From the NCBI GenBank assembly GCA_034429015.1, contig DAOUHA010000012.1:70615-134614 (forward strand): a stretch of 64,000 nt of DNA. Direction: 5' to 3'. The notes below the pieces were generated by a model. It was not told the origin of the DNA. It did no database searches and saw only the letters and a program-made list of their open reading frames with translations. Shown piece after piece: positions 1-64,000 of this stretch (the first letter of the stretch is position 1; each line of letters begins with the position of its first letter). The stretch comes from Longilinea sp. GTDB lineage: Bacteria > Chloroflexota > Anaerolineae > Anaerolineales > Anaerolineaceae. The position numbers and the translations under genes were made by a program.

Positions 1-100
1 GAGGTGGAGGGACCGGCCCGAAGATACCTCGGCAACCACGAAAAATCGTCGGTGCCAATTCCGGCAGAGCCTTCCCGGGGAAGGCATTCTGGAAGATGAG
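1..100 (+). promoter_or_regulatory. SAM-I (S-box) riboswitch aptamer, 5' part cut off by the window edge
   Basis: GAGGTGGAGGGACCGGCCCGAAGATACCTCGGCAACC...GGTGCCAATTCCGGCAGAG...GGAAGATGAG matches the conserved S-box core elements (GAGGGA/GGCCC, GGCAACC, GGTGC-AATTCC-GCAG, P1 3' strand). It lies directly upstream of metH. Confidence 0.85.
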
Positions 101-120
101 CGAGCTTGCCGTTCACGTCA

Positions 121-152
121 ACCGCCTCTCTTACCAGCGAGGCGGTTTCTTA
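121..152 (+). terminator. Intrinsic terminator / expression platform of the SAM riboswitch
   Basis: ACCGCCTC (121-128), a 10-nt loop, GAGGCGGT (139-146), then TTTCTT. It sits between the aptamer and the metH RBS (GGAGG at about 169-173). Confidence 0.7.
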
Positions 153-180
153 ATAACGATCGAACACTGGAGGTCTGCCC

Positions 181-3100
181 ATGAACCGAACCCATACCAA
201 CCGCCGTTATCTCGATGCATTGCAGGATCATGTGATGATCTTTGATGGAGCCATGGGAACCAGCCTTCAGTCCCAGAACCTGACTGCTGAACATTTCGGT
301 GGGGAACGAACCATGGGCTGCAACGATTATCTCGTCATAACCCACCCGCAAGCCGTGGAAACGGTCCACCGCTCCTTCCTGGATGTTGGGGTGGATGTAA
401 TTGAGACCTGTACATTCCGTTCCAACCGGTTAACTCTTGGGGAATATGGTTTGGGGGAACAGGTAATGGAAATAAACCGGGTGGCTGCGCAACTGGCACG
501 CAAATTGGCAGATGAATACTCCCGATCCACCGGTCATCCCCGCTTTGTCGCCGGCTCCATTGGTCCCACCGGAAAGCTTCCCTCGATGAATGATTCTGAG
601 TTGTCCAACATCACCTTCGATGAACTTGCGGACATCTTTCGTGAACAGTCTGTGGGACTTATCGAAGGAGGGGTTGACCTGCTGATCATTGAAACATCCC
701 AGGATATCCTGGAAGTGAAGGCTGCAATTGACGGAGTTCAGCGCGCCTTTCTTGAAATGGGTCAATATCTTCCCATTCAAGCCCAGGTGACACTGGATAC
801 CGCCGGTAGAATGCTGCTGGGCACCGACATCCATGCGGTTATGGCGATATTAGAGCCATTGCCTGTGGATGTCATTGGCATCAATTGCTCCACCGGACCG
901 GAGCACATGCGCGAACCCATCCGCATCCTGGGAGAGACCTCCAATCTGCCTGTCTCCTGCATTCCCAATGCCGGTCTGCCAATTAATGTGGACGGACAGG
1001 CTGTTTATCCTTTGCAGCCCGAACCCTTCGCTGATGCCCTTTTGGAATTTGTGGAAAAGAACAACATTTCGGTGGTCGGCGGCTGCTGCGGCACCACACC
1101 GGCACACTTAGAAAAGGTCGTGGAAAAACTGCACAATCACCCCAACCCGCGTAGACCCAGGCTGGAGATTCCCCGCCTGGCATCCGCCATTCAGGCAGTG
1201 GACATGCAACAGGAACCGGCTCCTTTCCTCATTGGGGAACGGTTGAATACAGCCGGCAGCGCCAAATTCAAACAACTCGTCCTGGCAGATGATTTTGATG
1301 GTTCCCTGTCCATTGCCCGCCAGCAGGTCAATAACGGGGCGCATGGATTGGACCTCTGTGTGGCACTGACCGAACGCCCGGATGAAGCAGCCTTGATGAC
1401 CCGCCTGATCAAAACCCTCGCCTCCACCGTCCGGATTCCATTCGTGATCGACTCAACTGAACCGGATGTCATGGAGGCTGCCCTGAAGACTGCACCAGGA
1501 CGATGTCTGTTGAATTCCACCCATCTCGAAGGGGGCAGGGATCGTGCTGATCGGGTATTTGGCTTGGCAAAGCGATATTCAGCGGCAGTTATTTGCCTGA
1601 CCATTGACGAACAAGGCATGGCTCGAATAGCTGATCGCAAACTCACGGTTGCGAACCGCCTGTATGAGATTGCAACCAGGGAATATGGCTTGCGCCCCTG
1701 TGATCTTGTTTTCGATGGTTTGACCTTCACGCTGGCGACTGGTGATCCGGATTTTGCCAATAGTGCAGTGGAAACTCTGGATGCCATCCCGCGCATCAAG
1801 GCGGAATTGCCGGGTGTTCTGACCTCACTGGGGATAAGCAATGTATCCTTTGGCTTGCAGCCCGAAGCCCGGGCTGTAATTAATAGTGTCTTCCTGTTCC
1901 ATGCCGTTCAGGCGGGTTTGGACATGGCAATTGTCAATCCCGCGCACATCACACCTTATGCGGAAATTCCTGAAGAGGAACGGGAACTGGCGGAAGACCT
2001 GATCTTCAACCGGCGGGAGAATTCCCTCTCCCACCTGCTCCAATATTTTCATACCATAAAACATCCAACCGGGTCTGCTGAAACTACAAAATCCGCCCTT
2101 CAATCCCTCCCACCAGAGGAACGCCTGCACCGCTTCATTCTGCAGCGTCAAAAAGAGGGAGTGGCAGAGGCAATCGATGAAATCATCAATCAGGTTCCGG
2201 CAGAAGTGCGGAATCAGGCAGCGGTAAACATCCTTAATTCAGTTTTGCTGCCTGCCATGAAAGAGGTCGGGGATAAGTTTGGAACCGGCGAATTGATCCT
2301 GCCGTTTGTGCTTCAATCCGCTGAAGTGATGAAAAAAGCCGTGGCGCACCTGGAAAAATACCTGGAACGCAAAGAGGGCATTTCCAAAGGTCGGGTGGTG
2401 CTGGCTACGGTCCATGGTGATGTACACGATATTGGCAAGAACCTGGTGAAAACCATCCTGATCAATAACGGCTATACGGTTTTTGACCTGGGAAAACAAG
2501 TTCCGGTGGAGACCATCATTACCAAAGCCGTTGAAAATAATGCGGATGCCATCGGTTTGAGCGCCCTCCTGGTCAACACCAGCCGGCAGATGCCATTGAT
2601 TGTCAATGAATTGCACCGGCGCGGATTACAGATTCCTGTATTGATTGGCGGAGCTGCCATTAACCGGCGTTTCGGACACCGCATCCTGTTAACCGACAAT
2701 AATGAGTGGTACCCCACTGGTGTGTTTTACTGCAAGGATGCCTTTGAGGGTCTTTCCACCATGGATGCACTTACATCACCGGATCATACGGTTTTGCTGG
2801 AACGCATCCGGCAGGAAGCCGCCCTTGAACTGGGTCGGAATACCCACCCATTCCTGGGAGAAACCCAACAACATTCCGGAACACCTCCAGCAGCATCAAT
2901 TCCGCGGGTCCCCGGCTGGGGCGTGCGCATCGTCCAGGAGATGCCTTTGGAATCGGTTTTTAATTATCTCTCCATCAATGAACTTTACCGGCTGTCATGG
3001 GGGGCGAAAAACATCCAGGGGGAAGCCTGGGAGAAGATTAAAGCCGAATTTGATTCCCGGTTGAATGAAATGCAGCAGGAGGCAGTGAGTACCGGCTGGT

Positions 3101-3690
3101 TAAAACCCCGGGGGGTGTATGGTTATTTTCCAGCCCAGGCAAATGGTGATGATGTTGTCATTTATGACCCTGTCTCCCTGGACTCTTCACCAATTGAACT
3201 CACCCGCTTCCATTTCCCACGCCAGTCAGACGGTGAATACCTGTGCCTGGCGGATTACTTTACATCTGTTGAATCCGGAATCATGGATGTGGTCGCCTTA
3301 CAAGTGGTGACGGTAGGCAAGGAAGCCACGGATCAGGTCGACCGGCTGCAGGCAACCGGGGATTATTCCGCGGCTTACTTCCTCCATGGGCTGGCTGTTC
3401 AGACTGCGGAAGCTGCAGCGGAATATCTTCACCAGCACATTCGCAGGGAACTGGGATTGGCGTCCGATCAGGGAAAAAGATATTCCTGGGGCTACCCTCC
3501 TCTGCCAAATTTAAACGATCATGCCAGAGTGTTCAGGCTTCTACCGGTTGAACGCGAGCTGGGCATGAGCCTGACATCAGCTTTCCAGCTTGTTCCCGAA
3601 CAATCCACGGCTGCGCTGATTGTGCATCATCCCCAGGCAAAGTATTTCAATATCGGTGATAACCGGATTGACCAATTGCTTGAGAAGTAA
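181..3690 (+). CDS. metH: Cobalamin-dependent methionine synthase
   Basis: 1169 aa. Hcy-binding domain (FDGAMGT, GGCCGTTP zinc site), pterin-binding domain, B12-binding DxHxxG motif (DVHDIG) with SALL and GGA motifs, and a C-terminal AdoMet-activation domain (RYSWGYP). Confidence 0.97.
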   Translation: MNRTHTNRRYLDALQDHVMIFDGAMGTSLQSQNLTAEHFGGERTMGCNDYLVITHPQAVETVHRSFLDVGVDVIETCTFRSNRLTLGEYGLGEQVMEINRVAAQLARKLADEYSRSTGHPRFVAGSIGPTGKLPSMNDSELSNITFDELADIFREQSVGLIEGGVDLLIIETSQDILEVKAAIDGVQRAFLEMGQYLPIQAQVTLDTAGRMLLGTDIHAVMAILEPLPVDVIGINCSTGPEHMREPIRILGETSNLPVSCIPNAGLPINVDGQAVYPLQPEPFADALLEFVEKNNISVVGGCCGTTPAHLEKVVEKLHNHPNPRRPRLEIPRLASAIQAVDMQQEPAPFLIGERLNTAGSAKFKQLVLADDFDGSLSIARQQVNNGAHGLDLCVALTERPDEAALMTRLIKTLASTVRIPFVIDSTEPDVMEAALKTAPGRCLLNSTHLEGGRDRADRVFGLAKRYSAAVICLTIDEQGMARIADRKLTVANRLYEIATREYGLRPCDLVFDGLTFTLATGDPDFANSAVETLDAIPRIKAELPGVLTSLGISNVSFGLQPEARAVINSVFLFHAVQAGLDMAIVNPAHITPYAEIPEEERELAEDLIFNRRENSLSHLLQYFHTIKHPTGSAETTKSALQSLPPEERLHRFILQRQKEGVAEAIDEIINQVPAEVRNQAAVNILNSVLLPAMKEVGDKFGTGELILPFVLQSAEVMKKAVAHLEKYLERKEGISKGRVVLATVHGDVHDIGKNLVKTILINNGYTVFDLGKQVPVETIITKAVENNADAIGLSALLVNTSRQMPLIVNELHRRGLQIPVLIGGAAINRRFGHRILLTDNNEWYPTGVFYCKDAFEGLSTMDALTSPDHTVLLERIRQEAALELGRNTHPFLGETQQHSGTPPAASIPRVPGWGVRIVQEMPLESVFNYLSINELYRLSWGAKNIQGEAWEKIKAEFDSRLNEMQQEAVSTGWLKPRGVYGYFPAQANGDDVVIYDPVSLDSSPIELTRFHFPRQSDGEYLCLADYFTSVESGIMDVVALQVVTVGKEATDQVDRLQATGDYSAAYFLHGLAVQTAEAAAEYLHQHIRRELGLASDQGKRYSWGYPPLPNLNDHARVFRLLPVERELGMSLTSAFQLVPEQSTAALIVHHPQAKYFNIGDNRIDQLLEK

Positions 3691-3714
3691 CTTTCCCAAT
3701 AAAAGGATTTCTCC

Positions 3715-5586
3715 ATGAATGAACCACAACGATTTCAGGAAATTATCCAACACGGTGGACCACCGTTGATTTCCGACGGAGCCATGGGGACATTATTGAA
3801 TGCACGTGGAATTAGTTTTGAACAATCCTTCGACTCGTTGAATTTGATCAACCCCGCGCTGGTGGCTCAAATCCATCGTGAATATATTGACGCCGGTTCC
3901 ACCATGATCCAGACCAATACATTCAGCGCGAACCGCTTCAAACTGGCACTGCATGGTCAGGAACACCTGTTGAGGGAAATCAATAAAGCCGGAGTTGAAC
4001 TTGCCCGCCGGGTGGTGTTGGCATCTTTCAAGGATGTCCTGATTGCCGGGGACATTGGTCCACTGGGAGTGCGGCTGGCACCGTTTGGACGGGTTCAGCC
4101 GGAACAGGCTTACCAGGTGTTTTCCGAGCAAATCAGCTCCCTGGCTGAAGCAGGCGTGGATTTATTAATCATCGAAACCATGACCGATTTATTTGAACTT
4201 GACGAAGCAATCCGGGCAGCCCGCGAGGCGGCATCCGGTCTGGGGATCATCGCTTCGATGACCTTCACCCGGGATAACCGTACCCTTTTGGGTGACAGCC
4301 CCGCCAAGGTTGCCCGCCACCTGGTGGAATCAGGCGTCGAGGTGATCGGAGTCAACTGTTCGGGAGGTCCCAGCCAGATCTTGCATATCCTGCGGGAGAT
4401 GCACCAGGCGGTGCCGGAAGCCAGGCTGTCCGCCATGCCGAATGCTGGCTGGCCGCAGCAGGTGGGCGGGCGGATCATGTATCCAGCCGGGGCAAGTTAC
4501 TTCAGCGAATATGCCCTGGCGTTCTGGCAATATGGCGCGGTGGTAATTGGCGGCTGCTGCGGAACAACCCCCCAGCATATTGCTGCCATGCGCAAGTCAA
4601 TTGATTCCACTCCGGAACGCCCCACCAATGGACAGGATGCCCTGGCTGTTTTGGAGCTTGATGACCAGGCGGCTGAAATCCATCAACCCACCCAGTTTGC
4701 CCAGAAACTTGCCGACGGGCAGTTTGTATTTGCTGTGGAAATGGACCCGCCGCGCGGTCTCAGCACCCACAAATTACTGGCGGGAGCCAGCCTTCTCTCC
4801 GAGGCGGGTGCCGATGTCATTGACGTTGCAGACAGCCCGATGGCACGCATGCGGATGAGTCCCTGGGCAGTCTGCAGCCTGATCCAACGCAAGGTGGGTA
4901 TTGAAACCACGCTTCATTTTCCGACCCGGGGTCGCAACCTGCTGCGTGTTCAGGGAGACTTGCTGGCTGCCCATGCACTGGGAGTGCACAACGTTTTTGT
5001 TGTCATGGGAGACCCCACAGCCATCGGCGATTATCCGGATGCGATGGACAATTATGACCTGGTTCCCTCGGGCTTGATCAAACTCATCAAACAGGGGTTC
5101 AATGTTGGTCTGGATCATGCCGGTACCGACATCGGTCAGCCAACATCGTTTTTTGTCGGTTGTGCACTTAACCTTCATCCGGAAAACCTGCAGAATGAAA
5201 TCAGAATCCTTAAAAGGAAAATCCAATCGGGCGCGGATTTTATCCTGACCCAGCCCACATACAACCCAAAATCAGCCCTGGAAAACTTGAGAATCATCCG
5301 GGATTCCCTGGAGGGTTTGGAAATCCCCATCCTGGCGGGCATCCTGCCACTGGCATCCACCCGGCATGCTCAATATTTATATCATGAAGTACCAGGAATC
5401 CTCATCCCGGAGATGATACTCCAGCAAATGAATTCCACAGCCGATAACGGCGGGCAACTGGGAATGAAAATTGCGATAGAATTAATCAGTGAATTACGCC
5501 CTGCCATCCAGGGTGTGTACCTAATGCCGGCATTCAGCCGGTATGATATTGCTGCTGAGATCATTGAAACCATCAAAGCAGAATAA
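3715..5586 (+). CDS. Bifunctional homocysteine S-methyltransferase / 5,10-methylenetetrahydrofolate reductase (YitJ-like)
   Basis: 623 aa. The N-terminal half has SDGAMGT and GGCCGTTPQH (Hcy S-methyltransferase). The C-terminal half is MetF/MTHFR-like (FAVEMDPPRG, TIM-barrel pattern). Confidence 0.88.
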   Translation: MNEPQRFQEIIQHGGPPLISDGAMGTLLNARGISFEQSFDSLNLINPALVAQIHREYIDAGSTMIQTNTFSANRFKLALHGQEHLLREINKAGVELARRVVLASFKDVLIAGDIGPLGVRLAPFGRVQPEQAYQVFSEQISSLAEAGVDLLIIETMTDLFELDEAIRAAREAASGLGIIASMTFTRDNRTLLGDSPAKVARHLVESGVEVIGVNCSGGPSQILHILREMHQAVPEARLSAMPNAGWPQQVGGRIMYPAGASYFSEYALAFWQYGAVVIGGCCGTTPQHIAAMRKSIDSTPERPTNGQDALAVLELDDQAAEIHQPTQFAQKLADGQFVFAVEMDPPRGLSTHKLLAGASLLSEAGADVIDVADSPMARMRMSPWAVCSLIQRKVGIETTLHFPTRGRNLLRVQGDLLAAHALGVHNVFVVMGDPTAIGDYPDAMDNYDLVPSGLIKLIKQGFNVGLDHAGTDIGQPTSFFVGCALNLHPENLQNEIRILKRKIQSGADFILTQPTYNPKSALENLRIIRDSLEGLEIPILAGILPLASTRHAQYLYHEVPGILIPEMILQQMNSTADNGGQLGMKIAIELISELRPAIQGVYLMPAFSRYDIAAEIIETIKAE

Positions 5587-5603
5587 TTCGGAAGGGGTGG
5601 GAT

Positions 5604-6374
5604 ATGCTGCTGACAATTGACATGGGTAACACCAACCTGACCCTGGGGTTATACCAAAAAGGTGTGACGGGTCCACGTTGGCGATTGGCTACTGATCACG
5701 AACGCATGCCGGATGAATATGGTCTGCAGTTCCTGGGATTATTGCAGTATAGTGAAGTTACTGCAAACCAATTGGAGGGGGTTTGCCTTTGTTCGGTCGT
5801 GCCACCGCTGACCGGTCGCATCACCGACGCCTGCCGACAATATCTGAAGCAGGATCCCCTGGTCGTCAGCGCCAGCCTGAATACAGGTATAAAAATTGGG
5901 TATGAGGATCCTTCTGCTGTCGGGGCAGATCGGATTGCTGATGCAGTTGCTGTCCATACACTTTATGGTGGACCCGCCTGTGTGATTGATTTTGGTACCG
6001 CCACCACCTTCAATGCCATCACCCGGGAAGGTGAATACCTGGGAGGAGCCATTACTGCCGGAGTGGGACTGGCGGCAAATGCACTTTTTGAGCATACTGC
6101 CAAATTACCCCCGGTGGAACTGGCGGCTCCGCCGAATGTCATTGGTCGGAATACTGTGCATGCCATGCAAGCCGGGTTGATCTTCGGTTATGTCGCCATG
6201 GTGGAGGGCATGACTGCCCGTTTCCGTTCCATCCTTGGAGAAGACATGAAAGTCATCGCCACAGGTGGGCTCTCCGAGGTGATTGCCCATGAGACATGGG
6301 TTATTGATATCATTGCCCCCTGGCTGACATTGGACGGCTTGCGCATCATTTGGGAACGCAATCATCCGGCTTGA
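5604..6374 (+). CDS. coaX: Type III pantothenate kinase
   Basis: 256 aa. N-terminal LLTIDMGNTN and later DFGTATT, the ASKHA-fold phosphate motifs typical of CoaX. Confidence 0.9.
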   Translation: MLLTIDMGNTNLTLGLYQKGVTGPRWRLATDHERMPDEYGLQFLGLLQYSEVTANQLEGVCLCSVVPPLTGRITDACRQYLKQDPLVVSASLNTGIKIGYEDPSAVGADRIADAVAVHTLYGGPACVIDFGTATTFNAITREGEYLGGAITAGVGLAANALFEHTAKLPPVELAAPPNVIGRNTVHAMQAGLIFGYVAMVEGMTARFRSILGEDMKVIATGGLSEVIAHETWVIDIIAPWLTLDGLRIIWERNHPA

Positions 6375-6394
6375 TATCCATAGATGGGAGGAAC

Positions 6395-7609
6395 ATGAAT
6401 CCAATATCCGGAAAAAACATTGTTTTAGGGGTCACCGGTTCCATTGCTGCATATAAAGCAGCTGACCTTGCATCCAAACTACACCAGGCTGGGGGGATGA
6501 TCAATGTGGTCCTCACGCCCAGTGCCTGTCAGTTCATCACGCCCATCACCTTTCAATCGGTAACCGGACGAAAGGCATATGTCGATGCGGATCTTTGGGG
6601 TGGGGAAGCTCATGTCGTGCATATTGACCTGGGGCATAACGCAGACCTGGTGGTAATCGCCCCGGGCAGTGCCAATACGATTGCGAAGCTGGCGCATGGT
6701 ATTGCAGACAATCTGCTGACTGTCACTGTGCTGGCAGCAAACTGCCCGGTATTAATTGCCCCCGCCATGGATGGGGACATGTATGCTCATCCCGCCACCC
6801 AGGCAAACCTTGAAATCCTGAAGGATCGGGGGGTGGAGTTCATCGGACCGGGTGAAGGGCACCTGGCTTCTGGTTTGATGGGCAAGGGGCGCATGGTGGA
6901 GCCCAGTGAAATTATGGATCATATCCGCTGGATGATGGCTGGAAATGGAGAATTGCAGGGACGTAAAGTTGTGGTCACCGCCGGAGGCACCCAGGAACCC
7001 ATTGATCCGGTGCGTATGATTGCCAACCGCTCCTCCGGCAAACAGGGATATGCGATTGCCCGGGCAGCCCTGGACCTGGGTGCAAATGTGGTATTGATAT
7101 CCGCGCCCACCTCCCTGCCCGCGCCATATGGCTGCCGCCGGGTGGATGTCTCCACGGCATATGAGATGCTTGCGGCTGTCCAGCAGGAAATTGGGAATGC
7201 CGATATTCTGTTGATGGCGGCAGCAGTTGCGGATTTCCATCCGAGACAAGCATCGGAACAAAAAATCAAAAAAAACAGCCGGCTCCAGGAAATCCCATTG
7301 GAACCCACCCGGGATATCCTGGAATGTATTGGTGAAATCAGACAAAAAACCGGTTTCCCCCGCAGGGTCGTGGGATTTGCCGCAGAGACCGAATCCGTGC
7401 TGGAAAATGCCCGTCAAAAATTGACAGCCAAAAAATTGGATTTGATTGTGGCGAATGATGTCAGTGCACCCGATTCCGGCTTTTCGGTGGATACCAACCG
7501 GGTGACTTTCCTGTTTCCGGATGGACAGGTGAAGCCGCAGGCTCTTGCGACGAAATATGAGGTGGCGGAAGCAATCATGAAAATCGTGGTAGAATGGCTC
7601 CAGGATTGA
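6395..7609 (+). CDS. coaBC: Bifunctional phosphopantothenoylcysteine decarboxylase / phosphopantothenate-cysteine ligase
   Basis: GVTGSIAAYK flavoprotein motif, PAMDGDMY, and the CoaB half with AAVADF. I moved the start to ATG 6395, which is preceded by GGGAGG. The track start at 6350 overlaps coaX. Confidence 0.92.
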   Translation: MNPISGKNIVLGVTGSIAAYKAADLASKLHQAGGMINVVLTPSACQFITPITFQSVTGRKAYVDADLWGGEAHVVHIDLGHNADLVVIAPGSANTIAKLAHGIADNLLTVTVLAANCPVLIAPAMDGDMYAHPATQANLEILKDRGVEFIGPGEGHLASGLMGKGRMVEPSEIMDHIRWMMAGNGELQGRKVVVTAGGTQEPIDPVRMIANRSSGKQGYAIARAALDLGANVVLISAPTSLPAPYGCRRVDVSTAYEMLAAVQQEIGNADILLMAAAVADFHPRQASEQKIKKNSRLQEIPLEPTRDILECIGEIRQKTGFPRRVVGFAAETESVLENARQKLTAKKLDLIVANDVSAPDSGFSVDTNRVTFLFPDGQVKPQALATKYEVAEAIMKIVVEWLQD

Positions 7610-7618
7610 TCCTGACCA

Positions 7619-8347
7619 ATGACAAAAATATTGGTGATATCTGATATCCATTCCAATCTGACCGCTTTGAATGCCGTCCTGGACGATGCAGGTCCAATGA
7701 ATGAAACCTGGTGTTTGGGGGATCTGGTGGGTTATGGAGCGGAACCGGATGACTGCGTGGAACGGCTTTCCAGGCTGCCTAATTTTACCTGCCTGATGGG
7801 AAACCATGACGCTGCAGTCATTGGGTCACTGCCGTTGGAATCCTTTAACTCTGATGCAAAATCATCCATCCAATGGACTCTCAGCAACATCAAATCAGAA
7901 TCATTGGATTATTTAAAAAATCTACCCACAATACGAATCATGGGGGATGTCACACTGGCTCATGCCAGCCCGCGCCTGCCAATCTGGGAATACATTCTGG
8001 ATACGGAAACCGCCCGCGTCAACATACTCAGTATGCAGACCCCCTTCGCTTTCGTGGGGCATACCCACCAGCCAATCAGATACAGTCAAAATGGTCAATA
8101 TTGGGTGGATTGGGAAATTCCCCTGGTTGGGAAGGAAATGCCCTTTCCCAGGACAGCCATCTTTAACCCGGGATCTGTTGGACAACCGCGGGATCGGGAT
8201 CCACGCGCCTCATATGCCATCTATGATGATGTGGAACATACCTGGGAAGCCCACCGGGTGGAATATGACGTGCAGGCGGCTCAACGGGCAATTCTGGATG
8301 CGGGGTTGCCACCCAGACATGCCCAGCGGCTTGGTGAAGGCTGGTAG
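7619..8347 (+). CDS. Metallophosphoesterase family protein (YfcE/MJ0936-like)
   Basis: 242 aa with the DIHSN, GDLVGYG, GNHD and GHTH metal-ligand motifs. Confidence 0.8.
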   Translation: MTKILVISDIHSNLTALNAVLDDAGPMNETWCLGDLVGYGAEPDDCVERLSRLPNFTCLMGNHDAAVIGSLPLESFNSDAKSSIQWTLSNIKSESLDYLKNLPTIRIMGDVTLAHASPRLPIWEYILDTETARVNILSMQTPFAFVGHTHQPIRYSQNGQYWVDWEIPLVGKEMPFPRTAIFNPGSVGQPRDRDPRASYAIYDDVEHTWEAHRVEYDVQAAQRAILDAGLPPRHAQRLGEGW

Positions 8348-8476
8348 CCGGCATCCAAGTTTCTTTGGGAATTCTTCAACCAAATATCTGAAAACTGAAA
8401 CTATTTTCGCTTGTGCGACGTCCTGTATACAAGCACAAGGAGTGAACCTCCGCCAACGATACCCGAGGAGAAGAAA

Positions 8477-9439
8477 ATGAAACGCACCTGGATTTATCTT
8501 GTTTTGATATTTACTTTACTCCTATCCGGCTGTTTACCCGCCAAGAAAACCGTGACGAACAAACAAATGTATGAGGAAGTCATAGCAGGCGTAATGAATT
8601 ATTCTGCGCCTGAAGCGGCACCTGCGTATGCAGCAGATAGGGGTGTTGCCGCTACATCATATTCAGGCGAAAGCATTCCGGAAGCCCGTCGTTTGATTAT
8701 CCAGAATGCGGATCTCTCGATCGTTGTGGTTGATCCGGCACTTGCCATGGATGCCATCATCAACATGACAACTGAAATGGGTGGGTTTGTCGTCAACACC
8801 AATCTTTACAAAACCAAAACCTACGAGGGGATCGAGGTTCCAGTTGCAAATCTAATTGTCCGCGTTCCTGCCGAAAAATTAAAAGAAGCTCTCGAGTCGA
8901 TCAAGAAACTCACTCCCAAACCATCCGAGGATGTTCTCTCCGAAAATATCAGCGGGCAGGATGTCACCAAGGATTACACAGACCTGTCCTCCCGCCTGGG
9001 CAATCTGCAGAATGCTGCCAGCCAGTTGCGTGAAATTCTGGCAAGCGCCTATAAAACCGAAGATGTTCTTTCCGTATACCGTGAATTGACCAAAGTCACA
9101 GAGGAAATTGAAGTAATCAAGGGTCAGATGCAGTATTACGAAGAAGCTGCTGCCATGTCCGCAATTACTGTAAACATCCAGGCAAAGGAAGCTGTCAAGC
9201 CATTAACCGTGGCAGGCTGGAAACCAGTTGGAACCGCCCTGGAAGCGGTTCAGGCATTGCTGAACTTCTGGCGCGGGTTTGTTGATTTTCTGATCCGATT
9301 TGCACTTTATGTCCTGCCCATGCTGATCACAATTGGTCTGCCCATTCTGGGTATCTTCCTGCTCGTTCGTGGGCTGATCCAACGCCGCAGGAAACGCAAA
9401 CAGGCTGTCACACCGGTCAACCCGCCAGAGGAAAAGTAA
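8477..9439 (+). CDS. DUF4349-like secreted/lipoprotein with a C-terminal membrane anchor
   Basis: Signal peptide with LLSGC lipobox, central coiled-coil region and a C-terminal double TM segment, the layout I associate with DUF4349. Start taken at ATG 8477 (MKRTW); the track start at 8411 is TTG. Confidence 0.55.
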   Translation: MKRTWIYLVLIFTLLLSGCLPAKKTVTNKQMYEEVIAGVMNYSAPEAAPAYAADRGVAATSYSGESIPEARRLIIQNADLSIVVVDPALAMDAIINMTTEMGGFVVNTNLYKTKTYEGIEVPVANLIVRVPAEKLKEALESIKKLTPKPSEDVLSENISGQDVTKDYTDLSSRLGNLQNAASQLREILASAYKTEDVLSVYRELTKVTEEIEVIKGQMQYYEEAAAMSAITVNIQAKEAVKPLTVAGWKPVGTALEAVQALLNFWRGFVDFLIRFALYVLPMLITIGLPILGIFLLVRGLIQRRRKRKQAVTPVNPPEEK

Positions 9440-9461
9440 ACTTCAATTTGAATGTCTGAAT

Positions 9462-9505
9462 CAGCTCCCCATATCGATCATGCAGTGGGGAGCTGAATTC
9501 ATTTT
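9462..9505 (+). terminator. Intrinsic terminator
   Basis: CAGCTCCCC (9462-9470), loop, GGGGAGCTG (9487-9495), followed by a T-rich tail (AATTCATTTTC). Confidence 0.6.
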
Positions 9506-9605
9506 CTACAATTGGTCAGAGGGTTGTATAATAAAAAAAATCCCCTGCATATCCCGGGATGTTATTTCATAATATTGAATCGTGGATGCTTGGAAAGGAA
9601 TTGTC

Positions 9606-9896
9606 ATGGAAATGAAAACCCCCATTCAAAAACCCGGATTCTTTACATCTCCACTGTCAAGACATGGCTGGCCGCGTTGGCTGGTTATTGTGATGGGTGT
9701 AATCGGTATTTTATACATCCTCAATCCGACTGCTGGATTATTTGAGTTATTGCCGGATAACCTTCCCATAGTCGGCAATCTGGATGAAGGTGTGGCATGG
9801 ATGTTGATCTGGTTCGGTTTGACGGAAATTTTTGAAGGTCGGAAGCCGAATATCATTGTGGAGACTCCCCCGGCATCACCCTGGGAGGAGGATTAA
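9606..9896 (+). CDS. Small membrane protein, DUF1232 (YkvA)-like
   Basis: LLPDNLPIVGNLDEG resembles the DUF1232 signature (PDxIPxxGxxDD). Two TM helices. ATG 9606 follows GGAAAGGAA. Confidence 0.5.
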   Translation: MEMKTPIQKPGFFTSPLSRHGWPRWLVIVMGVIGILYILNPTAGLFELLPDNLPIVGNLDEGVAWMLIWFGLTEIFEGRKPNIIVETPPASPWEED

Positions 9897-9935
9897 TCAA
9901 CTTCCATAATTTTTGATTACCGTGGAGATAGTTCC

Positions 9936-11489
9936 ATGAAACGCATCTGCTTTCTACTGATCCTTCTCATCACCCTGGCGGGCTGCCAGGTGACCGCCTC
10001 CCCGACCGACCATCTGGAATCGGGCACACCCACACGGGCAATTTCATCCTCGCCCAGCCAGCAGGTCATTCTCCCGGACCCCGAATTATTTCCCGTAAGC
10101 TGGGATGAACGGTCTGATTTTACAGCCGGCTTGATTCCCTCCCAACAGGATATCCTGACCCACCTGCCGGGTGCCACAATTTATCACATCCTGGTTGACA
10201 TACAGGATGACCTGAGCAGACTGAATGGATTGATGGAGGTCCGCTACACAAACCGGGAGACTGTCCCGTTGAATGAAATATACTTTCGCCTGTTGCCCAA
10301 CCTTTACCAGGTGAAAATGACCACCGCCAATGTAAAAGTTAATAAACAGGATGCAGCCAGCGAAGCGGTGGGAGCATCCAGTTCCCTGCGGGTGGACCTG
10401 CCAACCCCTTTGGAACCGGAGACACCCATCGTCATCTCCATGGAATTTACAATCGAATTACCCCCAGGCGGCGGGAATGGATTGAATTTTGTGTATAACA
10501 GCCAGATCCTGGCTTTGGCGCAATTTTATCCCCTCATCCCGGTTTATGATGAGGCTGGCTGGCACATTGAAATTCCATCCGCTTCAGGCGATCCCACCTA
10601 TGCCGATCCCGGCTTCTTCCGGGTGCAGGTGACTGCACCATCACAATACATGATGGCAGCTTCCGGCGTTGAAGAGGAGCCAAAAATTGATGGAACCCGG
10701 CAGGTACAGGTCTTCCGAGCTGGTCCGGTGCGTGATTTTTACCTCTGCGGAGGTACTGGATACACCTCGTTGACCACGACCCGCAATGGGATTGTTGTCA
10801 ACAGTTATTCCCTTCCATCGCAGAAGGAAGGAGCCCGGCTGGCTCTGGATACCGCAGCGGCAGCAATCGATAGTTTCAATCAACGGTTTGCCCCCTACCC
10901 TTATTCCGAATTTGATATTGTCACCATTCCGACCGCGGTATTGGGAATTGAGTACCCCGGCATCACTGCCATCAATGAGGATCTTTACGACCTGGAAGGT
11001 AACGTCCGCGGCACGCCAAATGAAATTTACATGGAAAGCACGGTTGCCCATGAAACCGGTCATCAATGGTTTTACAACCTGGTCGGCAGCGATCAGCTGA
11101 ATGAACCCTGGTTGGATGAAGCCGTCACACAATATGCCACTGCGTTATATTATCTGGATGCCTATGGCAGGAGTGGAGAGGAAGGTTATATCGAATCCTG
11201 GTATGCGCGCTGGGATCGAGTGAATCGGGAGGAAATTCCCATCGGTTTGCCGGTGGCAGCGTATGACAGTACAAATTCCTACAGCCCGATCGTTTACGGA
11301 CGTGGACCCATTTTTCTATCAAAATTAAGTGACAAACTGGGTGAGGAAAAATTCAACACCTTTTTGAAAAAATATGTTGAAATTTATTCCTGGAATATTG
11401 CCAATACCGGCAGATTCAAAGAACTGGCAGAAGAATCCTGCGGATGCAAATTAACCTCCCTGTTCAAGGAATGGGTATTTGAAAAATAA
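9936..11489 (+). CDS. M1-family zinc metallopeptidase, lipoprotein
   Basis: HETGHQWFYN (HExxH) plus the downstream WLDEA glutamate. N-terminal LLITLAGC lipobox. Confidence 0.85.
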   Translation: MKRICFLLILLITLAGCQVTASPTDHLESGTPTRAISSSPSQQVILPDPELFPVSWDERSDFTAGLIPSQQDILTHLPGATIYHILVDIQDDLSRLNGLMEVRYTNRETVPLNEIYFRLLPNLYQVKMTTANVKVNKQDAASEAVGASSSLRVDLPTPLEPETPIVISMEFTIELPPGGGNGLNFVYNSQILALAQFYPLIPVYDEAGWHIEIPSASGDPTYADPGFFRVQVTAPSQYMMAASGVEEEPKIDGTRQVQVFRAGPVRDFYLCGGTGYTSLTTTRNGIVVNSYSLPSQKEGARLALDTAAAAIDSFNQRFAPYPYSEFDIVTIPTAVLGIEYPGITAINEDLYDLEGNVRGTPNEIYMESTVAHETGHQWFYNLVGSDQLNEPWLDEAVTQYATALYYLDAYGRSGEEGYIESWYARWDRVNREEIPIGLPVAAYDSTNSYSPIVYGRGPIFLSKLSDKLGEEKFNTFLKKYVEIYSWNIANTGRFKELAEESCGCKLTSLFKEWVFEK

Positions 11490-11551
11490 TAGCTTGAGAG
11501 GTGGAAAGGAACCTTCCAGGCTCCATGCCAGGTCCTGATAATTAATGGATC

Positions 11552-12349
11552 TCAAGAACTCTTTTCAAAAATAAAATTCCAAACGATCTCAAACATGACC
11601 GACCTGTTGGGATCCTGAATGAGTGAATGACCAAAACCGTCCAGCCACACCATCCGGCGGTCATTTGAACCCACATGGTCATAAAGATAAGGAAGGCTGT
11701 TCAGTGAAATTCCCTCATCCTGTCTTGATTGGATAAACAAAACCGGGCATGAAACGCTGGACAGATTCTTCCGCATGGTTGAACATGCTGATTCCAGTTC
11801 CAATAATATCCGTGCCGGATAAGCCGCATAAGCGGGATAGTTCTTCTCCCGGCAGATGCCGTAGTGTGGATGCAGCCTGACATGCGGCTTACGGATGATC
11901 CTCCCGGCATCTGAATCTCTGGTTATCCTGGCTCTCTCGCGGTCAGAAAATTGGATGAATGCCGGTGTGGATAATCCAACCACCCCGGCAACCGGATGAC
12001 CAGCAGCAGCGGAAATTGCTATCATTCCTCCCATGGATTGACCAATGAGGAAAATTTGATTTGTCATGCCATCCAGTTCCTCAATCGCTGATTGTACATC
12101 TGCAATCCAATCCCCCCAATGCACATCCACCAAATCCTCCGGGTGTGTTCCATGACCTGCCAGACGTACAGCCAAAACTGTACAACCCTTTTCATTTAAA
12201 ATATTTCCCAAAGGATGGGTTTCCGCTGGCATGGCAGTAAAACCATGCAATAAGACACAACCAATTTTTCCACCGGGCAGTAAACAGGGTTCGCCATCAG
12301 GAATGATTGGATACATCATGCACCACCTCTGAAATAATTTTATACTCAA
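11552..12349 (-). CDS. Alpha/beta hydrolase (carboxylesterase / lysophospholipase-like)
   Basis: LHGFT oxyanion region and GQSMGG nucleophile elbow. The start could instead be the MMYP methionine about 30 nt downstream. Confidence 0.75.
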   Translation of the reverse strand: MSIKLFQRWCMMYPIIPDGEPCLLPGGKIGCVLLHGFTAMPAETHPLGNILNEKGCTVLAVRLAGHGTHPEDLVDVHWGDWIADVQSAIEELDGMTNQIFLIGQSMGGMIAISAAAGHPVAGVVGLSTPAFIQFSDRERARITRDSDAGRIIRKPHVRLHPHYGICREKNYPAYAAYPARILLELESACSTMRKNLSSVSCPVLFIQSRQDEGISLNSLPYLYDHVGSNDRRMVWLDGFGHSLIQDPNRSVMFEIVWNFIFEKSS

Positions 12350-12382
12350 TTATTTCCAGACACAAATTAAATTACGAAACAA

Positions 12383-12880
12383 TCAAGCTGGAAAGATGAA
12401 ATCTGCCGGGAAAGACTTAATTTCCCAGTTCAACAATTTCCCCGCATGGTAAACAAAATGGTAAATCCGGGGTGGCACCCCTTTAAGTAGATAAGGCAAA
12501 ACCACGTGGAGGTTATCAACCACTTCCGGAGCTGAACAAGCCCAATCCTGATTCAGCCATGCCAGCCTGCCTTCATTGTTTGATTTCGGTTCACCCTCTG
12601 GGGCATTTGTGCTGAACAGGTACAATCCACCGGATGGGATTTCAAATCCCTCCCAGGTTAGCAAGCCATCAAATCGGACACCGGGAAGGACAAAACCTGT
12701 TTCCTCCTCAACCTCCCGCAGACAGGCAGCCAGGGGTGCCTCACCGGCTTCTATATGTCCTCCAACCCCATTCCATTTCCCCTGGTTGGGTGGATGGTTG
12801 CGATGCAACATTAAGATCAAGTCATCCCGTCGTAAAAAACAAAGTGTGAACCGAATTTCAGGTGGTTGAATTCCGGTCAT
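12383..12880 (-). CDS. NUDIX hydrolase
   Basis: Nudix box GGHIEAGEAPLAACLREVEEETG. Its ATG overlaps the hycI stop codon (ATGA). Confidence 0.85.
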   Translation of the reverse strand: MTGIQPPEIRFTLCFLRRDDLILMLHRNHPPNQGKWNGVGGHIEAGEAPLAACLREVEEETGFVLPGVRFDGLLTWEGFEIPSGGLYLFSTNAPEGEPKSNNEGRLAWLNQDWACSAPEVVDNLHVVLPYLLKGVPPRIYHFVYHAGKLLNWEIKSFPADFIFPA

Positions 12881-13380
12881 GGTCCCACCAGAGTCTCCCC
12901 CAGTAAATCAACTGCGGATTCCACTCCCTGGATGACTGGATGAGACATGGGAGTATCAAAATCAACCGCCAGAGGTTGAATTCCAATCAAGGCGACCCGG
13001 CAGCCCAGTTCGTTGATGAGATATTTGGACAGAATGGTCGGAGGAAGTATGTGTGTGGATGCGCTCATCCCATCCGCTGCAGTCCAATCCAGCCACATCA
13101 CGGTACCCGGTTCCGCGTCGAAGGATGCCGCATCCACCAGAATCACCCAATCGGGATCAAACCGCCTTAACGGTCCGGTAAAAGCTTCCGGCGCCGCCCC
13201 CCCTTCCAGGAGCAATAATTCCAACCTGCCATCCCGCAAGATGTACGGTTCCCGCGCCAATTTATCCGGTGTAAACGCGCACCGCCGGTCCAGGTACTGG
13301 TGCAAACTGCGCACCACCTGGACCCCGGCGGCGTCATCTCCATTTAGTTCGTTCCCGATCCCCAGGAACGCCAGACGCAA
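12877..13380 (-). CDS. hycI: Hydrogenase maturation endopeptidase (HycI-type)
   Basis: LGIGNELNGDDAAG motif typical of hydrogenase-3-type proteases. The track ORF runs to 13494 and overlaps the upstream ferredoxin gene by 107 nt. TTG at 13380, 8 nt after that gene's stop, gives a typical M-RLAFLGIGNE N-terminus. Confidence 0.8.
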   Translation of the reverse strand: MRLAFLGIGNELNGDDAAGVQVVRSLHQYLDRRCAFTPDKLAREPYILRDGRLELLLLEGGAAPEAFTGPLRRFDPDWVILVDAASFDAEPGTVMWLDWTAADGMSASTHILPPTILSKYLINELGCRVALIGIQPLAVDFDTPMSHPVIQGVESAVDLLGETLVGP

Positions 13381-13387
13381 AGACTGA

Positions 13388-13831
13388 TTAAGCCGATGCG
13401 GAAGGCTGGCAGGGATCAGCGGATTCAGGATTTTCCTGAGCGGCTTGATCCAACAGGAATTGGACATCTTCGTCCCGACCGTAATAAACCTCAAATGGTT
13501 TGCGGCTCAACGCGGCCAGCTCGTATTCCTCATTGGACATACTCAAGCATTCAAACCGGCAGTTTTCCACACACTGGGAACAATAAGTGCAGCGGTCTGC
13601 ATTGAAGCGCATGACAAAACGTTTGTTTGCCCGATCCAAAACGATCAACTCGATGGCTTTTGCCGGGCAATCCTTGACGCACAACATGCACCCAGAACAC
13701 TTCTCAGGATCGTAATGCAGTTTCCCGCGCAATCGTTCCGGAGCGGGCTTGCGAACATACGGATAACGTTCGGTGATTGGTTTTTTAACCAAGGACCGGA
13801 GGATATCACCTATCATTGCACCGATGGTCAT
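13388..13831 (-). CDS. 2x[4Fe-4S] ferredoxin subunit (NuoI / HycF-like)
   Basis: Two cluster motifs: CSGCMLCVKDCP and CTYCSQCVENC. Confidence 0.85.
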   Translation of the reverse strand: MTIGAMIGDILRSLVKKPITERYPYVRKPAPERLRGKLHYDPEKCSGCMLCVKDCPAKAIELIVLDRANKRFVMRFNADRCTYCSQCVENCRFECLSMSNEEYELAALSRKPFEVYYGRDEDVQFLLDQAAQENPESADPCQPSASA

Positions 13832-13834
13832 TTT

Positions 13835-14782
13835 TTAACTCCCAAACAATAGCGGATTCAGGTAGCGCCCCACCACAATGGCAAGCAGTTGGAGAAGAGC
13901 CAGCAGTGCGCCAGCCCGCCACCAAATTCCCACCGTCTGATCAATTCTCAACCGGGCAAAGAGGGATTGCAGACCAGCCGTCACCAACAGGAGGATGCCG
14001 ACTTTCCAAAGGAAATCCACCGGGTTGACGATGCCACCCATGTAAAAAGCTGCAATCAATGTCAATCCGATGACCAGTTCCACATCCTTGCCAATTCTGA
14101 AGATTGCCAATCCCCGTCCGGAATATTCGGTAAGGGCACCGGCGACAATTTCCGTTTCAGCTTCAGGTGCATCGAAGGGCGGTAACTCCAGTTTGCCCAT
14201 TAAACCCACCATCGCCACCAGGAAGCCAATCGGCTGGCTGAGAATGAACCACAGGTTCGCATCTGCAAAAGCATTGATCTCGGAGATGTTCCAGGTGGCG
14301 GCAACGATAGCCGGACCCAGCAAGGCGAGCAGGAAGGGGGCTTCGTATGAGAATAATTGGGTCAGGGTACGGGTCGCACCAACCAGTGAGAAACGGTTGG
14401 CTGTATTGGCGCCTGCCAGCCCCAGGCAGAGTGTCATGACACTGAGCAGGTACAGGGTAACGATCAGGTCACCAGCGAAGGAATGGGCAGGGCTGAAGCC
14501 AAACAAAGGCACGTACAATGCTGCTGTCAGCGCGGAAGCCAGGGCGATGACCGGCAGGACAATAAAGAGACCCTTTTGAACGCCATCCGGGACAATTTCT
14601 TCCTTCGCAAGCAGTTTGACGATATCTGCCAGCGGCTGGAACCAGCGTGGACCGATTCTGTTCTGATATTGAGCCACCAGTTTTCGATCCGCCCACTCAA
14701 AGAACAACCCGAATGCCAGCAGGAACAATCCGCCGGGAAATACAAGTAGTGCTATCAGGGGAGGGAGCGTTATATTGTTCAT
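13835..14782 (-). CDS. Membrane subunit, NuoH / HycD-like
   Basis: 315-aa polytopic protein. N-terminal EWADRKLVAQYQNRIGP matches the NuoH/HycD signature. Confidence 0.85.
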   Translation of the reverse strand: MNNITLPPLIALLVFPGGLFLLAFGLFFEWADRKLVAQYQNRIGPRWFQPLADIVKLLAKEEIVPDGVQKGLFIVLPVIALASALTAALYVPLFGFSPAHSFAGDLIVTLYLLSVMTLCLGLAGANTANRFSLVGATRTLTQLFSYEAPFLLALLGPAIVAATWNISEINAFADANLWFILSQPIGFLVAMVGLMGKLELPPFDAPEAETEIVAGALTEYSGRGLAIFRIGKDVELVIGLTLIAAFYMGGIVNPVDFLWKVGILLLVTAGLQSLFARLRIDQTVGIWWRAGALLALLQLLAIVVGRYLNPLLFGS

Positions 14783-15966
14783 TTATAGTATTCCACTCCA
14801 TACTGCCGTAAATCTTCCCAGGTCCAATCCTGGGTTGTGCTGCCATTCCGCCGGATTGAGATCAGGCGGTCATTGCAGGAAAAACAGGGATCTATGCCAG
14901 CCAGGATCATGGGCATATCTGCAAGCTTGTGTCCAGGCACAAAGTTTATGATGGAAGCCCAGTTGCTGAGGGTTGGAGTGCGCACCTTCACCCGTTCAGG
15001 CTGTTCGGTTCCATTGGATTTAATGAAGTAGAACAGTTCTCCGCGGGGTGCCTCAACCCGGCTGATGGTTTCACCAGCGGGAATGCGGCGGGGCATGCGC
15101 GTGGTAAGTTCCGTCTCGGGCAAATTATCGAGAATCTGGCGAATGACCCGGAAACATTCCTGTGTTTCCCGAATTCTGACAATAAAGCGCGCCAGCAAGT
15201 CGCCTGCTGTTTCCAGAACTATATTAATCGGGAATTGCGGATACCCGGCATACGGAGCATGGACGCGAATATCGATATCCACATTGGAAGCCCGGGCAAC
15301 CGGTCCCACACAGCCCATTGCGATGGCTTCCTCCTTGGTCATGGTACCCACACCCTGGGTCCGTGCCAGGAAGGTTTCATCGGTGGTGACAACCTTCAAG
15401 TAATGGTTGTTGCGTTCCTCCAGGAAATCCAGTCCTTTGCGTATCTGATCCGCCATATCCGGAGTGACATCAATCTTGACGCCGCCCAGCACGTTGACGG
15501 AGTAGTTCACGCGATTACCAGTCAGAGCTTCCAGCAGATCCATTACAGTTTCACGGTCGCGCCAGGAGTACATGAAAAGTGTATCGAAACCACCTTCATG
15601 CGCTGCCACACCCAGCCAAAGCATGTGGCTGTGAATGCGCTCCAGCTCTGCTACCAAAGTCCGGATTGCCTGGGCGCGCGCCGGAGCTGTCACACCTGCC
15701 AGTTTTTCAGCGCCGAGCGCAAATGCCGTGGCGTGGATGTGCGAACAAATGCCGCAAATGCGTTCCATCAGGTACATTCCCTGGGTATAGTTCCTGCCCT
15801 CGGCGCCTTTTTCAATTCCACGATGGACATATCCCAACCGGACGCTGGCGCTGGTGACAATTTCACCATCCACATCAAATTCAAAGTGACCCGGTTCTTT
15901 TAACGCGGGGTGTTGTGGACCAATGGGAACGATAAATTTTTGCGGAGTTAGAGGTAAATTTTCCAT
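14779..15966 (-). CDS. Group 4 [NiFe]-hydrogenase large (catalytic) subunit, NuoD-like
   Basis: N-terminal RICGICSHIH (C71, C74) and C-terminal DPCFSCNDR (14866-14892) give all four Ni-Fe cysteine ligands. A 28-aa tail follows the Arg. Confidence 0.92.
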   Translation of the reverse strand: MENLPLTPQKFIVPIGPQHPALKEPGHFEFDVDGEIVTSASVRLGYVHRGIEKGAEGRNYTQGMYLMERICGICSHIHATAFALGAEKLAGVTAPARAQAIRTLVAELERIHSHMLWLGVAAHEGGFDTLFMYSWRDRETVMDLLEALTGNRVNYSVNVLGGVKIDVTPDMADQIRKGLDFLEERNNHYLKVVTTDETFLARTQGVGTMTKEEAIAMGCVGPVARASNVDIDIRVHAPYAGYPQFPINIVLETAGDLLARFIVRIRETQECFRVIRQILDNLPETELTTRMPRRIPAGETISRVEAPRGELFYFIKSNGTEQPERVKVRTPTLSNWASIINFVPGHKLADMPMILAGIDPCFSCNDRLISIRRNGSTTQDWTWEDLRQYGVEYYK

Positions 15967-15981
15967 TACAAAATCTCCTTC

Positions 15982-16458
15982 CTAGCTCTGATTCATACCG
16001 GTAAAGGATTTCCGTAGAGGATAAACCTCATCCGGCCAGTTTTCCGGCAGGATTAAATGATCGGTTGTGGGGGTACCCTCACAGGTAATTCCGAATAGTT
16101 CCATCAATTCACGTTCAAACAGTGTTGCCACCGGGATGATTTCACAGATGGTGGGAATGACCGGGTTCGCATACGGCACACTCACCCGCAAGGTGGTCAC
16201 AGCAGAGCCATTGCAGAAATGATAGAGAGCTTCCAGGATGCCATCCGGTTCCGCTCCTTCTGCGGCTGCAACGGGATGATCCAGCCCGGTTATCGCAGTC
16301 AAGTATCCCCATTGATTATCGATAATTAATTTGACTGCTTCCGGCAGCCGGTTCGGGGAAAGTTTCACATCCAGGCGGTTGGGCTCCGGGTGTTCCATAG
16401 ACTCCGCCAGGGGCTGCAGCAGGTTTTCACACATTTGCAAAGCAGTATCCAGGTCCAT
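15982..16458 (-). CDS. NuoC (30 kDa)-like hydrogenase subunit
   Basis: 158 aa. The size, position between the NuoB-like and NuoD-like genes, and the ERELMELFGI motif are typical of NuoC / the HycE N-terminal domain. Confidence 0.8.
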   Translation of the reverse strand: MDLDTALQMCENLLQPLAESMEHPEPNRLDVKLSPNRLPEAVKLIIDNQWGYLTAITGLDHPVAAAEGAEPDGILEALYHFCNGSAVTTLRVSVPYANPVIPTICEIIPVATLFERELMELFGITCEGTPTTDHLILPENWPDEVYPLRKSFTGMNQS

Positions 16459-16467
16459 TATATCCTC

Positions 16468-16962
16468 CTACTCTTCCGCCACAGGTTTGGGAGCCGGGGC
16501 TGGTTTAGCCTGAAGGCTCTGCAGCAGGGCAACCACGCCATGGATAATTGCCTCCGGACGCGGCGGGCACCCGGGAATATAAGCTGCCACCGGGATGACC
16601 TCACCAATGGAGCCGACGATGTTGTAGCAGCCCTGGAATGCCCCGCCAGATATACCGCATGAACCAACCGCAACCACGAACTTGGGTTCCGGCATTTGTT
16701 CATAAATGCGGATCAGCCGATCTCTTGATTGAAGAGTGACCGGTCCGGTGCAAAGTAATACATCTGCATGTCGCGGTGAACCCTGCAGCTTGATGCCGAA
16801 GCGTTCCAGGTCGTACCGCGGGGTCAGAGTTGCCAAAATTTCAATATCACAGCCGTTGCAGGAGCCGCTGTTATAGTGAATCACCCAGGGTGAGTTGACT
16901 CTTGCCCAGGTTTTGATTTGATTCAGCGCCCGCTGCCATGGATTATCCAGTTTCAATTCCAT
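16468..16962 (-). CDS. [NiFe]-hydrogenase small subunit, NuoB / HycG-like
   Basis: Four cysteines for one proximal [4Fe-4S] cluster: GSCNGCDIE, GSCGISGG and GCPPRPE. Confidence 0.9.
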   Translation of the reverse strand: MELKLDNPWQRALNQIKTWARVNSPWVIHYNSGSCNGCDIEILATLTPRYDLERFGIKLQGSPRHADVLLCTGPVTLQSRDRLIRIYEQMPEPKFVVAVGSCGISGGAFQGCYNIVGSIGEVIPVAAYIPGCPPRPEAIIHGVVALLQSLQAKPAPAPKPVAEE

Positions 16963-17002
16963 TCGATCCTCTTTTCCAGTACCTGATAAATCCTTTCACA
17001 CC

Positions 17003-17314
17003 TCATCCCAACAACAGGGCGACCAATGCCAGCCCAATACCGAACAGATATGGAAGCATCAGCTTGTCCACGGGACCGGTCGCCAGCACCAGCACACCCA
17101 AGTGCAGGACCGCAAAGAAAAAGGCGATCAAGAAGAACGGGCGGTATCCGGGTGCTGCCATCGAGGTTGGAGCTTCCTCTCCGCTGCCATAGATGGTGCT
17201 TTTTAGAGGAGTTTCCTTGGTCTTTCCAGCCAGACCTCTGCCAATGAAGAAGATGATCAGCACCAGCGGAATATAAATAAGAAATGCAACAGGGGGTGTA
17301 AGCAAAATTTCCAT
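17003..17314 (-). CDS. Small three-TM membrane subunit, NuoA-like
   Basis: 103 aa. TM1, then a loop with YGSGEE (compare YECG in NuoA), then FFLIAFFFAVLHLG (compare FYLVAMFFVIFDVE). Assignment is from remembered NuoA sequences only. Confidence 0.5.
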   Translation of the reverse strand: MEILLTPPVAFLIYIPLVLIIFFIGRGLAGKTKETPLKSTIYGSGEEAPTSMAAPGYRPFFLIAFFFAVLHLGVLVLATGPVDKLMLPYLFGIGLALVALLLG

Positions 17315-17325
17315 CTGATGCTCCT

Positions 17326-18837
17326 TTATCTGCCAAAGGTCTGGAACAACGCCAGAGCCGCCGGGTGAGTAAGCCAGTTAAGCAGGGAAGGATAGAAACC
17401 CAGCACAACCGTTCCTGCTGCCAGCAGAATGAGCGGAAGTGTCATCAACCAGCTGACTGGTTTTCCTTCCAGAACAATATCGGAAGGTTTCGTCCGGTAC
17501 ATGCGGTTGACCAGGGGGGCATAGTAGCCGAGGGAGAGAACGCTGTTCAATCCCATGAAGCCAACCAGGACGATTATCCACACGTTTTGAGTCTGGGCGC
17601 CTGCCACAAGAATCTGCCACTTGGACATGAAGCCTGCCAGGGGTGGCAGCCCTCCCAAGCCCAACAGACCAATGCTCAGGGTCAGTACAACCCAGGGATA
17701 CTTTTTCGCAGCTCCGTTGAGATCATCCACCATCAATGGCGAGTGATCACCCCGGGCAATATACAGGGCATAGAGCAGGGCGCCAACTCCAAGGAAGGCG
17801 AGTCCCTTCATCATCGCATGGTTGAACAGATGGAAGAAACCGCCTGCCGCACCATTTGCGGCACCAAAACTGAGCGCAATTCCAATGCCAAAGAGGATGT
17901 AGCCCATGTGGGCGACCGAGGAGTACGCCAGCAGACGTTTCACCTGCTTCTGCCGCAGTGCCATCAGGTTGCCGATCAGCATATTGACTGCCGCAAACAC
18001 GATAATAATGATGCCCCAATCCCTCACTGCGGTGAGCGCACCGAGTGCCCGCAGCATCGCCACCATGCCGGTTTCGATGACCACGCCTGAAAGCATGGCA
18101 CTGATTCCACTGGGTGCCTGCGAGTGAGCATCCGGCAGCCAGGTATGCAGGGGAACCAGAGCTGTCTTGACACCAAAACCAATCAGGAAAAAAGCTCCTG
18201 CAGCCATTAAACCTGGCCAGGGCATGAGATACAGGCGGAAGGTCTCCGGATTCAATGTACCGGTGTACATGAATACAACGGCAATGCCCAAAAGGACAAA
18301 CACCGAACCCACCGCACTTTGAACCAGGTACTTGACCCCCGCCTCCAGTGAGGCTGGTTGTTCCCGGTAGAAGGCAACCAGCATATAGGATGCGATTGCC
18401 ATTGCCTCAAACCAGACCCACAGGTTGAAGAGATCGACTGCGGTGCCCAGACCAATCATTGAGCCGATCATCGTCAGCAGAAGGGCATAAAATTTTTCCT
18501 CACCGACTTCTGATTGCATATACTGACCGGAGAATAAAATGACAAGCGTGCCCAGCATCCAGACCGAAACAGCCAGCACCAGGCTGATTCCGTCAAATTG
18601 GAGGGGGACGGTTTCCACCATCATTCCTACAGAATTGCCAGTGGTGACCACCTGCCTGCCCGCAATAAACAACGGGATGCCGGTCAACAACATGGCTGCC
18701 AGTGCCACCCAGCGAGCTGGATTTACTGTACTGGAGTCACCTGCCTTGCGTGCCACCAGCCTGCCAGCCAGGTATGTCACCGGGGCAGCCAGCAGCGGAA
18801 TTGCAATAACGAAAATCACTGCATACATCGGGTCCAT
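17326..18837 (-). CDS. Antiporter-like membrane subunit (NuoM/NuoN/MrpD family)
   Basis: 503-aa polytopic protein with the WLPDAHSQAPSGISAMLSG motif typical of the proton-antiporter M family. Confidence 0.85.
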   Translation of the reverse strand: MDPMYAVIFVIAIPLLAAPVTYLAGRLVARKAGDSSTVNPARWVALAAMLLTGIPLFIAGRQVVTTGNSVGMMVETVPLQFDGISLVLAVSVWMLGTLVILFSGQYMQSEVGEEKFYALLLTMIGSMIGLGTAVDLFNLWVWFEAMAIASYMLVAFYREQPASLEAGVKYLVQSAVGSVFVLLGIAVVFMYTGTLNPETFRLYLMPWPGLMAAGAFFLIGFGVKTALVPLHTWLPDAHSQAPSGISAMLSGVVIETGMVAMLRALGALTAVRDWGIIIIVFAAVNMLIGNLMALRQKQVKRLLAYSSVAHMGYILFGIGIALSFGAANGAAGGFFHLFNHAMMKGLAFLGVGALLYALYIARGDHSPLMVDDLNGAAKKYPWVVLTLSIGLLGLGGLPPLAGFMSKWQILVAGAQTQNVWIIVLVGFMGLNSVLSLGYYAPLVNRMYRTKPSDIVLEGKPVSWLMTLPLILLAAGTVVLGFYPSLLNWLTHPAALALFQTFGR

Positions 18838-18839
18838 GG

Positions 18840-20588
18840 TTACACTCCCAGCGCCATAACAGCGAATAGAATGACCAGGGCAGCAATGATGCCCAGCACA
18901 TTCCAGTTCAACAGTCCGGTCTGGGTCACACTGATGCCATCAGATGCACCGAATGTTCCTTTGACCACACCGTTATTAATTATTTCAAAGCCAAAACTTT
19001 CCTCGGCTGCCTTGCCCAACCAACCCAGTGCCTTGCCCACAATCCTGAGTTTATCTCTCATGCACCACGCCAGCAAGCCAATGACCACCACAATCAAGGC
19101 GATGAGGGTGGGCAGGGATATCACCTCACCCAGGATCGCCCAGGTGGATTCGGCTTCAATGCCATGGAAGGGCAGTGTCCTGGCACTTAATAAATCCTTG
19201 AAAGGTCCAGCCAGCAGCCAGGTGGTCAATGCGCCAAACGCCAGGGGAGCCAGCGCAACCTTCATGGCAGTACCGGCATCATGGACATGCTCCCCGCCAT
19301 GAGCCTCACCAAAGAACACCATCCAGACCATGCGGAAGGTATAGAAGGCGGTGATGCCCGCTACCAGCAGCATGATGATATACATCCAGATTGGGCTGTG
19401 CGCCAGACCAGCTTCGAGGATCATTTCCTTGGACCAGAAACCGTTCAGGATGGGTAAACCCGCCAGGGCGAGTGAGCCGATGATGAAGACAATTTTTGTA
19501 AAGGGCATCGTCTTCCCCAGACCGCCCATCTCCCGCATATCACGGGTTCCGGAGCTGTGAATCACGGCTCCGGCTCCCAGGAAGAGCAGAGCCTTGAACA
19601 CGCTATGGCTCATCAAATGGAACTGGCTGGCGAATACCGCCCCCGTGCCGACAGCATAGACCATGTAACCCAGCTGGCTGACTGTGGAATACGCCAATAC
19701 CCGCTTGAGGTCATTGGAAACCACACCCATGATCGCCGCCATCAAGGCAGTCACCAGACCAACCAGCATGACAGCCATTGTCCAGCCGGGCACATCCTTG
19801 AATGCCGGGAAGAAACGAGCCAGCAGGTAAACACCGGCGTTCACCATGGTGGCGGCATGAATGAGTGCGCTGATCGGAGTGGGGGCTTCCATCGCATCCG
19901 GGAGCCATGTCTGAAAGGGGAATTGGGCTGATTTTGCAGCTGCTGCCACCAGAAAGCCAAATGCCAGAACCGCCAGGAAGCCTGCGGGAACAATGGATGG
20001 ATTGGCAAGGAAGGCATTGATATCCACGCTGCCGGTGAAGGAGTAAAGCAATACCGCACCCAGCAGCAAACCAACACCACCCAACTGGGTAATGATTAAC
20101 GCTTTAATGCCGCCGCGAACCGCCTTGGGATCATCGTTATGAAAGGCGATCAAGGCATAGGAACATAGGGCGGTAATTTCCCAGAAGACGAACATCAACA
20201 ACAGGTTGCTGGTCAGAACCAGACCCACCATGGCGCCGATGAAGAATAGCATGAAGGAATAGTACCTGCCCAACTGCTGCTCGCCATGCATGTAATCCAC
20301 GGAGAAGATGACCGCCAGGCTGCCCACGACGGCGGCAATCACTGCCAGGAAAATTCCCAGCCCATCGGCTACAAAGTTGAAATCACCAAACACTCCGCCC
20401 ACCGGCAAACTGAGGGCTATCTCCTTGCCGCTGAAGCCCAACAGTGCAATTGAAGCAATTCCAGCGACTACTGAGAAAATGACTGCCAGAGTGTGTTGGA
20501 GTTTTTCATACCTGTCACCCACCAGCCAGACAATCAAAGCGCCCAGCCAGGGTAAACCAATCGAAAGAAGAATCAATGTGGGTGCCAT
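18840..20588 (-). CDS. Antiporter-like membrane subunit (NuoL/MrpA family)
   Basis: 582 aa with WLPDAMEAPTPISALIHAATMV, plus a C-terminal extension of about 100 aa beyond the antiporter core that ends in a TM helix. Confidence 0.85.
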   Translation of the reverse strand: MAPTLILLSIGLPWLGALIVWLVGDRYEKLQHTLAVIFSVVAGIASIALLGFSGKEIALSLPVGGVFGDFNFVADGLGIFLAVIAAVVGSLAVIFSVDYMHGEQQLGRYYSFMLFFIGAMVGLVLTSNLLLMFVFWEITALCSYALIAFHNDDPKAVRGGIKALIITQLGGVGLLLGAVLLYSFTGSVDINAFLANPSIVPAGFLAVLAFGFLVAAAAKSAQFPFQTWLPDAMEAPTPISALIHAATMVNAGVYLLARFFPAFKDVPGWTMAVMLVGLVTALMAAIMGVVSNDLKRVLAYSTVSQLGYMVYAVGTGAVFASQFHLMSHSVFKALLFLGAGAVIHSSGTRDMREMGGLGKTMPFTKIVFIIGSLALAGLPILNGFWSKEMILEAGLAHSPIWMYIIMLLVAGITAFYTFRMVWMVFFGEAHGGEHVHDAGTAMKVALAPLAFGALTTWLLAGPFKDLLSARTLPFHGIEAESTWAILGEVISLPTLIALIVVVIGLLAWCMRDKLRIVGKALGWLGKAAEESFGFEIINNGVVKGTFGASDGISVTQTGLLNWNVLGIIAALVILFAVMALGV

Positions 20589-20591
20589 GGC

Positions 20592-20903
20592 TTACCTCTT
20601 GAGTGTCGTAAGATCTTTAAGATCGAGGTTGCCAAACTTGCGGCGTACCTGGACTGCCAGGGTCAATCCCACCACAGCGACGATGGTATCCGCCACGATG
20701 GCAGTTAACGCCAGGCTCTGCCCCAGGTTGACCTGACCGGTGAGACGCCCCACCAGAACAAGCGCCAATGCCGCACCTTTAACCAGGATTTGCAGGGCAA
20801 CCACGACTTTGATTAAATTTCGGATGGTCAAAAGGGCATACAATCCAATGCCAATGAGTCCGATGATGATAATCAGGAATATGGAAGGAATATTCAGGCT
20901 CAT
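20592..20903 (-). CDS. NuoK / MnhC / HyfE-like small membrane subunit
   Basis: 103 aa, three TM helices. Size, position and pattern fit the NuoK family. Confidence 0.7.
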   Translation of the reverse strand: MSLNIPSIFLIIIIGLIGIGLYALLTIRNLIKVVVALQILVKGAALALVLVGRLTGQVNLGQSLALTAIVADTIVAVVGLTLAVQVRRKFGNLDLKDLTTLKR

Positions 20904-21418
20904 ATGGGTTTCTCCTCTTCCTGCCCATGTGCAGCATCCTTCTTTTGCGCTTCAGCCAGCATACCCATCATCCCCAGGACGCCAGTGAAAATGATCACGA
21001 CCTGCAAAATGACATCCAGGTTGCGTTCCTGCCAAAGCACGGTTTTAAATGCTGAATCCATGGAAGTGGGCAATCCAATTCCTCCCAAAAACAGAAGGGG
21101 ATAAACAATGTAATAGCCCATCAGAACAACGGAAATCAGGATTAAGATGCCACCAAGCCACCAGGGTATGATGGATCGGAGCTTGATGGGCTCGTCACCG
21201 GCGATGTTGATTGCAAAAACAAACAGCACCGTAACCAGCCCTGCCCCAACACTCAGTTCAATGACAGCAACTTCAGGCGCGCCCAGCATATAAATCAACA
21301 GGGCAACCAAAGCGCTCGTGCCAGCCAGCCAGATGGCTGAAGACAAAAGCTTTTTTACGATGATTGCCATGATGGCGCATCCCAAAGCTCCCGCCCCTAT
21401 CAAAATATATAAATACAT
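20900..21418 (-). CDS. NuoJ-like membrane subunit
   Basis: 172 aa. LGAPEVAVIELSVGAGLVTVLFVFAI resembles the conserved NuoJ TM2-TM3 region. It is the first gene of the operon and has a GGAGG RBS. Confidence 0.55.
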   Translation of the reverse strand: MYLYILIGAGALGCAIMAIIVKKLLSSAIWLAGTSALVALLIYMLGAPEVAVIELSVGAGLVTVLFVFAINIAGDEPIKLRSIIPWWLGGILILISVVLMGYYIVYPLLFLGGIGLPTSMDSAFKTVLWQERNLDVILQVVIIFTGVLGMMGMLAEAQKKDAAHGQEEEKPI

Positions 21419-21459
21419 GAATTGACCTCCAGGCAGGGAATACTGAAAGATTCTTAAAG

Positions 21460-21488
21460 CTTATACACCAATCGACATGGTTTGTCAT
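21460..21488 (-). promoter_or_regulatory. Candidate sigma70-type promoter of the hydrogenase operon
   Basis: On the minus strand: ATGACA (21483-21488), a 17-nt spacer, then TATAAG (21460-21465), about 40 nt upstream of the first ATG. Sequence match only. Confidence 0.35.
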
Positions 21489-21687
21489 GTGTTAGGTATC
21501 ATATAAATTAGGGTGAAAGTGTCCATAATATCATCCACTTTTCTCCACATCTGTCGATTGTACCTGAAATCTCTTGGATTTTAAATTTTTATTGCATCCA
21601 AATGGAATGACAACCCCGGCAAGGGGCTTTACCAGGCAGGCTATAATATTGTACAATCAACATGCGAATCATGTGGAGCAAATCCAT

Positions 21688-23019
21688 ATGCCTTTTAATT
21701 TCAATGGTATTCAATTCATCATCGGCGTTATTCTGGCTGTGGTTGTGGCAATGGCTGCCCACCGGATGCATGCCCTTAGTCGCAGCGGAATGGTTGCTGC
21801 CGCCCTGTTGGGAATCATCTTTATGGGTTTGGGCGGATGGCAGCCATCAATATTATTGCTGACCTTTTTTTTATCATCCAGCCTGTTGTCGCGCTTGTTT
21901 CGGGGGAGGAAATTGCTGCTGGACGAAAAATTCAGCAAGGGCAGTGAACGGGATGCATGGCAGGTTTTGGCAAACGGTGGTATCGCCGGGGGCTTTGTTC
22001 TATTGGGATTGTTTCTTCCTGATGCCGCCTGGACATGGGCGGGCTGCGCAGCTGCATTGGCAGCTGCCAACGCCGATACCTGGGGAACCGAGCTGGGGGT
22101 GCTGAGCCCCCGGCAGCCACGTCTGATTACAAACTTTAAACCAGTAAGTCCTGGTACATCCGGCGGGATCAGCCTGACAGGAATTGTTGCCGGGTTGTTG
22201 GGAGCCAGCCTGGTTGCCCTGCCGGGGGCTTTGTTCTGGCAGCCTGCCATTTCTCTTTCATTCACTTCACGCTTCGGATTACTGGCATTGGCTGGTCTGA
22301 TTGGCAGCCTGATTGATTCAATATTGGGTGCAACCATTCAAGCCATCTACACCTGCCCCGCATGCCGGAAGGAAACTGAACGCCATCCCCTGCACATCTG
22401 CGGAGAAAAAACCATTCGGAAGCGCGGTATTCCCTGGTTAAACAATGACTGGGTGAATACTGCCTGTACATTCAGCGGGGCGTTGATTGCGGTCGTCATA
22501 TTTAGTCTATTCCCGACGTCCATGACACAACCTATTGTATTAACAGGTGTCCCCATGAACAAATTGTCATTTTCATCTCCAGCTTTTAAAAACACAGCTC
22601 AAATTCCAGCCAAATATACCTGCGATGGGGAAAATCTCTCCCCGGAACTCATCTGGAGTGATCTGCCTGATGGAACACGCAGCCTGGCTCTAATCGTTGA
22701 CGATCCGGATTCATATCCACCCGGGTTTACCCACTGGGTGATCTATAACCTCCCCTCCACTTTGTTTGGATTACCGGAAGGCATGGAACAGGCATCCCGG
22801 GTCAGGGGGTTTGGCAGCCAGGGCAGAAACGATTTCGGAAACCATGGATATGATGGTCCCTGCCCGCCGGGAGGGAAAATCCATCATTATTATTTCACCC
22901 TGCACGCCCTGGATCTGGAATCCAACCTGCCTGACGGTTTATCCAAACAGAAATTACTAAAGCTTATCCAGGGGCACATTCTTGGTCAGGTGGAATGGAT
23001 GGGCACATACCGCCGCTAG
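21688..23019 (+). CDS. Fusion protein: DUF92/TMEM19-like integral membrane domain + PEBP (YbhB/YbcL) domain
   Basis: The N-terminal ~290 aa are polytopic, with GGISLTG and SLIDSILGATIQ motifs that I associate with DUF92. The C-terminal ~155 aa align from their own Met (MNKLSF..., ATG 22555) with YbhB-type PEBP (DDPD, HWV.YNLP, GYDGPCPP, HHYYFTLHALD). Start set at ATG 21688 after GGAG. Confidence 0.7.
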   Translation: MPFNFNGIQFIIGVILAVVVAMAAHRMHALSRSGMVAAALLGIIFMGLGGWQPSILLLTFFLSSSLLSRLFRGRKLLLDEKFSKGSERDAWQVLANGGIAGGFVLLGLFLPDAAWTWAGCAAALAAANADTWGTELGVLSPRQPRLITNFKPVSPGTSGGISLTGIVAGLLGASLVALPGALFWQPAISLSFTSRFGLLALAGLIGSLIDSILGATIQAIYTCPACRKETERHPLHICGEKTIRKRGIPWLNNDWVNTACTFSGALIAVVIFSLFPTSMTQPIVLTGVPMNKLSFSSPAFKNTAQIPAKYTCDGENLSPELIWSDLPDGTRSLALIVDDPDSYPPGFTHWVIYNLPSTLFGLPEGMEQASRVRGFGSQGRNDFGNHGYDGPCPPGGKIHHYYFTLHALDLESNLPDGLSKQKLLKLIQGHILGQVEWMGTYRR

Positions 23020-23068
23020 ACATTCCTTTCATAACCGTTCGATCCGATATCTCATGAAGGAGGTTATT

Positions 23069-24028
23069 ATGAATATCTGTCTGACGCAATCACGCCATTT
23101 CTCCCTGCAGGAACTGGCTGATGGGGTTTATGCTGCCATCGCCACAGATGGGGCTGCAGCCATTTGCAACGCGGGCTTGATTGACCTTGGCAGCGAGGTG
23201 GTCATCTATGACACCTTTCTGACACCGATTGCAGCGAATGATCTTCTCCAGTCAGCCAGGTCCCTGTTTGGAAGGAAAAAACTGATTGTGGTGAACAGCC
23301 ACTTTCATAATGATCACACCTGGGGCAACCAGGTTTTTGCCAATAAATCCTGGATGGTATCCAGCTCCCACACCCGGGAATTAATGGCGGAAAACTGCCC
23401 CCAGGAGGTGGAGTGGTTCAAAGCGAATCTGGACAGGCGGGTTGCTGAATATCAGAATAAATTATCCTCTGCCAATGAGGATCAGCGGGACAGCATCCTG
23501 CTCATGCTCGGCGAATACCAGGGGCTGCAGGACGCACTGCCTCATTTCAGACTTTGTCTACCGGCAATTACATTTGATCAAAAAATGGAATTTCACGGCG
23601 CGAAACGAATCGCGGAATTAATTAATTTTGAGAATGGACATACCCGGTGTGATACCGTGCTTTACCTTCCCGGGGATGGAATCCTTTTCCTCAGCGACCT
23701 GCTTTTTGTGGGATGTCATCCCTACCTGGGCGATGGAAATCCACAAGGGTTGCAGTCGGCTTTACGAAAATTAATCAGGATGCAGGCTGAATATTATATT
23801 CCCGGTCACGGTCCGGTTGGAACAAAGGATGATGTTCAAAAAATGGTCGAATATATCGATGACTGTGTGGATATTGCCTCGAGCCTGGTCAGAGGGGGTG
23901 GAAATTATGAGGAAGGAATTGCCAGCCTGGAAATTCCCCAGGCGTATCAGAGATGGAAAATATCCTGGTTTTTCCCAGAAAATATCCGATTCTTATGTAA
24001 TCAAATGACTGTACAGAAGGAAAAGTAA
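23069..24028 (+). CDS. MBL-fold metallo-hydrolase
   Basis: HFHNDH (HxHxDH) motif. ATG 23069 is preceded by AAGGAGG. The track start at 22982 overlaps the preceding gene. Confidence 0.8.
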   Translation: MNICLTQSRHFSLQELADGVYAAIATDGAAAICNAGLIDLGSEVVIYDTFLTPIAANDLLQSARSLFGRKKLIVVNSHFHNDHTWGNQVFANKSWMVSSSHTRELMAENCPQEVEWFKANLDRRVAEYQNKLSSANEDQRDSILLMLGEYQGLQDALPHFRLCLPAITFDQKMEFHGAKRIAELINFENGHTRCDTVLYLPGDGILFLSDLLFVGCHPYLGDGNPQGLQSALRKLIRMQAEYYIPGHGPVGTKDDVQKMVEYIDDCVDIASSLVRGGGNYEEGIASLEIPQAYQRWKISWFFPENIRFLCNQMTVQKEK

Positions 24029-24072
24029 TTCCATTAATGGAAACAATCTGGAAATTCCTGAACCACTGCATG

Positions 24073-24109
24073 AAAAAAAGGGCGCACCGATTGGTACGCC
24101 CTTTTTTTT
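24073..24109. terminator. Bidirectional intrinsic terminator between convergent genes
   Basis: An A7 run, then the GGGCGCACC-GATT-GGTACGCCC hairpin (one mismatch), then a T8 run. Confidence 0.7.
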
Positions 24110-24127
24110 GCCAAAAATAAGCGGGAC

Positions 24128-25414
24128 CTAGATCCAGCCGCGGAGCTGCATGGCTTTAACTACGCGGTCGATGGCAACCATGTAGGCTGCATCCCGGGTA
24201 TACACATTTTCCCGTAGGGACATTTGCAGAACGCTGTCAAATGCCGAGGTCATCTTGTCATTTAATTTCTGCAGGACTTCATCCTTCGTCCAGTAGAAGT
24301 TCATATCGTTCTGAACGCCCTCGAAGTAGGAGACGGTCACACCACCGGAATTGCACAGAAAATCCGGAATAACAAAGATGCCGCGCTGCTTGAGAACCAC
24401 ATCCGCCTCGGGTGTGGTGGGACCATTGGCAGCTTCTGCAACCATCTTGACGGAGGGTTTGATCGCCTGGACTGTCTCACCAGTAACCTGTCCTTCGAGT
24501 GCAGCGGGGATGAGAACATCAACTTCCTTGTCAATCCAGGCTGCGCCATCTTCCAGGCTGTAGCCGGCATCCCGGGCAGCATCCTTGTTGATGGTGCCGT
24601 ATTGGTCAGTGATTGACATCAGGAAGTTGGGATCCACACCATCCTTCTTATAGAAGGTATAGGATTTGCTGTCTTCACGATCCCAGCAGGACACAGCCAC
24701 CACGGTTGCTCCAAGGTCTTCAATCGCACCAATTGAAGCAAACTGGGACACATTGCCAAACCCCTGCAACGAGATGGTGACAGACTTGGGATCAATATTC
24801 AAGTACTTGAGGGCTTCGCGGACTGTATAGATAACACCGAAACCGGTTGCTTCCCGGCGACCCAGTGATCCACCACCGCCGACTGGTTTACCCGTTATGG
24901 CGCCCGGAGTGAATTGACCGACCAGCTTGGAATATTCATCCACCATCCAGCCCATCATCTGGGCATTGGTTCCAACATCAGGTGCAGGAACATCCTGGCG
25001 GTTGCCAATATTTTTCCACATAACCTGGATATAACCCCGGCACAGGCGTTCTTTTTCAGTAACGGAGAGTGTGGCGGGATCAACAATGACGCCGCCCTTG
25101 CCGCCGCCCAGGGGGATGTCAGCCACGGCACATTTCCATGTCATCCAGGTTGCCAGGGCGCGAACTGTGTCAATGGTCTCAGCCGGGTGAAAACGAATGC
25201 CACCCTTGTTGGGGCCGCGGGCATCGTTGTGCTGAACCCGGAAACCCTGGAAGAAACGCATGCTCCCATCATCCATACGGACAGGGATGCGGAATGCGTA
25301 TTCGCGCATCGGCCAACGCAACATCTCGCGTACAGACTGGTCGAGCTTCAACAGATCGGCTACGGCATCAAATTGCCGCTGAGCCATTTCAAAAGCATTG
25401 GTTTGTGACGCCAT
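24128..25414 (-). CDS. gdhA: Glutamate dehydrogenase (Glu/Leu/Phe/Val dehydrogenase family)
   Basis: 428 aa with KGGIRFHP and GGGKGG motifs and a C-terminal Rossmann domain. Confidence 0.9.
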   Translation of the reverse strand: MASQTNAFEMAQRQFDAVADLLKLDQSVREMLRWPMREYAFRIPVRMDDGSMRFFQGFRVQHNDARGPNKGGIRFHPAETIDTVRALATWMTWKCAVADIPLGGGKGGVIVDPATLSVTEKERLCRGYIQVMWKNIGNRQDVPAPDVGTNAQMMGWMVDEYSKLVGQFTPGAITGKPVGGGGSLGRREATGFGVIYTVREALKYLNIDPKSVTISLQGFGNVSQFASIGAIEDLGATVVAVSCWDREDSKSYTFYKKDGVDPNFLMSITDQYGTINKDAARDAGYSLEDGAAWIDKEVDVLIPAALEGQVTGETVQAIKPSVKMVAEAANGPTTPEADVVLKQRGIFVIPDFLCNSGGVTVSYFEGVQNDMNFYWTKDEVLQKLNDKMTSAFDSVLQMSLRENVYTRDAAYMVAIDRVVKAMQLRGWI

Positions 25415-25460
25415 TGAGATACTCCTATTGTCTCAGATAATTAAATTTTGACTCTTGATG

Positions 25461-25498
25461 TAAAAAAGATAAGCGAGCACTCCGGTTCTGTGCCCGCT
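25461..25498 (-). terminator. Intrinsic terminator downstream of the thiamine transporter operon
   Basis: Minus strand: AGCGGGCAC-loop-GTGCTCGCT (one mismatch) followed by TATCTTTTTTA. Confidence 0.6.
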
Positions 25499-25638
25499 GT
25501 ATTGCATGGCAGGGTGGTACAGGCACTGCACCGTATTCTCCTCCCGCAACCTTTACCTTACAAGATTACCCGACAAGACACTTCACGTCAAGATGATGAA
25601 AATCGCCTCTCCAGTGTGATACCCGGCTAATTTTTAAT

Positions 25639-27327
25639 TCATACATCCCGCTGACTCAACCTTTCACTGACCAGGATACCGGCACCACACAGGAACATCA
25701 ATATGGTTGCCATTGCCAGCGCCTGACCATAATTTCGCGCCCCGGGTTGTGAGAGAAAACGAAAGATAGCCACCGGCAGGGTGGGATATTCCGGTCGTGC
25801 CAGAAAAGCAGTTGCCCCAAACTCGCCCAGCGAAATTGTGAATGCAAATATAGCGCTGGCAAGCACCGCCCTGCCAATGATGGGTAAATCCACCTCCAGC
25901 CAGACGCGCCAGGAAGGCGCTCCCAGCACGCTCGCTGCCTGGCGCAGGGATGGCGGAATGGATTGCAATGCCGGCAGCAATGCCCGCACCACGAAAGGCA
26001 GCGCCACAAGGCTGTGTGCAATTGGAATTAACAAGGGGAAGTTTCGAACATCCAGTGGAGGTTTGTTAAAAACAACGATAAACCCCAACCCCAATGTCAC
26101 TGCGGATGCCCCCAACGGAAGCATTAACAGCGGATCCAGCAACAGGTTCAATCGCGCCGGACGTGATAATGCGTACGCTGCCAAAAAGCCCATTGAAAGA
26201 GAGATTATAACCGTGACTCCGGCATACCCCAGTGAATTGACCGCGGCCTGGATGGGTGGCACATAGAACAATGATCCTCTGCGGTTGATAAATAATTCGT
26301 GGTAATAATCCAACGTAAAACCAGTTCTGACCATCCCCCGCTCACCGCGTTCAGCTTCCATGCGTACGGTGGAACGGGTGGCAAGCGCTGCCATTGGTAA
26401 TATCAGCAGTAAAACCAACATACCCACAGTCAATCCGACGACCATCTTCTCACGATGGGATGCCGGTCGGCGAGTCCCTTCCCCCTGCAGGCGCGGCATC
26501 AGTGGAATGACCTGACGCTGTGACATCCGGGTATAAAGAATGGTTAATCCCAGTGTGCAGACAAGTTGTATTGCAGAAAGCAGCCCCGCCAATGGCAGAT
26601 TGAGCATGTTCAACGCCTGAATATATATTTCGACTTCCAGGGTGGCATATTGCGGACCGCCAAGAAGCAGAACTACTCCAAAACTGGTGAAATCAAACAG
26701 GAAGACCAGCAAACCTGCCGCCAGGATAGAGGGACGAAGAAGAGGGAGGGTTACCTCCCACAGTAATCGCAGCGGTTTGGCTCCCAAAACCCGCCCTGCC
26801 TGTTCCAAACGGGTATCCAGCTGTGCCCAGGCGCTGCCAACCACCCGGATGACAATCGTTGTGTTGTAAAAAACATGCACCAGCAGGATGGCCCCCAATG
26901 TGTTCAGAAACTTGATCGGGGGTGCGGAGAGGTGAAGCCAGTCCATCAATGCCAGGTTCACCCAGCCGCGTGGTCCCAGCAGCGAGTTGAAACCTGCAGC
27001 CGCCACAACCGTGGGCAGGATGAACGGAATGGAAGTCAGGACGCGCAATGCCTGTTTGCCCGGGAATTCAAACCGGGCAAAGACATAGGCAGCCGGCAAT
27101 CCCACCAGAAGTGTGAGCAGGGTTGATAGCGCTGCCTGCCAGACAGTAAAACCCAGCGGACGGAGAATGCGTTCCGCCAGATTAAAAGCCATTCCACTGC
27201 TTAACGCCTCCTGCCATGCCAGCTTGAATACAGCCGCCAAAGGTTGGAAAAGGAAAACCGCCAGGAATATCAGCGGCAGCAACCAGAGTAGAAGGTTTTT
27301 TTTCAACGAATAACAGTCCGCGTCCAC
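25639..27327 (-). CDS. thiP: Thiamine (or Fe3+-type) ABC transporter permease, two fused permease domains
   Basis: 562 aa, 12 TM helices and two MetI-like domains. Same operon as the binding protein and the TPP riboswitch. An alternative TTG start at 27306 overlaps the thiB stop codon (TTGA). Confidence 0.8.
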   Translation of the reverse strand: MDADCYSLKKNLLLWLLPLIFLAVFLFQPLAAVFKLAWQEALSSGMAFNLAERILRPLGFTVWQAALSTLLTLLVGLPAAYVFARFEFPGKQALRVLTSIPFILPTVVAAAGFNSLLGPRGWVNLALMDWLHLSAPPIKFLNTLGAILLVHVFYNTTIVIRVVGSAWAQLDTRLEQAGRVLGAKPLRLLWEVTLPLLRPSILAAGLLVFLFDFTSFGVVLLLGGPQYATLEVEIYIQALNMLNLPLAGLLSAIQLVCTLGLTILYTRMSQRQVIPLMPRLQGEGTRRPASHREKMVVGLTVGMLVLLLILPMAALATRSTVRMEAERGERGMVRTGFTLDYYHELFINRRGSLFYVPPIQAAVNSLGYAGVTVIISLSMGFLAAYALSRPARLNLLLDPLLMLPLGASAVTLGLGFIVVFNKPPLDVRNFPLLIPIAHSLVALPFVVRALLPALQSIPPSLRQAASVLGAPSWRVWLEVDLPIIGRAVLASAIFAFTISLGEFGATAFLARPEYPTLPVAIFRFLSQPGARNYGQALAMATILMFLCGAGILVSERLSQRDV

Positions 27328-28382
27328 TCGTCGATCCAGCGCTCACGGTTGCCTGTAATCAGAGCTGGATCCAAAATGGCTGGCTCATCCGGGATTTGAG
27401 CAAATTCCCGGAATGCATCCGGCAATTTGGCTGACTGGTTGACCGGGAAAACAAACATCTGCAGGGGCATATCCTCTTGAAAACGGGGCGAGAGCATGAA
27501 ATCCACAAATTTCTCAGCCATCTGGCGCTGACTGGTTCCCTTCAGGATTCCCACAAACTCGACCTGCCGATAACACATATCACGGGATATCAGGCTTCCG
27601 GTGGGAGGTTCGTCCACCGGCGGATCGGCGAAAATATACTCTGCCACCGGACTGGAACCGTAAGAAACAACCATCGGCTGGGGTCCTCTGCCGGAGCTGC
27701 CGCTGAAGTTGGTGTAATAAGCAGTATCCCAGTCATTCACCACCACCAAACCATTGTTACGCAGATCATTCCAAAAATCCAGATATGTTTCCTCGGTAAA
27801 CCGGGAGATGGTCGCCATTAAAAACGATAAACCAACCGAGGAAGTGGCTGGATTTTCCATAACCAATAATCCCTTGTACTCCGGTTTGACCAGATCACTC
27901 AAGTCAGTGGGTAATACCAATCCTTTTTCCACAAAGAATGCCTTGTCATAATTGATGCAGACATCGCCATAATCAACCGGCAAAGCGGAATGTGCGGGAT
28001 CCAGTTGGAACTCAGCGGAAATATCAGCCAGCAACGGGGATTCATACGGCTCGAATATTCCCGCATCCAGTGCCCGGGTGAGGAAGGTGTTATCCACCCC
28101 ATAGAAGACATCAGCCTGGGGAGAATCCTTTGAAAGAATCGCCCGGTTGAGAGCCGAACCCGAATCACCGGAGGGCAAAAAAACGAGTTTGACATTGTTT
28201 TCCTGTTCAAACTGGACAATTACATCCTCCGAGACTGCAAAGGAATCATGGGTCATCACCGTCAGGGTTACTGGTTCCGGCAAGGATGTACTCATTGGGG
28301 ACTCAATCCGGGATGGGGTACAACTCGTGAGGGTGAAACTGAGAAAAACAATAAAAAACGAGACCTTCATCCAAATTTTCAT
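27303..28382 (-). CDS. thiB: Thiamine ABC transporter substrate-binding lipoprotein
   Basis: 359 aa, LTSC lipobox, family-1 SBP pattern. The substrate is assigned from context (TPP riboswitch and thiamine pyrophosphokinase). Confidence 0.75.
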   Translation of the reverse strand: MKIWMKVSFFIVFLSFTLTSCTPSRIESPMSTSLPEPVTLTVMTHDSFAVSEDVIVQFEQENNVKLVFLPSGDSGSALNRAILSKDSPQADVFYGVDNTFLTRALDAGIFEPYESPLLADISAEFQLDPAHSALPVDYGDVCINYDKAFFVEKGLVLPTDLSDLVKPEYKGLLVMENPATSSVGLSFLMATISRFTEETYLDFWNDLRNNGLVVVNDWDTAYYTNFSGSSGRGPQPMVVSYGSSPVAEYIFADPPVDEPPTGSLISRDMCYRQVEFVGILKGTSQRQMAEKFVDFMLSPRFQEDMPLQMFVFPVNQSAKLPDAFREFAQIPDEPAILDPALITGNRERWIDEWTRTVIR

Positions 28383-28399
28383 ATTAAAAATCCTTTCTT

Positions 28400-29050
28400 T
28401 TACCTCCTGCGGGTATGAATACAGAGAAGCAATCCGTCTTTCACCTCCACGATTGCCCGATCCTTTAACATGATGTTTGAAATTCCACGGCTTTTATGGG
28501 GCAGAAGGGTTTCATCCACCAACGGATATCTCAAACCGGTTGTTTTAATTCCCCTTGCTTCCCCCTGGATTGGTATCAGGGAGACAAGATCCCCTTTTTC
28601 ACCGATGACTTCCGCCTGTCTGTGAATCAGAAAGATTTCGGTCGTGCCATCATCGAGTCTGACATCCCGGTCGTCCTGATTGGGATCCAACAGGGTGAAA
28701 ATATTTCCCAACAGATGATCCACCCTCCCCCCCAGCGCTCCCACAATGCGAATGGATTGGCAATCCAGATTAATTACAAATTGAATTGCCAGTTCCAGGT
28801 CGGTTTCATCCTTGACAGGTGGGTACCGAATGACTCTTGCCCCTTGCTTTTCCAGATTGGCGACATCCTCCTCCCGGACTGAATCCAAATCACCAATCAA
28901 CACATGGGGCTGGATGCCCAGTTGCTGGAGGTGTCTTAATCCACCGTCAACAGCAACCAGGAGATCATCCGGTTCCAGGATTTTTTGTAAAGAATCGAGG
29001 TCATGAATCTGACCATTGACGAAAAGCAAAGCGCGCTGTGATTTATTCAT
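28400..29050 (-). CDS. thiN: Thiamine pyrophosphokinase
   Basis: VAVDGG...IGDLDS motifs of TPK and a C-terminal thiamine-binding domain. Start set at ATG 29050, because the longer track ORF would run through the riboswitch terminator. Confidence 0.85.
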   Translation of the reverse strand: MNKSQRALLFVNGQIHDLDSLQKILEPDDLLVAVDGGLRHLQQLGIQPHVLIGDLDSVREEDVANLEKQGARVIRYPPVKDETDLELAIQFVINLDCQSIRIVGALGGRVDHLLGNIFTLLDPNQDDRDVRLDDGTTEIFLIHRQAEVIGEKGDLVSLIPIQGEARGIKTTGLRYPLVDETLLPHKSRGISNIMLKDRAIVEVKDGLLLCIHTRRR

Positions 29051-29051
29051 C

Positions 29052-29076
29052 AAAAAAAACCCTCGCCAGGGAGGGT
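29052..29076 (-). terminator. TPP riboswitch expression platform (terminator and possible SD sequestering hairpin)
   Basis: Minus strand: CCCTC-CCTGGC-GAGGG followed by T8 and then directly ATG. The GAGGG arm is the only SD-like element, 9 nt from the ATG. Confidence 0.65.
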
Positions 29077-29094
29077 GTGCATGAACCATCAAGC

Positions 29095-29190
29095 GTATGT
29101 TCCCTCCGCCGGCATAATCCGGATCAGGTAATGTGGGTCGAGGACAATTGTCCTCCTCTCAGCCTTCAGAAAGGCTCCCCATGTAATGTT
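29095..29190 (-). promoter_or_regulatory. TPP (THI-box) riboswitch
   Basis: Minus strand reads GGGGAGCC...GGCTGAGAGG...ACCC...ACCTGATCCGGATTATGCCGGCGGAGGGA. This contains the conserved CUGAGA and ACCUGAUCnGGAUnAUGCCnGCG elements. Confidence 0.9.
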
Positions 29191-29196
29191 GATTGC

Positions 29197-29225
29197 ACTA
29201 TATCGCAATGGGAAAATGCTGTCAA
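29197..29225 (-). promoter_or_regulatory. Sigma70-type promoter driving the TPP riboswitch operon
   Basis: Minus strand: TTGACA (29220-29225), a 17-nt spacer, then TATAGT (29197-29202). The riboswitch begins about 10-20 nt downstream. Confidence 0.6.
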
Positions 29226-29232
29226 GTGTTTA

Positions 29233-30018
29233 TCAGCGCACCCTCCGTTTCCATTCCTCTTTTAACTGCAATTCACGCGGAGATTCACCGGAAGGCAGGG
29301 ACAAGAAATCCAACACCAGCCGGTTAAACCTGGCGCTCTCATCCAGCATGGGAAAATGACCGGATTGTTCAAAAATGATCGAGTATGATTGCGGAGGAAT
29401 ATCCAGCATTCGCGAATCCTGGGGAGCGCCCACGACCGGGTCGTTCTGACCGTGAACATACAGACAGGGGGTGGTGAAATTGCAAATTAAATCACCCAGC
29501 CTGTAATTGGAATATTCCTGTAAAGAGGTGTGGATGGCACGCGCATCAGCTTTGGATGCTTCCAGTAGAACTGGTTCCATATCCACATTTCGTCCAGACA
29601 ACCAGATTGCCAGTTCCATGGGGGAATTCGTACTCAGGCGGGGATTGATTGTTCCATCATCAAGGGGAAAACTGACTGTCATCAGTCTGTCCACCAGTTC
29701 CGGATACTGCAAGGCAAAATAGATGGCTGCCAGGGCACCCAAACCATGTCCAACCAGCACAACCCGCATGATGCCCATCGAATACATGAATTGATTCACA
29801 AGATCCGCCTGCTCGGTCAGTGTATACCGGTTATTTTTGGATGACTCACCGTACCCCCACAGGTCCAATGAATATGTTCGATAATTGATGGACATTGCCT
29901 GCATGGATGGGATCCAATAACGCCAGGAACCCACCCAGCTGTGCAGAAATAGGAGAGGTTTCCCCCGACCCAGGACTTCATAATGAACGATACCCGAGTC
30001 CAGAACAATGACGCTCAT
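29233..30018 (-). CDS. Alpha/beta hydrolase
   Basis: 261 aa with FLHSWVGS and the GHGLGA nucleophile elbow. Overlaps the upstream response regulator gene by 4 nt. Confidence 0.75.
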   Translation of the reverse strand: MSVIVLDSGIVHYEVLGRGKPLLFLHSWVGSWRYWIPSMQAMSINYRTYSLDLWGYGESSKNNRYTLTEQADLVNQFMYSMGIMRVVLVGHGLGALAAIYFALQYPELVDRLMTVSFPLDDGTINPRLSTNSPMELAIWLSGRNVDMEPVLLEASKADARAIHTSLQEYSNYRLGDLICNFTTPCLYVHGQNDPVVGAPQDSRMLDIPPQSYSIIFEQSGHFPMLDESARFNRLVLDFLSLPSGESPRELQLKEEWKRRVR

Positions 30019-30398
30019 GATGCCTGGTTGGAAAATCGATTCAGCAATTCATTCACCCGGCAGGTCAATTCATCCGGTGCAAACGGCTTGAGGAGATATT
30101 CACTCGCCCCGGCTTCCAATCCCGTGCGGATTTCTGATTCCTGTCCTTTGGCGGAGAGAAACACAACCGGTATGTGACTGATCCGTTCATCCGCCTTTAT
30201 TTTTTCACATGCCTCGTAACCTGTCATCCGGGGCATGCGAACATCCATCAGGATCAGATCAGGCATTTCCACAATTGCAGATTGCCAGGCTTCCTCGCCA
30301 TTGCTGGCAGTGACCACCTCGTGACCTGCAAACCTCAAGGTAAATGCGATCAAATCCCGAATGTCGCGCTCATCCTCAGCAATCAATATTTTTGCCAT
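30015..30398 (-). CDS. Single-domain response regulator (CheY-like)
   Basis: 127 aa with the acidic pocket (EDE), phospho-acceptor in LILMDVRMP, and conserved K in LLKPF. Confidence 0.9.
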   Translation of the reverse strand: MAKILIAEDERDIRDLIAFTLRFAGHEVVTASNGEEAWQSAIVEMPDLILMDVRMPRMTGYEACEKIKADERISHIPVVFLSAKGQESEIRTGLEAGASEYLLKPFAPDELTCRVNELLNRFSNQAS

Positions 30399-30401
30399 AA
30401 T

Positions 30402-33400
30402 CTATTCCTCCATTCGATGAATGGGCAATGTAAATGAAAATGCACTGCCCTCACCGGGAACACCAGAACTGCGAAACCAGATTCGCCCACGGTGCATTTC
30501 CACCAGGGTTTTCGCCATTGCCAGACCCAGACCGGTCCCCGCAGAAGCCAGCACCAGGGGATGATCACCCCGGTAGAACCGTTCAAAAATCCGCGAATGA
30601 TTCCTGGGATCTATTCCCACCCCATCGTCTTGAACATCCACCTGGACTTCATTATCCAATAGTTGAATCCGGATGGATACATGACCGCCTTCCTGGGTAT
30701 ATAAATATCCATTCCGTACAAGATTGCCAATAATTTGATCAATCCGTTCCGGATCACCCAGTATGGCTGGCATTTGTTGTGGCACGTCCATTGTAAAAGT
30801 TATGGGCTTGTTTTCATCGTTGGAACGGGTGCGCATCTCGTTCACCACATTTTCCATGATATCCACCAAATCGATCTGTTGCATCATCAACTGCACACGC
30901 CCGGTCTCCACACGGGAAAGGTCCAGCAGATCATTGATCAGGATGGTCAGCCGCTCCGAAGATGATTTGACCACTTCCAGGAAGTGTTTCTGCTGTTCAT
31001 TAAGCTGACCAGCCGCACCCATCAGCATGATATCCACGTAACCCTTGATAGAAGTCATCGGGGTGCGCAGCTCATGGCTGACATTTGCCACAAACTCCGA
31101 CTTGAGCCGGTCCACCTGGACCTCATGGGTGATATCGCGGAAGGTTGTCACCGTGCCCAGCAGGATTTTTTTCCAGATAACCGGGGCAAGCTGAATGGCG
31201 ATAATCTGTCCGTTATCCAACTCGATTTGCTCGGAATAAATCTCTCCCGGGAGGCGGGTCTTGGGATAATTCAGCCAGGAACGAATGGTGCCAAGCCACA
31301 TTTGAGCGGAACTGCCAAACAACCCGCGGAATTTATCCAGAGGATTTCCCACGATCTCGTCTGATGAAATTTTCAGGATTTTCTCCGCCGAAGGATTGAA
31401 TAATGTCACCCGGTTTTTTGCATCCGTCACCAACACACCGTCGGCAACTGCATTCAGAATGGACTCCATCCGGCTGGATTCCATCTGCTGCCTGCGCAGC
31501 ATGACACCCATGTTTTCCGCCTGGTCGCGGATCAGGTTGAATAGCTCTGAATTATTGATTGTTATGCTGATTTGCCGGGCAGCTGCCTTCAGCAAATCTA
31601 TTTGTTCAACCTGGAAGGCGTTTTTTGAGCGCTGGAAGAGAAGCAATGCCCCCAATGCGTCCTGACCCATCAAAAGAGGCACGGCAATGACACTGGAATA
31701 ATTACTTTCGTGTGTCTGTGGACATGTCCAGCGCTCATCAGCTGTCAGATCATCCACCACGACACAAGTGCGTTCACGGGCTGCCCAATCAGCAATCTCT
31801 ACCTCCAGCGCTCCTGCTATCGATGGATTTGTCAGGGATTCACCTGAAAGGTAATGTTTTGAATTTCCAACAAGCCAGATCAGGCTCTGTTCGGCGCCTG
31901 TTGTTGCATTAAGGATTTCCAATGTGCGCATCAATACCTGGTCGATATCCAGGCTGGCAGACAGTTCGTTGGAAAGCCTGAGCAATGTCTGGGAATTTTC
32001 ATGCTCACGTGTCAGTTCTGCGGTCCGTTCGTCCACGCGCACTTCCAAATCTTGTTTTAATCTCACGGTCTCTGCAAACAGGCTGGCATTTTCCAATGCA
32101 AGCGAGGTTTGCTGTGCCAGCGAAATCACCAGGGTTTCATCGTCAGCTGTAAATGCACCGGAGATGGAGTATTGGTCGATCACCAAAACACCCATGGAAT
32201 TTCCGAACAATTGAAGCGGCACTCCCAGGGTGGCTAATGGCAGCCGCCCGCCAGTCGCTATTCGATAATGCAACAAATCATCAACCGGCAGGGCATATTC
32301 ACTGGCAAAATTTAAATCAGCAATCCGCTGGACTTTCCCGCTATGAAAAATTCGCACCGGAAATAGTTTTGATCCTTCATCCAGGGGGAATCGAATTGCG
32401 AGGAGATCCGCTTTCGCCAGGAAACCTGCAGCCACCAGCGGGGTCAATCCATTTTCTTCATCTGCCAATGCAATCCAGGCGGATTGGGCTGCCGGTAAAA
32501 CCTCCATAACACCTTCCAGCAGGGCATTCAAAATATCGATTTGTTCAAGGCTGCCCAACCGGCGGGTGAATTCCAACAACAGGTTTACTTCATGTAAATG
32601 CCGGTTGGTTTCCTCCAGCAGGTTGCGGTTCTGCAAAGTCACGGTCACCTGGCGGATCAATCGGTCATAAATCTGCTCGTCTTCAATTGTAATTTCCGGC
32701 AACTCATTCTGGCTGGTTGCCAGAATGCCAAAACACCTCTGATCCGAAATGGCAAACGGAAGGGCAAGCATTCCCCTGGTATTCAAGGAATGAAGCATTG
32801 GATTATTCTTCCATTCCAAGCATTGATCCAATGATGCTGTCAGGATGGGTTTCCTGTCCAAAAGGACCTGTCTGAGTGGATTCCTTTGACCAAAAAGTGC
32901 CTGTGGATTGACACCCGGCTCGGTAATGCCTGCGACCTCCAGGAGCCGAATTCCATCCGGTGATTGTTCGCCAATCAACGCAGTCTGCATGCCCAGGCTG
33001 CCGAGTAATTCGTCGGCAACCGTGCGTAAAACCTGCAGCAGATTATCCTGCCGGGCAGCTTCTTCAGCAATTTTCAATCCAGTTAACAATCGTTCATTGG
33101 TGCTAGCCAGATGTCGAACGGCAATGGTCTGTTCCAGGTTGCGGTTAAGCAGCTGGGGCAGGTTGCGCTGGGTAATTTCCAACGATGCCATTGCCTGGCG
33201 GGCTTGCAGGCTGGTTAATTCCAGGTTTTGTTCCAACTCATTCACATGACGGTTATTTTCCATCACCAGCGCCACCTGGAATGCCAGCAAATCCAATGCC
33301 TCCAGGGTGGGGCGATCCGGGCGCCGTCCATCGAGAGGGACATCAATACCCACAGTACCCAATGGATGCCCTTGTGAGTCATATAACGGTACTACAAGGA

Positions 33401-36293
33401 AATCATCCGGATCCCAGGCGTCTTCGACTTCCAATTCGGCTAACTGGGGGATGGCATAAAGGTGCACATCCTCCGGGATGACAGGAGCAAGATCAGCCGG
33501 GATGAAATAAACATTTCCATAACGAAATTCGGGCTTTAAAAGACTTTCAATTCCACGCCATGGAGGTGTGTGTTCCTTTAATTCCCGCCAGCTTTCCTCG
33601 GGAATCCCCAAACCATATACGCGTTCCAGCATATTGGTGGACAGGTTCAACCGATTGATCAATACTGCCTGAAAACGGGTAACCTCCTGGATGGCAGATG
33701 CGATGGCTGCCAGGGATTGTTCCAACGGTTGACCGGGTCGAAGCACCTGTGAAACCTGAAAAAGTTTGGTCAGGATTTCCAGTTGACGTTTAAGCAGTTC
33801 CCCGCGCCGCAGTTGTTCTTCATATTCGAAGGCATTTCCCAACGCCACCGCTGCCTGGGCAGCCAGTGAACGGGTGATTTCAATGGATTCCTCATCAAAA
33901 CGTCTGGCGGAATGGGCATGCAATAGTACCAACCCGGCTGGCTTACCGCGGAAATGGATGGGAACGATCAGGGTGGATTCAACCCCGCCATGGGAGGTTG
34001 TCATTGATGATTCTGAGATTTCCGGCAAGTACACCGGCTCACCGGTGGATAATGCTTGTTGCTCCAACTCACTCAGGACCTTTGGTGATGAGTCGCCAAC
34101 AGAATAACGGATAATTGGCAGTCCGCTTTCTGATCGCGAAAGGTCAAATAAAAGAATCGAGCCGGAATCTGCGCGGGTGATTCTCAATGCTTCGCTGTAA
34201 ACCAGCTGCAGGATGGATTTTAAGTCCAGGGAAGTCCCCAATTCCCGGCTGATGCGCGTGAGTGCGGTGAGTTGTTCAACCTGGCGGCGCAGGCTCTCAT
34301 CGGTTTGCGCCACCAGGAAGGATTGTTCAACAACCCCTGCCAGTTGACCCGCTGCTGTGATCATGGTTTGCAGATCAGTCTGGTTGAACGTGCTGGGTTG
34401 AATGCTTCCAAACCAGACCTCACCCACACCTTCATCCCGGACAATCAATGGAACTCCGATCAGGGATTGCAGCTTCAGCAAACTGAAAAGCTGTTGATAA
34501 AAGGGGATGACAGCCTGTTCCTTAACCAGTTGATCGATGATCCTTGATGACTGGCTGCCTGTCAGGGTAAAGGGGAATTGGGCATCATCTGTTGGGAGGG
34601 AAGCCATGGAAATATTGTTGGAATCATTATTGCCAAAAATGGATGGGAAATGGATTCCCAGGGATTTTCGATCCTCATCCAATACCAGGGCAAAGGCATA
34701 ATCCGCCTGCAGCAGGCGCGCCAGCTCCTGGATGGAAAACTTTAGAATTTCATCCGTCGTGGCGGCTGATGAAGCCAGGCTGGTCACCCGGCGGAGAGCT
34801 TCAGCGCGGTTGGCGCGCTGCCTGGATTGCTGAACCAGGTATGAATTCTCAATAATTGCCGCTGCCTGATTCGCCACAATCATCAACAAGTGCAGCTCAT
34901 CCCGGGAGAAACTGGTGCTGCCATCAGTATGATTGGATGCCTGAAGATAGCCCAGGGCATGTCCACCGGCTTTCAGGGGAATCAGCACCGTGTCCCGCAG
35001 AGACGCCCCCCTCGCCAGGTGATCAATCCCCAACAACTGCCATTGGGGATCCCCCAGGGCATTCGTTGTGACGAGTAAATCCTGTTCCAGCAGGGCAGCC
35101 TCCAGTGGACTGTTGGGGGGAACTTCCGCTGAATATAATTCCAGGAAATTTTCCGGCAGACCCCGGATGGGCGCCCGTCCCTCCAGGTGGCGGTTCGATT
35201 CGTTGTAAATCAAAAAACCAAGGATTTCAACCGGCATCAGGGGAGCAAGACTGTCCACCAGCCGTTGATACATCGTCTGCGGATTGGTGACTGTAGTAAA
35301 CACCTGCGCCAGACCTGCCAGTTCTGAAAGCTCTGCTGTACGGCGCTGCTGGCGTTTTAACAACAGTGTATTGTAAATGGCGACGGTAGCCGGTGGGGAA
35401 ATTCGTTGCAGGATGTCAAGATCATCTTGATGGAAAGCCCCCCGGGTGACGGAGCCAATCCCCATCGTGCCAATTAATTCATCCCCAAGGACCAGTGGAA
35501 TGCCCAGATAAGACCGCAGGGGCATTACTGTCCGATCAATGGCTGGCAGCTGATCGCTTCGAGCCTCCACATCCTGAATCAACAAGGGAGCCCGTTCTTC
35601 CGCCAGAGCTCCGGGAAAACCCTCCCCCAGGCGGTACCGGTTGAAGGGTTTTTCCAGTTGAATATCCTCACTCGATTGACCGATCACCCGGAAAGGAACC
35701 AGATATTCCTTCTCCGGATCCCAGATGGTCAGTTCATAAATATCCGCCAGGACCAATTTTTGTAAATCCTGAAGGATCATCAATAATTTTGGTTCCAGAT
35801 CCATATCAGCCGGCATGACACCCAGAAATGATGGGGAGGTTTGACCGGCTCCCTCGCGGATAATTCCCCCGGGCTGGAGATTCCGCAAGGTCAGCAGCAT
35901 ATACTCTCCAGATGGCAAGGTCACAGCGTGGGATTCCACCTCCAGGTCCTGCATACCTGCCACAAATTTACCATAACCCGGGCTGGTGCACAGCGCCAGA
36001 AAAGGCTCGCTGGGACGCAGGCGCCTTGCCAGGTTTTCCAGGTTGGGAAATTCTTCCCCTTCGATATTTAATAATTCCCGGGCGCCAGTCGAGAGCGACA
36101 CAATCCGTCCGCCAGATTCAATGATGATGACCATGTCATCTGATGTGTTTTCGATCCAGGAGGGGTTGAAGAATTTCCACTCGTGGCGGGTACGGGAGCG
36201 ATCCTGAATACGAATAAATATCCGGGCAATCAGCCAGAAAGTTAAGCCCAAAGCAGCAATGAGAATACCGGCAATCAGTGTGGGTGAATTCAT
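30402..36293 (-). CDS. Giant sensor histidine kinase with N-terminal TM anchor, many GAF-type domains, PAS, HisKA and HATPase_c
   Basis: H-box HELRTPMTSIKGY, N box and G boxes (GTGLGLAMAK), and a PAS domain (MESILNAVADGVLVTD) just before it. More than 1400 aa of repeated GAF-like modules. Start moved to ATG 36293 (MNSPTLIAG, the TM helix). The track start at 36371 overlaps the upstream gene by 62 nt. Confidence 0.9.
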   Translation of the reverse strand: MNSPTLIAGILIAALGLTFWLIARIFIRIQDRSRTRHEWKFFNPSWIENTSDDMVIIIESGGRIVSLSTGARELLNIEGEEFPNLENLARRLRPSEPFLALCTSPGYGKFVAGMQDLEVESHAVTLPSGEYMLLTLRNLQPGGIIREGAGQTSPSFLGVMPADMDLEPKLLMILQDLQKLVLADIYELTIWDPEKEYLVPFRVIGQSSEDIQLEKPFNRYRLGEGFPGALAEERAPLLIQDVEARSDQLPAIDRTVMPLRSYLGIPLVLGDELIGTMGIGSVTRGAFHQDDLDILQRISPPATVAIYNTLLLKRQQRRTAELSELAGLAQVFTTVTNPQTMYQRLVDSLAPLMPVEILGFLIYNESNRHLEGRAPIRGLPENFLELYSAEVPPNSPLEAALLEQDLLVTTNALGDPQWQLLGIDHLARGASLRDTVLIPLKAGGHALGYLQASNHTDGSTSFSRDELHLLMIVANQAAAIIENSYLVQQSRQRANRAEALRRVTSLASSAATTDEILKFSIQELARLLQADYAFALVLDEDRKSLGIHFPSIFGNNDSNNISMASLPTDDAQFPFTLTGSQSSRIIDQLVKEQAVIPFYQQLFSLLKLQSLIGVPLIVRDEGVGEVWFGSIQPSTFNQTDLQTMITAAGQLAGVVEQSFLVAQTDESLRRQVEQLTALTRISRELGTSLDLKSILQLVYSEALRITRADSGSILLFDLSRSESGLPIIRYSVGDSSPKVLSELEQQALSTGEPVYLPEISESSMTTSHGGVESTLIVPIHFRGKPAGLVLLHAHSARRFDEESIEITRSLAAQAAVALGNAFEYEEQLRRGELLKRQLEILTKLFQVSQVLRPGQPLEQSLAAIASAIQEVTRFQAVLINRLNLSTNMLERVYGLGIPEESWRELKEHTPPWRGIESLLKPEFRYGNVYFIPADLAPVIPEDVHLYAIPQLAELEVEDAWDPDDFLVVPLYDSQGHPLGTVGIDVPLDGRRPDRPTLEALDLLAFQVALVMENNRHVNELEQNLELTSLQARQAMASLEITQRNLPQLLNRNLEQTIAVRHLASTNERLLTGLKIAEEAARQDNLLQVLRTVADELLGSLGMQTALIGEQSPDGIRLLEVAGITEPGVNPQALFGQRNPLRQVLLDRKPILTASLDQCLEWKNNPMLHSLNTRGMLALPFAISDQRCFGILATSQNELPEITIEDEQIYDRLIRQVTVTLQNRNLLEETNRHLHEVNLLLEFTRRLGSLEQIDILNALLEGVMEVLPAAQSAWIALADEENGLTPLVAAGFLAKADLLAIRFPLDEGSKLFPVRIFHSGKVQRIADLNFASEYALPVDDLLHYRIATGGRLPLATLGVPLQLFGNSMGVLVIDQYSISGAFTADDETLVISLAQQTSLALENASLFAETVRLKQDLEVRVDERTAELTREHENSQTLLRLSNELSASLDIDQVLMRTLEILNATTGAEQSLIWLVGNSKHYLSGESLTNPSIAGALEVEIADWAARERTCVVVDDLTADERWTCPQTHESNYSSVIAVPLLMGQDALGALLLFQRSKNAFQVEQIDLLKAAARQISITINNSELFNLIRDQAENMGVMLRRQQMESSRMESILNAVADGVLVTDAKNRVTLFNPSAEKILKISSDEIVGNPLDKFRGLFGSSAQMWLGTIRSWLNYPKTRLPGEIYSEQIELDNGQIIAIQLAPVIWKKILLGTVTTFRDITHEVQVDRLKSEFVANVSHELRTPMTSIKGYVDIMLMGAAGQLNEQQKHFLEVVKSSSERLTILINDLLDLSRVETGRVQLMMQQIDLVDIMENVVNEMRTRSNDENKPITFTMDVPQQMPAILGDPERIDQIIGNLVRNGYLYTQEGGHVSIRIQLLDNEVQVDVQDDGVGIDPRNHSRIFERFYRGDHPLVLASAGTGLGLAMAKTLVEMHRGRIWFRSSGVPGEGSAFSFTLPIHRMEE

Positions 36294-36309
36294 ATGAGGG
36301 ATGAGGGTG

Positions 36310-37200
36310 TTACTGGGTGTCCTGGCGCCGGTTCTCGGCTGCCAGTTCGGTGATTTCACGAATATCCGCAAAATACTGAGTGGAGGGAGTCACAACTCCG
36401 ACAGCCAGGGTCATCAATGGCACCTGATGGCTGGTACCGTCCTTTCCAGGCGCCATAATGAAGCCCTGCTGGCGGTCAGTAAACGAATAATGCGATAGAA
36501 TTTCCTCGCCGAACCGTTCCTTCAGACGTTTTCGGATGGGTTGGGCATGATCACTGGTTGTGATCAAAATAAAATTATCCCCGCCGGCATGACCGATGAA
36601 GTCATTCACCGTCCCAAGTTCATCCGCCACCTCCCCCAACAGCATTGCGGAATAACGCAGGCAATCGTTGGCGGCTATGAAACCATAAACATCCTTGAAG
36701 GCGTCAAAATGGTTGATGCGGATGTCCATGAACGCCCATCCCTCCTGGCGGATCATTCGCCGCAACTGATCTTCGATCATCCGCCCGGCAGGCAGACCCG
36801 ATTGGGGATCAGTGAGGCTTTCACGCTGGGCACGGCTGATGGCATTCTGCACGCGCAGCTTTAATTCTTCAATGTCAAACGGCTTGGTGATGTAATCATC
36901 AGCGCCCAGTTCCAATCCCTGCAGACGGTCGCTTCGTTCATCTTTTTGGGTCAGGAAAATCACCGGGATGTGGCTGGTACGGGTGTTCATGCGCAGGGTG
37001 CGGCATACCCCATAGCCATCAATATCCGGCAGCATGATATCCAGAATGATCAGATGGGGCATCACATGCCGGGTTTTCTCCAGCGCATCCGCCCCCCTCC
37101 CGGCGACATCCACATCATAACCCTGGCTGGAGAAGTAAATGCGCAGCATGGTCGAAATATCAACGTCATCTTCCACAATTAATAATCGTGCCTTACCCAT
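36310..37200 (-). CDS. Response regulator with a degenerate GGDEF-like output domain
   Basis: N-terminal receiver (LIVEDD, ILDIMLPD, ITKPF). The C-terminal domain has GGDEF-fold spacing, but the signature reads GGDNF and the upstream DxxFKxxNDxxGH region is altered (HFDAFKDVYGF). Confidence 0.75.
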   Translation of the reverse strand: MGKARLLIVEDDVDISTMLRIYFSSQGYDVDVAGRGADALEKTRHVMPHLIILDIMLPDIDGYGVCRTLRMNTRTSHIPVIFLTQKDERSDRLQGLELGADDYITKPFDIEELKLRVQNAISRAQRESLTDPQSGLPAGRMIEDQLRRMIRQEGWAFMDIRINHFDAFKDVYGFIAANDCLRYSAMLLGEVADELGTVNDFIGHAGGDNFILITTSDHAQPIRKRLKERFGEEILSHYSFTDRQQGFIMAPGKDGTSHQVPLMTLAVGVVTPSTQYFADIREITELAAENRRQDTQ

Positions 37201-37386
37201 GGGAACCTCGCTGTCATGGAATGTTTGGAAATTATTGGCGATTGGTCCTGCGGATGCTCACCGGATTGGATGATTGGCATTCCAGTCTGGCAAAGACCCA
37301 GCCGTGTCTATTGTACTTCATTCAAAATTTCGGGTTGTTGCAGAAGCGGGAAAAAACAGAATTCTAAAGTGGTTGTAAGGTCGACC

Positions 37387-37415
37387 TTGACCGATTGAAC
37401 CCCCAAAGGTATAAT
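37387..37415 (+). promoter_or_regulatory. Sigma70-type promoter of the glycan locus
   Basis: TTGACC (37387-37392), a 17-nt spacer, then TATAAT (37410-37415), 25 nt upstream of ATG 37440. Confidence 0.6.
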
Positions 37416-37439
37416 TCAACGACTGAATATAGGATCTCC

Positions 37440-38901
<1,462 letters not shown>

Positions 38902-39747
38902 TTGAGAAACGCTGTCTCCGAACCCCGCACCATCATATTGCGCCCTTCCAGCGGTCTGGTTGCATTGGATTTCCGGGAGCTGTGGATTTACCGCGAGCTG
39001 GTGTACTTCCTCACCTGGCGCAGCCTGAAGGTGCGTTATAAGCAGACAATCCTGGGTGTATCCTGGGCAGTTTTGGAACCGTTTTTGACCATGGTGGTGT
39101 TCACCATATTCTTTGGCAACCTGGCAAAGGTCGGCTCGGATAATGTGCCCTACCCCATCTGGTCTTATGCTGGTTTACTGCCCTGGGGTTTGTTTTCCAA
39201 AGCCCTCAGCGATGCCAGCCGTTCATTGGTACAAAACAGCCACATGATCACCAAGATCTACTTCCCGCGCATCATTTTGCCGCTTTCATCCATCCTCGCC
39301 GGTCTGGTGGATTTTGCCATCGCCTTTGTGGTCCTGATCGGCATGATGTTGTTTTACAACACATATCCCACATCTGTAGCGTGGACTTTGCCATTATTCC
39401 TATTGCTGGCATTGATTACCGCTCTGGGTGTGGCACTCTGGCTTTCAGCATTAAATGTCAAGTACCGGGATGTTGGCTACGTGCTGCCCTTCCTGACCCA
39501 GTTCTGGCTCTTCATCACCCCGGTCGTTTATCCTTCCAGCCAGATACCCGAAAAATGGCGGTTGATTTACGGTCTCAATCCCATGACGGGTGTTGTGGAA
39601 GGTTTCCGTTGGGCTTTGCTGGGGATCCACCCGCAACCCACATTTTTCCCCATGCTGGCGGTTTCCACCGGCATGGCGTTCCTGGTCCTGCTCACTGGAA
39701 TTTTCTACTTCCGGCGCATGGAGCGGGGTTTCGCAGATGTGGTGTAA
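38902..39747 (+). CDS. wzm: ABC-2 type polysaccharide export permease (Wzm/TagG-like)
   Basis: 281 aa, six TM helices, with the N-terminal motif ELVYFLTWRSLKVRYKQTILGVSWAVLEP typical of Wzm/KpsM. Start is TTG and is uncertain. Confidence 0.85.
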   Translation: MRNAVSEPRTIILRPSSGLVALDFRELWIYRELVYFLTWRSLKVRYKQTILGVSWAVLEPFLTMVVFTIFFGNLAKVGSDNVPYPIWSYAGLLPWGLFSKALSDASRSLVQNSHMITKIYFPRIILPLSSILAGLVDFAIAFVVLIGMMLFYNTYPTSVAWTLPLFLLLALITALGVALWLSALNVKYRDVGYVLPFLTQFWLFITPVVYPSSQIPEKWRLIYGLNPMTGVVEGFRWALLGIHPQPTFFPMLAVSTGMAFLVLLTGIFYFRRMERGFADVV

Positions 39748-39751
39748 TTCC

Positions 39752-41017
39752 ATGAGTGATATCGCCATTCATGCTGAGAATATCGGAAAACGGTACCGCC
39801 TGGGAACAGCAGCCATTCATTACCCCACCCTGCGGGATGCCATCTCCGAGCGCATTCAAAAACTGCGCCGGATGGGCGCCCCCAGAGAGGAGGAAATTCT
39901 CTGGGCGTTGCGCAACCTCTCCTTTGATGTCCACCAGGGTCAGGTAATCGGGATTATCGGTCGCAACGGAGCCGGGAAAAGCACCCTGCTGAAAATTCTC
40001 AGCCGGGTGACTGAACCAACCGAGGGGACTGCTTTGATCCGCGGACGGGTTGGTTCCCTACTGGAGGTCGGCACAGGTTTTCATCCCGAACTGACCGGGC
40101 GTGAGAACATTTATCTCAACGGAGCCATCCTGGGTATGAAGCGGATGGAAATCGAAAGTAAATTTGATGAAATTGTCAGTTTTGCCGAAGTGGAGAAATT
40201 CATTGAAACCCCGGTAAAACGTTATTCCAGCGGGATGTACCTGCGGCTGGCGTTTGCAGTGGCGGCTCACCTGGAACCGGAAATTCTGATTGTGGATGAA
40301 GTGTTGGCTGTCGGCGATGCCGAGTTCCAGCGGAAATGCCTGGGGAAAATGAGTGATGTCGCCTCCCAGGGTCGCACGGTTTTATTTGTAAGCCATAACA
40401 TGTCAGCCATCCTGCGTCTTACCGAGGAAACTCTGGTCATTGACAAGGGCAGGCTGGCAATGCGGGCACCCACCCCCGAAGCGGTGGATTATTATCTTTC
40501 CAATGGTTATTCCCAGGAAGGCGAGCGTGTTTGGGAAGCGGATGAAATTCCGGCATCAGCCCACCCCTTCCGCCCTATTGCCCTCCGGGTTCGCAATTCC
40601 CGCGGTCTGGTGGTGGATTCAGTTCGCTCGGCGGAAGAATTTACCGTGGAAATGGAATATCAGTTGAAAGCCCCCATCACTGGTTTACGGGTGGGCTTAT
40701 ACCTGTCCAGCACGCGTGGTGAAATTGTATTTACTACATTCGATACTGATGAGCCGGAGGAATTTGAAGCAAACCCTGTCCGCGACGCGGGATGCTACAT
40801 CAGCCGCTGCGCAATCCCCGCTGATTTATTAAACGAGGGACGATTTGTGCTGGGGGTGAATGCCAGCACATTCCGAATAAAACGGTATTTTCAAGACGAA
40901 CAAGCGCTTACCTTTACCGTGGATGCAACCGGTGCCCCTGGGATGCAATGGCCTGAGCCGCGCCTGGGTGCAGTCCGCCCGCGCCTGGATTGGCAAATTG
41001 AAATGGTGAAATCATGA
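39752..41017 (+). CDS. wzt: Polysaccharide export ABC ATPase with a C-terminal glycan-binding-type domain (Wzt-like)
   Basis: Walker A GRNGAGKST, signature SSGMYLRLAFA and Walker B ILIVDE. About 175 extra C-terminal residues predicted to be beta-rich (Wzt_C-like). Start is ATG 39752, just after the wzm stop. Confidence 0.85.
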   Translation: MSDIAIHAENIGKRYRLGTAAIHYPTLRDAISERIQKLRRMGAPREEEILWALRNLSFDVHQGQVIGIIGRNGAGKSTLLKILSRVTEPTEGTALIRGRVGSLLEVGTGFHPELTGRENIYLNGAILGMKRMEIESKFDEIVSFAEVEKFIETPVKRYSSGMYLRLAFAVAAHLEPEILIVDEVLAVGDAEFQRKCLGKMSDVASQGRTVLFVSHNMSAILRLTEETLVIDKGRLAMRAPTPEAVDYYLSNGYSQEGERVWEADEIPASAHPFRPIALRVRNSRGLVVDSVRSAEEFTVEMEYQLKAPITGLRVGLYLSSTRGEIVFTTFDTDEPEEFEANPVRDAGCYISRCAIPADLLNEGRFVLGVNASTFRIKRYFQDEQALTFTVDATGAPGMQWPEPRLGAVRPRLDWQIEMVKS

Positions 41018-42621
41018 CAGCATCAGGAAAAGAAGTAATTAAAAATCTACTGGGGCAAATTCCATTTGCCGCTGAACTATACTATTTGGTAAGACAGAAT
41101 GGACATCCCCTGCAAACAAGGTTTACCCTCAAGGAACTTCAACAGTCGCTGCCCGGTCTGGTGGCGAAGGCTGAAGTGCTGAGAAAAGAATCCCCCAAGG
41201 GTAAAAAAGTATTTATTTTCGCAACATTGCATTATTGGATTGAACATGCCGCCGTGTTGGGCGTCGCACTCGCCGCCCAGGGTCATGATGTCATTTTTGG
41301 CTTCTTGCCCTATGCTGATTGGCAGAAAGAAATCAATTTGTTTGACCTGCGGCGTCAGAATTTATATGCCCGCCGCATCCTCAGCCCGGCTGAATCCATT
41401 ATGAAGGTGGTGTCGCTCTTCAATGCGCGCGCTCCCTACACCCCCCTGCCGGAAACCCTGGTGGAAGCGGTTCAAACCGTCACCAACTATGATGTCCAAT
41501 ACACCCTCCAGATTGAAGAAGTGGACACTGCCAGTGATATTTACAAACTGCGCAGCAATCGCAATAAGGATGCTGCCCAGACCATGCTGTCACTCCTGCG
41601 TGCCCACCACCCGGATGTGGTGATCGTGCCCAACGGCACCATCCAGGAGATGGGCATTGCCTATCGCGTGGCGCGTTCGTTAAATATTCCCACAATAACC
41701 TATGAATTCAGCGACCAACGTCAGCATATCTGGATTGCCCAAAACGATGAAATCATGCAGCAAAACACCGATGGAGTCTGGGCAACCCGCAAGGATGCGC
41801 CCCTGAAGGATTCCGAACTGGAGCGGCTGCGTTCGCTGATGGCTTCACGTCAACGCGCCACATTGTGGGAAAATTTTGCCCGCCGCTGGCAGGATACACC
41901 TGCCCAAGGAGGTTCACAGGCACGCGCTGCCCTGGGGCTGGATGCCCGCCCCATTGTATTGCTGGCTACCAATGTCCTCGGTGACAGTCTGACCCTGGGA
42001 CGCCAGGTATTCAGCAAAAGCATGGCGGAATGGATCAGCCGCACGGTGCAATATTTCACCGGTCGACCCGAATTGCAACTGGTCATCCGGGTCCACCCCG
42101 GTGAGGTGTTGATGCATGGTCAGTCGATGGTTTCAGTGGTGCGCAGTGTCCTGCCGCGTCTGCCGGAACATATCAAGCTGATCTGCCCGACAGACAAGGT
42201 TAACACCTATGATTTAATTGACGTGGCTGACCTGGGTCTGGTTTACACAACCACTGTGGGGTTGGAGATGGCGATGAATGGTCTGCCGGTCATCGTGGCT
42301 GGTCAAACGCATTACCGCGGCCGCGGCTTTACCCATGATCCCGACTCCTGGGTGAACTACTTTAAAATGTTGGGGGCATTCACCGAAAATCCATCGGAAT
42401 ATCACCTGAGCCGGTCTCAAGTTGAGAAAGCCTGGTCGTATGCCTACAGTTTCTTTTTTGAGTATCCCCTTCCCTTCCCATGGCATCTCGTCCGCCTGCC
42501 GGAAGATCTTCAGAACCATCCCATTGATGATGTTCTCAGCCCGGAAGGGTTGAAACAGTACGGTGACACCTTCCGCTACCTGGTTGGTGAACCCATTACA
42601 TGGAATAAATTTCATGACTGA
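41014..42621 (+). CDS. Putative GT-B-like capsule-biosynthesis protein (KpsC/KpsS-like ulosonic-acid transferase candidate)
   Basis: 535 aa. IRVHPGEV and VYTTTVGLEMAMNGLPVIVAGQTHYRGRGFT resemble the HP and C-terminal motifs I recall for the Capsule_synth (KpsC/KpsS) family. Not verifiable here. Confidence 0.35.
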   Translation: MTASGKEVIKNLLGQIPFAAELYYLVRQNGHPLQTRFTLKELQQSLPGLVAKAEVLRKESPKGKKVFIFATLHYWIEHAAVLGVALAAQGHDVIFGFLPYADWQKEINLFDLRRQNLYARRILSPAESIMKVVSLFNARAPYTPLPETLVEAVQTVTNYDVQYTLQIEEVDTASDIYKLRSNRNKDAAQTMLSLLRAHHPDVVIVPNGTIQEMGIAYRVARSLNIPTITYEFSDQRQHIWIAQNDEIMQQNTDGVWATRKDAPLKDSELERLRSLMASRQRATLWENFARRWQDTPAQGGSQARAALGLDARPIVLLATNVLGDSLTLGRQVFSKSMAEWISRTVQYFTGRPELQLVIRVHPGEVLMHGQSMVSVVRSVLPRLPEHIKLICPTDKVNTYDLIDVADLGLVYTTTVGLEMAMNGLPVIVAGQTHYRGRGFTHDPDSWVNYFKMLGAFTENPSEYHLSRSQVEKAWSYAYSFFFEYPLPFPWHLVRLPEDLQNHPIDDVLSPEGLKQYGDTFRYLVGEPITWNKFHD

Positions 42622-43450
42622 ACCTGACATCAAGCAGGAAGTCCGGCATTTTTATGACCGGGTCGGCTGGCAGACGGAGGCTGACGGCATGTACCAGAAT
42701 GCCCAGTATGAAGACCTGCGCCCGGTTTCGGCTGAATATATCCATCGCTGCCACCTGAGGGTAACCAAACACCTTAAATCGTGCGGGAAGTTCCTGCTGG
42801 ATGCCGGCTCCGGTCCGGTACAATATCCTGAATATCTGACCTACTCGGAAGGCTACCAGCGGCGCGTTTGTGCTGATATCTCTCCCGTTGCCCTCCAGGA
42901 AGCCCGCAAACGGCTGGGTGACCATGGATTCTATGTGGTCATGGATGTCGCCCACCTGCCCTTCAAGGATGATGCGTTTGACGGTGTGGTATCCCTGCAT
43001 ACCCTGCACCATCTGCCTGCTGCTGAGCAGATCCTGGCATACGAAGACATCCATCGGGTGATGGCGCCTGACAGCACAACCGTGGTTGTCAACGGCTGGA
43101 CGGATGCGCCCTTCATGCGGCGGATGGATCGGCTGGTCAGGTTAATGGAACGCTTCAACCGGAAGAAATCCCTGGCTGCCAGTCCGGCAAGCCAGGAGAA
43201 AAAAGAATCGCCCAGCGGTACTTTTGTTCAAAAAATAAATATTACCTGGCTCATCAATGAAGTTGCCAACCACATCCCGCTGGAAGTGTACGTATGGCGC
43301 AGCACCAGCGTGCGTTTCCTCAGGGCGGTCATACACCCATGGCTGGCAGGCAGGTTGTGGCTCAAGCTGCTGTATGCATTGGAGGAACGATATCCCCGCT
43401 GGTTTGGCGAAAATGGTCAATACCCGTTGGTGGTGATCAAGAAATCCTAA
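42614..43450 (+). CDS. Class I SAM-dependent methyltransferase
   Basis: LLDAGSGP motif I and DGVVSLHTLHH. ATG 42614 overlaps the preceding stop codon. Confidence 0.8.
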   Translation: MTEPDIKQEVRHFYDRVGWQTEADGMYQNAQYEDLRPVSAEYIHRCHLRVTKHLKSCGKFLLDAGSGPVQYPEYLTYSEGYQRRVCADISPVALQEARKRLGDHGFYVVMDVAHLPFKDDAFDGVVSLHTLHHLPAAEQILAYEDIHRVMAPDSTTVVVNGWTDAPFMRRMDRLVRLMERFNRKKSLAASPASQEKKESPSGTFVQKINITWLINEVANHIPLEVYVWRSTSVRFLRAVIHPWLAGRLWLKLLYALEERYPRWFGENGQYPLVVIKKS

Positions 43451-44469
43451 TGGAGAATGACATGGATTGGAAAAATCAGGTTGTTCTGGTAACCGGCGGT
43501 ACCGGTTCGTTCGGTAAAAAATTCATTGATATCATGCTGCGGGAATATCATCCCGCCAAATTAATTGTTTTCAGCCGTGATGAATTAAAGCAGCATGAGA
43601 TGCGCGCCAGCGGGTTTGATGCCCCCAACCTGCGCTATTTCATCGGAGATGTACGCGACCGTGACCGCCTGCAACGCGCCTTCAACGGCGTGAACATCGT
43701 GGTGCATGCCGCAGCTCTCAAGCAGGTGCCTGCCTGCGAATATAACCCGATGGAAGCCATCAAGACCAACATCCTGGGCAGCAGCAATGTGATTGATGCT
43801 GCCATTGACGCTGGCGTCAGCCGGGTACTGGCACTCAGCACGGATAAAGCCGTCAACCCGGTCAACCTGTATGGAGCCACCAAGCTGGCAGCCGAAAAAT
43901 TATTTGTGCAATCCAATGCCTATGCAGGCGGTACAGCCACCCGCTTTTCCTGCGTCCGATATGGAAACGTGGTGGGCAGCCGTGGTAGTGTGGTTCCGGT
44001 ATTTTTGAAACAACGCCAGAATGGGCGCGTCACCATCACTGATGAACGCATGACCCGCTTTTGGATTTCCCTGGAACAGGGCGTCCATTTTGTTATCCGC
44101 TGCATTGAACAGATGCAGGGCGGCGAAGTCTTTGTCCCCAAAATTCCATCCTGTACCCTTATGGACCTGGCATATGCCATCGCACCCGACGCAGAAATCG
44201 AAGTCATTGGCATCCGCCCCGGTGAGAAACTTCATGAAGTGCTGATCTCCGAAGACGAAGCCCGCACCACAGTGGAGTTGGATGATATGTTCGTGGTTGA
44301 ACCCGCGGAAGCGTTCTGGTTTGGCGGCAAATGGAAGGAACGCGGCAACCTTTTGCCGGATGATTTCCGTTATGCCAGCAACAACAACCCCGAGTGGTTA
44401 ACCGTCGAGCAAATCCAGCAGATGGTCGCCCCCATTGAAGCGGAGTATCTGCAGGACAAAATCGATTGA
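43450..44469 (+). CDS. pseB: UDP-N-acetylglucosamine 4,6-dehydratase (inverting), PseB/FlaA1-like
   Basis: Near-colinear with remembered H. pylori FlaA1: VTGGTGSFGK, SRDELKQHEM, FIGDVRDRDRL, HAAALKQVPACEYNPMEAIKTNILG, STDKAVNPVNLYGATKL, RYGNVVGSRGSVVPVF, MTRFWI, IRPGEKLHEV. The start could also be ATG 43462. Confidence 0.8.
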   Translation: MENDMDWKNQVVLVTGGTGSFGKKFIDIMLREYHPAKLIVFSRDELKQHEMRASGFDAPNLRYFIGDVRDRDRLQRAFNGVNIVVHAAALKQVPACEYNPMEAIKTNILGSSNVIDAAIDAGVSRVLALSTDKAVNPVNLYGATKLAAEKLFVQSNAYAGGTATRFSCVRYGNVVGSRGSVVPVFLKQRQNGRVTITDERMTRFWISLEQGVHFVIRCIEQMQGGEVFVPKIPSCTLMDLAYAIAPDAEIEVIGIRPGEKLHEVLISEDEARTTVELDDMFVVEPAEAFWFGGKWKERGNLLPDDFRYASNNNPEWLTVEQIQQMVAPIEAEYLQDKID

Positions 44470-44503
44470 ATAAATCAGCAGAGTAGACCGCACAAGGAGG
44501 AAG

Positions 44504-45451
44504 ATGACGCATATCCTCATCACCGGTGTGAGTGGTTTGCTGGGTTTGAACCTGGCACTGGATTGCTGTGAGTCATATCAGGTGACTGGTGTTGCAAATC
44601 ATCACAGGCTTCCGGGGGCATCGTTCCCTGTCATTCAAACCGACTTAAGCCAGCCGGGATCGGTCCAAAACCTGTTGGATGAAACCCTGCCTGACGTGCT
44701 GATCCACTGTGCTGCCCTCGCCAACCTGGAAGCCTGTGAAGCCAATCCGGAAACAGCGAAACATGTGAATGCCGTTTTACCGGGTGAATTTGCCCTGGAA
44801 ACCCACAACCGGGGAATCCGCATGGTGCACATTTCAACGGATGCCGTCTTTGACGGACAGATCCCCCTGCCGCAATCCCTTGCGCCAATCATCGGCGGAT
44901 ACCAGGAGGGGGATGCCCCCAATCCGCTCAGTGTTTACGCCCGAACCAAGCTTGATGGTGAGCTCGCAGTTTCATCAGCCAGCCCGGATGCCATTATTGC
45001 CCGTGTTAATTTCTTTGGCTGGAGCCTCTCAGGGCGCCGCAGTCTATCCGAGTTCTTTTTTAATAACCTCTCCACCGGAAACCAGGTGAAGGGCTTTACA
45101 GATGTATTTTTCTGCCCGCTTTTAGCCAATCACCTGGGTCGGATCCTGTTGAAAATGGTTGAAAAAGGTTTGACGGGTCTGTACCATGTAGTCAGCCCGG
45201 AAGCTGTCAGCAAGGATGAATTTGGCAGAAGGCTGGCACGCCGGTTCGGTTTGGACGAATCCCTCATCACTCCAACCTCCGTCACCCGGGGTGGGTTGAA
45301 AGCCGCACGTTCCCCAAATCTTGTGCTATCCACCCAAAAATTAACCGAAGCCCTGGGCGAACCCGCCCCGGATATTAATGCCGGGCTGGAAGAATATTAC
45401 AACCTGTGGAAACAGGGTTATCCCAACCGGCTTGTCAGGATGAATGGATAA
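44504..45451 (+). CDS. SDR-family sugar nucleotide 4-ketoreductase (RmlD substrate-binding family)
   Basis: ILITGVSGLLG, HCAALANLEACEANPE, STDAVFDG and YARTKLDGE (YxxxK). Confidence 0.75.
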   Translation: MTHILITGVSGLLGLNLALDCCESYQVTGVANHHRLPGASFPVIQTDLSQPGSVQNLLDETLPDVLIHCAALANLEACEANPETAKHVNAVLPGEFALETHNRGIRMVHISTDAVFDGQIPLPQSLAPIIGGYQEGDAPNPLSVYARTKLDGELAVSSASPDAIIARVNFFGWSLSGRRSLSEFFFNNLSTGNQVKGFTDVFFCPLLANHLGRILLKMVEKGLTGLYHVVSPEAVSKDEFGRRLARRFGLDESLITPTSVTRGGLKAARSPNLVLSTQKLTEALGEPAPDINAGLEEYYNLWKQGYPNRLVRMNG

Positions 45452-45485
45452 TAATCCCCTCTTTGTAAAGGTATAAAAGGAGTTC

Positions 45486-46556
45486 ATGATGGATATTCAA
45501 ATTGGTAAACATCTCCTTGGGGAAAAACACCCCACCTATTTTATTGCAGATATTGCAGCCAATCATGATGGCAGCCTGGAACGCGCCAGGATGCTCATCC
45601 GTTTGGCTGCTGAAGCTGGTGCAGATGCTGCAAAGTTCCAAAATTTCCGGGCTCCCAAAATCGTCTCGGATTATGGCTTCCGTACCATGGGAGGTCAACA
45701 ATCCCATCAGGCAAAGTGGAAGAAGTCCGTCTTTGAGGTTTATCAGGGGGCATCCATTCCCTTTGATTGGACACCCGAACTTAAAGCGGTTTGCGAAGAA
45801 GCCGGGATTGATTATTTTTCCTCGCCATATGATTTTGAAGCTGTGGATTACCTGGATTCATTTGTCCCTGCGCACAAAATTGGCTCCGGTGAAATCGACT
45901 GGCTGGAAGAATTGGAATATATTGCCCACAAGGGCAAACCAATTCTGCTTGCCACAGGAGCTGCCAGCATTGGGGAAGTCCAACAGGCGGTTCACACCAT
46001 CCTGGCAATCAATCCCCAGCTGGTGCTGATGCAGTGCAATACCAACTACACCGGAAGTGTTGAGAATTTCAATCATGTCCATCTGAATGTACTCAAATCC
46101 TACAAGCTGATGTTCCCCAACCTGGTACTTGGACTCTCCGACCACACCCCGGGGCATGCAGCAGTGCTTGGCGCTGTGGCATTGGGTGCCCGCTGCGTGG
46201 AAAAACATTTTACTGACGATCGAAACCGTGAGGGACCTGATCACGGATTTGCGATGGATCCCCGCGGCTGGCGGGAGATGGTGGAGCGCACCCGTGAGCT
46301 GGAACGTGCTCTTGGTTCAGCCGACAAGTTTGTAACCGAAAATGAACAACAGACTGTCATCATCCAGCGCCGCTGCCTGCGCGCTGCCCGGGATATCCAG
46401 CCAGGTGAGGTGTTGACCCGGGAAATGATCGATGTGCTGCGACCCGCAACACCCGGAGCAATCCTGCCGCCCCACATCCCGGAAGTCATTGGGTACAAAG
46501 CCGCCCATTCCATCCCGGCTGGCAAAGAGATCCGGTGGACAGATCTTGCTAAATGA
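45486..46556 (+). CDS. NeuB/PseI/SpsE-family nonulosonic acid synthase
   Basis: FIADIAANHDGSLERARMLIRLAAEAGADAAKFQ (compare SpsE/NeuB AEAGxNHxG...AGADAVKFQ), KIGSGE, and a C-terminal SAF domain (PGEVLTREMIDVLRP). Confidence 0.85.
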   Translation: MMDIQIGKHLLGEKHPTYFIADIAANHDGSLERARMLIRLAAEAGADAAKFQNFRAPKIVSDYGFRTMGGQQSHQAKWKKSVFEVYQGASIPFDWTPELKAVCEEAGIDYFSSPYDFEAVDYLDSFVPAHKIGSGEIDWLEELEYIAHKGKPILLATGAASIGEVQQAVHTILAINPQLVLMQCNTNYTGSVENFNHVHLNVLKSYKLMFPNLVLGLSDHTPGHAAVLGAVALGARCVEKHFTDDRNREGPDHGFAMDPRGWREMVERTRELERALGSADKFVTENEQQTVIIQRRCLRAARDIQPGEVLTREMIDVLRPATPGAILPPHIPEVIGYKAAHSIPAGKEIRWTDLAK

Positions 46557-47695
46557 GAATTCTTTATTTCACACAAGATTACACCCCCCACGATTACCGA
46601 TTTTTAAGCTCGCTGGCTAAAACCGGACATGAGATATATTACCTGCGGCTCGAACGGCGGAATGCCCAATCGGAAGACCGTCCTTTGCCATCACAGGTCC
46701 ATCAAATCCAATGGAGGGGCGGCAAAAAACCCTTTCAATGGCGGGATGCCCCCTTCCTGTTGATAGACCTGCGGCGCGTCCTGCACTGGATCCAGCCGGA
46801 TATACTGCACGCCGGTCCGGTTCAATCCGTGGCATTCCTGGCTGCGCTGAGCGGTTTTCAGCCCCTGGTGACCATGTCCTGGGGATCGGATATGCTGGTA
46901 GATGCCGATCGGATGCAGAAGCGAACCCATTTCACCCTCAAACGGACGTCAATCTTCCTGGGTGACTGTCTGGCTGTGAGGAACAAGGCAAAAGAATACG
47001 GTTTCCCGGTGGAGCGCACGGTATTGTTCCCATGGGGTGTGAACCTGGAACAGTTCTCACCCTCATCCAATCCAGGGCGCCGGGCTGAAATGAGCTGGGG
47101 GGAGGACACCTTTGTTCTTCTTTCCGTCCGCTCCTGGGAGACCCTCTACGGTGTGGATGTGCTGGTGCGCGGTTTTGCCCGTGCCGCTGAAATCGCCCCA
47201 CAGCTCAGGCTCTTCCTGCTGGCGGATGGCTCGCAGTCCGGCAAGTTGCGCCAAATCCTTGCCCAACATGACCTGCTCGACCGGGTCAGTTTTCCCGGAC
47301 GCGTTGGTCAGGCTGATCTTCCGTCTTTCTACCAGGCATCCGACCTGTACATCAGTGCCTCCCACAGTGATGGGTCATCCGTATCGCTGATGGAGGCGCT
47401 TGCCTGCGGTCTGCCCGCCCTGGTTTCAGATATTCCCGGCAACCGGGAATGGATTACTCCCGGCGGGGAAGGCTGGCTTTTTCCCGACGGAGATGACTGC
47501 GCCTTGGCAGACTGCATTTTGGAAGCTCTCCGGCAGCGTGAGCGGCTTGATGTCATGGGTAAAACTGCCCGTGCTCTCGCTGAACAGCGGGCTGATTGGA
47601 AAATTAATTTTCAAACCATGCTCAACGGCTATGCGCAGGCTTTGGAGCTTCACCAGATCAAACCACCCGTGAAAAGGGGCAACTTTATTTTCTGA
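46553..47695 (+). CDS. Glycosyltransferase family 4 (GT-B, retaining)
   Basis: SHSDGSSVSLMEALACGLPALVSDIPGNREWI (EX7E region). ATGA overlap with the preceding gene. Confidence 0.85.
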   Translation: MRILYFTQDYTPHDYRFLSSLAKTGHEIYYLRLERRNAQSEDRPLPSQVHQIQWRGGKKPFQWRDAPFLLIDLRRVLHWIQPDILHAGPVQSVAFLAALSGFQPLVTMSWGSDMLVDADRMQKRTHFTLKRTSIFLGDCLAVRNKAKEYGFPVERTVLFPWGVNLEQFSPSSNPGRRAEMSWGEDTFVLLSVRSWETLYGVDVLVRGFARAAEIAPQLRLFLLADGSQSGKLRQILAQHDLLDRVSFPGRVGQADLPSFYQASDLYISASHSDGSSVSLMEALACGLPALVSDIPGNREWITPGGEGWLFPDGDDCALADCILEALRQRERLDVMGKTARALAEQRADWKINFQTMLNGYAQALELHQIKPPVKRGNFIF

Positions 47696-47707
47696 TACAA
47701 TGCAACC

Positions 47708-48484
47708 ATGATGACTCAACCCCGTATTGTTGCCATTATCCAGGCTCGAATGAGCTCAACCCGTCTGCCCGGGAAAGTCCTCAAAGATATCGCCGGTCAA
47801 CCCATGCTGGTATGGGTGGTGGAACGCACCCGCCTTGCTAAAACAGTGGACGAAGTTGTTGTGGCTACCACCGTCGAGCCTTCCGATGACCCCATTGTTG
47901 AATTATGCAATGAACGGGGTTTTCCTTGTCAGCGTGGCAGCCTGGCGGATGTGCTGGATCGCTATTACCAGGCAGCCCGGCAATTCCAGGCGGATGTCAT
48001 TGTCCGCGTTACTGCGGATTGTCCGTTAATCGATCCGGGTGAAATTGACCACGTTGTGAACGAGTTCATCATAAACCAGGTGGATTTTGCCGCCAACCGT
48101 TTTCCCCCGCCATTGGGGCGCACTTATCCCATTGGATTGGATGTGGAGGTGTGTTCGTTTAACGCATTAAAACGCGCCTGGCAGGAAGCCACCCATGGAT
48201 TTGAGCGGGAACACGTGATGCCATATCTATACACGGTTCCCGGCAGGTATAAAGTCCTGCGGGTTGATCACACCCCCGATTATGGCGACCTGCGCTGGAC
48301 GGTGGACACACCCGCTGATCTGGAGCTTGTCCGCACCATCGCGGATCGTTTTCACGGCAGGCAGGATTTCAGCTGGTACGAAGTACTGGCGCTGTTTGAA
48401 CAGGAACCGGAACTGGCAAAGATCAACACCGGTGTTGAACAAAAAATATTAACCGATACTGAACAACAGGATAATCATTTATGA
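47708..48484 (+). CDS. SpsF-type cytidylyltransferase (CTP_transf_3 family; CMP-ulosonic acid synthetase candidate)
   Basis: IVAIIQARMSSTRLPGKVLKDIAGQPML matches the SpsF/PseF-like N-terminus (IQARMGSTRLPGKVL). Confidence 0.8.
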   Translation: MMTQPRIVAIIQARMSSTRLPGKVLKDIAGQPMLVWVVERTRLAKTVDEVVVATTVEPSDDPIVELCNERGFPCQRGSLADVLDRYYQAARQFQADVIVRVTADCPLIDPGEIDHVVNEFIINQVDFAANRFPPPLGRTYPIGLDVEVCSFNALKRAWQEATHGFEREHVMPYLYTVPGRYKVLRVDHTPDYGDLRWTVDTPADLELVRTIADRFHGRQDFSWYEVLALFEQEPELAKINTGVEQKILTDTEQQDNHL

Positions 48485-49389
48485 CCAACCCGCAATCGAC
48501 CGATGCAGCCCGATCCATCCGCTCCTGTCCATTATGCGGCAGCGGACGGAACCGCTTTTTTGAGCACCTGGAACACCCCACAATGACCATGGATTACCGA
48601 ATTTGTCAGGATTGTGGATTCGTCTTTCAATCCTACATCTGGCAGGATTCCGAGTTGGTGGAATATTATTCCTCCCAGTATCGCGTTCAAATGGAACAGA
48701 GTGATTCCCCCACTGAACGGGTTCGGGCAATTGAAAATGCACGCGCCCGCCTGTTGACTCGGAAACTGATAGCCAGCGGGGTTGTTCCCCACCGTCACCT
48801 GGATATCGGCTGTTCCACCGGGGCATTCCTGTTGGAATGCAATCGAAAGTTTGGCTGCCTGGGCACCGGTGTGGAACCCGGCAACAGCTACCGCAGTTTT
48901 GCCCAGGAACGCGGGTTGGAAGTTTTACCATCCCTGGAGGAACTGGTCGTCGCCCCGGAGGACCGGTATGACCTGGTCAGTTTGATTCACGTAATGGAAC
49001 ACCTGCCCGACCCTGTTGGCACCCTGACTGACCTGCGCGAAACGACTCTTGCCCCGGATGGTTTGCTGCTGGTGGAAGTACCCAATCTATATGCTCATGA
49101 CAGCCTGGAACCGGCACATATCTCCGCCTTCAGCCCTCACACGCTTGAACAGGCGTTGAAGAAAGCCGGTTATTATATTCATCAGTTATGGCTGCATGGT
49201 CAACCCCGCTCGAATGTCCTGCAACTGTATATCACTGCCCTGGCGAAACCATCCCGTAAAACCATTACCCATATCCTGCCGGAGGAACTGGTCGTCTTTC
49301 GCCGCAAGATCAGCCTGATTCAACGCAGGGTGCTGCAAAAGCTGATGCCCGGGCAGACCTGGCTTCCTTATCCTCCTTTGGAGGAATGA
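48481..49389 (+). CDS. Class I SAM-dependent methyltransferase with an N-terminal Cys4 zinc-ribbon
   Basis: CPLCGS...CQDCGF followed by LDIGCSTGAF motif I. ATGA overlap with the preceding gene. Confidence 0.8.
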   Translation: MTNPQSTDAARSIRSCPLCGSGRNRFFEHLEHPTMTMDYRICQDCGFVFQSYIWQDSELVEYYSSQYRVQMEQSDSPTERVRAIENARARLLTRKLIASGVVPHRHLDIGCSTGAFLLECNRKFGCLGTGVEPGNSYRSFAQERGLEVLPSLEELVVAPEDRYDLVSLIHVMEHLPDPVGTLTDLRETTLAPDGLLLVEVPNLYAHDSLEPAHISAFSPHTLEQALKKAGYYIHQLWLHGQPRSNVLQLYITALAKPSRKTITHILPEELVVFRRKISLIQRRVLQKLMPGQTWLPYPPLEE

Positions 49390-49393
49390 CTTT

Positions 49394-50323
49394 ATGCCAT
49401 TTTTAACCATTTTTACCACCCCAAAACCTTTTACTGATCCCCATATCAACATCATTCAACGTAATGCCATCCAATCCTGGGTGGAACTGGGTGACGAGGT
49501 GGAAGTATTGATCATCGGCGAAGAAGAAGGCTCCGCCAGCGCTGCCCGGGATTTAGGTGTAAAAGTCCTGTCAGATGTACGCCGTAATTCTCAAGGAACA
49601 CCGATGATCCCATCCATCTTCGAGCTGGCACGCCAAAACAATGGCAGCCCCTTCATGGCATACCTGAACACCGACATCCTTGTTCTACCGGATTTTTTAC
49701 AAGCTGCAAAAAATGTATCCAGCCAATTGGATCGATTCCTCATGGTCGGACAACGTTGGGATCTGGATGTGCGCACTCCGCTTCATTTCACTCCAGGCTG
49801 GCAAACCCGCTTGCAGGAGTGGACATTCCGTGAAGGGAAAATGCATCCCCCCGCCGGGAGTGACTATTTCATCTACCCCCGGGAATGTTTCACCTCCATC
49901 CCGGAACTGGCTGTGGGTCGTGCCGGCTGGGATAACTGGATGCTTTATGAAGCCCGCCAGCGCGGCTGGAAGCTGGTTGATTCTTCCATGGACATTTTGT
50001 TGATTCATCAGAACCATGATTACCGTCACCTGCCAGGTGGTCAGCCGCATTACAAGCTGCCCGAAACTTTCGAAAATGTACGCCAAATGGGCGGGCGGCA
50101 AACTATCTTTACATTGTATGATTGCAACCGTCGCCTGACGGAAGGCAGGATTCAAAAATTTCCTTGTTCATGGCGGAAATTCTGGCGGGAGGTGGAAATT
50201 TTCCCCCAGGTGAAACTGCATTCCCGCTTTTTGGGAAGGATCAGTTATGCTGTTTTTCATCCCATCAGAGCATTTGGAAAAGCACGCACCCGCTTCCATG
50301 GCTGGCGGGTGCATAATAAATAA
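49394..50323 (+). CDS. Conserved hypothetical protein, possible GT-A-like glycosyltransferase
   Basis: 309 aa. N-terminal FLTIFTTPKPF beta-strand-like start and a YLNTDILVLPDF (DxD-like) segment. Context is the glycan locus. No family recognised. Confidence 0.3.
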   Translation: MPFLTIFTTPKPFTDPHINIIQRNAIQSWVELGDEVEVLIIGEEEGSASAARDLGVKVLSDVRRNSQGTPMIPSIFELARQNNGSPFMAYLNTDILVLPDFLQAAKNVSSQLDRFLMVGQRWDLDVRTPLHFTPGWQTRLQEWTFREGKMHPPAGSDYFIYPRECFTSIPELAVGRAGWDNWMLYEARQRGWKLVDSSMDILLIHQNHDYRHLPGGQPHYKLPETFENVRQMGGRQTIFTLYDCNRRLTEGRIQKFPCSWRKFWREVEIFPQVKLHSRFLGRISYAVFHPIRAFGKARTRFHGWRVHNK

Positions 50324-50352
50324 TTAAACCATCAATTATTCAGGAGCCAATC

Positions 50353-51288
50353 ATGCGTGTTGGTCAAAATCCCGCCAAATATCTTAAAAAAGTTGCCTTA
50401 CCGGCTCCGGTTACTGTAGCTGTATTGAATTATATTCCGTTTATTGGGGGCTTTTATCAGCAGGTCCCGGATGTATTGAGGACCTGCATTAACAGCATTC
50501 GTGAAGCAACCAAACAGCCGTTTGACCTGATGATCTTTGACAATGGAAGCTGCCCGGAAGTCCGGCAGATGTTGATGGAGGATTTTGACCAGGGGATTAT
50601 TCAATATTTAATCCTTTCAGATAAAAACCTGGGCAAGGGTGGTGCCTGGAATATCATCTTTGGCGGAGCGCCCGGTGAAATCATTGCCTACACGGATAAT
50701 GATGTGCTCTATTCCAAGGGCTGGCTTCGACGTTCACTTGAATTGCTGGATACCTACCCCAATGTGGGCATGGTCACCGCCCGTCCCATCCGCACCGATC
50801 CCTCCTGGAACACACACACCGTGGAATGGGCTGAAGCCAATCCGGATGTGACCATGGAGCACGGTCAACTGGTGCCCCGGGAAATATTATTGGAATTTGA
50901 CCGCAGCCTGGGCAAGGAAGCAGGCTTTGAGGATTTTTACAACTCCACCAGCGATACCCGCCTCGCATTCCGGGGAATCCAGGCATATGTGGGGGCTTCC
51001 CACTGGCAGTTTATTGCACGGAAGGATATCTTGACTCAATTCCTTCCCTTCCAGATGGACCGCCCCATGCAGCAGGTCAGCCGGTTGGATTTGCGTATGA
51101 ATGATGCAGGATTTTTGCGTTTGATGGTGCCGGATCCCCTGGTCGCCAACATGAGCAATACCCTGCCCGGAACAACCAGTCCGACCATCTACAAATCAGG
51201 ACGGCACAACGCCCTGCTTGAATTCCCCCCGGTAAAAAAATTATTGATGGGATTGTATAATCGGATATTCCATTGGTATTTTCAATAG
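50353..51288 (+). CDS. Glycosyltransferase family 2
   Basis: VTVAVLNY, FDNGS and YTDNDVLY (DxD) motifs. Confidence 0.75.
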   Translation: MRVGQNPAKYLKKVALPAPVTVAVLNYIPFIGGFYQQVPDVLRTCINSIREATKQPFDLMIFDNGSCPEVRQMLMEDFDQGIIQYLILSDKNLGKGGAWNIIFGGAPGEIIAYTDNDVLYSKGWLRRSLELLDTYPNVGMVTARPIRTDPSWNTHTVEWAEANPDVTMEHGQLVPREILLEFDRSLGKEAGFEDFYNSTSDTRLAFRGIQAYVGASHWQFIARKDILTQFLPFQMDRPMQQVSRLDLRMNDAGFLRLMVPDPLVANMSNTLPGTTSPTIYKSGRHNALLEFPPVKKLLMGLYNRIFHWYFQ

Positions 51289-51369
51289 TGATTATCATTA
51301 GGTACTGGAAACCCTGTCAAATAATTAATGAAACACTGATTAGAGATTCATATCCCGCACCTGCGAGGC

Positions 51370-51397
51370 TTGACTCTCCGAATGAAAATGGTAAGAT
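51370..51397 (+). promoter_or_regulatory. Candidate extended -10 promoter upstream of the TPR/A2M genes
   Basis: TTGACT (51370-51375), a 16-nt spacer ending in TGG, then TAAGAT (51392-51397). ATG 51404 lies 6 nt after the -10 element. Confidence 0.45.
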
Positions 51398-51403
51398 GAA
51401 AAT

Positions 51404-52660
51404 ATGTATTTAAAAGGAAGCAAATGGAGCATGAACAGGCGCAGAAAACCGTTCAACCCATGGCGGATTCTGCTTCTGTTGATTCTTATCGGTGCGGCTC
51501 TGTATGTCAACCAGGTGGTCGTTCCTGCCACTCCACCGCTTTTCATCCCCACCCCCACCCCCACACTTCCTCCTGAACATTACATCAACCTGGCGCGCGG
51601 GCTTGCGGATGAAGGCAAGCTGGCTCAGTCCATCCAGGCGTATCAGGATGCCATTAAAATCTCACCCCGTGATCCTGGTTTATTTGTGGAACTGGCGCGT
51701 TTACAAATTTACACTTCTCAATATGACGCAGCCATCCAGTCAGCAAGTGATGCATTGGTATTGAATCCAAAAAATGCCACCGCACTGGCGCTACGTGGGT
51801 GGGCATTGGGACTGACTGGAAATTACCTGGAAGCCATTAATGCACTCAAGCAGGCGGAGCTGCTGGAACCGAACAACGCGATCCCCTACGCCTACCATGC
51901 GGAAATTCTGGGGCTTCAACAACAAAGTGAGCAGGGTGGTCTTGGAACCCTGGAGGAAGCCATTGAACTTTCCAAAAAAGCCCAATCCCTGGGACCCAAT
52001 TTGCTTGAAACCTACCGTGCCCGCGGCTATATATTGGAAATCACCCAAAATAATAATGAAGCCATCGTCGAATATGAAGCTGCGGTTGCCCTCAATCCAA
52101 ATATCGCTGATTTGCACATGGCATTGGGGCGGAACTATAGGGCTGTGGAATTGTATGACAAGGCTTACGAGGAATTCAACAAAGCCATTCCCCTCGATCC
52201 CACGAATCCCCTCCCAAAACTGTACCTGGCACGCACCTATGAAACAGTCGGCGAATATGCCCGTGCCATTCAATACGCAGAAATGGCAATCAAGGATGAT
52301 CCTTCGGATCCTTATCTGCATGGCACGATTGGGGTTTTGTACAGGCGCAACCGGGACATCCCCAGAGCCATTCAATCCCTGCGGCTGGCAGTCCGGGGTG
52401 GAACAACAGAGGATGGGGCGGTTGTGAAAGGATTACCGCTGGATTATGGACGAATTGCCCAATTTTATTACACCTATGGTCTGGCTCTTGCGGAAGGCAA
52501 GGAATGCCCGGAAGCACTGCAAATATCCCAGGCATTGTTGCAAAATGTGAGCGCGGATGATTATGCCGTCTATAATGCCCAGGAAATCATAAATATCTGT
52601 GCCATTCAATCCGGGATTATTACCGCCACACCGGAAGCCAGGGAATCACCCGAACCTTGA
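51404..52660 (+). CDS. Membrane-anchored TPR-repeat protein
   Basis: Basic N-terminus, one TM helix, a TPTPTPT linker, then TPR repeats. The start could be ATG 51431 (MNRRRKP). Confidence 0.8.
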   Translation: MYLKGSKWSMNRRRKPFNPWRILLLLILIGAALYVNQVVVPATPPLFIPTPTPTLPPEHYINLARGLADEGKLAQSIQAYQDAIKISPRDPGLFVELARLQIYTSQYDAAIQSASDALVLNPKNATALALRGWALGLTGNYLEAINALKQAELLEPNNAIPYAYHAEILGLQQQSEQGGLGTLEEAIELSKKAQSLGPNLLETYRARGYILEITQNNNEAIVEYEAAVALNPNIADLHMALGRNYRAVELYDKAYEEFNKAIPLDPTNPLPKLYLARTYETVGEYARAIQYAEMAIKDDPSDPYLHGTIGVLYRRNRDIPRAIQSLRLAVRGGTTEDGAVVKGLPLDYGRIAQFYYTYGLALAEGKECPEALQISQALLQNVSADDYAVYNAQEIINICAIQSGIITATPEARESPEP

Positions 52661-52671
52661 GGATAGTCTGA

Positions 52672-54018
52672 ATGTATGTTCGGCGTGACCCCAACCGGAA
52701 TATCTTTCGCCGGGCGCCAACCCGTTCCCGCCCGGTTGTAATTTTAATCCTGTTGGCGATTTTACTGCCCAGCTTGTTTTATTTGCGCGGCATGAACGAA
52801 AAAATCGCCGAAGGCGAACAGGTATCTCCGTTCTCCCCCACACCCACACCCACCCGCACCCTGGATTCCTATGCCCGGGAAGCCAATATGCAATTTGATG
52901 CCGGTAATTTGCAAGGAGCCATTGAGGCATATCAACTTGCGGTTCAAAGAAGCCCGGGCAATGGTAAATTGTGGGCGGAACTGGCTCGCATCCAGGCGTA
53001 TTCATCCAACCTGCTGACTGCCGAGGCTGAGCGTTCCACCCGCATGGATGAAGCCCTGGAATCAGTGAACAAGGCAGTGGAAGCCTCCCCGGATGACACC
53101 ATGACCCACGCAATCCGTGCATTTGTGCTGGATTGGAGGTCTTCCTATGATCAGGATGCGGAAGAGCGTCAGCGCAAACTCAATGAAGCCGAGCAGGAAG
53201 CCATTCGCGCTCTGCAATTGGATGCAACCAATGCCCTGGCACTGGCATATTACGCTGAAATCCTGGTGGACCAGCAAAAATGGGTGCAGGCGGAACAGTA
53301 TGTTCAACGTGCAATCGAACGGGATGATACTCTGATGGATGTCCACCGCATCAGTGGATATGTGCAGGAATCCATTGCGAATTATGCCGGTGCCATCCAG
53401 GAATATGAAAAAGCAGTTGCCATCAACCCGCGGCTGACCTTCCTGTACATTTCCATTGGCGCCAACCTGCGTCAGCTCAAACAAAATGACCGCGCCCTGG
53501 AATATTTCGCCAAGGCGGTCGATATCAACAAACAAATCGGTGTCAAGGATCCGATTCCATATCTTTCCATTGCAAAAACATATTCCCAAATGGGCGAGTT
53601 TTTTATTGCCGCGGCGAATGTTCGCAAGGCGTTGGAATTCAATCCCACCAGTGCTGATATTTATGGGCAGCTTGGGATTGTGTATTTCAAATCCCGCAAT
53701 TATGAGGGTGCCATCCCGGCATTGATGTGTGCCGTTCGGGGGTGTAATGCCGCCACCAGCTGCGAAGTTCGTTTCTGCAATTCAGAAGTCGATCCCCAGA
53801 TTGTCATTGAAGGTCTGCCCCTGACGCCCAACAATGCAGTGTATTATTACACTTACGGCTCCGTCCTGGCTGGAATGCACCGGCAAAGCAATAATTATTG
53901 TGAGGAAGCCATGAAAATCCTGGGGGAAGTGCGCAACGCCTTTGCAGATGATCCCACCATCATCGCCATTATTGAACCCAGTGAGAATATCTGTGAAGGA
54001 TACGGCTACAGCCGCTAA
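52672..54018 (+). CDS. Membrane-anchored TPR-repeat protein (paralogue of the preceding gene)
   Basis: Same architecture: basic N-terminus, TM helix, PTPTPT linker, TPR repeats and a Cys-containing C-terminal part. Confidence 0.8.
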   Translation: MYVRRDPNRNIFRRAPTRSRPVVILILLAILLPSLFYLRGMNEKIAEGEQVSPFSPTPTPTRTLDSYAREANMQFDAGNLQGAIEAYQLAVQRSPGNGKLWAELARIQAYSSNLLTAEAERSTRMDEALESVNKAVEASPDDTMTHAIRAFVLDWRSSYDQDAEERQRKLNEAEQEAIRALQLDATNALALAYYAEILVDQQKWVQAEQYVQRAIERDDTLMDVHRISGYVQESIANYAGAIQEYEKAVAINPRLTFLYISIGANLRQLKQNDRALEYFAKAVDINKQIGVKDPIPYLSIAKTYSQMGEFFIAAANVRKALEFNPTSADIYGQLGIVYFKSRNYEGAIPALMCAVRGCNAATSCEVRFCNSEVDPQIVIEGLPLTPNNAVYYYTYGSVLAGMHRQSNNYCEEAMKILGEVRNAFADDPTIIAIIEPSENICEGYGYSR

Positions 54019-54133
54019 TCCTCCTTACAACTGCATATCATCAAGGATGGAACCATACTCGTAATGGCATCGTCTTTGATTTATAATCCTTATATAGACA
54101 ATTGATCATAAACCGTGTAATCCAAATGAAAGG

Positions 54134-57100
54134 ATGGTTATCATGGTTCCTCCAACCTCCATTTCATCCAGACGCCGGCTATTATTTAATGGGATGGCAG
54201 CGATTGTTGTCGTTTTAATGCTGCTCAGCGCCGCCTGCAGCCTGCCATTCATACGCCCCAAACCGACCTCCACACCTGAAGCCACAACCCCCCATCAGGT
54301 GAAACCCCAAAAAGAAGATCTCCCTCCCATGGTTGTTGAAACCATGCCTCTTCCCAAGAGCGCTCTCCCGGCGGATGGCAGGATCACCCTTTACTTCAAC
54401 CAGAAGATGGACACACGTTCCGTTGAAGCTGCCCTCAAAGTGGTGCCAGCCCTTGGTGGAAAATACAAGTGGTCGGATGATGCCACCCTGGTATTTTCTC
54501 CGGACAAAGCCCTCTCACCTGGAACAGAACTTACCCTCACCCTGGATACTACTGCCAAGGCTGCCAATGGTTTGGCTTTACTCAACCCGGTTATGTTCAC
54601 CTTCCAATCGCCCGCCCCCCTGGAGGCATCAGAAATGCTGCCCAATAATGGTTCGGTGGATGTCTCGGCATCTTCAGCAATCGTGGTTTCATTCAACCAG
54701 CCCGTGGTTGCCCTCGGCGCAGAAGCCGGGGATAATCCCGCAGCCTTTACGGTTGATCCCCCGGTGGAAGGCACGGCGGAATGGTTGAACACCAGCACTT
54801 ATATCCTCCGACCGGATCCGGGTCTGGCTGGAGGTACCACCTATACTGTAACACTCAATCAGGATTTAACCAGCACTGCCGGAACCAGTCTGCAGGACAT
54901 ACCCGCCTGGGTGTTTCGGACAACCCTGCCCAGGATTATCAAGACCCTGCCGACTGAAATGCCGATGGATCTGGATCAATCCATTGAAATTACGTTTAAT
55001 CAGGCTATGGATGCAACCAGTACCGAATCAGCGACTTCAATTAAAAACGAGGCTGAAATTCCTGTTCCCGGATCGTTCGAATGGAATGACGCCGGCAATA
55101 TTCTCACCTGGAAACCATCCGGCTTGCTGGATTATAACGAAAACTATGTTTTGAATATTTCAACCGAAGCCCTGAGTTTCAGTGGGACTCCCTTGGAGAA
55201 TGACCATATCAACCGGTTCCAGACAGTCCCCGCCTTGGGATTGAAATCCATGTATCCAAGAGCTGGAGAGCCCATCCAGGTCTATATGGGTGGATATGGA
55301 TCGGTCTCCCTTGAGTTTACAACCCCGTTGCTGCTGAATCAGGACTGGGAACAGATGGTTACATTTTCTCCACCCATCGAGGATGCCTATTATTATGGTT
55401 ACAACAGGAGCATCTATGTATCTGCGTTTTTCACACCAGATACTGCATACACTCTTATCATATCATCCAATTTAGTGGATAAATGGGGACGCCGGATGGG
55501 CAATCCAATTAGTAAAAATTTACGGACATCTGGACTCACCCCGCAATTAAGCATTCTCCCCATTGATATGGGACCTCACATATTGACCATCATCCCCAGA
55601 GAGACTGCCATTGCAGCCCAAGCCACCAACCTGCCAGGTTTGGATATATCAATGGCAGCTTATAATCCACAAGAAGCAATCATCGGGGAAAACAAAGATT
55701 CATCATTGATGTCTCTGTCACCGGATATGAGCTGGCATCAGGACCTGAACCTTGTACCCAACCGCGACCAGGCAATATCGATTGATCTGCAGCCGGATGG
55801 CAGCAAACTGGATCCGGGATTGTATATTTATCATATTTTTTCATATGATGCCCGGGATTTTTATGGCGACAAGCACTTCATGGCTGTTGTCTCACGGGTG
55901 CAGATGCTGCTTAAAGTATCCCGGGAAACCCTTTTCCTTTGGGCGTTAAATCTACGGGATGACATTCCAGCTGCAGGCGAACCAGTCACGGTTTACGATC
56001 ATGACGGCACCATCCTGGCGGAAGGGGTTACGGATGCGGATGGAATACTCAAAGTGGACCTGCCGCCTGACAGGGAGAATTTTGAATCCATTTATGCGGT
56101 CATGAATGAACCCGGTGATGATTTATTTGGAATGGCGCGTACCGGCATGTCAGTCGGCATACAACCCTGGCAGTTTGGGATGTCCTTCAACTATAGTGAA
56201 AATGAACCCAGTTATTACATGTACACAGACCGTCCGATCTATCGTCCCGGACAAACAGTTTATTTCCGGATAGCCGCTCACAATCAAAGTGAAGGCAGAT
56301 ATTCAATTCCGGATTTATCCCAGGTATCCTTCCAACTTTATTCTCCTTACGATGTTGTCACCGGAACCCATACCCTGATGCAGACGATTGATATGGAACT
56401 CTCGCCATATGGTACCGCATCGGGTGAATTCACCCTGCCTGAGGATGCCGCACCAGGGATTTACTCCCTGGAATCAACCCCAAGCGACGATTATCAATCC
56501 ATTACCTTCCAGGTGGCGGAATATCGCAAGCCGGAGATCGATCTGTCGGTTGAATCTGATGTATCTCAACTGTTGACCGGCGACGATTTGAATATCACCG
56601 CTGATGCCCGGTATTACTTTGGGGCTCCTGCGGGCAGTCTGCCCATCCACTGGGCTGTATATGTAAGAGATGATTATTTTAACATCCCGGGTGGATACCA
56701 GGTTGGAAAAAATGATAACTGGCTGCGCTTCTGCTGGTTTTACTGCACCCAGAGTTGGGGGGGTCCACTGCTTGAGGGGGATGATTATACCGACGCAGAT
56801 GGATTATTCTCCCTCCATGTTGCCGGCTCCGACCTGGCAGGAGTGGTCGATGTTGAAAATAAACAAAAAATCATGGTCGAATTCACCATTACTGATGAAA
56901 GCGGTTTCCCGGTCAGCGCCCGCACAGAAGTAACCCTCCACCCGGATGATTTTTACATCGGCATCCGGTCTGATGCCTGGTCAGGCGCCGCAGAATCAAT
57001 CATGGGATTTGATATTCTGACGGTGAACTGGCAGGGAAAGCCCTGGGGCAATCTTGACCTGGTTGCCACATTTTCCCGGGTTGAGTGGGAGGAAGGCGGC

Positions 57101-60088
57101 ATCAACCCGGATACAGGAGAACAGCAGTACAACCAGGTTTTGGATGAGGTTGCCAGCACGGATTTGACAACCGGCACGGATGGGAAAGCGCGGGTGGCAT
57201 TCACCCCGCCCGATCCTGGTGTCTACATGCTGCAGGTGCGCGGGAGCAGTGCGATCAGCCAGACCCAAGTCTGGGTGGGCGGATCAGGAGCCGCTGCCTG
57301 GCCGCGCAGTCCCAACCAGCGAATTCAACCACTGGCGAATGCCGATTTCTATAAACCCGGAGATACTGCCAGTATTTTCATCCCCAATTCACTCCCCGGT
57401 ACTGTGTTTGGTCTGGCTGCGATTGAACGGCGGAATGTAATCCACTGGGAAACCTTTTCGTTTGAAGGTTCCAGTTATACCATTGAATTGCCAATTACCG
57501 ACGAATATGCTCCCAATGTCTTCGTGTCCATTACTTTGATCAGCTATCCGGCTGGTCAAAAACCTGATTTTCTGATGGGCTATTTACCGCTGCAGGTGGA
57601 TGTCTCGCATGAATTGCTTGAAGTGGAAGTAAGCCCGGAAGCTGATCAATCCGGACCGGGCGAGGAGATGACCTACACAATCCATGCTGCTGACTCCCAG
57701 GGCAAGCCGGTACAGGCTGAATTTTCTTTCTCCCTGGTCGACAAGGCTGTCCTGGCATTGGCGGATCCCAACTCCGAGGTGATCGAGAAAGCGTTTTACG
57801 ATCCCTTCCCATTGGGTGTCTATTCCAGCCTGTCTTTGGCTTCATATAATTTGCGCTCGCTCCCTGCCCCAGCCGGCGGATTTGGCCGCGGCGGTGGAGG
57901 TGGTGAAGGGAGCGGAATCGTCCCGCCACCCACCCGTGAGGATTTTCGGGATACCGCATATTGGAATCCCTCCGTTGTGACAGATGACAATGGCACCGCC
58001 CAGGTGACATTGACCCTGCCCGACAACCTGACCACCTGGGTGGCTGATGTGCGCGGATTGACCACTGATGTCAAGGTTGGGTCAGACACCTGTGAATTGA
58101 TCACCACCAAACCGCTGCTTGTCCGCCCGGTTACGCCGCGCTTTTTGGTGCTTGGAGACCGTGTGGAGCTGGCTGCGATTGTTCATAACAACACATCCGG
58201 CACACTGGAAACCCAGGTTTTCCTCAATGGTGGAGGTTTTACTCTCGATGATCCGGCACAATCCATCCAGCCGGTGACCATTGAATCGGGCGGTCGGGTG
58301 CGGGTCAGCTGGTGGGGAAAAGTGGAAGGCACGGATTCCCTTGATCTGACATTTGGTGCAACCGCCGGTGATTACAACGACCTCACCAAACCAATCTGGG
58401 GAAAATTGCCGGTATTGCGTTATTCCTCTCCACAAACCTTTGGCACTGCAGGATTCCTAGCAACCGGCGGGGAGCGGTTGGAGATTGTCAGTCTGCCGCG
58501 TTCATACGAACCAACCGGAGCGGAATTGCAGCTTGAGGTGATGCCCTCACTGGCAGCTTCCATTCTTTCCGATTTGAGAGCCATTGAACCCTATGACCTG
58601 GATTACACCGAACCAGCTCTATCCACCTTGATGCCCAACCTGTCGGTATACAAAGCTCTGACCGATCTGGAACTCGACCGACCTGATCTGATGCCCGGCT
58701 TGCAGGATGCCATTATGGATGTCATCGAAAGGCTCGAGCGGATTCAAAATTCAGATGGCGGCTGGGGTTGGACAGCCAATAAAACCAGCAATTTATACCT
58801 GACGACCTATGCCCTCTTTGCCCTCAAAGAAGCCGAATTGACCGGCTTCTATGTCAAATCGGAAACGATGCCGGCTGCCCGGGATTATATTCTTTCAAAC
58901 CTGTATCCAGCGAAAATGGATGTGGATGACTGGCAGATCAACCAACTGGTGTTTATTGAATACACTCTCTCCCTGCTCGGCGAAAGTGACCGCCCGCTTG
59001 AAAATCTCTATACATTGCGGGAAAGGATGGATCCCTGGGCTAAGGCTTTGCTGGCATTATCCATTGCCCCCCAAAATCCCAGCATGGGAGATACCCTGCT
59101 CACGGATTTGAAATCCACAGCCTCCCGCGTCGCCACCGGGACATATTGGACGAATACAGTTGATGATTGGCATTGTTATTCCAGCTCGCTTTCCACTTCG
59201 GCTTTCGTGATCTATGCGCTGGCAAGAATGGATCCTGCATCCGATTTATTGGTGGATGCTGTACGCTACCTCTCACTAAATCGAAAAGCTACCGGCGGGT
59301 GGGGATCCAGTTATGAAAACGCCTGGATCATGTTCGCGCTGGTCCAATATTTGAAAGGCACCGGTGAATTAAAAGGAGATTATACCTGGCAGGCAACTCT
59401 GAACAGCACCCCCCTCGCCAACGGAGAGGTGTCCGGTGTGGATACATTGAACACGGTAAATGCTGCTGCAACCATTGATCAATTGCTGCGAAACGACCCC
59501 AACGCCCTGCGCCTGGAACGTTCTGAAGGAACCGGCAGATTATATTACCGGGCATATCTTCAGGTGGATCGTCCGGTGGAGACCATCCCGCCAGTCCAGC
59601 GCGGCATGACGATCGAACGGGTATATTACCCAATTGCCCAGAATTGCCGCCTGCCGGATTGCGAATCAACCTCGGAAGCCAGCCTAGGTGCTGAAAATCC
59701 AGTGCTGCTGGTGCGTCTGACTCTGACTGTGCCTGAGAATCTTTACTACGTGGTAGTCAAGGACATCATCCCAGCTGGTACGGAAGTGGTTAATGAAGCC
59801 CTGAAGACCACCCAGCAGGGCGAACAATCCGGTGAATTGGAAACCTACAATCCGGATGATCCCTTCGCCCGCGGTTGGGGTTGGTGGATTTTCGAGCAGC
59901 CGAAAATATACGATGACAGCATTCAGTGGATTGCAGAACAACTGCCCGCCGGCACCTACCAGTTGACATACAAATTGCTGCCCACACAGGCTGGTGAGTT
60001 TCGCGTGCTGCCTGCGCGTGCCTGGGAAAATTATTTCCCGGAAGTGGAAGCCGGCACTCCCGGAGAGATTTTCACCATCACTCCATAA
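54134..60088 (+). CDS. Alpha-2-macroglobulin family protein (bacterial A2M), thioester motif absent
   Basis: 1984 aa. N-terminal signal/anchor, Ig-like/MG domains, the REDFRDTAYWNP motif, and TED-like repeats (IQNSDGGWGW, ATGGWGSSYENAW). No CxEQ motif anywhere. Confidence 0.85.
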   Translation: MVIMVPPTSISSRRRLLFNGMAAIVVVLMLLSAACSLPFIRPKPTSTPEATTPHQVKPQKEDLPPMVVETMPLPKSALPADGRITLYFNQKMDTRSVEAALKVVPALGGKYKWSDDATLVFSPDKALSPGTELTLTLDTTAKAANGLALLNPVMFTFQSPAPLEASEMLPNNGSVDVSASSAIVVSFNQPVVALGAEAGDNPAAFTVDPPVEGTAEWLNTSTYILRPDPGLAGGTTYTVTLNQDLTSTAGTSLQDIPAWVFRTTLPRIIKTLPTEMPMDLDQSIEITFNQAMDATSTESATSIKNEAEIPVPGSFEWNDAGNILTWKPSGLLDYNENYVLNISTEALSFSGTPLENDHINRFQTVPALGLKSMYPRAGEPIQVYMGGYGSVSLEFTTPLLLNQDWEQMVTFSPPIEDAYYYGYNRSIYVSAFFTPDTAYTLIISSNLVDKWGRRMGNPISKNLRTSGLTPQLSILPIDMGPHILTIIPRETAIAAQATNLPGLDISMAAYNPQEAIIGENKDSSLMSLSPDMSWHQDLNLVPNRDQAISIDLQPDGSKLDPGLYIYHIFSYDARDFYGDKHFMAVVSRVQMLLKVSRETLFLWALNLRDDIPAAGEPVTVYDHDGTILAEGVTDADGILKVDLPPDRENFESIYAVMNEPGDDLFGMARTGMSVGIQPWQFGMSFNYSENEPSYYMYTDRPIYRPGQTVYFRIAAHNQSEGRYSIPDLSQVSFQLYSPYDVVTGTHTLMQTIDMELSPYGTASGEFTLPEDAAPGIYSLESTPSDDYQSITFQVAEYRKPEIDLSVESDVSQLLTGDDLNITADARYYFGAPAGSLPIHWAVYVRDDYFNIPGGYQVGKNDNWLRFCWFYCTQSWGGPLLEGDDYTDADGLFSLHVAGSDLAGVVDVENKQKIMVEFTITDESGFPVSARTEVTLHPDDFYIGIRSDAWSGAAESIMGFDILTVNWQGKPWGNLDLVATFSRVEWEEGGINPDTGEQQYNQVLDEVASTDLTTGTDGKARVAFTPPDPGVYMLQVRGSSAISQTQVWVGGSGAAAWPRSPNQRIQPLANADFYKPGDTASIFIPNSLPGTVFGLAAIERRNVIHWETFSFEGSSYTIELPITDEYAPNVFVSITLISYPAGQKPDFLMGYLPLQVDVSHELLEVEVSPEADQSGPGEEMTYTIHAADSQGKPVQAEFSFSLVDKAVLALADPNSEVIEKAFYDPFPLGVYSSLSLASYNLRSLPAPAGGFGRGGGGGEGSGIVPPPTREDFRDTAYWNPSVVTDDNGTAQVTLTLPDNLTTWVADVRGLTTDVKVGSDTCELITTKPLLVRPVTPRFLVLGDRVELAAIVHNNTSGTLETQVFLNGGGFTLDDPAQSIQPVTIESGGRVRVSWWGKVEGTDSLDLTFGATAGDYNDLTKPIWGKLPVLRYSSPQTFGTAGFLATGGERLEIVSLPRSYEPTGAELQLEVMPSLAASILSDLRAIEPYDLDYTEPALSTLMPNLSVYKALTDLELDRPDLMPGLQDAIMDVIERLERIQNSDGGWGWTANKTSNLYLTTYALFALKEAELTGFYVKSETMPAARDYILSNLYPAKMDVDDWQINQLVFIEYTLSLLGESDRPLENLYTLRERMDPWAKALLALSIAPQNPSMGDTLLTDLKSTASRVATGTYWTNTVDDWHCYSSSLSTSAFVIYALARMDPASDLLVDAVRYLSLNRKATGGWGSSYENAWIMFALVQYLKGTGELKGDYTWQATLNSTPLANGEVSGVDTLNTVNAAATIDQLLRNDPNALRLERSEGTGRLYYRAYLQVDRPVETIPPVQRGMTIERVYYPIAQNCRLPDCESTSEASLGAENPVLLVRLTLTVPENLYYVVVKDIIPAGTEVVNEALKTTQQGEQSGELETYNPDDPFARGWGWWIFEQPKIYDDSIQWIAEQLPAGTYQLTYKLLPTQAGEFRVLPARAWENYFPEVEAGTPGEIFTITP

Positions 60089-60099
60089 AAGATAAGGAG

Positions 60100-60609
60100 T
60101 TACATTAAACCATCTATTCGCCGGCTGAGTTCCTCAATTTGACGGAGCAAGTTCTCCACCTCATCCCTGGTCACTGGAGCGGATGTTTCACCATCTGCTC
60201 CAGTGTGCATTTCCTTTGACAGAAGCAGCTGGCGCATCCGATCCCCTTCCCCGCTTGAAAGCGTCCCATTCTTCACCAGGATATCAAGGCGCCGGATGAT
60301 CTCCGTCTCAACGACAGTTAATGGATTGATGAATGAATCCAGGGCGTACCTCAACTGGGAAATCGCTCCTTCCCCAGCCTGGATAGCCTGTCTGAGGATC
60401 TCCTTTGATAAACACGCTCCCTGCCGTCTTTCCTGGTCAAGCACGGTTTGCAACATGACCAGCGTGGTCAGGTCCGCTCCTGTGATGTGATCACGCACTT
60501 CAATTTCCTCCCCCTGGCGGATTAGTTCACCGAGTTCCTCCAGGGTAATATACCGGCTCTCCTGCGGATCGTACAGCTTGCGGTTGGTGTAACGTTTAAT
60601 CGTGCGCAT
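60100..60609 (-). CDS. PhaR-like regulator (PHB/PHA accumulation regulator DNA-binding domain)
   Basis: MRTIKRYTNRKLYDPQESRYITLEELGELI matches the PhaR N-terminal motif (KYPNRRLYDT..S.YITL). Start is at ATG 60609. Confidence 0.7.
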   Translation of the reverse strand: MRTIKRYTNRKLYDPQESRYITLEELGELIRQGEEIEVRDHITGADLTTLVMLQTVLDQERRQGACLSKEILRQAIQAGEGAISQLRYALDSFINPLTVVETEIIRRLDILVKNGTLSSGEGDRMRQLLLSKEMHTGADGETSAPVTRDEVENLLRQIEELSRRIDGLM

Positions 60610-60961
60610 GGCGGGATTTGGACAGCTCATCCAATTTATTCGCCAGTTCCTCCAGACGGGCATTGAGCATGTCAATATCCGCTCTGGTCACCGGCGCCGG
60701 CTGGCTGCGTTCCTGTTCCGCCTTGCGCTCGGTGGCTACCTTCTCCCGCTTTTCCAACACCTCACGAATCAAGTTGCGGGCGTCTTGTTCAGCCAATTCA
60801 CCCCGTTCCACCAATTTTTTAACGAATTCTTCAATTTCGTCCGAGGCAAGCATGGTCGCGCCCGCTGCTGCCAGCATCACCCGGCGCGCCAGGTCATACA
60901 GTGCGGCATGATGGGGATGTTTTTCAGCCATATTCTTATCTTCCACAGGTTCCGTGGTCAT
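60596..60961 (-). CDS. Phasin-like / PHA-granule-associated regulator-like coiled-coil protein
   Basis: 121 aa, alpha-helical. LASDEIEEFVKKLVERGELAEQDARNLIREVLEKRE is typical of the COG3937-type phasin family. AGGAG lies 8 nt before ATG 60961. Confidence 0.55.
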   Translation of the reverse strand: MTTEPVEDKNMAEKHPHHAALYDLARRVMLAAAGATMLASDEIEEFVKKLVERGELAEQDARNLIREVLEKREKVATERKAEQERSQPAPVTRADIDMLNARLEELANKLDELSKSRHAHD

Positions 60962-61088
60962 GATTGACTCTCCTGATCAAACCTTGATTGACGCAATGCG
61001 TCATACCATGATCATAACGCATCGCGTCATCATTTTCAATCCCCAATTTTTCATCAATTCAATAAGGGGTATGGTTTATAATATTCCC

Positions 61089-62423
61089 ATGACCAATGAG
61101 AATGGACTGAGCAAGCGTGAGCTGGATATTTTGGAGCTGGTTGCAACCGGGGCAAGCAACAAGGAAATCGCCCAGCAGCTTGTCATCAGTCCCAACACAG
61201 TCAAGGTGCACCTGAGGAACATTTTTACCAAAATCGGCGTCACCTCCCGCACCGAGGCGACCCTCTATGCCATGAAAATCGGATTGATCACTGGTCTGCC
61301 GCAGGTCTCAACCCCTGATGAAGCGATGGAACCCGGCACGGCGGTAACATCCACTCAAGCAGTCCTTCCATGGTATCGCAACTCAACCCGGATCACCTTT
61401 GTTGCGATTCTATCCATTGCATTATTAACAATCGGTGGATTAATCGGCAGGCAAATTTGGATTAATTCAGGCAGACTTTACCCGACCGAAACCATCAATC
61501 CCGCGGTTACAACGATTGACCGGTGGAGCACCGGATCGGATCTGCCAATCCCCTGTGAAGGCATGGCAATCGCCGGATACGAACGCCTCGCTTATTTCAT
61601 CTGTGGAAAGACGGATACGGGTGTGACCGGCAAGACCTATGCATTTGATCCCTCAGCTGACACCTGGGTGGAATGTGCGCCCAAACCCACTCCGGTGAGT
61701 GGGATCCAGGCAGTATTAATAGGGGAACGAATCTATGTGCCGGGTGGAACCCTGCCCGATGGAAAACCATCCGACAGGCTGGAGGTATACGACCCCCGCC
61801 AGGATGATTGGGAGATTTTAACATCCATCCCGCAGCCCCGTTCCGGTTATGCCCTGGCTGAGTTGGAGGGGCATTTGTACCTGTTTGGTGGCTGGGATGG
61901 CACCCGTATTGTTGATACGGTATTTGAGTACCTTCCCGTGGAAGACACCTGGGTGGAGCGCAGTTCCCTGCCAACTCCCCGCAGCCAATCAGCGGCGGTT
62001 ACCGTGGGAAGTAAAATTTTTGTCCTGGGTGGAACTGACGGTACCCAGCCGCTGACGAATAATGATGTATATTTTCCCCAGCGTGATCAGAACGGTGAAT
62101 CAGCCTGGGAACAAAAAGCACCCCTCCCGGACGGAAGGTATGCCATGGGTGCGGCTACCATGGTGGATGCAATTTATGTCTTCGGCGGGAAAGTGGACCA
62201 GGATGAGTTGGCTCCTGCCAGGTTGTTACAATATGCACCCGACAAGGATACTTGGATTGAAGCGGATGCAACTGAACAGGGTACAGTTTCGGGACTGGCG
62301 ATGCTTGCCTGGCAAACCCAGCTTCATCTGTTGGGGGGTATCAAAGCAGATTCAACCATCAGCCGCCAGCACTTGATTTATCAGGCAGTCTATACCATCC
62401 AGGTTCCGTTGATCATTCGTTGA
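61089..62423 (+). CDS. Membrane-tethered LuxR-family HTH regulator with a C-terminal Kelch-repeat beta-propeller
   Basis: LSKRELDILELVATGASNKEIAQQLVISPNTVKVHLRNIFTKIGV (LuxR HTH), one TM helix (ITFVAILSIALLTIGGLIG), and Kelch-like repeats (LYLFGGWDG, IFVLGGTDG, IYVFGG). The start is uncertain (61071 or 61089). Confidence 0.8.
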   Translation: MTNENGLSKRELDILELVATGASNKEIAQQLVISPNTVKVHLRNIFTKIGVTSRTEATLYAMKIGLITGLPQVSTPDEAMEPGTAVTSTQAVLPWYRNSTRITFVAILSIALLTIGGLIGRQIWINSGRLYPTETINPAVTTIDRWSTGSDLPIPCEGMAIAGYERLAYFICGKTDTGVTGKTYAFDPSADTWVECAPKPTPVSGIQAVLIGERIYVPGGTLPDGKPSDRLEVYDPRQDDWEILTSIPQPRSGYALAELEGHLYLFGGWDGTRIVDTVFEYLPVEDTWVERSSLPTPRSQSAAVTVGSKIFVLGGTDGTQPLTNNDVYFPQRDQNGESAWEQKAPLPDGRYAMGAATMVDAIYVFGGKVDQDELAPARLLQYAPDKDTWIEADATEQGTVSGLAMLAWQTQLHLLGGIKADSTISRQHLIYQAVYTIQVPLIIR

Positions 62424-62475
62424 TCTCTTCAGCGGAATGGTTCCCAAGGATGCCTTTCTGACTTGGCATAAAAAG

Positions 62476-62505
62476 ACATGGACTGGATGATCATCCAGTC
62501 CATGT
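62476..62505. terminator. Bidirectional terminator candidate (perfect 15-bp inverted repeat)
   Basis: ACATGGACTGGATGA|TCATCCAGTCCATGT lies between convergent genes. It is flanked by AAAAAG upstream and TATTT downstream. Confidence 0.55.
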
Positions 62506-62520
62506 TATTTCAATCACTTT

Positions 62521-63690
62521 TTAGTGGGTGTCAATAATTGCCTGCGCGGCTGAGACTCCGGCACCCGGCTCAAATTCATACCCACAACCGACCAGGGCAG
62601 TCTCCACTGCTCCCAAAACAGCCAGAATATCACCGGCACTCACCGAACCCATATGCCCCACACGGAAATATTCCGATTTAATGGCAGAGTGCAAACCACC
62701 TGCCAACGTCACACCCGCCCTGCCGGTCCGTGCCAGGAAATCAGCTCCTGCAACACCGGCTGGATAGCGTGGCGCTGTGAGTGTGTTGGCGGATATCTCC
62801 GGACGCACCGGTACTTCATTCAATCCCAGGGCAGCCATGCCTGCCTTGAAAGCCCGTGACAGCAGCACATGCCGGGCAAATCGGGCATCCATGCCCTCAG
62901 CCAGGATCTGCCCCAGACTGACATTTACTGCCCAGACGAGGTTGACCGCCGGGGTGGCAAAATAAGCTCCCTTTCGGGCTTCGTAGGCTTCCATGATGGG
63001 CAGCCAGTTCTTCCAGTCGGAATAATAACTGGCTACGGGAGTCTTGCGGGAATGGAAGGCTTCCATGGCACGCGGACGGGCAACCACCAGCGCCAGACCC
63101 GGAGGCGTTCCAACCGCTTTCTGGGAGGCGGTAAATGCCAGGTCCACATCCCACTCGGTCATACGCAGTTCCTCACCGGCTACCGAACAGACCCCATCCA
63201 CGACGATCATTGCCCCATGCCGGTGTGCCAGGGCTGCCAGGGGATGGATATTGGTCAGAACCGCGGTGGACGTATCCACATGGGTGACGAACATTGCCTT
63301 GTAATGTCCGGTGGACAAAGCCGCTTCCACTTCCTCCAACTTCGGACGGTCACCAACTGCGGTACGCACATGGGTGACTCTGGCTCCGTACCGGGCAAGG
63401 ATATCTCCCATCCGGTCGCCAAAATATCCTGTGTTAACCACCAGCACAGAATCACCCGGTTCCACCAGGTTGGCAGCGGCAGTATCCATGGCTAGCGTGC
63501 CGGATCCGGCAAGGATGAATGGCTGACCATCTTGAGCCAGAAAAACCATCCGCATTCGCTCCAACGCCTGACCAAACACCTCAATAAAATTGGGTGCCAC
63601 ATGGCTTGTTGTCGGAGCACCCAATGCTGCCAGGACTGCAGGTTCAAATTCAATGGGTCCGGGGATCATTAAAAGATTTCGATTTTTCAT
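62521..63690 (-). CDS. Class V aminotransferase (alanine-glyoxylate / serine-pyruvate aminotransferase family)
   Basis: 389 aa with MIPGPIEF at the N-terminus and SQKAVGTPPGL (PLP lysine). Confidence 0.85.
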   Translation of the reverse strand: MKNRNLLMIPGPIEFEPAVLAALGAPTTSHVAPNFIEVFGQALERMRMVFLAQDGQPFILAGSGTLAMDTAAANLVEPGDSVLVVNTGYFGDRMGDILARYGARVTHVRTAVGDRPKLEEVEAALSTGHYKAMFVTHVDTSTAVLTNIHPLAALAHRHGAMIVVDGVCSVAGEELRMTEWDVDLAFTASQKAVGTPPGLALVVARPRAMEAFHSRKTPVASYYSDWKNWLPIMEAYEARKGAYFATPAVNLVWAVNVSLGQILAEGMDARFARHVLLSRAFKAGMAALGLNEVPVRPEISANTLTAPRYPAGVAGADFLARTGRAGVTLAGGLHSAIKSEYFRVGHMGSVSAGDILAVLGAVETALVGCGYEFEPGAGVSAAQAIIDTH

Positions 63691-63728
63691 TTTTATCCTC
63701 TCAGGAATCTAAGGGATGGAAAATTGAG

Positions 63729-63998
63729 TCAAGGAACAAGCTGGGTGATCATCTCATCCAGTTGACCAAGCACGGCAGGAATTTCTTCAAGTTTAACATA
63801 AGGCTGGGCAATCTGCCAACCGGCATCCTCCAGCAAATCGCCAATCCTCACCCAGCTGGAGGACGAGGGAGCCGGCTGACTTTCCATGATCCAATCCAGT
63901 GCACTGTCCCATTGGGTATTCTGACGGCTGAAACTTTCCAGGGCAGCCATTGCCGATTCGGAAAGTGGAAATGTTCCACCTGCCTGAATCAACTTCAC
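63729..63998 (-). CDS. Hypothetical protein, probably 5'-truncated by the window edge
   Basis: The ORF runs to within 2 nt of the window end and its apparent start is only a GTG at the edge. No motif recognised. Confidence 0.3.
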   Translation of the reverse strand: MKLIQAGGTFPLSESAMAALESFSRQNTQWDSALDWIMESQPAPSSSSWVRIGDLLEDAGWQIAQPYVKLEEIPAVLGQLDEMITQLVP

Positions 63999-64000
63999 CT

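Follow-up and report, generated by a model that had tools for sequence, protein, structure and literature searches.

A ten-gene complex I-like operon in Longilinea sp. and other Anaerolineae encodes a group 4 [NiFe] hydrogenase that is probably energy-converting

The operon and its conservation

The stretch of DNA analyzed here (hereafter, the window) comprises 64,000 nucleotides of contig DAOUHA010000012.1 from Longilinea sp. Ten tightly packed genes and a gene for a HycI-type protease occupy positions 12877-21418 on its minus strand. A preliminary description of this DNA had proposed a ten-gene complex I-like operon, and this was borne out: all ten open reading frames lie at the coordinates and on the strand it gave, separated by gaps or overlaps of no more than 40 nt, and their Pfam matches agree, with the NuoA-like protein below the cut-off. 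In operon order, the products resemble NuoJ/MbhD, NuoK, NuoL, MbhH, NuoA, NuoB, NuoC, NuoD/MbhL, NuoH, and NuoI, and of the eleven core subunits of complex I, ten have homologues here, as described. The features are as follows:

21498-21525, minus strand: sigma-70-like promoter match (TGGACA-16-TATGAT, 10 of 12 positions matching); the first gene begins about 80 nt downstream; weakly supported
20900-21418, minus strand: NuoJ-like membrane subunit, 172 aa, five helices (Pfam MbhD, 42 bits; Oxidored_q3 [NuoJ], 38 bits)
20592-20903, minus strand: NuoK/MbhG/MrpC-like subunit, 103 aa (Pfam Oxidored_q2, 1.7e-16)
18840-20588, minus strand: NuoL/NdhF/MrpA-type antiporter-like subunit, 582 aa (Pfam Proton_antipo_M)
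17326-18837, minus strand: MbhH-type (MrpD/NuoN-like) antiporter-like subunit, 503 aa (Pfam Proton_antipo_M)
17003-17314, minus strand: NuoA/ND3-like three-helix subunit, 103 aa, with TM1, a conserved loop, and TM2-TM3 (PF00507 E=0.01, below the Pfam cut-off)
16468-16962, minus strand: NuoB/MbhJ-like hydrogenase small subunit, 164 aa, one [4Fe-4S] cluster (Pfam Oxidored_q6, 2.5e-32)
15982-16458, minus strand: NuoC/MbhK-like subunit, 158 aa, not fused to the large subunit (Pfam Complex1_30kDa, 1.5e-22)
14779-15966, minus strand: [NiFe] large subunit, 395 aa (Pfam Complex1_49kDa and NiFeSe_Hases), with L1 RICGICSH and L2 DPCFSCNDR
13835-14782, minus strand: NuoH/MbhM-like membrane anchor, 315 aa (Pfam NADHdh, 8.7e-70)
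13388-13831, minus strand: NuoI/MbhN-like 2x[4Fe-4S] ferredoxin-type subunit, 147 aa (Pfam Fer4 families; NCBIfam NuoI-type matches)
12877-13380, minus strand: HycI-type maturation endopeptidase, about 167 aa (Pfam HycI, 3.2e-11; frame open to 13494)

Promoter-type matches are only slightly commoner in the real sequence here than in shuffles. The gene order J-K-L-M-A-B-C-D-H-I does not vary among the 60 complete Anaerolineae loci, which include four cultured type species, and in every one a HycI-type gene follows the operon. The operon is thus common rather than rare and occurs throughout the fermenting Anaerolineae. It is probably the NiFe hydrogenase cluster (COG3260-3262) noted in 2016 as shared among Anaerolineae genomes, that of UNI-1 included (PMC5481317; PMC4877987). 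The preliminary description had allowed that this order might prove routine within a characterized subtype; routine it is, but within a single lineage that is not such a subtype.

Among the 49 large ORFs scanned in the window, there are no genes for formate dehydrogenase (FDH), CODH, Hyp proteins, NuoEFG, or PFOR, which upholds the earlier account for the first four. The window likewise holds no ferredoxin gene and no CO2-fixation genes. It encodes MetH and a fused MTHFR, which are biosynthetic. No conserved partner genes adjoin the operon in the window or in Anaerolinea thermophila and Longilinea arvoryzae, where the flanking genes differ.

Catalytic subunits and maturation

The four Ni-Fe cysteines of the large subunit (C71, C74, C361, and C364) are invariant across 26 Anaerolineae sequences and three outgroups, as is R367. 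Together with the L1 and L2 motifs, they sustain the earlier assignment to the group 4 [NiFe] hydrogenases rather than to the quinone reductases. Most subunits score best in NCBIfam against Nuo models, and public pipelines label the subunits NuoD, NuoL, and NuoA, as would be expected of a complex I-like reductase of quinone or another acceptor that lacks hydrogenase activity, like Ehr, Mbx/MBS, or 11-subunit Nuo. However, Ehr, Nuo, and MBS homologues do not have the Ni-Fe cysteines (E. coli NuoCD carries EGVD), and both a putatively cleavable C-terminal extension and a dedicated HycI protease are conserved here, so that this explanation is close to refuted. Complex I further differs in having three antiporter-like subunits and, usually, NuoEFG.

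The extension comprises 28 aa (residues 368-395) and is conserved. A Pfam HycI domain confirms that the gene after the operon encodes a HycI-type endopeptidase, as first described. Its start is most likely TTG 13380 rather than 13494, because this codon lies 7 nt past the nuoI-like stop and directly before an LGIGNxLxGDD motif; orthologues of the protease measure 160-170 aa. After Ni-Fe insertion, the protease would cut off the extension behind DPCFSCNDR.

The small subunit has invariant cluster cysteines (C35, C38, C102, and C132), in line with the single [4Fe-4S] cluster proposed for it. The NuoI/MbhN-like translation shows two CxxCxxCxxxC motifs, and this subunit is the presumed electron entry point. 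Also as described, NuoC and NuoD are encoded separately, the operon includes a NuoA-like subunit, and it lacks a partner module.

In the PDB, the large subunit matches E. coli HycE best (7.6e-77), tied with MbhL (3.3e-76). E. coli Hyc and Hyf (group 4a), like Nuo, share the NuoB/C/D/H/I-like core plus antiporter-like subunits, and Hyc also shares the HycI protease and the C-terminal extension of the large subunit. It is nevertheless very improbable that the operon belongs to a complex of the formate hydrogenlyase type or to one linked to CO, with its FDH or CODH partner genes beyond the window elsewhere in the genome. A HycB/HyfA-type or CooF-type connector subunit is absent from the operon in 60 of 60 loci, and Hyc/Hyf carry HycB/HyfA, have C and D fused (HycE/HyfG), and couple to FdhF. 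In addition, the large subunit falls outside the HycE/HyfG clade in an NJ tree, with identities of just 36% to HycE and 35% to HyfG (29% to NuoCD).

Membrane subunits

In the Pfam check of the membrane subunits that the preliminary description had proposed, NuoJ, NuoK, Proton_antipo_M, and NADHdh scored above the cut-off, and NuoA alone fell below it. That description had also considered that the 172-aa and NuoA-like proteins might belong to Mrp/Mbh-specific rather than NuoA/NuoJ families: the former matches both Mbh- and Nuo-specific families, and the latter matches only NuoA. The family profile of the 172-aa protein finds MbsD (3e-11) and MbhD (4e-11) over the N-terminal three TM helices and E. 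coli NuoJ (5e-5) over residues 9-143. In Methanoregula, its N- and C-terminal parts have their counterparts in two separate genes (87 and 80 aa), and Glu54 in TM3 is invariant. Judged by these alignments, the protein is the equivalent of MbhD plus MbhE in a single chain.

The NuoK-like profile matches NuoK (1.3e-12) and MbhG (2.5e-11) in the PDB, and its Gln38 aligns with Glu36 of NuoK, a Glu-to-Gln change. For the NuoA-like protein, 15 of 17 PDB matches of the family profile are ND3/NuoA/NdhC (best E=0.0035, full length), and MbhI is not matched. The AF2 topology has helices at 7-29, 57-79, and 84-102; the loop YGSGE...PGYRPFF is invariant, and an invariant His replaces the acidic FDxE of NuoA. 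Relatives carry the name NuoA in JGI annotation, and homologues occupy the same operon position in a Methanoregula locus and in locus L087 (hhalign 97%).

The 582-aa subunit matches NdhF (298 bits), Nqo12 (271), and MrpA (248) in the PDB, and MbhH with just 184. Its profile aligns to Nqo12 6-561 and MrpA 64-586, and its best 50 Foldseek matches are all NuoL/ND5/NdhF/MrpA. In the AF2 model (pLDDT 81), TM15 (492-509), helices at 511-553, and TM16 (560-581) are seen, so that the C-terminus is predicted to consist of TM15, a lateral helix, and TM16. Identity is 39.6% to E. coli NuoL and 36% to HyfD. The 503-aa subunit finds P. furiosus MbhH best (220 bits, full length), followed by MbsH (167) and others at 134 bits or less, and on this similarity is the MbhH orthologue.

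The channel residues E137, K219, H324, H328, K332, K387, and E388 of the NuoL/MrpA-type subunit are conserved, and E144, K224, and K406 of the MbhH-type subunit align with the TM5/TM7/TM12 channel residues of NuoM/N. The anchor keeps acidic residues of the NuoH TM5-6 loop (D204, E207, E209, E211, and E219). The retention of these proton-channel residues and of the acidic loop would support pumping. Coupling via the small subunits may differ from complex I, because Glu36 of NuoK has become Gln and the FDxE of NuoA an invariant His.

Relatives and proposed function

The preliminary description took the gene order for an unprecedented rotation of the nuo order. This does not hold, as the order is colinear with P. 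furiosus mbhD/E-G-H-I-J-K-L-M-N. P. furiosus MBH (MbhA-N; PDB 6CFW; HydDB group 4d) has the identical order in the shared part (MbhD/E, G, H, I-position, J, K, L, M, N); MbhD-, MbhG-, MbhH-, and MbhJ-N-like subunits are all in the operon, and both lack a dedicated electron-input module. In contrast to MBH, the operon lacks the MrpEFG-like Na+ module (MbhA, B, C, and F), joins the MbhD and MbhE equivalents in one chain, and adds a NuoL/MrpA-type subunit with a lateral helix, which in MBH belongs to MbhI. Its I-position protein is NuoA-like, with no detectable similarity to MbhI; the large subunits are just 40% identical, and the operon has the C-terminal extension and the HycI gene.

An Mbh-like cluster of the archaeon Methanoregula sp. 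(L083/L084) has the same order: J, K, two antiporters, an A-like protein of 109 aa (hhalign 97%), B, C, D, H, I, and HycI. Identity is 50.5% for the large subunit and 45.5% for NuoH. It differs from the bacterial operon in its split J protein, as in Mbh, and in its first antiporter gene, a 1094-aa double fusion just 31% identical to the 582-aa subunit, which is closer to NuoL. Its KO annotation reads "membrane-bound hydrogenase subunit alpha."

The earlier claim that no known group 4 enzyme has separate NuoA and NuoJ in nuo order is contradicted by Hfo of Bathyarchaeia (HydDB 4g), an Fpo-like [NiFe] hydrogenase with 11 subunits, which has the true nuo/fpo order with NuoA and NuoJ as separate genes (Loh et al., 2021; PMC7886697). 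Hfo is likewise complex-I-shaped, with NuoA, J, K, H, B, C, D, and I, antiporter-like subunits, retained Ni-Fe motifs, and no input module (PMC7886697). A Bathyarchaeota Hfo-type cluster is 47% identical in the large subunit and 66% in the small subunit. However, Hfo has the order A B C D H I J K L M N and three antiporter-like subunits (C and D are fused in the cluster retrieved), whereas the bacterial operon has two and the Mbh order; the NuoA-like protein is not detectably more similar to Bathyarchaeota NuoA than to ordinary NuoA. The complex I-like group 4 [NiFe] hydrogenase of Asgard archaea (Freyarchaeia/Atabeyarchaeia) shares an L-like subunit with helix HL and more than one antiporter-like subunit, and its authors argued for energy conservation like that of complex I (Valentin-Alvarado et al., 2024; PMC11291895). 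In the published account, those clusters differ in having up to eight Nuo-like genes and in sharing a block of synteny with ATP synthase, a group 3 hydrogenase, and Hdr.

The operon's product is thus probably an energy-converting group 4 [NiFe] hydrogenase of ten subunits, bound to the membrane and served by a dedicated HycI-type protease. Because no conserved partner genes adjoin the operon, the most likely reaction is evolution of H2 driven by ferredoxin and coupled to ion translocation. The lack of a partner module and the differing flanks suggest that the donor diffuses freely, like those of P. furiosus MBH and of Ech in the HydDB definitions, and ferredoxin is the presumed donor since there is no dedicated electron-input module. 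As ferredoxin, PFOR, and hyp genes are absent from the window, donor and maturation are inferred. Reduced ferredoxin from fermentation would reduce the NuoI/MbhN-like subunit at its two [4Fe-4S] clusters, from which electrons would move to the single cluster of the small subunit and the Ni-Fe site, where protons would be reduced to H2. The free energy released would drive ion translocation through the NuoH-like anchor, the NuoA-like loop, and the NuoJ/NuoK-like pair to the MbhH-type and NuoL/MrpA-type subunits, an order in the membrane arm that we infer. The ion is most likely H+; no MrpEFG/MbhABC-like genes accompany the operon in the window or in A. thermophila and L. arvoryzae, which argues against Mrp-mediated Na+ export.

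The same enzyme could instead run mainly in reverse, with H2 oxidation and membrane potential driving ferredoxin reduction, as proposed for methanogen Ech and for Hfo, the closest published archaeal analogue (PMC7886697). Group 4e enzymes, such as Ech, are physiologically reversible (HydDB), but this direction is unlikely here: Anaerolineaceae in culture ferment and release H2 (PMC5481317), no uptake-linked partner is conserved beside the operon, and the window, where MetH and MTHFR are biosynthetic, is devoid of CO2-fixation genes.

Complex-I-shaped [NiFe] hydrogenases were already known from Hfo and the Asgard complex, and the Anaerolineae operon is a bacterial variant rather than a new class. 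In these fermenters, its role is most likely to dispose of excess electrons as H2 with ion pumping.

Gene content and gene order

The minus strand carries eleven open reading frames (ORFs) from 21418 down to 12877, separated by gaps of at most 40 nt or overlapping by a few bases. Pfam searches and an ORF scan bore out the preliminary description of this locus as ten hydrogenase genes and a HycI-type protease gene, with both Ni-Fe motifs in the large subunit and without partner or hyp genes in the window.

Operon products in gene order, preceded by the upstream gene, with their Pfam domains (operon 12877–21418, minus strand)
21574–23019, divergent from the operon and upstream of it: fusion of a DUF92 integral membrane domain and a phosphatidylethanolamine-binding protein (PEBP) domain
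Minus strand: J172, 172-aa NuoJ/MbhD-like protein; MbhD (PF13244, 42 bits) and NuoJ (PF00499, 38 bits), both above the curated cut-offs
20592–20903, minus strand: K103, 103-aa NuoK-like protein; NuoK above cut-off
Minus strand: L582 (582 aa, NuoL-type) and M503 (503 aa, MbhH-type); Proton_antipo_M above cut-off in each
17003–17314, minus strand: A103, 103-aa NuoA-like protein; NuoA at E=0.01, below cut-off
Minus strand: small subunit, 164 aa; NuoB above cut-off
Minus strand: 158-aa protein; NuoC above cut-off
Minus strand: large subunit, 395 aa; Complex1_49kDa and an N-terminal NiFeSe_Hases domain, above cut-off
Minus strand: 315-aa protein; NuoH above cut-off
Minus strand: 147-aa NuoI/MbhN-like protein; two [4Fe-4S] domains above cut-off
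Minus strand: last ORF of the operon; HycI domain

The scan took in 49 large ORFs of the 64-kb window, and none encodes formate dehydrogenase (FDH), CODH, Hyp proteins, NuoEFG or PFOR. A scan for promoters and terminators gave counts that barely exceed those of shuffled sequences, a weak hint only. Elsewhere in the window, the gene for a 1169-aa cobalamin-dependent methionine synthase precedes one for a 623-aa homocysteine S-methyltransferase/methylenetetrahydrofolate reductase fusion (181–5586), and a sensor histidine kinase of 1989 aa with at least seven GAF domains and one PAS domain (30402–36371) is followed by a response-regulator/GGDEF gene (36310–37200). A bacterial alpha-2-macroglobulin gene (1984 aa, 54134–60088) lies 33 kb from the operon; in Longilinea arvoryzae a gene of this type adjoins the operon directly upstream (L095 1–4263).

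Close relatives of the large subunit number in the thousands, and all the named ones belong to Anaerolineae/Chloroflexota; the identical protein was found on contigs from anaerobic digesters. In a collection of species-representative genomes, 496 stretches encode a relative. The best 80 of these were inspected, including loci of Anaerolinea thermophila, L. arvoryzae, Leptolinea tardivitalis and Bellilinea caldifistulae, and 60 contain the whole region. The order J-K-L-M-A-B-C-D-H-I-protease is found in every one of the 60, and the fragments on shorter contigs fit it, so that the ten-gene order is routine in the lineage. The flanks vary from genus to genus, and neither partner nor hyp genes are conserved next to the operon.

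[quoted passage not shown] The order of the present operon is this one: once the subunit identities are read, its genes are colinear with mbhD–mbhN, and the earlier reading of the locus as a rotated nuo operon does not hold. The nuoA–N order was found in none of the 60 complete loci. Three differences from the mbh operon stand out. The MrpEFG-like genes mbhA–C and mbhF are absent, the operon beginning with the J-like gene and the DUF92 gene lying upstream; an inserted gene of NuoL type separates the G-like from the H-like gene; and a NuoA-like protein occupies the place of MbhI. Genes of the Mrp Na+ module were likewise not found among the called genes of three comparison loci (L090, L094 and L095).

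Subunits of the membrane arm

The two antiporter-like proteins have different affinities. L582 scores 298, 271 and 248 bits against NuoL/NdhF/MrpA-type proteins vs 184 bits against MbhH, and it keeps all NuoL channel residues. Its family profile aligns through transmembrane helix (TM) 15 into the lateral-helix region of Nqo12 and MrpA. An AF2 model (pLDDT 81) places TM15 at 492–509, further helices at 511–553 and a last TM at 560–581, and the top 50 structural neighbours of the model are all NuoL/ND5/NdhF/MrpA chains. By sequence and model, L582 is thus a NuoL/NdhF/MrpA-type subunit predicted to bear the lateral helix (HL), as in complex I and Mrp. M503 matches P. furiosus MbhH over its full length (220 bits), followed by MbsH (167 bits) and all others at 134 bits or less, which identifies it as the MbhH orthologue.

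J172 is MbhD and MbhE in one chain, the arrangement of NuoJ, because its first three helices are closest to MbsD/MbhD (E about 1e-11; MbhD 4e-11), its whole chain aligns with Escherichia coli NuoJ (E=5e-5) and its halves match two separate genes of Methanoregula. K103 matches NuoK and MbhG about equally (MbhG 2.5e-11). In K103, Gln38 stands in place of Glu36, which is essential in E. coli NuoK, and the same helix carries invariant Lys32 and Lys42.

The identity of A103 is putative. Its topology is that of ND3/NuoA (TM1, a long conserved loop, then TM2–TM3), and the AF2 model has three TM and no lateral helix. Its profile matches almost only ND3/NuoA/NdhC chains in the PDB, weakly (best E=0.0035), with no match to MbhI (6cfw chain I), and the COG-based annotation of JGI calls its relatives NuoA. 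Because a Foldseek search with the model (pLDDT 76) returned zero PDB matches, assignment of A103 to NuoA draws on the weak profile matches and the topology. At the acidic FDxE position of ND3/NuoA, A103 carries an invariant His71, also present in the homologues from Methanoregula and from comparison locus L087.

These assignments set the operon beside the known complexes. With Mbh (group 4d, ferredoxin-coupled and Mrp-linked) it shares the MbhH-type subunit, MbhD/E/G-like small subunits and the mbh gene order. The lateral helix belongs to MbhI in MBH, to MbsH' in MBS and to Nqo12 in complex I (PMC8165549); here it lies on L582, whereas the protein at the MbhI place is without it. Canonical Mbh membership was rejected on this ground and on the absence of the Mrp Na+ module. 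Of the complex I set, A, H, J and K subunits and an HL-bearing L subunit are present, but there are only two antiporter-like subunits, the second of MbhH type, where complex I has three (L, M and N). Membership in complex I/Ehr was rejected because all four Ni-Fe cysteines are kept, unlike in the NuoD of complex I, which has no Ni-Fe ligands and forms a quinone site, and because the nuo order is absent. Unlike formate hydrogenlyase (group 4a), the operon has separate C and D genes, and neither it nor the window encodes a HycB/HyfA connector or an FDH (FdhF) partner, which excludes membership in that group. Ech (group 4e) has six subunits and one antiporter-like protein, EchA, whereas the present complex has ten subunits, two antiporter-like proteins and J-, K- and A-like subunits, and Ech membership was rejected on the subunit and antiporter counts. 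The operon is best described as a reduced Mbh-type operon with a NuoL-type and a NuoA-type subunit.

Hydrogenase module, maturation and relatives

The large subunit contains the motifs RICGICSH and DPCFSCNDR followed by 28 further residues (368–395). The four cysteines that make up the L1 (CxxC) and L2 (DPCxxCxxR/H) ligands of group 4 enzymes, which are energy-converting and membrane-bound (C71, C74, C361 and C364 here), are invariant in 29 sequences, 26 from Anaerolineae and three outgroups. In the same set, R367 and a large part of the C-terminal extension vary little or not at all; in E. coli NuoCD the four positions read EGVD. The small subunit has four invariant cysteines, the type with a single proximal [4Fe-4S] cluster, and the NuoC-, NuoH- and NuoI-like subunits that accompany a NuoB-like small subunit in group 4 are all present above the Pfam cut-offs. 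Both the extension and the HycI gene are conserved, without hyp genes in the window. With a start at 13494, the protease ORF would share about 100 nt with the nuoI-like gene. The true start is likely TTG 13380, which lies 7 nt past the nuoI-like stop and directly before the LGIGNxLxGDD motif, and gives a 167-aa protease, the size of the orthologues. In public gene calls on contigs with an identical operon (L090 12132–12500; L091 10449–10817), the nuoI-like gene is left out entirely, and the HycI ORF is begun at an upstream ATG (196 aa), overlapping the omitted gene.

An exhaustive search of 50%-identity representatives returned roughly 90 clusters that outscore P. furiosus MbhL or E. coli HycE (about 260 bits). 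Two of the nearest clusters (55% and 48% identical; L088 10001–11350 and L089 9564–11176) were set aside as guides to architecture; these are orphan NuoC/NuoD-like genes with no other complex subunit nearby, and their proteins do not keep the Ni-Fe cysteines, the four positions reading GC-- and FCYF. Of the nearest complete clusters, that of the archaeon Methanoregula sp. has a large subunit 50.5% identical and shares the gene order down to a 109-aa homologue of the A-like protein and a HycI gene at the end; by contrast, its J protein is split and its first antiporter gene encodes a 1094-aa fusion of two antiporter-like domains (L083 3776–7060). A second B-C-D(359 aa)-ferredoxin set lies directly upstream of this syntenic cluster (L083 1–2301). 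Locus L087 (large subunit 52% identical) has the order antiporter-antiporter-J-K-A-B-C-D-H-I-HycI with hypA/B/F upstream. In a Bathyarchaeota cluster (large subunit 47% identical), the genes follow the true nuo order A-B-CD-H-I-J-K-L-M-N, and an FrhB-like gene comes next. Within Anaerolineae, a Pelolinea-type lineage carries a second, paralogous cluster (L096 615–4270: 114 aa, B, C, D of 360 aa, H, I), whose large subunit ends at the DPCxxCxDR motif with no protease gene after it; the contig ends upstream.

In a neighbor-joining tree of 130 large-subunit representatives, which is star-like and carries no support values, the Anaerolineae clade lies near sequences of Methanoregula, Bathyarchaeota (Hfo-like; Hfo is the Fpo-like hydrogenase of Bathyarchaeia) and Desulfaltia, and outside the HycE/HyfG and P. 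furiosus MbhL clades; only this last placement is drawn from the tree. While the hydrogenase module has its closest counterparts in archaeal clusters, L582 shares 39.6% identity with E. coli NuoL and 31% with the Methanoregula antiporter, which suggests a mosaic history of the operon.

Classification, proposed mechanism and significance

In HydDB, subgroup 4d is Mrp-linked and 4g is loosely clustered, uncharacterised and putatively ferredoxin-coupled (PMC5037454). Hfo was placed by HydDB in 4g, a heterogeneous subgroup (Loh et al., 2021; PMC7886697) that is loosely clustered and polyphyletic (PMC7886697; PMC5037454; PMC11291895). The HydDB supplement has no Anaerolineae entries, and our guess is that the large subunit described here belongs to 4g. 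Hfo has eleven subunits in fpo/nuo order, the type of order seen in the Bathyarchaeota cluster (L085), whereas the present complex has ten in another order. Another published case is a 'complex I-like' group 4 hydrogenase of Asgard archaea, whose L-like subunit bears helix HL (Valentin-Alvarado et al., 2024; PMC11291895). Mbh-like operons have been described in Methanomicrobiales (Anderson et al., 2009; PMC2686161). A NiFe hydrogenase cluster (COG3260–3262) was reported as common to Anaerolineae bins and strain UNI-1 and as the basis of fermentative H2 production (Xia et al., 2016; PMC4877987); it is probably this operon, since these COG numbers correspond to the present B, D and C subunits. 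Our literature search found no paper dissecting the Anaerolineae operon subunit by subunit, an absence that is not proof, and the Anaerolineae genome papers checked leave this hydrogenase undiscussed or give it one line. Rather than a new class, the complex is an uncharacterised bacterial variant, found throughout the lineage, of the complex-I-like group 4 hydrogenases.

The hydrogenase module of the operon is complete, with every metal ligand in place, and its own maturation protease and the substrate tail are both encoded. The membrane part comprises a NuoH-type anchor that keeps the conserved acidic loop, a NuoA-type loop subunit, a J/K pair and two antiporter-like subunits with intact Glu/Lys channels, one with helix HL. 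Reduced ferredoxin would donate electrons at the NuoI/MbhN-like subunit, because the operon is never accompanied by an input module and this subunit, like its counterpart in MBH, offers the exposed point of entry. The main direction would be H2 evolution, given that the hosts are H2-releasing fermenters, and the coupling ion would be H+ rather than Na+, since the Mrp Na+ module is missing.

For the side of NuoH on which the pumps lie, two arrangements are compatible with the sequence, complex I topology and Mbh/MBS topology. That this true hydrogenase has its membrane arm in complex I topology (NuoH, NuoA/J/K, an MrpD-type pump and a NuoL-type pump clamped by HL), rather than in the inverted topology of Mbh/MBS/Mrp, is a tentative proposal that we regard as somewhat doubtful. 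The mosaic make-up, with a hydrogenase module nearest to archaeal clusters and an L subunit nearest to bacterial NuoL, also fits assembly by module exchange. The complex is a hybrid that joins the gene order of Mbh to a loop subunit of NuoA type and a lateral helix of NuoL type; which membrane-arm topology such a hybrid adopts could be read from a structure. If the complex I topology is true, the enzyme would represent a 'complex I minus one pump that still makes H2' in cultivable bacteria, and among living systems it would be the closest model for the transition from hydrogenase to complex I.

The value of the operon lies in its wide spread, its ecological importance and its presence in cultured strains. 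For the evolution of bioenergetics, the few complex-I-shaped hydrogenases known come from archaea (Hfo and the Asgard complex), and the operon supplies a bacterial counterpart whose carriers grow in pure culture. In anaerobic digesters, sediments and the subsurface, Anaerolineae rank with the most abundant fermenters. For them the operon is probably the main outlet through which ferredoxin electrons leave as H2 with part of the energy conserved, and it bears on their syntrophy with methanogens.

What the first reader, a model, noticed from the sequence alone, without database searches (positions are those of the whole stretch)
43450..48484. Non-canonical nonulosonic-acid module: PseB-like dehydratase + RmlD-like reductase + NeuB-like synthase + SpsF-like cytidylyltransferase
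The canonical pseudaminic and legionaminic acid routes need a 4-aminotransferase (PseC/LegC), an N-acetyltransferase (PseH/LegH) and a UDP/GDP-sugar hydrolase (PseG/LegG) between the dehydratase and the synthase. None of these three is present.

- The gene directly after the PseB-like dehydratase is instead an RmlD-family 4-ketoreductase.
- A GT4 gene sits between the synthase and the cytidylyltransferase.
- If the module is self-contained, the 4-keto intermediate would be reduced, not aminated. That gives a 6-deoxy-HexNAc, and after condensation with PEP a 7-hydroxy, 9-deoxy, 5-N-acetyl nonulosonic acid. I am not aware that such a sugar has been described from a defined pathway.
- Alternatively, the missing enzymes lie elsewhere in the genome, or the dehydratase/reductase pair makes a separate 6-deoxy-HexNAc.
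Basis: inference. Interest (0 to 1): 0.6.

Follow-up and report, generated by a model that had tools for sequence, protein, structure and literature searches.

The report
Aminotransferase-free nonulosonic acid sugar cassette
This Anaerolineae bacterium carries a conserved gene set that resembles the pathway for the sialic-acid-like sugar pseudaminic acid, but a reductase replaces the amino-adding steps, so it probably makes a rare one-nitrogen nine-carbon acid sugar whose biosynthetic genes have not been described.

Summary
**Observation: confirmed.**
- Window 43450-48484 encodes five genes on the + strand:
  - an orthodox PseB
  - an RmlD-like SDR reductase
  - a NeuB+SAF synthase that passes neither the NeuB nor the PseI cut-off
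  - a GT4
  - an SpsF-type cytidylyltransferase
- The 99.5%-complete genome has no PseC, PseH, PseG, NeuC or GlcNAc 2-epimerase. It does have a separate true RmlD.

**Conservation.**
- The synthase ortholog occurs in 72 of 121 genomes of the order. Gene order is nearly fixed.
- PseG occurs only in cassette-free families.
- The core PseB, RmlD-like reductase, NeuB-like synthase and cytidylyltransferase recurs in Lysinibacillus, Paenibacillus, Lachnospiraceae, Poseidonibacter, Sulfurimonas and Neisseriaceae. It sits beside flagellin and/or Maf genes in the first four.
- In 80 metagenome contigs, 45 of 54 assessable synthase genes have the reductase within 2 kb upstream.
- The synthase lies in a clade (99% support) that excludes NeuB, PseI and SpsE.

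**Most likely product (about 0.55):** a CMP-activated 5-acetamido-3,5,9-trideoxy (7-hydroxy) nonulosonic acid made via UDP-6-deoxy-L-AltNAc.

This sugar type is already known. The Fusobacterium nucleatum ATCC 25586 O-antigen holds it together with L-6dAltNAc. I found no published pathway.

**Open gaps.** The UDP-releasing enzyme is unidentified, and nothing here is biochemical.

The scan had already noted this cassette in at least 45 other genomes.

The parts
37395..37925 (+). MarR/winged-helix regulator; first gene of the conserved locus (context)
   Evidence: Pfam HTH_24 and MarR. Ortholog at the same position in most loci of the order.
37918..38901 (+). Fcl-like SDR (GDP-L-fucose synthase family), probably makes a second 6-deoxyhexose donor for the same glycan
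   Evidence: NF047922 scores 306 bits, below the 500 cut-off. A gmd gene lies on the same contig at C12:29007-30134. Position conserved.
38902..39747 (+). Wzm, ABC-2 permease of the glycan exporter
   Evidence: PF01061 8.1e-21. Conserved synteny.
39752..41017 (+). Wzt ATPase with a C-terminal carbohydrate-binding domain
   Evidence: PF00005 plus PF14524 Wzt_C. TagH/Wzt-type NCBIfam hits.
41014..42621 (+). KpsC/KpsS-like (Capsule_synth) protein; candidate transferase for the CMP-activated ulosonic acid
   Evidence: PF05159 6.8e-06. A profile of 23 orthologs hits KpsC 6MGD best, at E 0.025, and the RVHPGE 'HP' motif is invariant. A paralog lies directly after the genome's second NeuB at C29:215542-217227.
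42563..43450 (+). SAM methyltransferase MT1 (true start probably near 42620)
   Evidence: PF08241 1e-16. Present in most loci of the order.
43450..44469 (+). PseB, the inverting UDP-GlcNAc 4,6-dehydratase/5-epimerase; first step
   Evidence: TIGR03589 scores 500.1 against a 407.75 cut-off. STDK/YGATK motif present. Orthologs are 335 aa, which supports the ATG at 43450.
44504..45451 (+). RmlD-like SDR, inferred C-4 ketoreductase acting on the PseB product
   Evidence: PF04321 1.2e-50; TIGR01214 scores 164, below 224. Catalytic motifs intact. It is the reciprocal best match of the reductases in the Lysinibacillus and Poseidonibacter cassettes: 78 and 98 bits, against 32 and 23 for the true RmlD.
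45486..46556 (+). NeuB-family synthase with SAF domain, member of a distinct clade; inferred PEP condensation with a 6-deoxy-HexNAc
   Evidence: PF03102 plus PF08666; below the NeuB and PseI cut-offs. Clade split has 99% SH-aLRT support. Clade motifs SHQxxW and QCNTNYT. 58-77% identical across the order.
46553..47695 (+). GT4 glycosyltransferase, translationally coupled to the synthase. It is either a polymer-building transferase or, speculatively, the missing UDP-sugar hydrolase.
   Evidence: PF00534 2.2e-28. DX7E motif present. It follows the synthase in 36 of 40 loci of the order and in 19 of 52 metagenome loci. No specific relative in the flagellar cassettes.
47708..48484 (+). SpsF-type cytidylyltransferase, inferred CMP-nonulosonate synthetase
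   Evidence: PF02348 3.5e-35; PseF scores only 31.8 against 205.7. 42% identical to the cytidylyltransferase of the Lysinibacillus cassette.
48481..49389 (+). Methyltransferase MT2 (Methyltransf_23 with a zinc ribbon); optional tailoring enzyme
   Evidence: PF13489 1.3e-21. Present in only about a quarter of the loci of the order. Weak match to the methyltransferase of the Lysinibacillus cassette.
49394..50323 (+). Conserved 309-aa protein, probably a divergent GT-A glycosyltransferase
   Evidence: No family hit for the protein alone. 3-6 of 26 orthologs give weak GT2 or NTP_transf_3 hits. No PDB relative.
50353..51288 (+). GT2 glycosyltransferase; last conserved gene of the locus
   Evidence: PF00535 3.1e-16. 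Conserved position.

Best explanation
The four core genes form a reductive, aminotransferase-free route to a CMP-activated nonulosonic acid.

1. PseB converts UDP-GlcNAc to UDP-2-acetamido-2,6-dideoxy-beta-L-arabino-hex-4-ulose. This follows from firm family membership.
2. The RmlD-like SDR reduces the 4-keto group with NAD(P)H, giving UDP-6-deoxy-L-AltNAc or its C-4 epimer. This is inferred.
3. UDP is removed by an enzyme not yet identified. This is a gap.
4. The NeuB-like synthase condenses the free 6-deoxy-HexNAc with PEP. The product is a 5-acetamido-3,5,9-trideoxy-non-2-ulosonic acid, with 7-OH in place of 7-NHAc. This is inferred.
5. The SpsF-type enzyme makes the CMP-sugar. This is inferred from family.
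6. The KpsC/KpsS-like protein probably transfers the sugar into a glycan. GT4, a GT-A-like protein and a GT2 build that glycan, methyltransferases decorate it, and Wzm/Wzt export it.

The UDP-6-deoxy-HexNAc may also serve directly as a donor.
For: - **Gene identities and intact catalytic motifs**.
- **No alternative upstream enzymes in the genome.** There is no PseC, PseH, PseG, NeuC or GlcNAc 2-epimerase.
- **A true RmlD exists elsewhere**.
- **Phyletic pattern.**
  - The synthase ortholog is in 72 of 121 genomes of the order, all-or-none by family, with the other cassette genes beside it in 36 of 40 fetched loci.
  - PseG passes its cut-off in 7 of 121 genomes, all in cassette-free families.
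  - DegT is in 120 of 121 genomes whether or not the cassette is present.
- **The same core occurs in other phyla.**
  - Flagellin and/or Maf genes flank it in Lysinibacillus, Paenibacillus, Lachnospiraceae and Poseidonibacter; the Sulfurimonas and Neisseriaceae loci show neither.
  - Neither a DegT aminotransferase nor PseG lies in the Lysinibacillus, Paenibacillus or Lachnospiraceae loci; the two Campylobacterota loci do carry a DegT.
  - No PseG is found in four complete carrier genomes.
- **Adjacency.** In metagenomes, 45 of 54 assessable clade members have the reductase within 2 kb upstream. DegT occurs in 7 of 80 loci and a PseG-like gene in 1 of 80.
- **Phylogeny.** The synthase clade is separate from NeuB, PseI and SpsE with 99% support.
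- **Chemical precedent.** L-6dAltNAc and a 5-N-acyl-3,5,9-trideoxy nonulosonic acid occur together in one natural polymer.
- **Matching tailoring gene.** The Poseidonibacter cassette carries a WbuX-type amidotransferase (304.6 bits). That fits the 5-acetimidoyl form of this sugar.
Against: - No enzyme that releases UDP is identifiable. No such candidate is shared by all versions of the cassette.
- The reductase is only 26-28% identical between Anaerolineae and the flagellar cassettes, so orthology rests on reciprocal best hits and position.
- The genome keeps one DegT aminotransferase of unknown role.
- Some relatives carry an oxidoreductase, an aminotransferase and a cytidylyltransferase inside the cassette (L100, L116). 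The product may therefore differ between lineages.
- The flagellar versions keep a PseH-like GNAT, whose role without an amine is unexplained.
- I could not reach the F. nucleatum ATCC 25586 genome. The Fusobacteriaceae genomes I could search show only DegT-associated NeuB genes.
Confidence: 0.55

Rival explanations
1. There are two unrelated products. PseB and the RmlD-like reductase only make UDP-6-deoxy-L-HexNAc as a glycosyl donor, for example for the GT4. The NeuB-like synthase and the cytidylyltransferase make an ulosonic acid from a different aldose of unknown origin.
For: - The locus has four putative glycosyltransferases that need donors.
- 6-deoxy-L-AltNAc is itself a polymer constituent in F. 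nucleatum.
- PseB-like dehydratase plus RmlD-like reductase pairs are the established logic for UDP-L-RhaNAc and UDP-L-QuiNAc (WbvB/WbvR; my own knowledge).
- The missing hydrolase is not a problem for the donor half of this reading.
Against: - The genome has no source of a free aldose substrate for the synthase: no NeuC and no GlcNAc 2-epimerase.
- The reductase-synthase pair is the most constant adjacency of the clade, often overlapping, in 45 of 54 metagenome loci.
- That adjacency also holds in loci next to flagellin and/or Maf genes in Lysinibacillus, Paenibacillus and Lachnospiraceae.
- Such flagellar systems are known, in the cases studied, to add nonulosonic acids rather than 6-deoxy-HexNAc (my own knowledge).
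Confidence: 0.2
2. The pathway is ordinary pseudaminic or legionaminic acid synthesis. Its aminotransferase, acetyltransferase and hydrolase are encoded elsewhere, for example by the lone DegT on contig C5 and a stray GNAT on contig C9.
For: - One DegT gene scores 270.5 bits against PseC and 264.9 against LegC.
- A GNAT at C9:11588-12130 scores 65.8 bits against PseH and 69 bits against the Lysinibacillus cassette GNAT.
Against: - All three scores are far below the curated cut-offs.
- There is no PseG at all in this genome, in any of the 72 cassette-bearing genomes of the order, or in four complete carrier genomes.
- DegT is present in 120 of 121 genomes of the order, including families without the cassette.
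- The synthase is outside the PseI and SpsE (Leg) clades.
- A dedicated reductase would have no role in this reading.
Confidence: 0.04
3. The NeuB-like enzyme makes a different keto-deoxy acid, such as a Kdn-like or octulosonic acid, or a C-4/C-7 variant. The reductase would then act at another stage, for example on the acid itself.
For: - The synthase clade has a unique, longer S2-H4 loop. PMC7371886 assigns C4-C6 substrate specificity to that region.
- The cytidylyltransferase resembles KdsB in its N-terminal half.
- The putative transferase belongs to the beta-Kdo transferase family.
Against: - The SAF domain Arg equivalent to NmNeuB R314 is conserved. In NmNeuB that residue contacts the N-acetyl group (my own knowledge; alignment).
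- The metal and PEP ligands are also conserved.
- An orthodox PseB is nearly always present in the loci long enough to show it.
- RmlD-family enzymes act on nucleotide-linked 4-keto sugars (established knowledge).
Confidence: 0.1

Closest known systems
CMP-pseudaminic acid pathway (PseB, PseC, PseH, PseG, PseI, PseF) of Helicobacter pylori and Campylobacter jejuni
   Same: - The first enzyme is the same: a true PseB equivalog.
- The overall logic is the same: UDP-GlcNAc to a 6-deoxy-L-hexose, then PEP condensation by a NeuB-family enzyme, then CMP activation.
   Different: - PseC, PseH and PseG are absent, and an RmlD-like reductase follows PseB.
- The synthase lies outside the PseI clade. It has Gly where PseI has Phe129.
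- The cytidylyltransferase is SpsF-type, not PseF.
- The expected product has one nitrogen and a 7-hydroxyl.
[quoted passage not shown] 2017, doi 10.1016/j.carres.2017.01.002, cited in PMC7371886 and PMC13014188)
   Same: - They are exactly the two sugars the cassette's logic predicts: the reduced PseB product and its PEP condensation product.
- A WbuX-type amidotransferase in the Poseidonibacter cassette fits the 5-acetimidoyl form.
   Different: - This is a chemical structure only. I found no genes linked to it.
- The tentative L-glycero-L-gluco configuration is, by my reading of the stereodescriptors, the C-4 epimer of the Pse configuration.
- The organism and the polymer type (LPS) differ.
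Bacillus subtilis sps legionaminic acid pathway (SpsM, SpsC, SpsD, SpsG, SpsE, SpsF; PMC7439481)
   Same: - SpsE (1VLI) is the closest solved relative of the synthase, at 173.9 bits.
- The cytidylyltransferase is of the SpsF type.
- It starts from UDP-GlcNAc with a PseB/CapE-like dehydratase.
   Different: - The sps route has an aminotransferase (SpsC), an acetyltransferase (SpsD) and SpsG.
- SpsE falls on the other side of the 99%-supported split.
UDP-L-RhaNAc/UDP-L-QuiNAc route of Vibrio cholerae O37 (WbvB, WbvR, WbvD) and the related FnlA/B/C route (from my own knowledge)
   Same: A UDP-GlcNAc 4,6-dehydratase is followed by an RmlD-like C-4 reductase.
   Different: - The dehydratase here is PseB-type (5-epimerase only), not FnlA/WbvB-type. 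TIGR04130 scores 250.8 against 730.
- No cluster-linked 2-epimerase is present.
- A NeuB-type synthase and a cytidylyltransferase are fixed partners.
KpsC/KpsS and WbbB beta-Kdo transferases (Capsule_synth family)
   Same: - The 535-aa protein hits PF05159, and its ortholog profile hits KpsC 6MGD.
- It keeps the HP motif.
- It sits in an ABC-transporter-dependent glycan locus.
   Different: - The similarity is very weak (E 0.025 for the profile).
- The donor would be a CMP-nonulosonate, not CMP-Kdo.
- It is untested.

Membership tests
Canonical CMP-pseudaminic acid pathway | PseB, inverting UDP-GlcNAc 4,6-dehydratase | tested here: met
   TIGR03589 scores 500.1 bits against a 407.75 cut-off. 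Catalytic D-K...Y-x3-K present.
Canonical CMP-pseudaminic acid pathway | PseC, 4-aminotransferase | tested here: not met
   The best genome hit scores 268.6-270.5 bits against a 423.5 cut-off. It is on another contig, in an unrelated neighbourhood.
Canonical CMP-pseudaminic acid pathway | PseH, N-acetyltransferase | tested here: not met
   The best genome hit scores 65.8 bits against a 93.1 cut-off and is not in the locus.
Canonical CMP-pseudaminic acid pathway | PseG, UDP-sugar hydrolase | tested here: not met
   No match at E<=0.001 in a 99.5%-complete genome. 0 of 72 cassette-bearing genomes of the order pass the cut-off.
Canonical CMP-pseudaminic acid pathway | PseI-clade synthase | tested here: not met
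   TIGR03586 scores 251.8 against 340.25. PseI (8H2C) and the PseB/DegT-context homologs lie across a 99%-supported split.
Canonical CMP-pseudaminic acid pathway | PseF cytidylyltransferase | tested here: not met
   TIGR03584 scores 31.8 against 205.7. The enzyme is SpsF/6OEW-like.
CMP-Neu5Ac (sialic acid) pathway | NeuC hydrolysing 2-epimerase, or another source of ManNAc | tested here: not met
   The only Epimerase_2 gene is WecB (486 bits). NeuC scores 68 against 235.9. PF07221 is absent.
CMP-Neu5Ac (sialic acid) pathway | NeuB equivalog | tested here: not met
   TIGR03569 scores 271 against 399.65. NmNeuB lies in the other major clade.
NeuB superfamily (PEP-aldose condensing synthases) | NeuB TIM-barrel domain plus SAF domain, with metal and PEP ligands | tested here: met
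   PF03102 8.2e-72 and PF08666 2.1e-10. KFQ, KIGSGE, GLSDHT, EKHFT and LRP motifs are conserved.
dTDP-L-rhamnose pathway RmlD | Equivalog-level match and rmlABC partners | tested here: not met
   TIGR01214 scores 164.3 against 224.05. The genome's true RmlD (286 bits) lies with RmlB and RmlC on contig C4.
UDP-L-FucNAc / L-RhaNAc routes (FnlA/WbvB type) | FnlA-type trifunctional dehydratase | tested here: not met
   TIGR04130 scores 250.8 against 730. The catalytic Tyr is of the PseB type, not the Met of CapE/FnlA.
Reductive 'trideoxy' nonulosonic acid route (proposed; no curated family) | PseB + RmlD-like reductase + clade-specific NeuB + SpsF-type cytidylyltransferase, kept together without an aminotransferase | tested here: met
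   - no DegT aminotransferase or PseG in these loci.
- the core is kept, but a DegT lies in the same locus.
- 45 of 54 assessable metagenome loci have the reductase within 2 kb upstream.
Reductive 'trideoxy' nonulosonic acid route (proposed; no curated family) | Product is a 7-hydroxy-9-deoxy-5-N-acyl nonulosonic acid | not testable with these tools
   This needs enzymology or glycan analysis. The only support here is the chemical precedent.

The most novel reading that the evidence does not exclude
This is a fourth general route to bacterial nonulosonic acids, beside the Neu, Leg and Pse routes.

- It is reductive and amine-free, and yields 7-hydroxy-9-deoxy ('fusaminic-type') acids.
- It has its own synthase clade.
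- It has a UDP-release step that does not use PseG or NeuC. That step may be done by recruited glycosyltransferase-fold proteins, namely the GT4 here and a short GT2 in other lineages.
- It is used both for a core cell-envelope glycan of Anaerolineales and, on the evidence of flanking flagellin/Maf genes, for flagellin glycosylation in Bacillota and Campylobacterota.
Probability: 0.45. Interest if true: 0.75.

Novelty: new variant of a known kind. Interest (0 to 1): 0.6.

Why it matters
- **A gap in a well-studied field.** Nonulosonic acids cap the surfaces of many bacteria and decide recognition by phages, lectins and immune receptors. Only the Neu, Leg and Pse-type routes are defined genetically. 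The single reported trideoxy (7-hydroxy) acid has no known genes.
- **A testable gene set.** If this cassette makes that sugar class, the question of how it is made becomes directly testable. Cultured organisms are available (Lysinibacillus sphaericus, Paenibacillus lutimineralis, Poseidonibacter lekithochrous, Leptolinea). Only four or five small soluble enzymes are involved.
- **The sugar may be common.** It would then be a core envelope component of Anaerolineales, which are dominant filamentous bacteria of anaerobic digesters and sludge. It would also be a flagellin modification in several phyla.
- **Annotation.** Genome annotation now labels the synthase only 'N-acetylneuraminate synthase family protein', and surveys that infer Pse from PseB would miscall these loci.
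- **Enzymes as tools.** They could give chemoenzymatic access to 7-OH analogues of pseudaminic acid.

Tried and rejected
1. **Genetic link to F. nucleatum.**
   - I reached Fusobacterium genomes through a 16S probe pattern.
   - The species representative, strain SB042, has no NeuB.
   - In 81 Fusobacteriaceae genomes the NeuB homologs are 30-36% identical and sit beside DegT genes with no reductase.
   - The one 55%-identical hit (G279 contig C208, 3 kb) carries PseB-reductase-synthase-GNAT. An identical protein is named Acetoanaerobium, and its nearest relatives are Sulfurimonas and Poseidonibacter. It is probably a mis-binned contig.
   - ATCC 25586 itself could not be reached.
2. **GT4 as a shared hydrolase.** It has no specific similarity to the GT-B protein of the Lysinibacillus island, and it is absent from the other flagellar cassettes.
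3. **The 309-aa unknown as a hidden PseG.** It looks like a divergent GT-A protein instead.
4. **Unbiased clustering of all neighbours in 90 loci.** No family other than the four core genes is universal. The gene after the synthase is GT4 in 19 loci and GNAT in 9 of the 52 assessable loci. A short GT2 family turns up in 13 loci, in most of them right after the synthase.
5. **The 274-Da flagellin sugar of Shewanella oneidensis (PMC3765264).** C11H18N2O6 is isobaric with a 5-acetimidoyl trideoxy acid. However, the authors read it as mono-N-acetyl Pse, and Shewanella has PseB/PseC. It is not evidence.
6. **Papers.** PMC8208679 (synthase phylogeny) and the SugarBase preprint did not mention this route. 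Five further searches found no described pathway.
8. **Structure prediction.** Not used. The deep alignments came from loci fetched with the fetch from genomes, which the tool's stated input rule does not list. Fold alone would not separate a hydrolase from a transferase.

Full report
**What is in the sequence**

The window is contig C12:70615-134614 of a 2.84-Mb, 30-contig genome that is 99.5% complete. Names of near-identical proteins place it in the Anaerolineae, near Bellilinea, Leptolinea and Thermanaerothrix.

The reported stretch lies inside a 14-kb run of + strand genes, 37395-51288. In order these are:
- a MarR-type regulator
- an Fcl-like SDR
- Wzm
- Wzt with a Wzt_C domain
- a 535-aa KpsC/KpsS-like protein
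- a methyltransferase
- PseB (43450-44469)
- an RmlD-like SDR (44504-45451)
- a NeuB+SAF synthase (45486-46556)
- a GT4 (46553-47695)
- an SpsF-type cytidylyltransferase (47708-48484)
- a second methyltransferase
- a conserved 309-aa protein
- a GT2

Family scores and motifs for the five genes of the finding:
- **PseB** is an equivalog-level match, 500.1 bits against a 407.75 cut-off. It has the PseB-type Asp-Lys...Tyr-x3-Lys motif.
- **The reductase** keeps the GxxGxxG, STD and YxxxK motifs but scores below the RmlD cut-off, 164 against 224.
- **The synthase** scores below both the NeuB cut-off (271 against 400) and the PseI cut-off (252 against 340).

Gene spacing suggests one transcription unit:
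- The synthase stop overlaps the GT4 start.
- The cytidylyltransferase stop overlaps the next start.
- The other gaps are 4-34 nt.

**Are the 'missing' enzymes elsewhere?**

In this genome:
- PseG has no match at all.
- The best PseC and LegC scores, 270 and 265 bits against cut-offs of 423 and 420, belong to a lone DegT gene on contig C5. It sits beside a bPH-domain gene and a HAD gene.
- The best PseH score is 65.8 against 93.1, from an isolated GNAT.
- The single Epimerase_2 gene is non-hydrolysing WecB, next to a UDP-ManNAc dehydrogenase.
- There is no GlcNAc 2-epimerase.
- The RmlD-like gene is not the rhamnose enzyme. A true RmlD (286 bits) sits with RmlB and RmlC on contig C4.

Across 121 genomes sampled evenly from the same order:
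- The synthase ortholog (58-77% identity) is present in 72. The pattern is all-or-none by family.
- DegT is present in 120, including the families without the cassette. One cassette genome has none.
- PseG passes its cut-off in 7 genomes, all in families that lack the cassette. None of the 72 cassette genomes has it.

The reading that the missing enzymes lie elsewhere is therefore very unlikely for this lineage.

**Conservation and reach of the cassette**

I fetched 40 loci from the order.
- 36 carry PseB, the reductase and the synthase, with GT4 directly after the synthase, or after MT1 in L100.
- Most show the full order from the regulator to the GT2. The same holds in Leptolinea sp. HRD-7 and in digester MAGs.
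- Two lineages (L100, L116) have a GFO/IDH/MocA oxidoreductase, the cytidylyltransferase and a DegT gene inserted next to the reductase.
- One family has the synthase in other surroundings.

Outside the Chloroflexota the same core recurs.

| Organism | Gene order |
|---|---|
| Lysinibacillus | flagellin, Maf, DUF8042, PseB, cytidylyltransferase, reductase, synthase, GNAT, methyltransferase |
| Paenibacillus lutimineralis | flagellin, DUF8042, Maf, PseB, SDR, reductase, synthase, GNAT, aldo-keto reductase, SDR, cytidylyltransferase |
| Lachnospiraceae MAG | flagellin, Maf, PseB, reductase, synthase, GNAT, cytidylyltransferase |
| Neisseriaceae MAG | PseB, then a restriction-modification insert, then reductase, synthase, GNAT, cytidylyltransferase |
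| Poseidonibacter lekithochrous | PseB, reductase, synthase, then tailoring genes including a WbuX-type amidotransferase (304.6 bits); Maf at the locus end |
| Sulfurimonas sp. | PseB, reductase, synthase, GNAT, then tailoring genes; no flagellin or Maf in the stretch read |

Further points on these carriers:
- The complete genomes of four carriers have no PseG.
- The cytidylyltransferases of this window and of Lysinibacillus are 42% identical.
- The flagellar-cassette reductases hit this window's reductase far better than the genome's true RmlD: 78 and 98 bits against 32 and 23.

In 80 metagenome contigs that carry a synthase of this clade:
- 54 have enough upstream sequence to judge. In 45 of these an RmlD-like gene lies within 2 kb upstream, and in 37 it is directly adjacent.
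- DegT occurs in 7 of the 80 loci.
- A PseG-like gene occurs in 1, the most divergent member.

**Placing the synthase**

I built a maximum-likelihood tree of 121 NeuB-family proteins. A split with 99% SH-aLRT support divides it.
- One side is a 53-row clade. It holds all 16 sequences whose gene was seen next to the reductase or whose close relatives' genes were.
- The other side holds NmNeuB (1XUU), C. jejuni PseI (8H2C), B. subtilis SpsE (1VLI) and the Fusobacterial homologs that sit beside PseB and DegT.

The RmlD-associated members also differ in sequence motifs.
- They share a longer S2-H4 loop (GF...SHQxxW.KS). PMC7371886 ties C4-C6 substrate specificity to this region.
- They share a QCNTNYT motif.
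- They have Gly where PseI has Phe129.

**What it most likely makes**

- PseB gives UDP-4-keto-6-deoxy-L-AltNAc (established for the family).
- An RmlD-type SDR placed directly after it should reduce C-4, giving UDP-6-deoxy-L-AltNAc or the L-ido epimer.
- Freed from UDP and condensed with PEP, this gives a 5-acetamido-3,5,9-trideoxy-non-2-ulosonic acid.

It is described. The O-antigen of F. nucleatum ATCC 25586 is [->4-beta-Non5Am-4-alpha-L-6dAltNAc3PCho-3-beta-D-QuiNAc-]. [quoted passage not shown] The predicted precursor and the predicted product occur together in one natural polymer. That is good chemical support for the logic. The amidotransferase in the Poseidonibacter cassette fits the acetimidoyl form. 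I found no paper that assigns genes to this sugar.

**What is not explained**

- **No UDP-releasing enzyme is identified.**
  - The gene right after the synthase varies. Of 52 assessable metagenome loci it is a GT4 in 19 and a PseH-like GNAT in 9.
  - A short GT2 of about 215 aa turns up in 13 loci, in most of them right after the synthase.
  - Sometimes the cytidylyltransferase follows directly.
  - GT4 and GT2 proteins, and PseH-type acetyltransferases, all bind UDP-sugars. PseG and NeuC are themselves glycosyltransferase-fold hydrolases (my own knowledge).
  - It is therefore a fair but untested idea that the GT4 here is the hydrolase.
  - Equally, GT4 may be an ordinary polymer-building transferase that uses UDP-6-deoxy-HexNAc.
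- **The GNAT has no explained role** in the flagellar cassettes, where no amine is made.
- **The product may vary between lineages.** Recurrent tailoring sets suggest so:
  - PIG-L deacetylase with formyltransferase
  - WbuX amidotransferase
  - methyltransferases
  - aldo-keto reductase with a class-III aminotransferase; in L136 the aminotransferase is fused to the cytidylyltransferase
  - GFO oxidoreductase with DegT
- **The F. nucleatum link is chemical only.** The strain's genome was out of reach, and the Fusobacteriaceae genomes I could search hold only DegT-associated NeuB genes.
- **No expression data** could be obtained.

**The consumer of the sugar**

- The 535-aa protein hits Capsule_synth.
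- A profile of its orthologs finds KpsC (6MGD) as the only PDB match, at E 0.025. The match covers the region just downstream of the invariant RVHPGE motif.
- A paralog lies immediately after the genome's second, SAF-less NeuB on contig C29.

Two synthases, each followed by or near such a protein, fit a role as ulosonic acid transferases. This is inference.

**Verdict**

- The finding is real.
- It is conserved and widespread, and it is not any curated pathway.
- My best reading, at about 0.55, is a reductive, amine-free route to a 7-hydroxy-9-deoxy nonulosonic acid.
- It is a new variant of a known kind of pathway. It makes a sugar type reported once, and one step is missing.
- Other agents of this scan reached the same reading on at least 45 other genomes. 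Those notes are not independent evidence.
  - the mutual exclusion with PseG across the order
  - the counts of reductase adjacency in metagenomes
  - the flagellar-island versions in cultured Bacillota and Campylobacterota
  - the alternative 'fifth genes' after the synthase

Noticed in passing
own genome, contig C29:207700-224000 (L005): There is a second nonulosonic-acid-like locus.
- It has a SAF-less NeuB (290 aa), followed by a 561-aa paralog of the KpsC/KpsS-like protein.
- It has two CTP_transf_3 genes, one of 412 aa. A 436-aa relative in L103 carries a HAD-like tail.
- It also holds a GFO/IDH/MocA oxidoreductase, SDRs, a 2-hydroxyacid dehydrogenase, an MptE/Maf-like protein, GT2s and a PMT-like protein.
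- No NeuC is present.
- In a digester MAG (L040) this second module lies directly downstream of the first and does include an Epimerase_2 gene.
   Followed up: partly
L100 (G167) and L116 (G154), loci of the same order: A GFO/IDH/MocA oxidoreductase (UDP-GlcNAc 3-dehydrogenase-like), the cytidylyltransferase and a DegT aminotransferase are inserted beside the reductase and synthase. The product in these lineages may carry an extra amino group.
   Followed up: partly
metagenome loci L136, L143, L144, L147, L155, L168, L170, L184, L192, L202 and others: A short GT2-family protein of about 215 aa follows the clade's synthase directly, often with overlapping codons. It takes the position held by GT4 in Anaerolineales and by a GNAT in the flagellar cassettes. 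It is a possible UDP-sugar hydrolase candidate.
   Followed up: partly
metagenome loci L158, L160, L180, L183, L187, L194, L196: A PIG-L-type de-N-acetylase and a formyltransferase travel together just downstream of the synthase, after the GNAT in L158, L180, L183 and L196. This suggests that the single 5-N-acetyl group is remodelled to N-formyl.
   Followed up: no
L136:7702-9747 and L080 (Sulfurimonas) 11590-15277: An aldo-keto reductase, a cytidylyltransferase and a class-III aminotransferase recur together. In L136 the last two are fused into one 681-aa protein. This hints at tailoring at the level of the free acid or the CMP-sugar.
   Followed up: no
window 37918-38901 and own genome C12:29007-30134: The first biosynthetic gene of the locus is Fcl-like (GDP-L-fucose synthase family, below cut-off). 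Its likely partner gmd lies about 80 kb away on the same contig, next to wecB and wecC.
   Followed up: no
own genome C4:42413-44299 and C5:44650-45846: A large PglF/WbpM-like membrane dehydratase (628 aa) and the genome's only DegT aminotransferase may together make a 4-amino-6-deoxy-HexNAc. That would explain why DegT is near-universal in the order, independently of the cassette.
   Followed up: no
G279 contig C208 (L078): A 3-kb contig in a Fusobacteriaceae genome bin carries PseB-reductase-synthase-GNAT. An identical protein is named Acetoanaerobium, and its relatives are Campylobacterota. The contig is probably mis-binned.
   Followed up: partly
L123 (Neisseriaceae MAG) 6740-7120: A short DegT-like fragment (80 bits) lies uncalled just upstream of the reductase, after a restriction-modification insertion. 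It may be a remnant of an aminotransferase.
   Followed up: no
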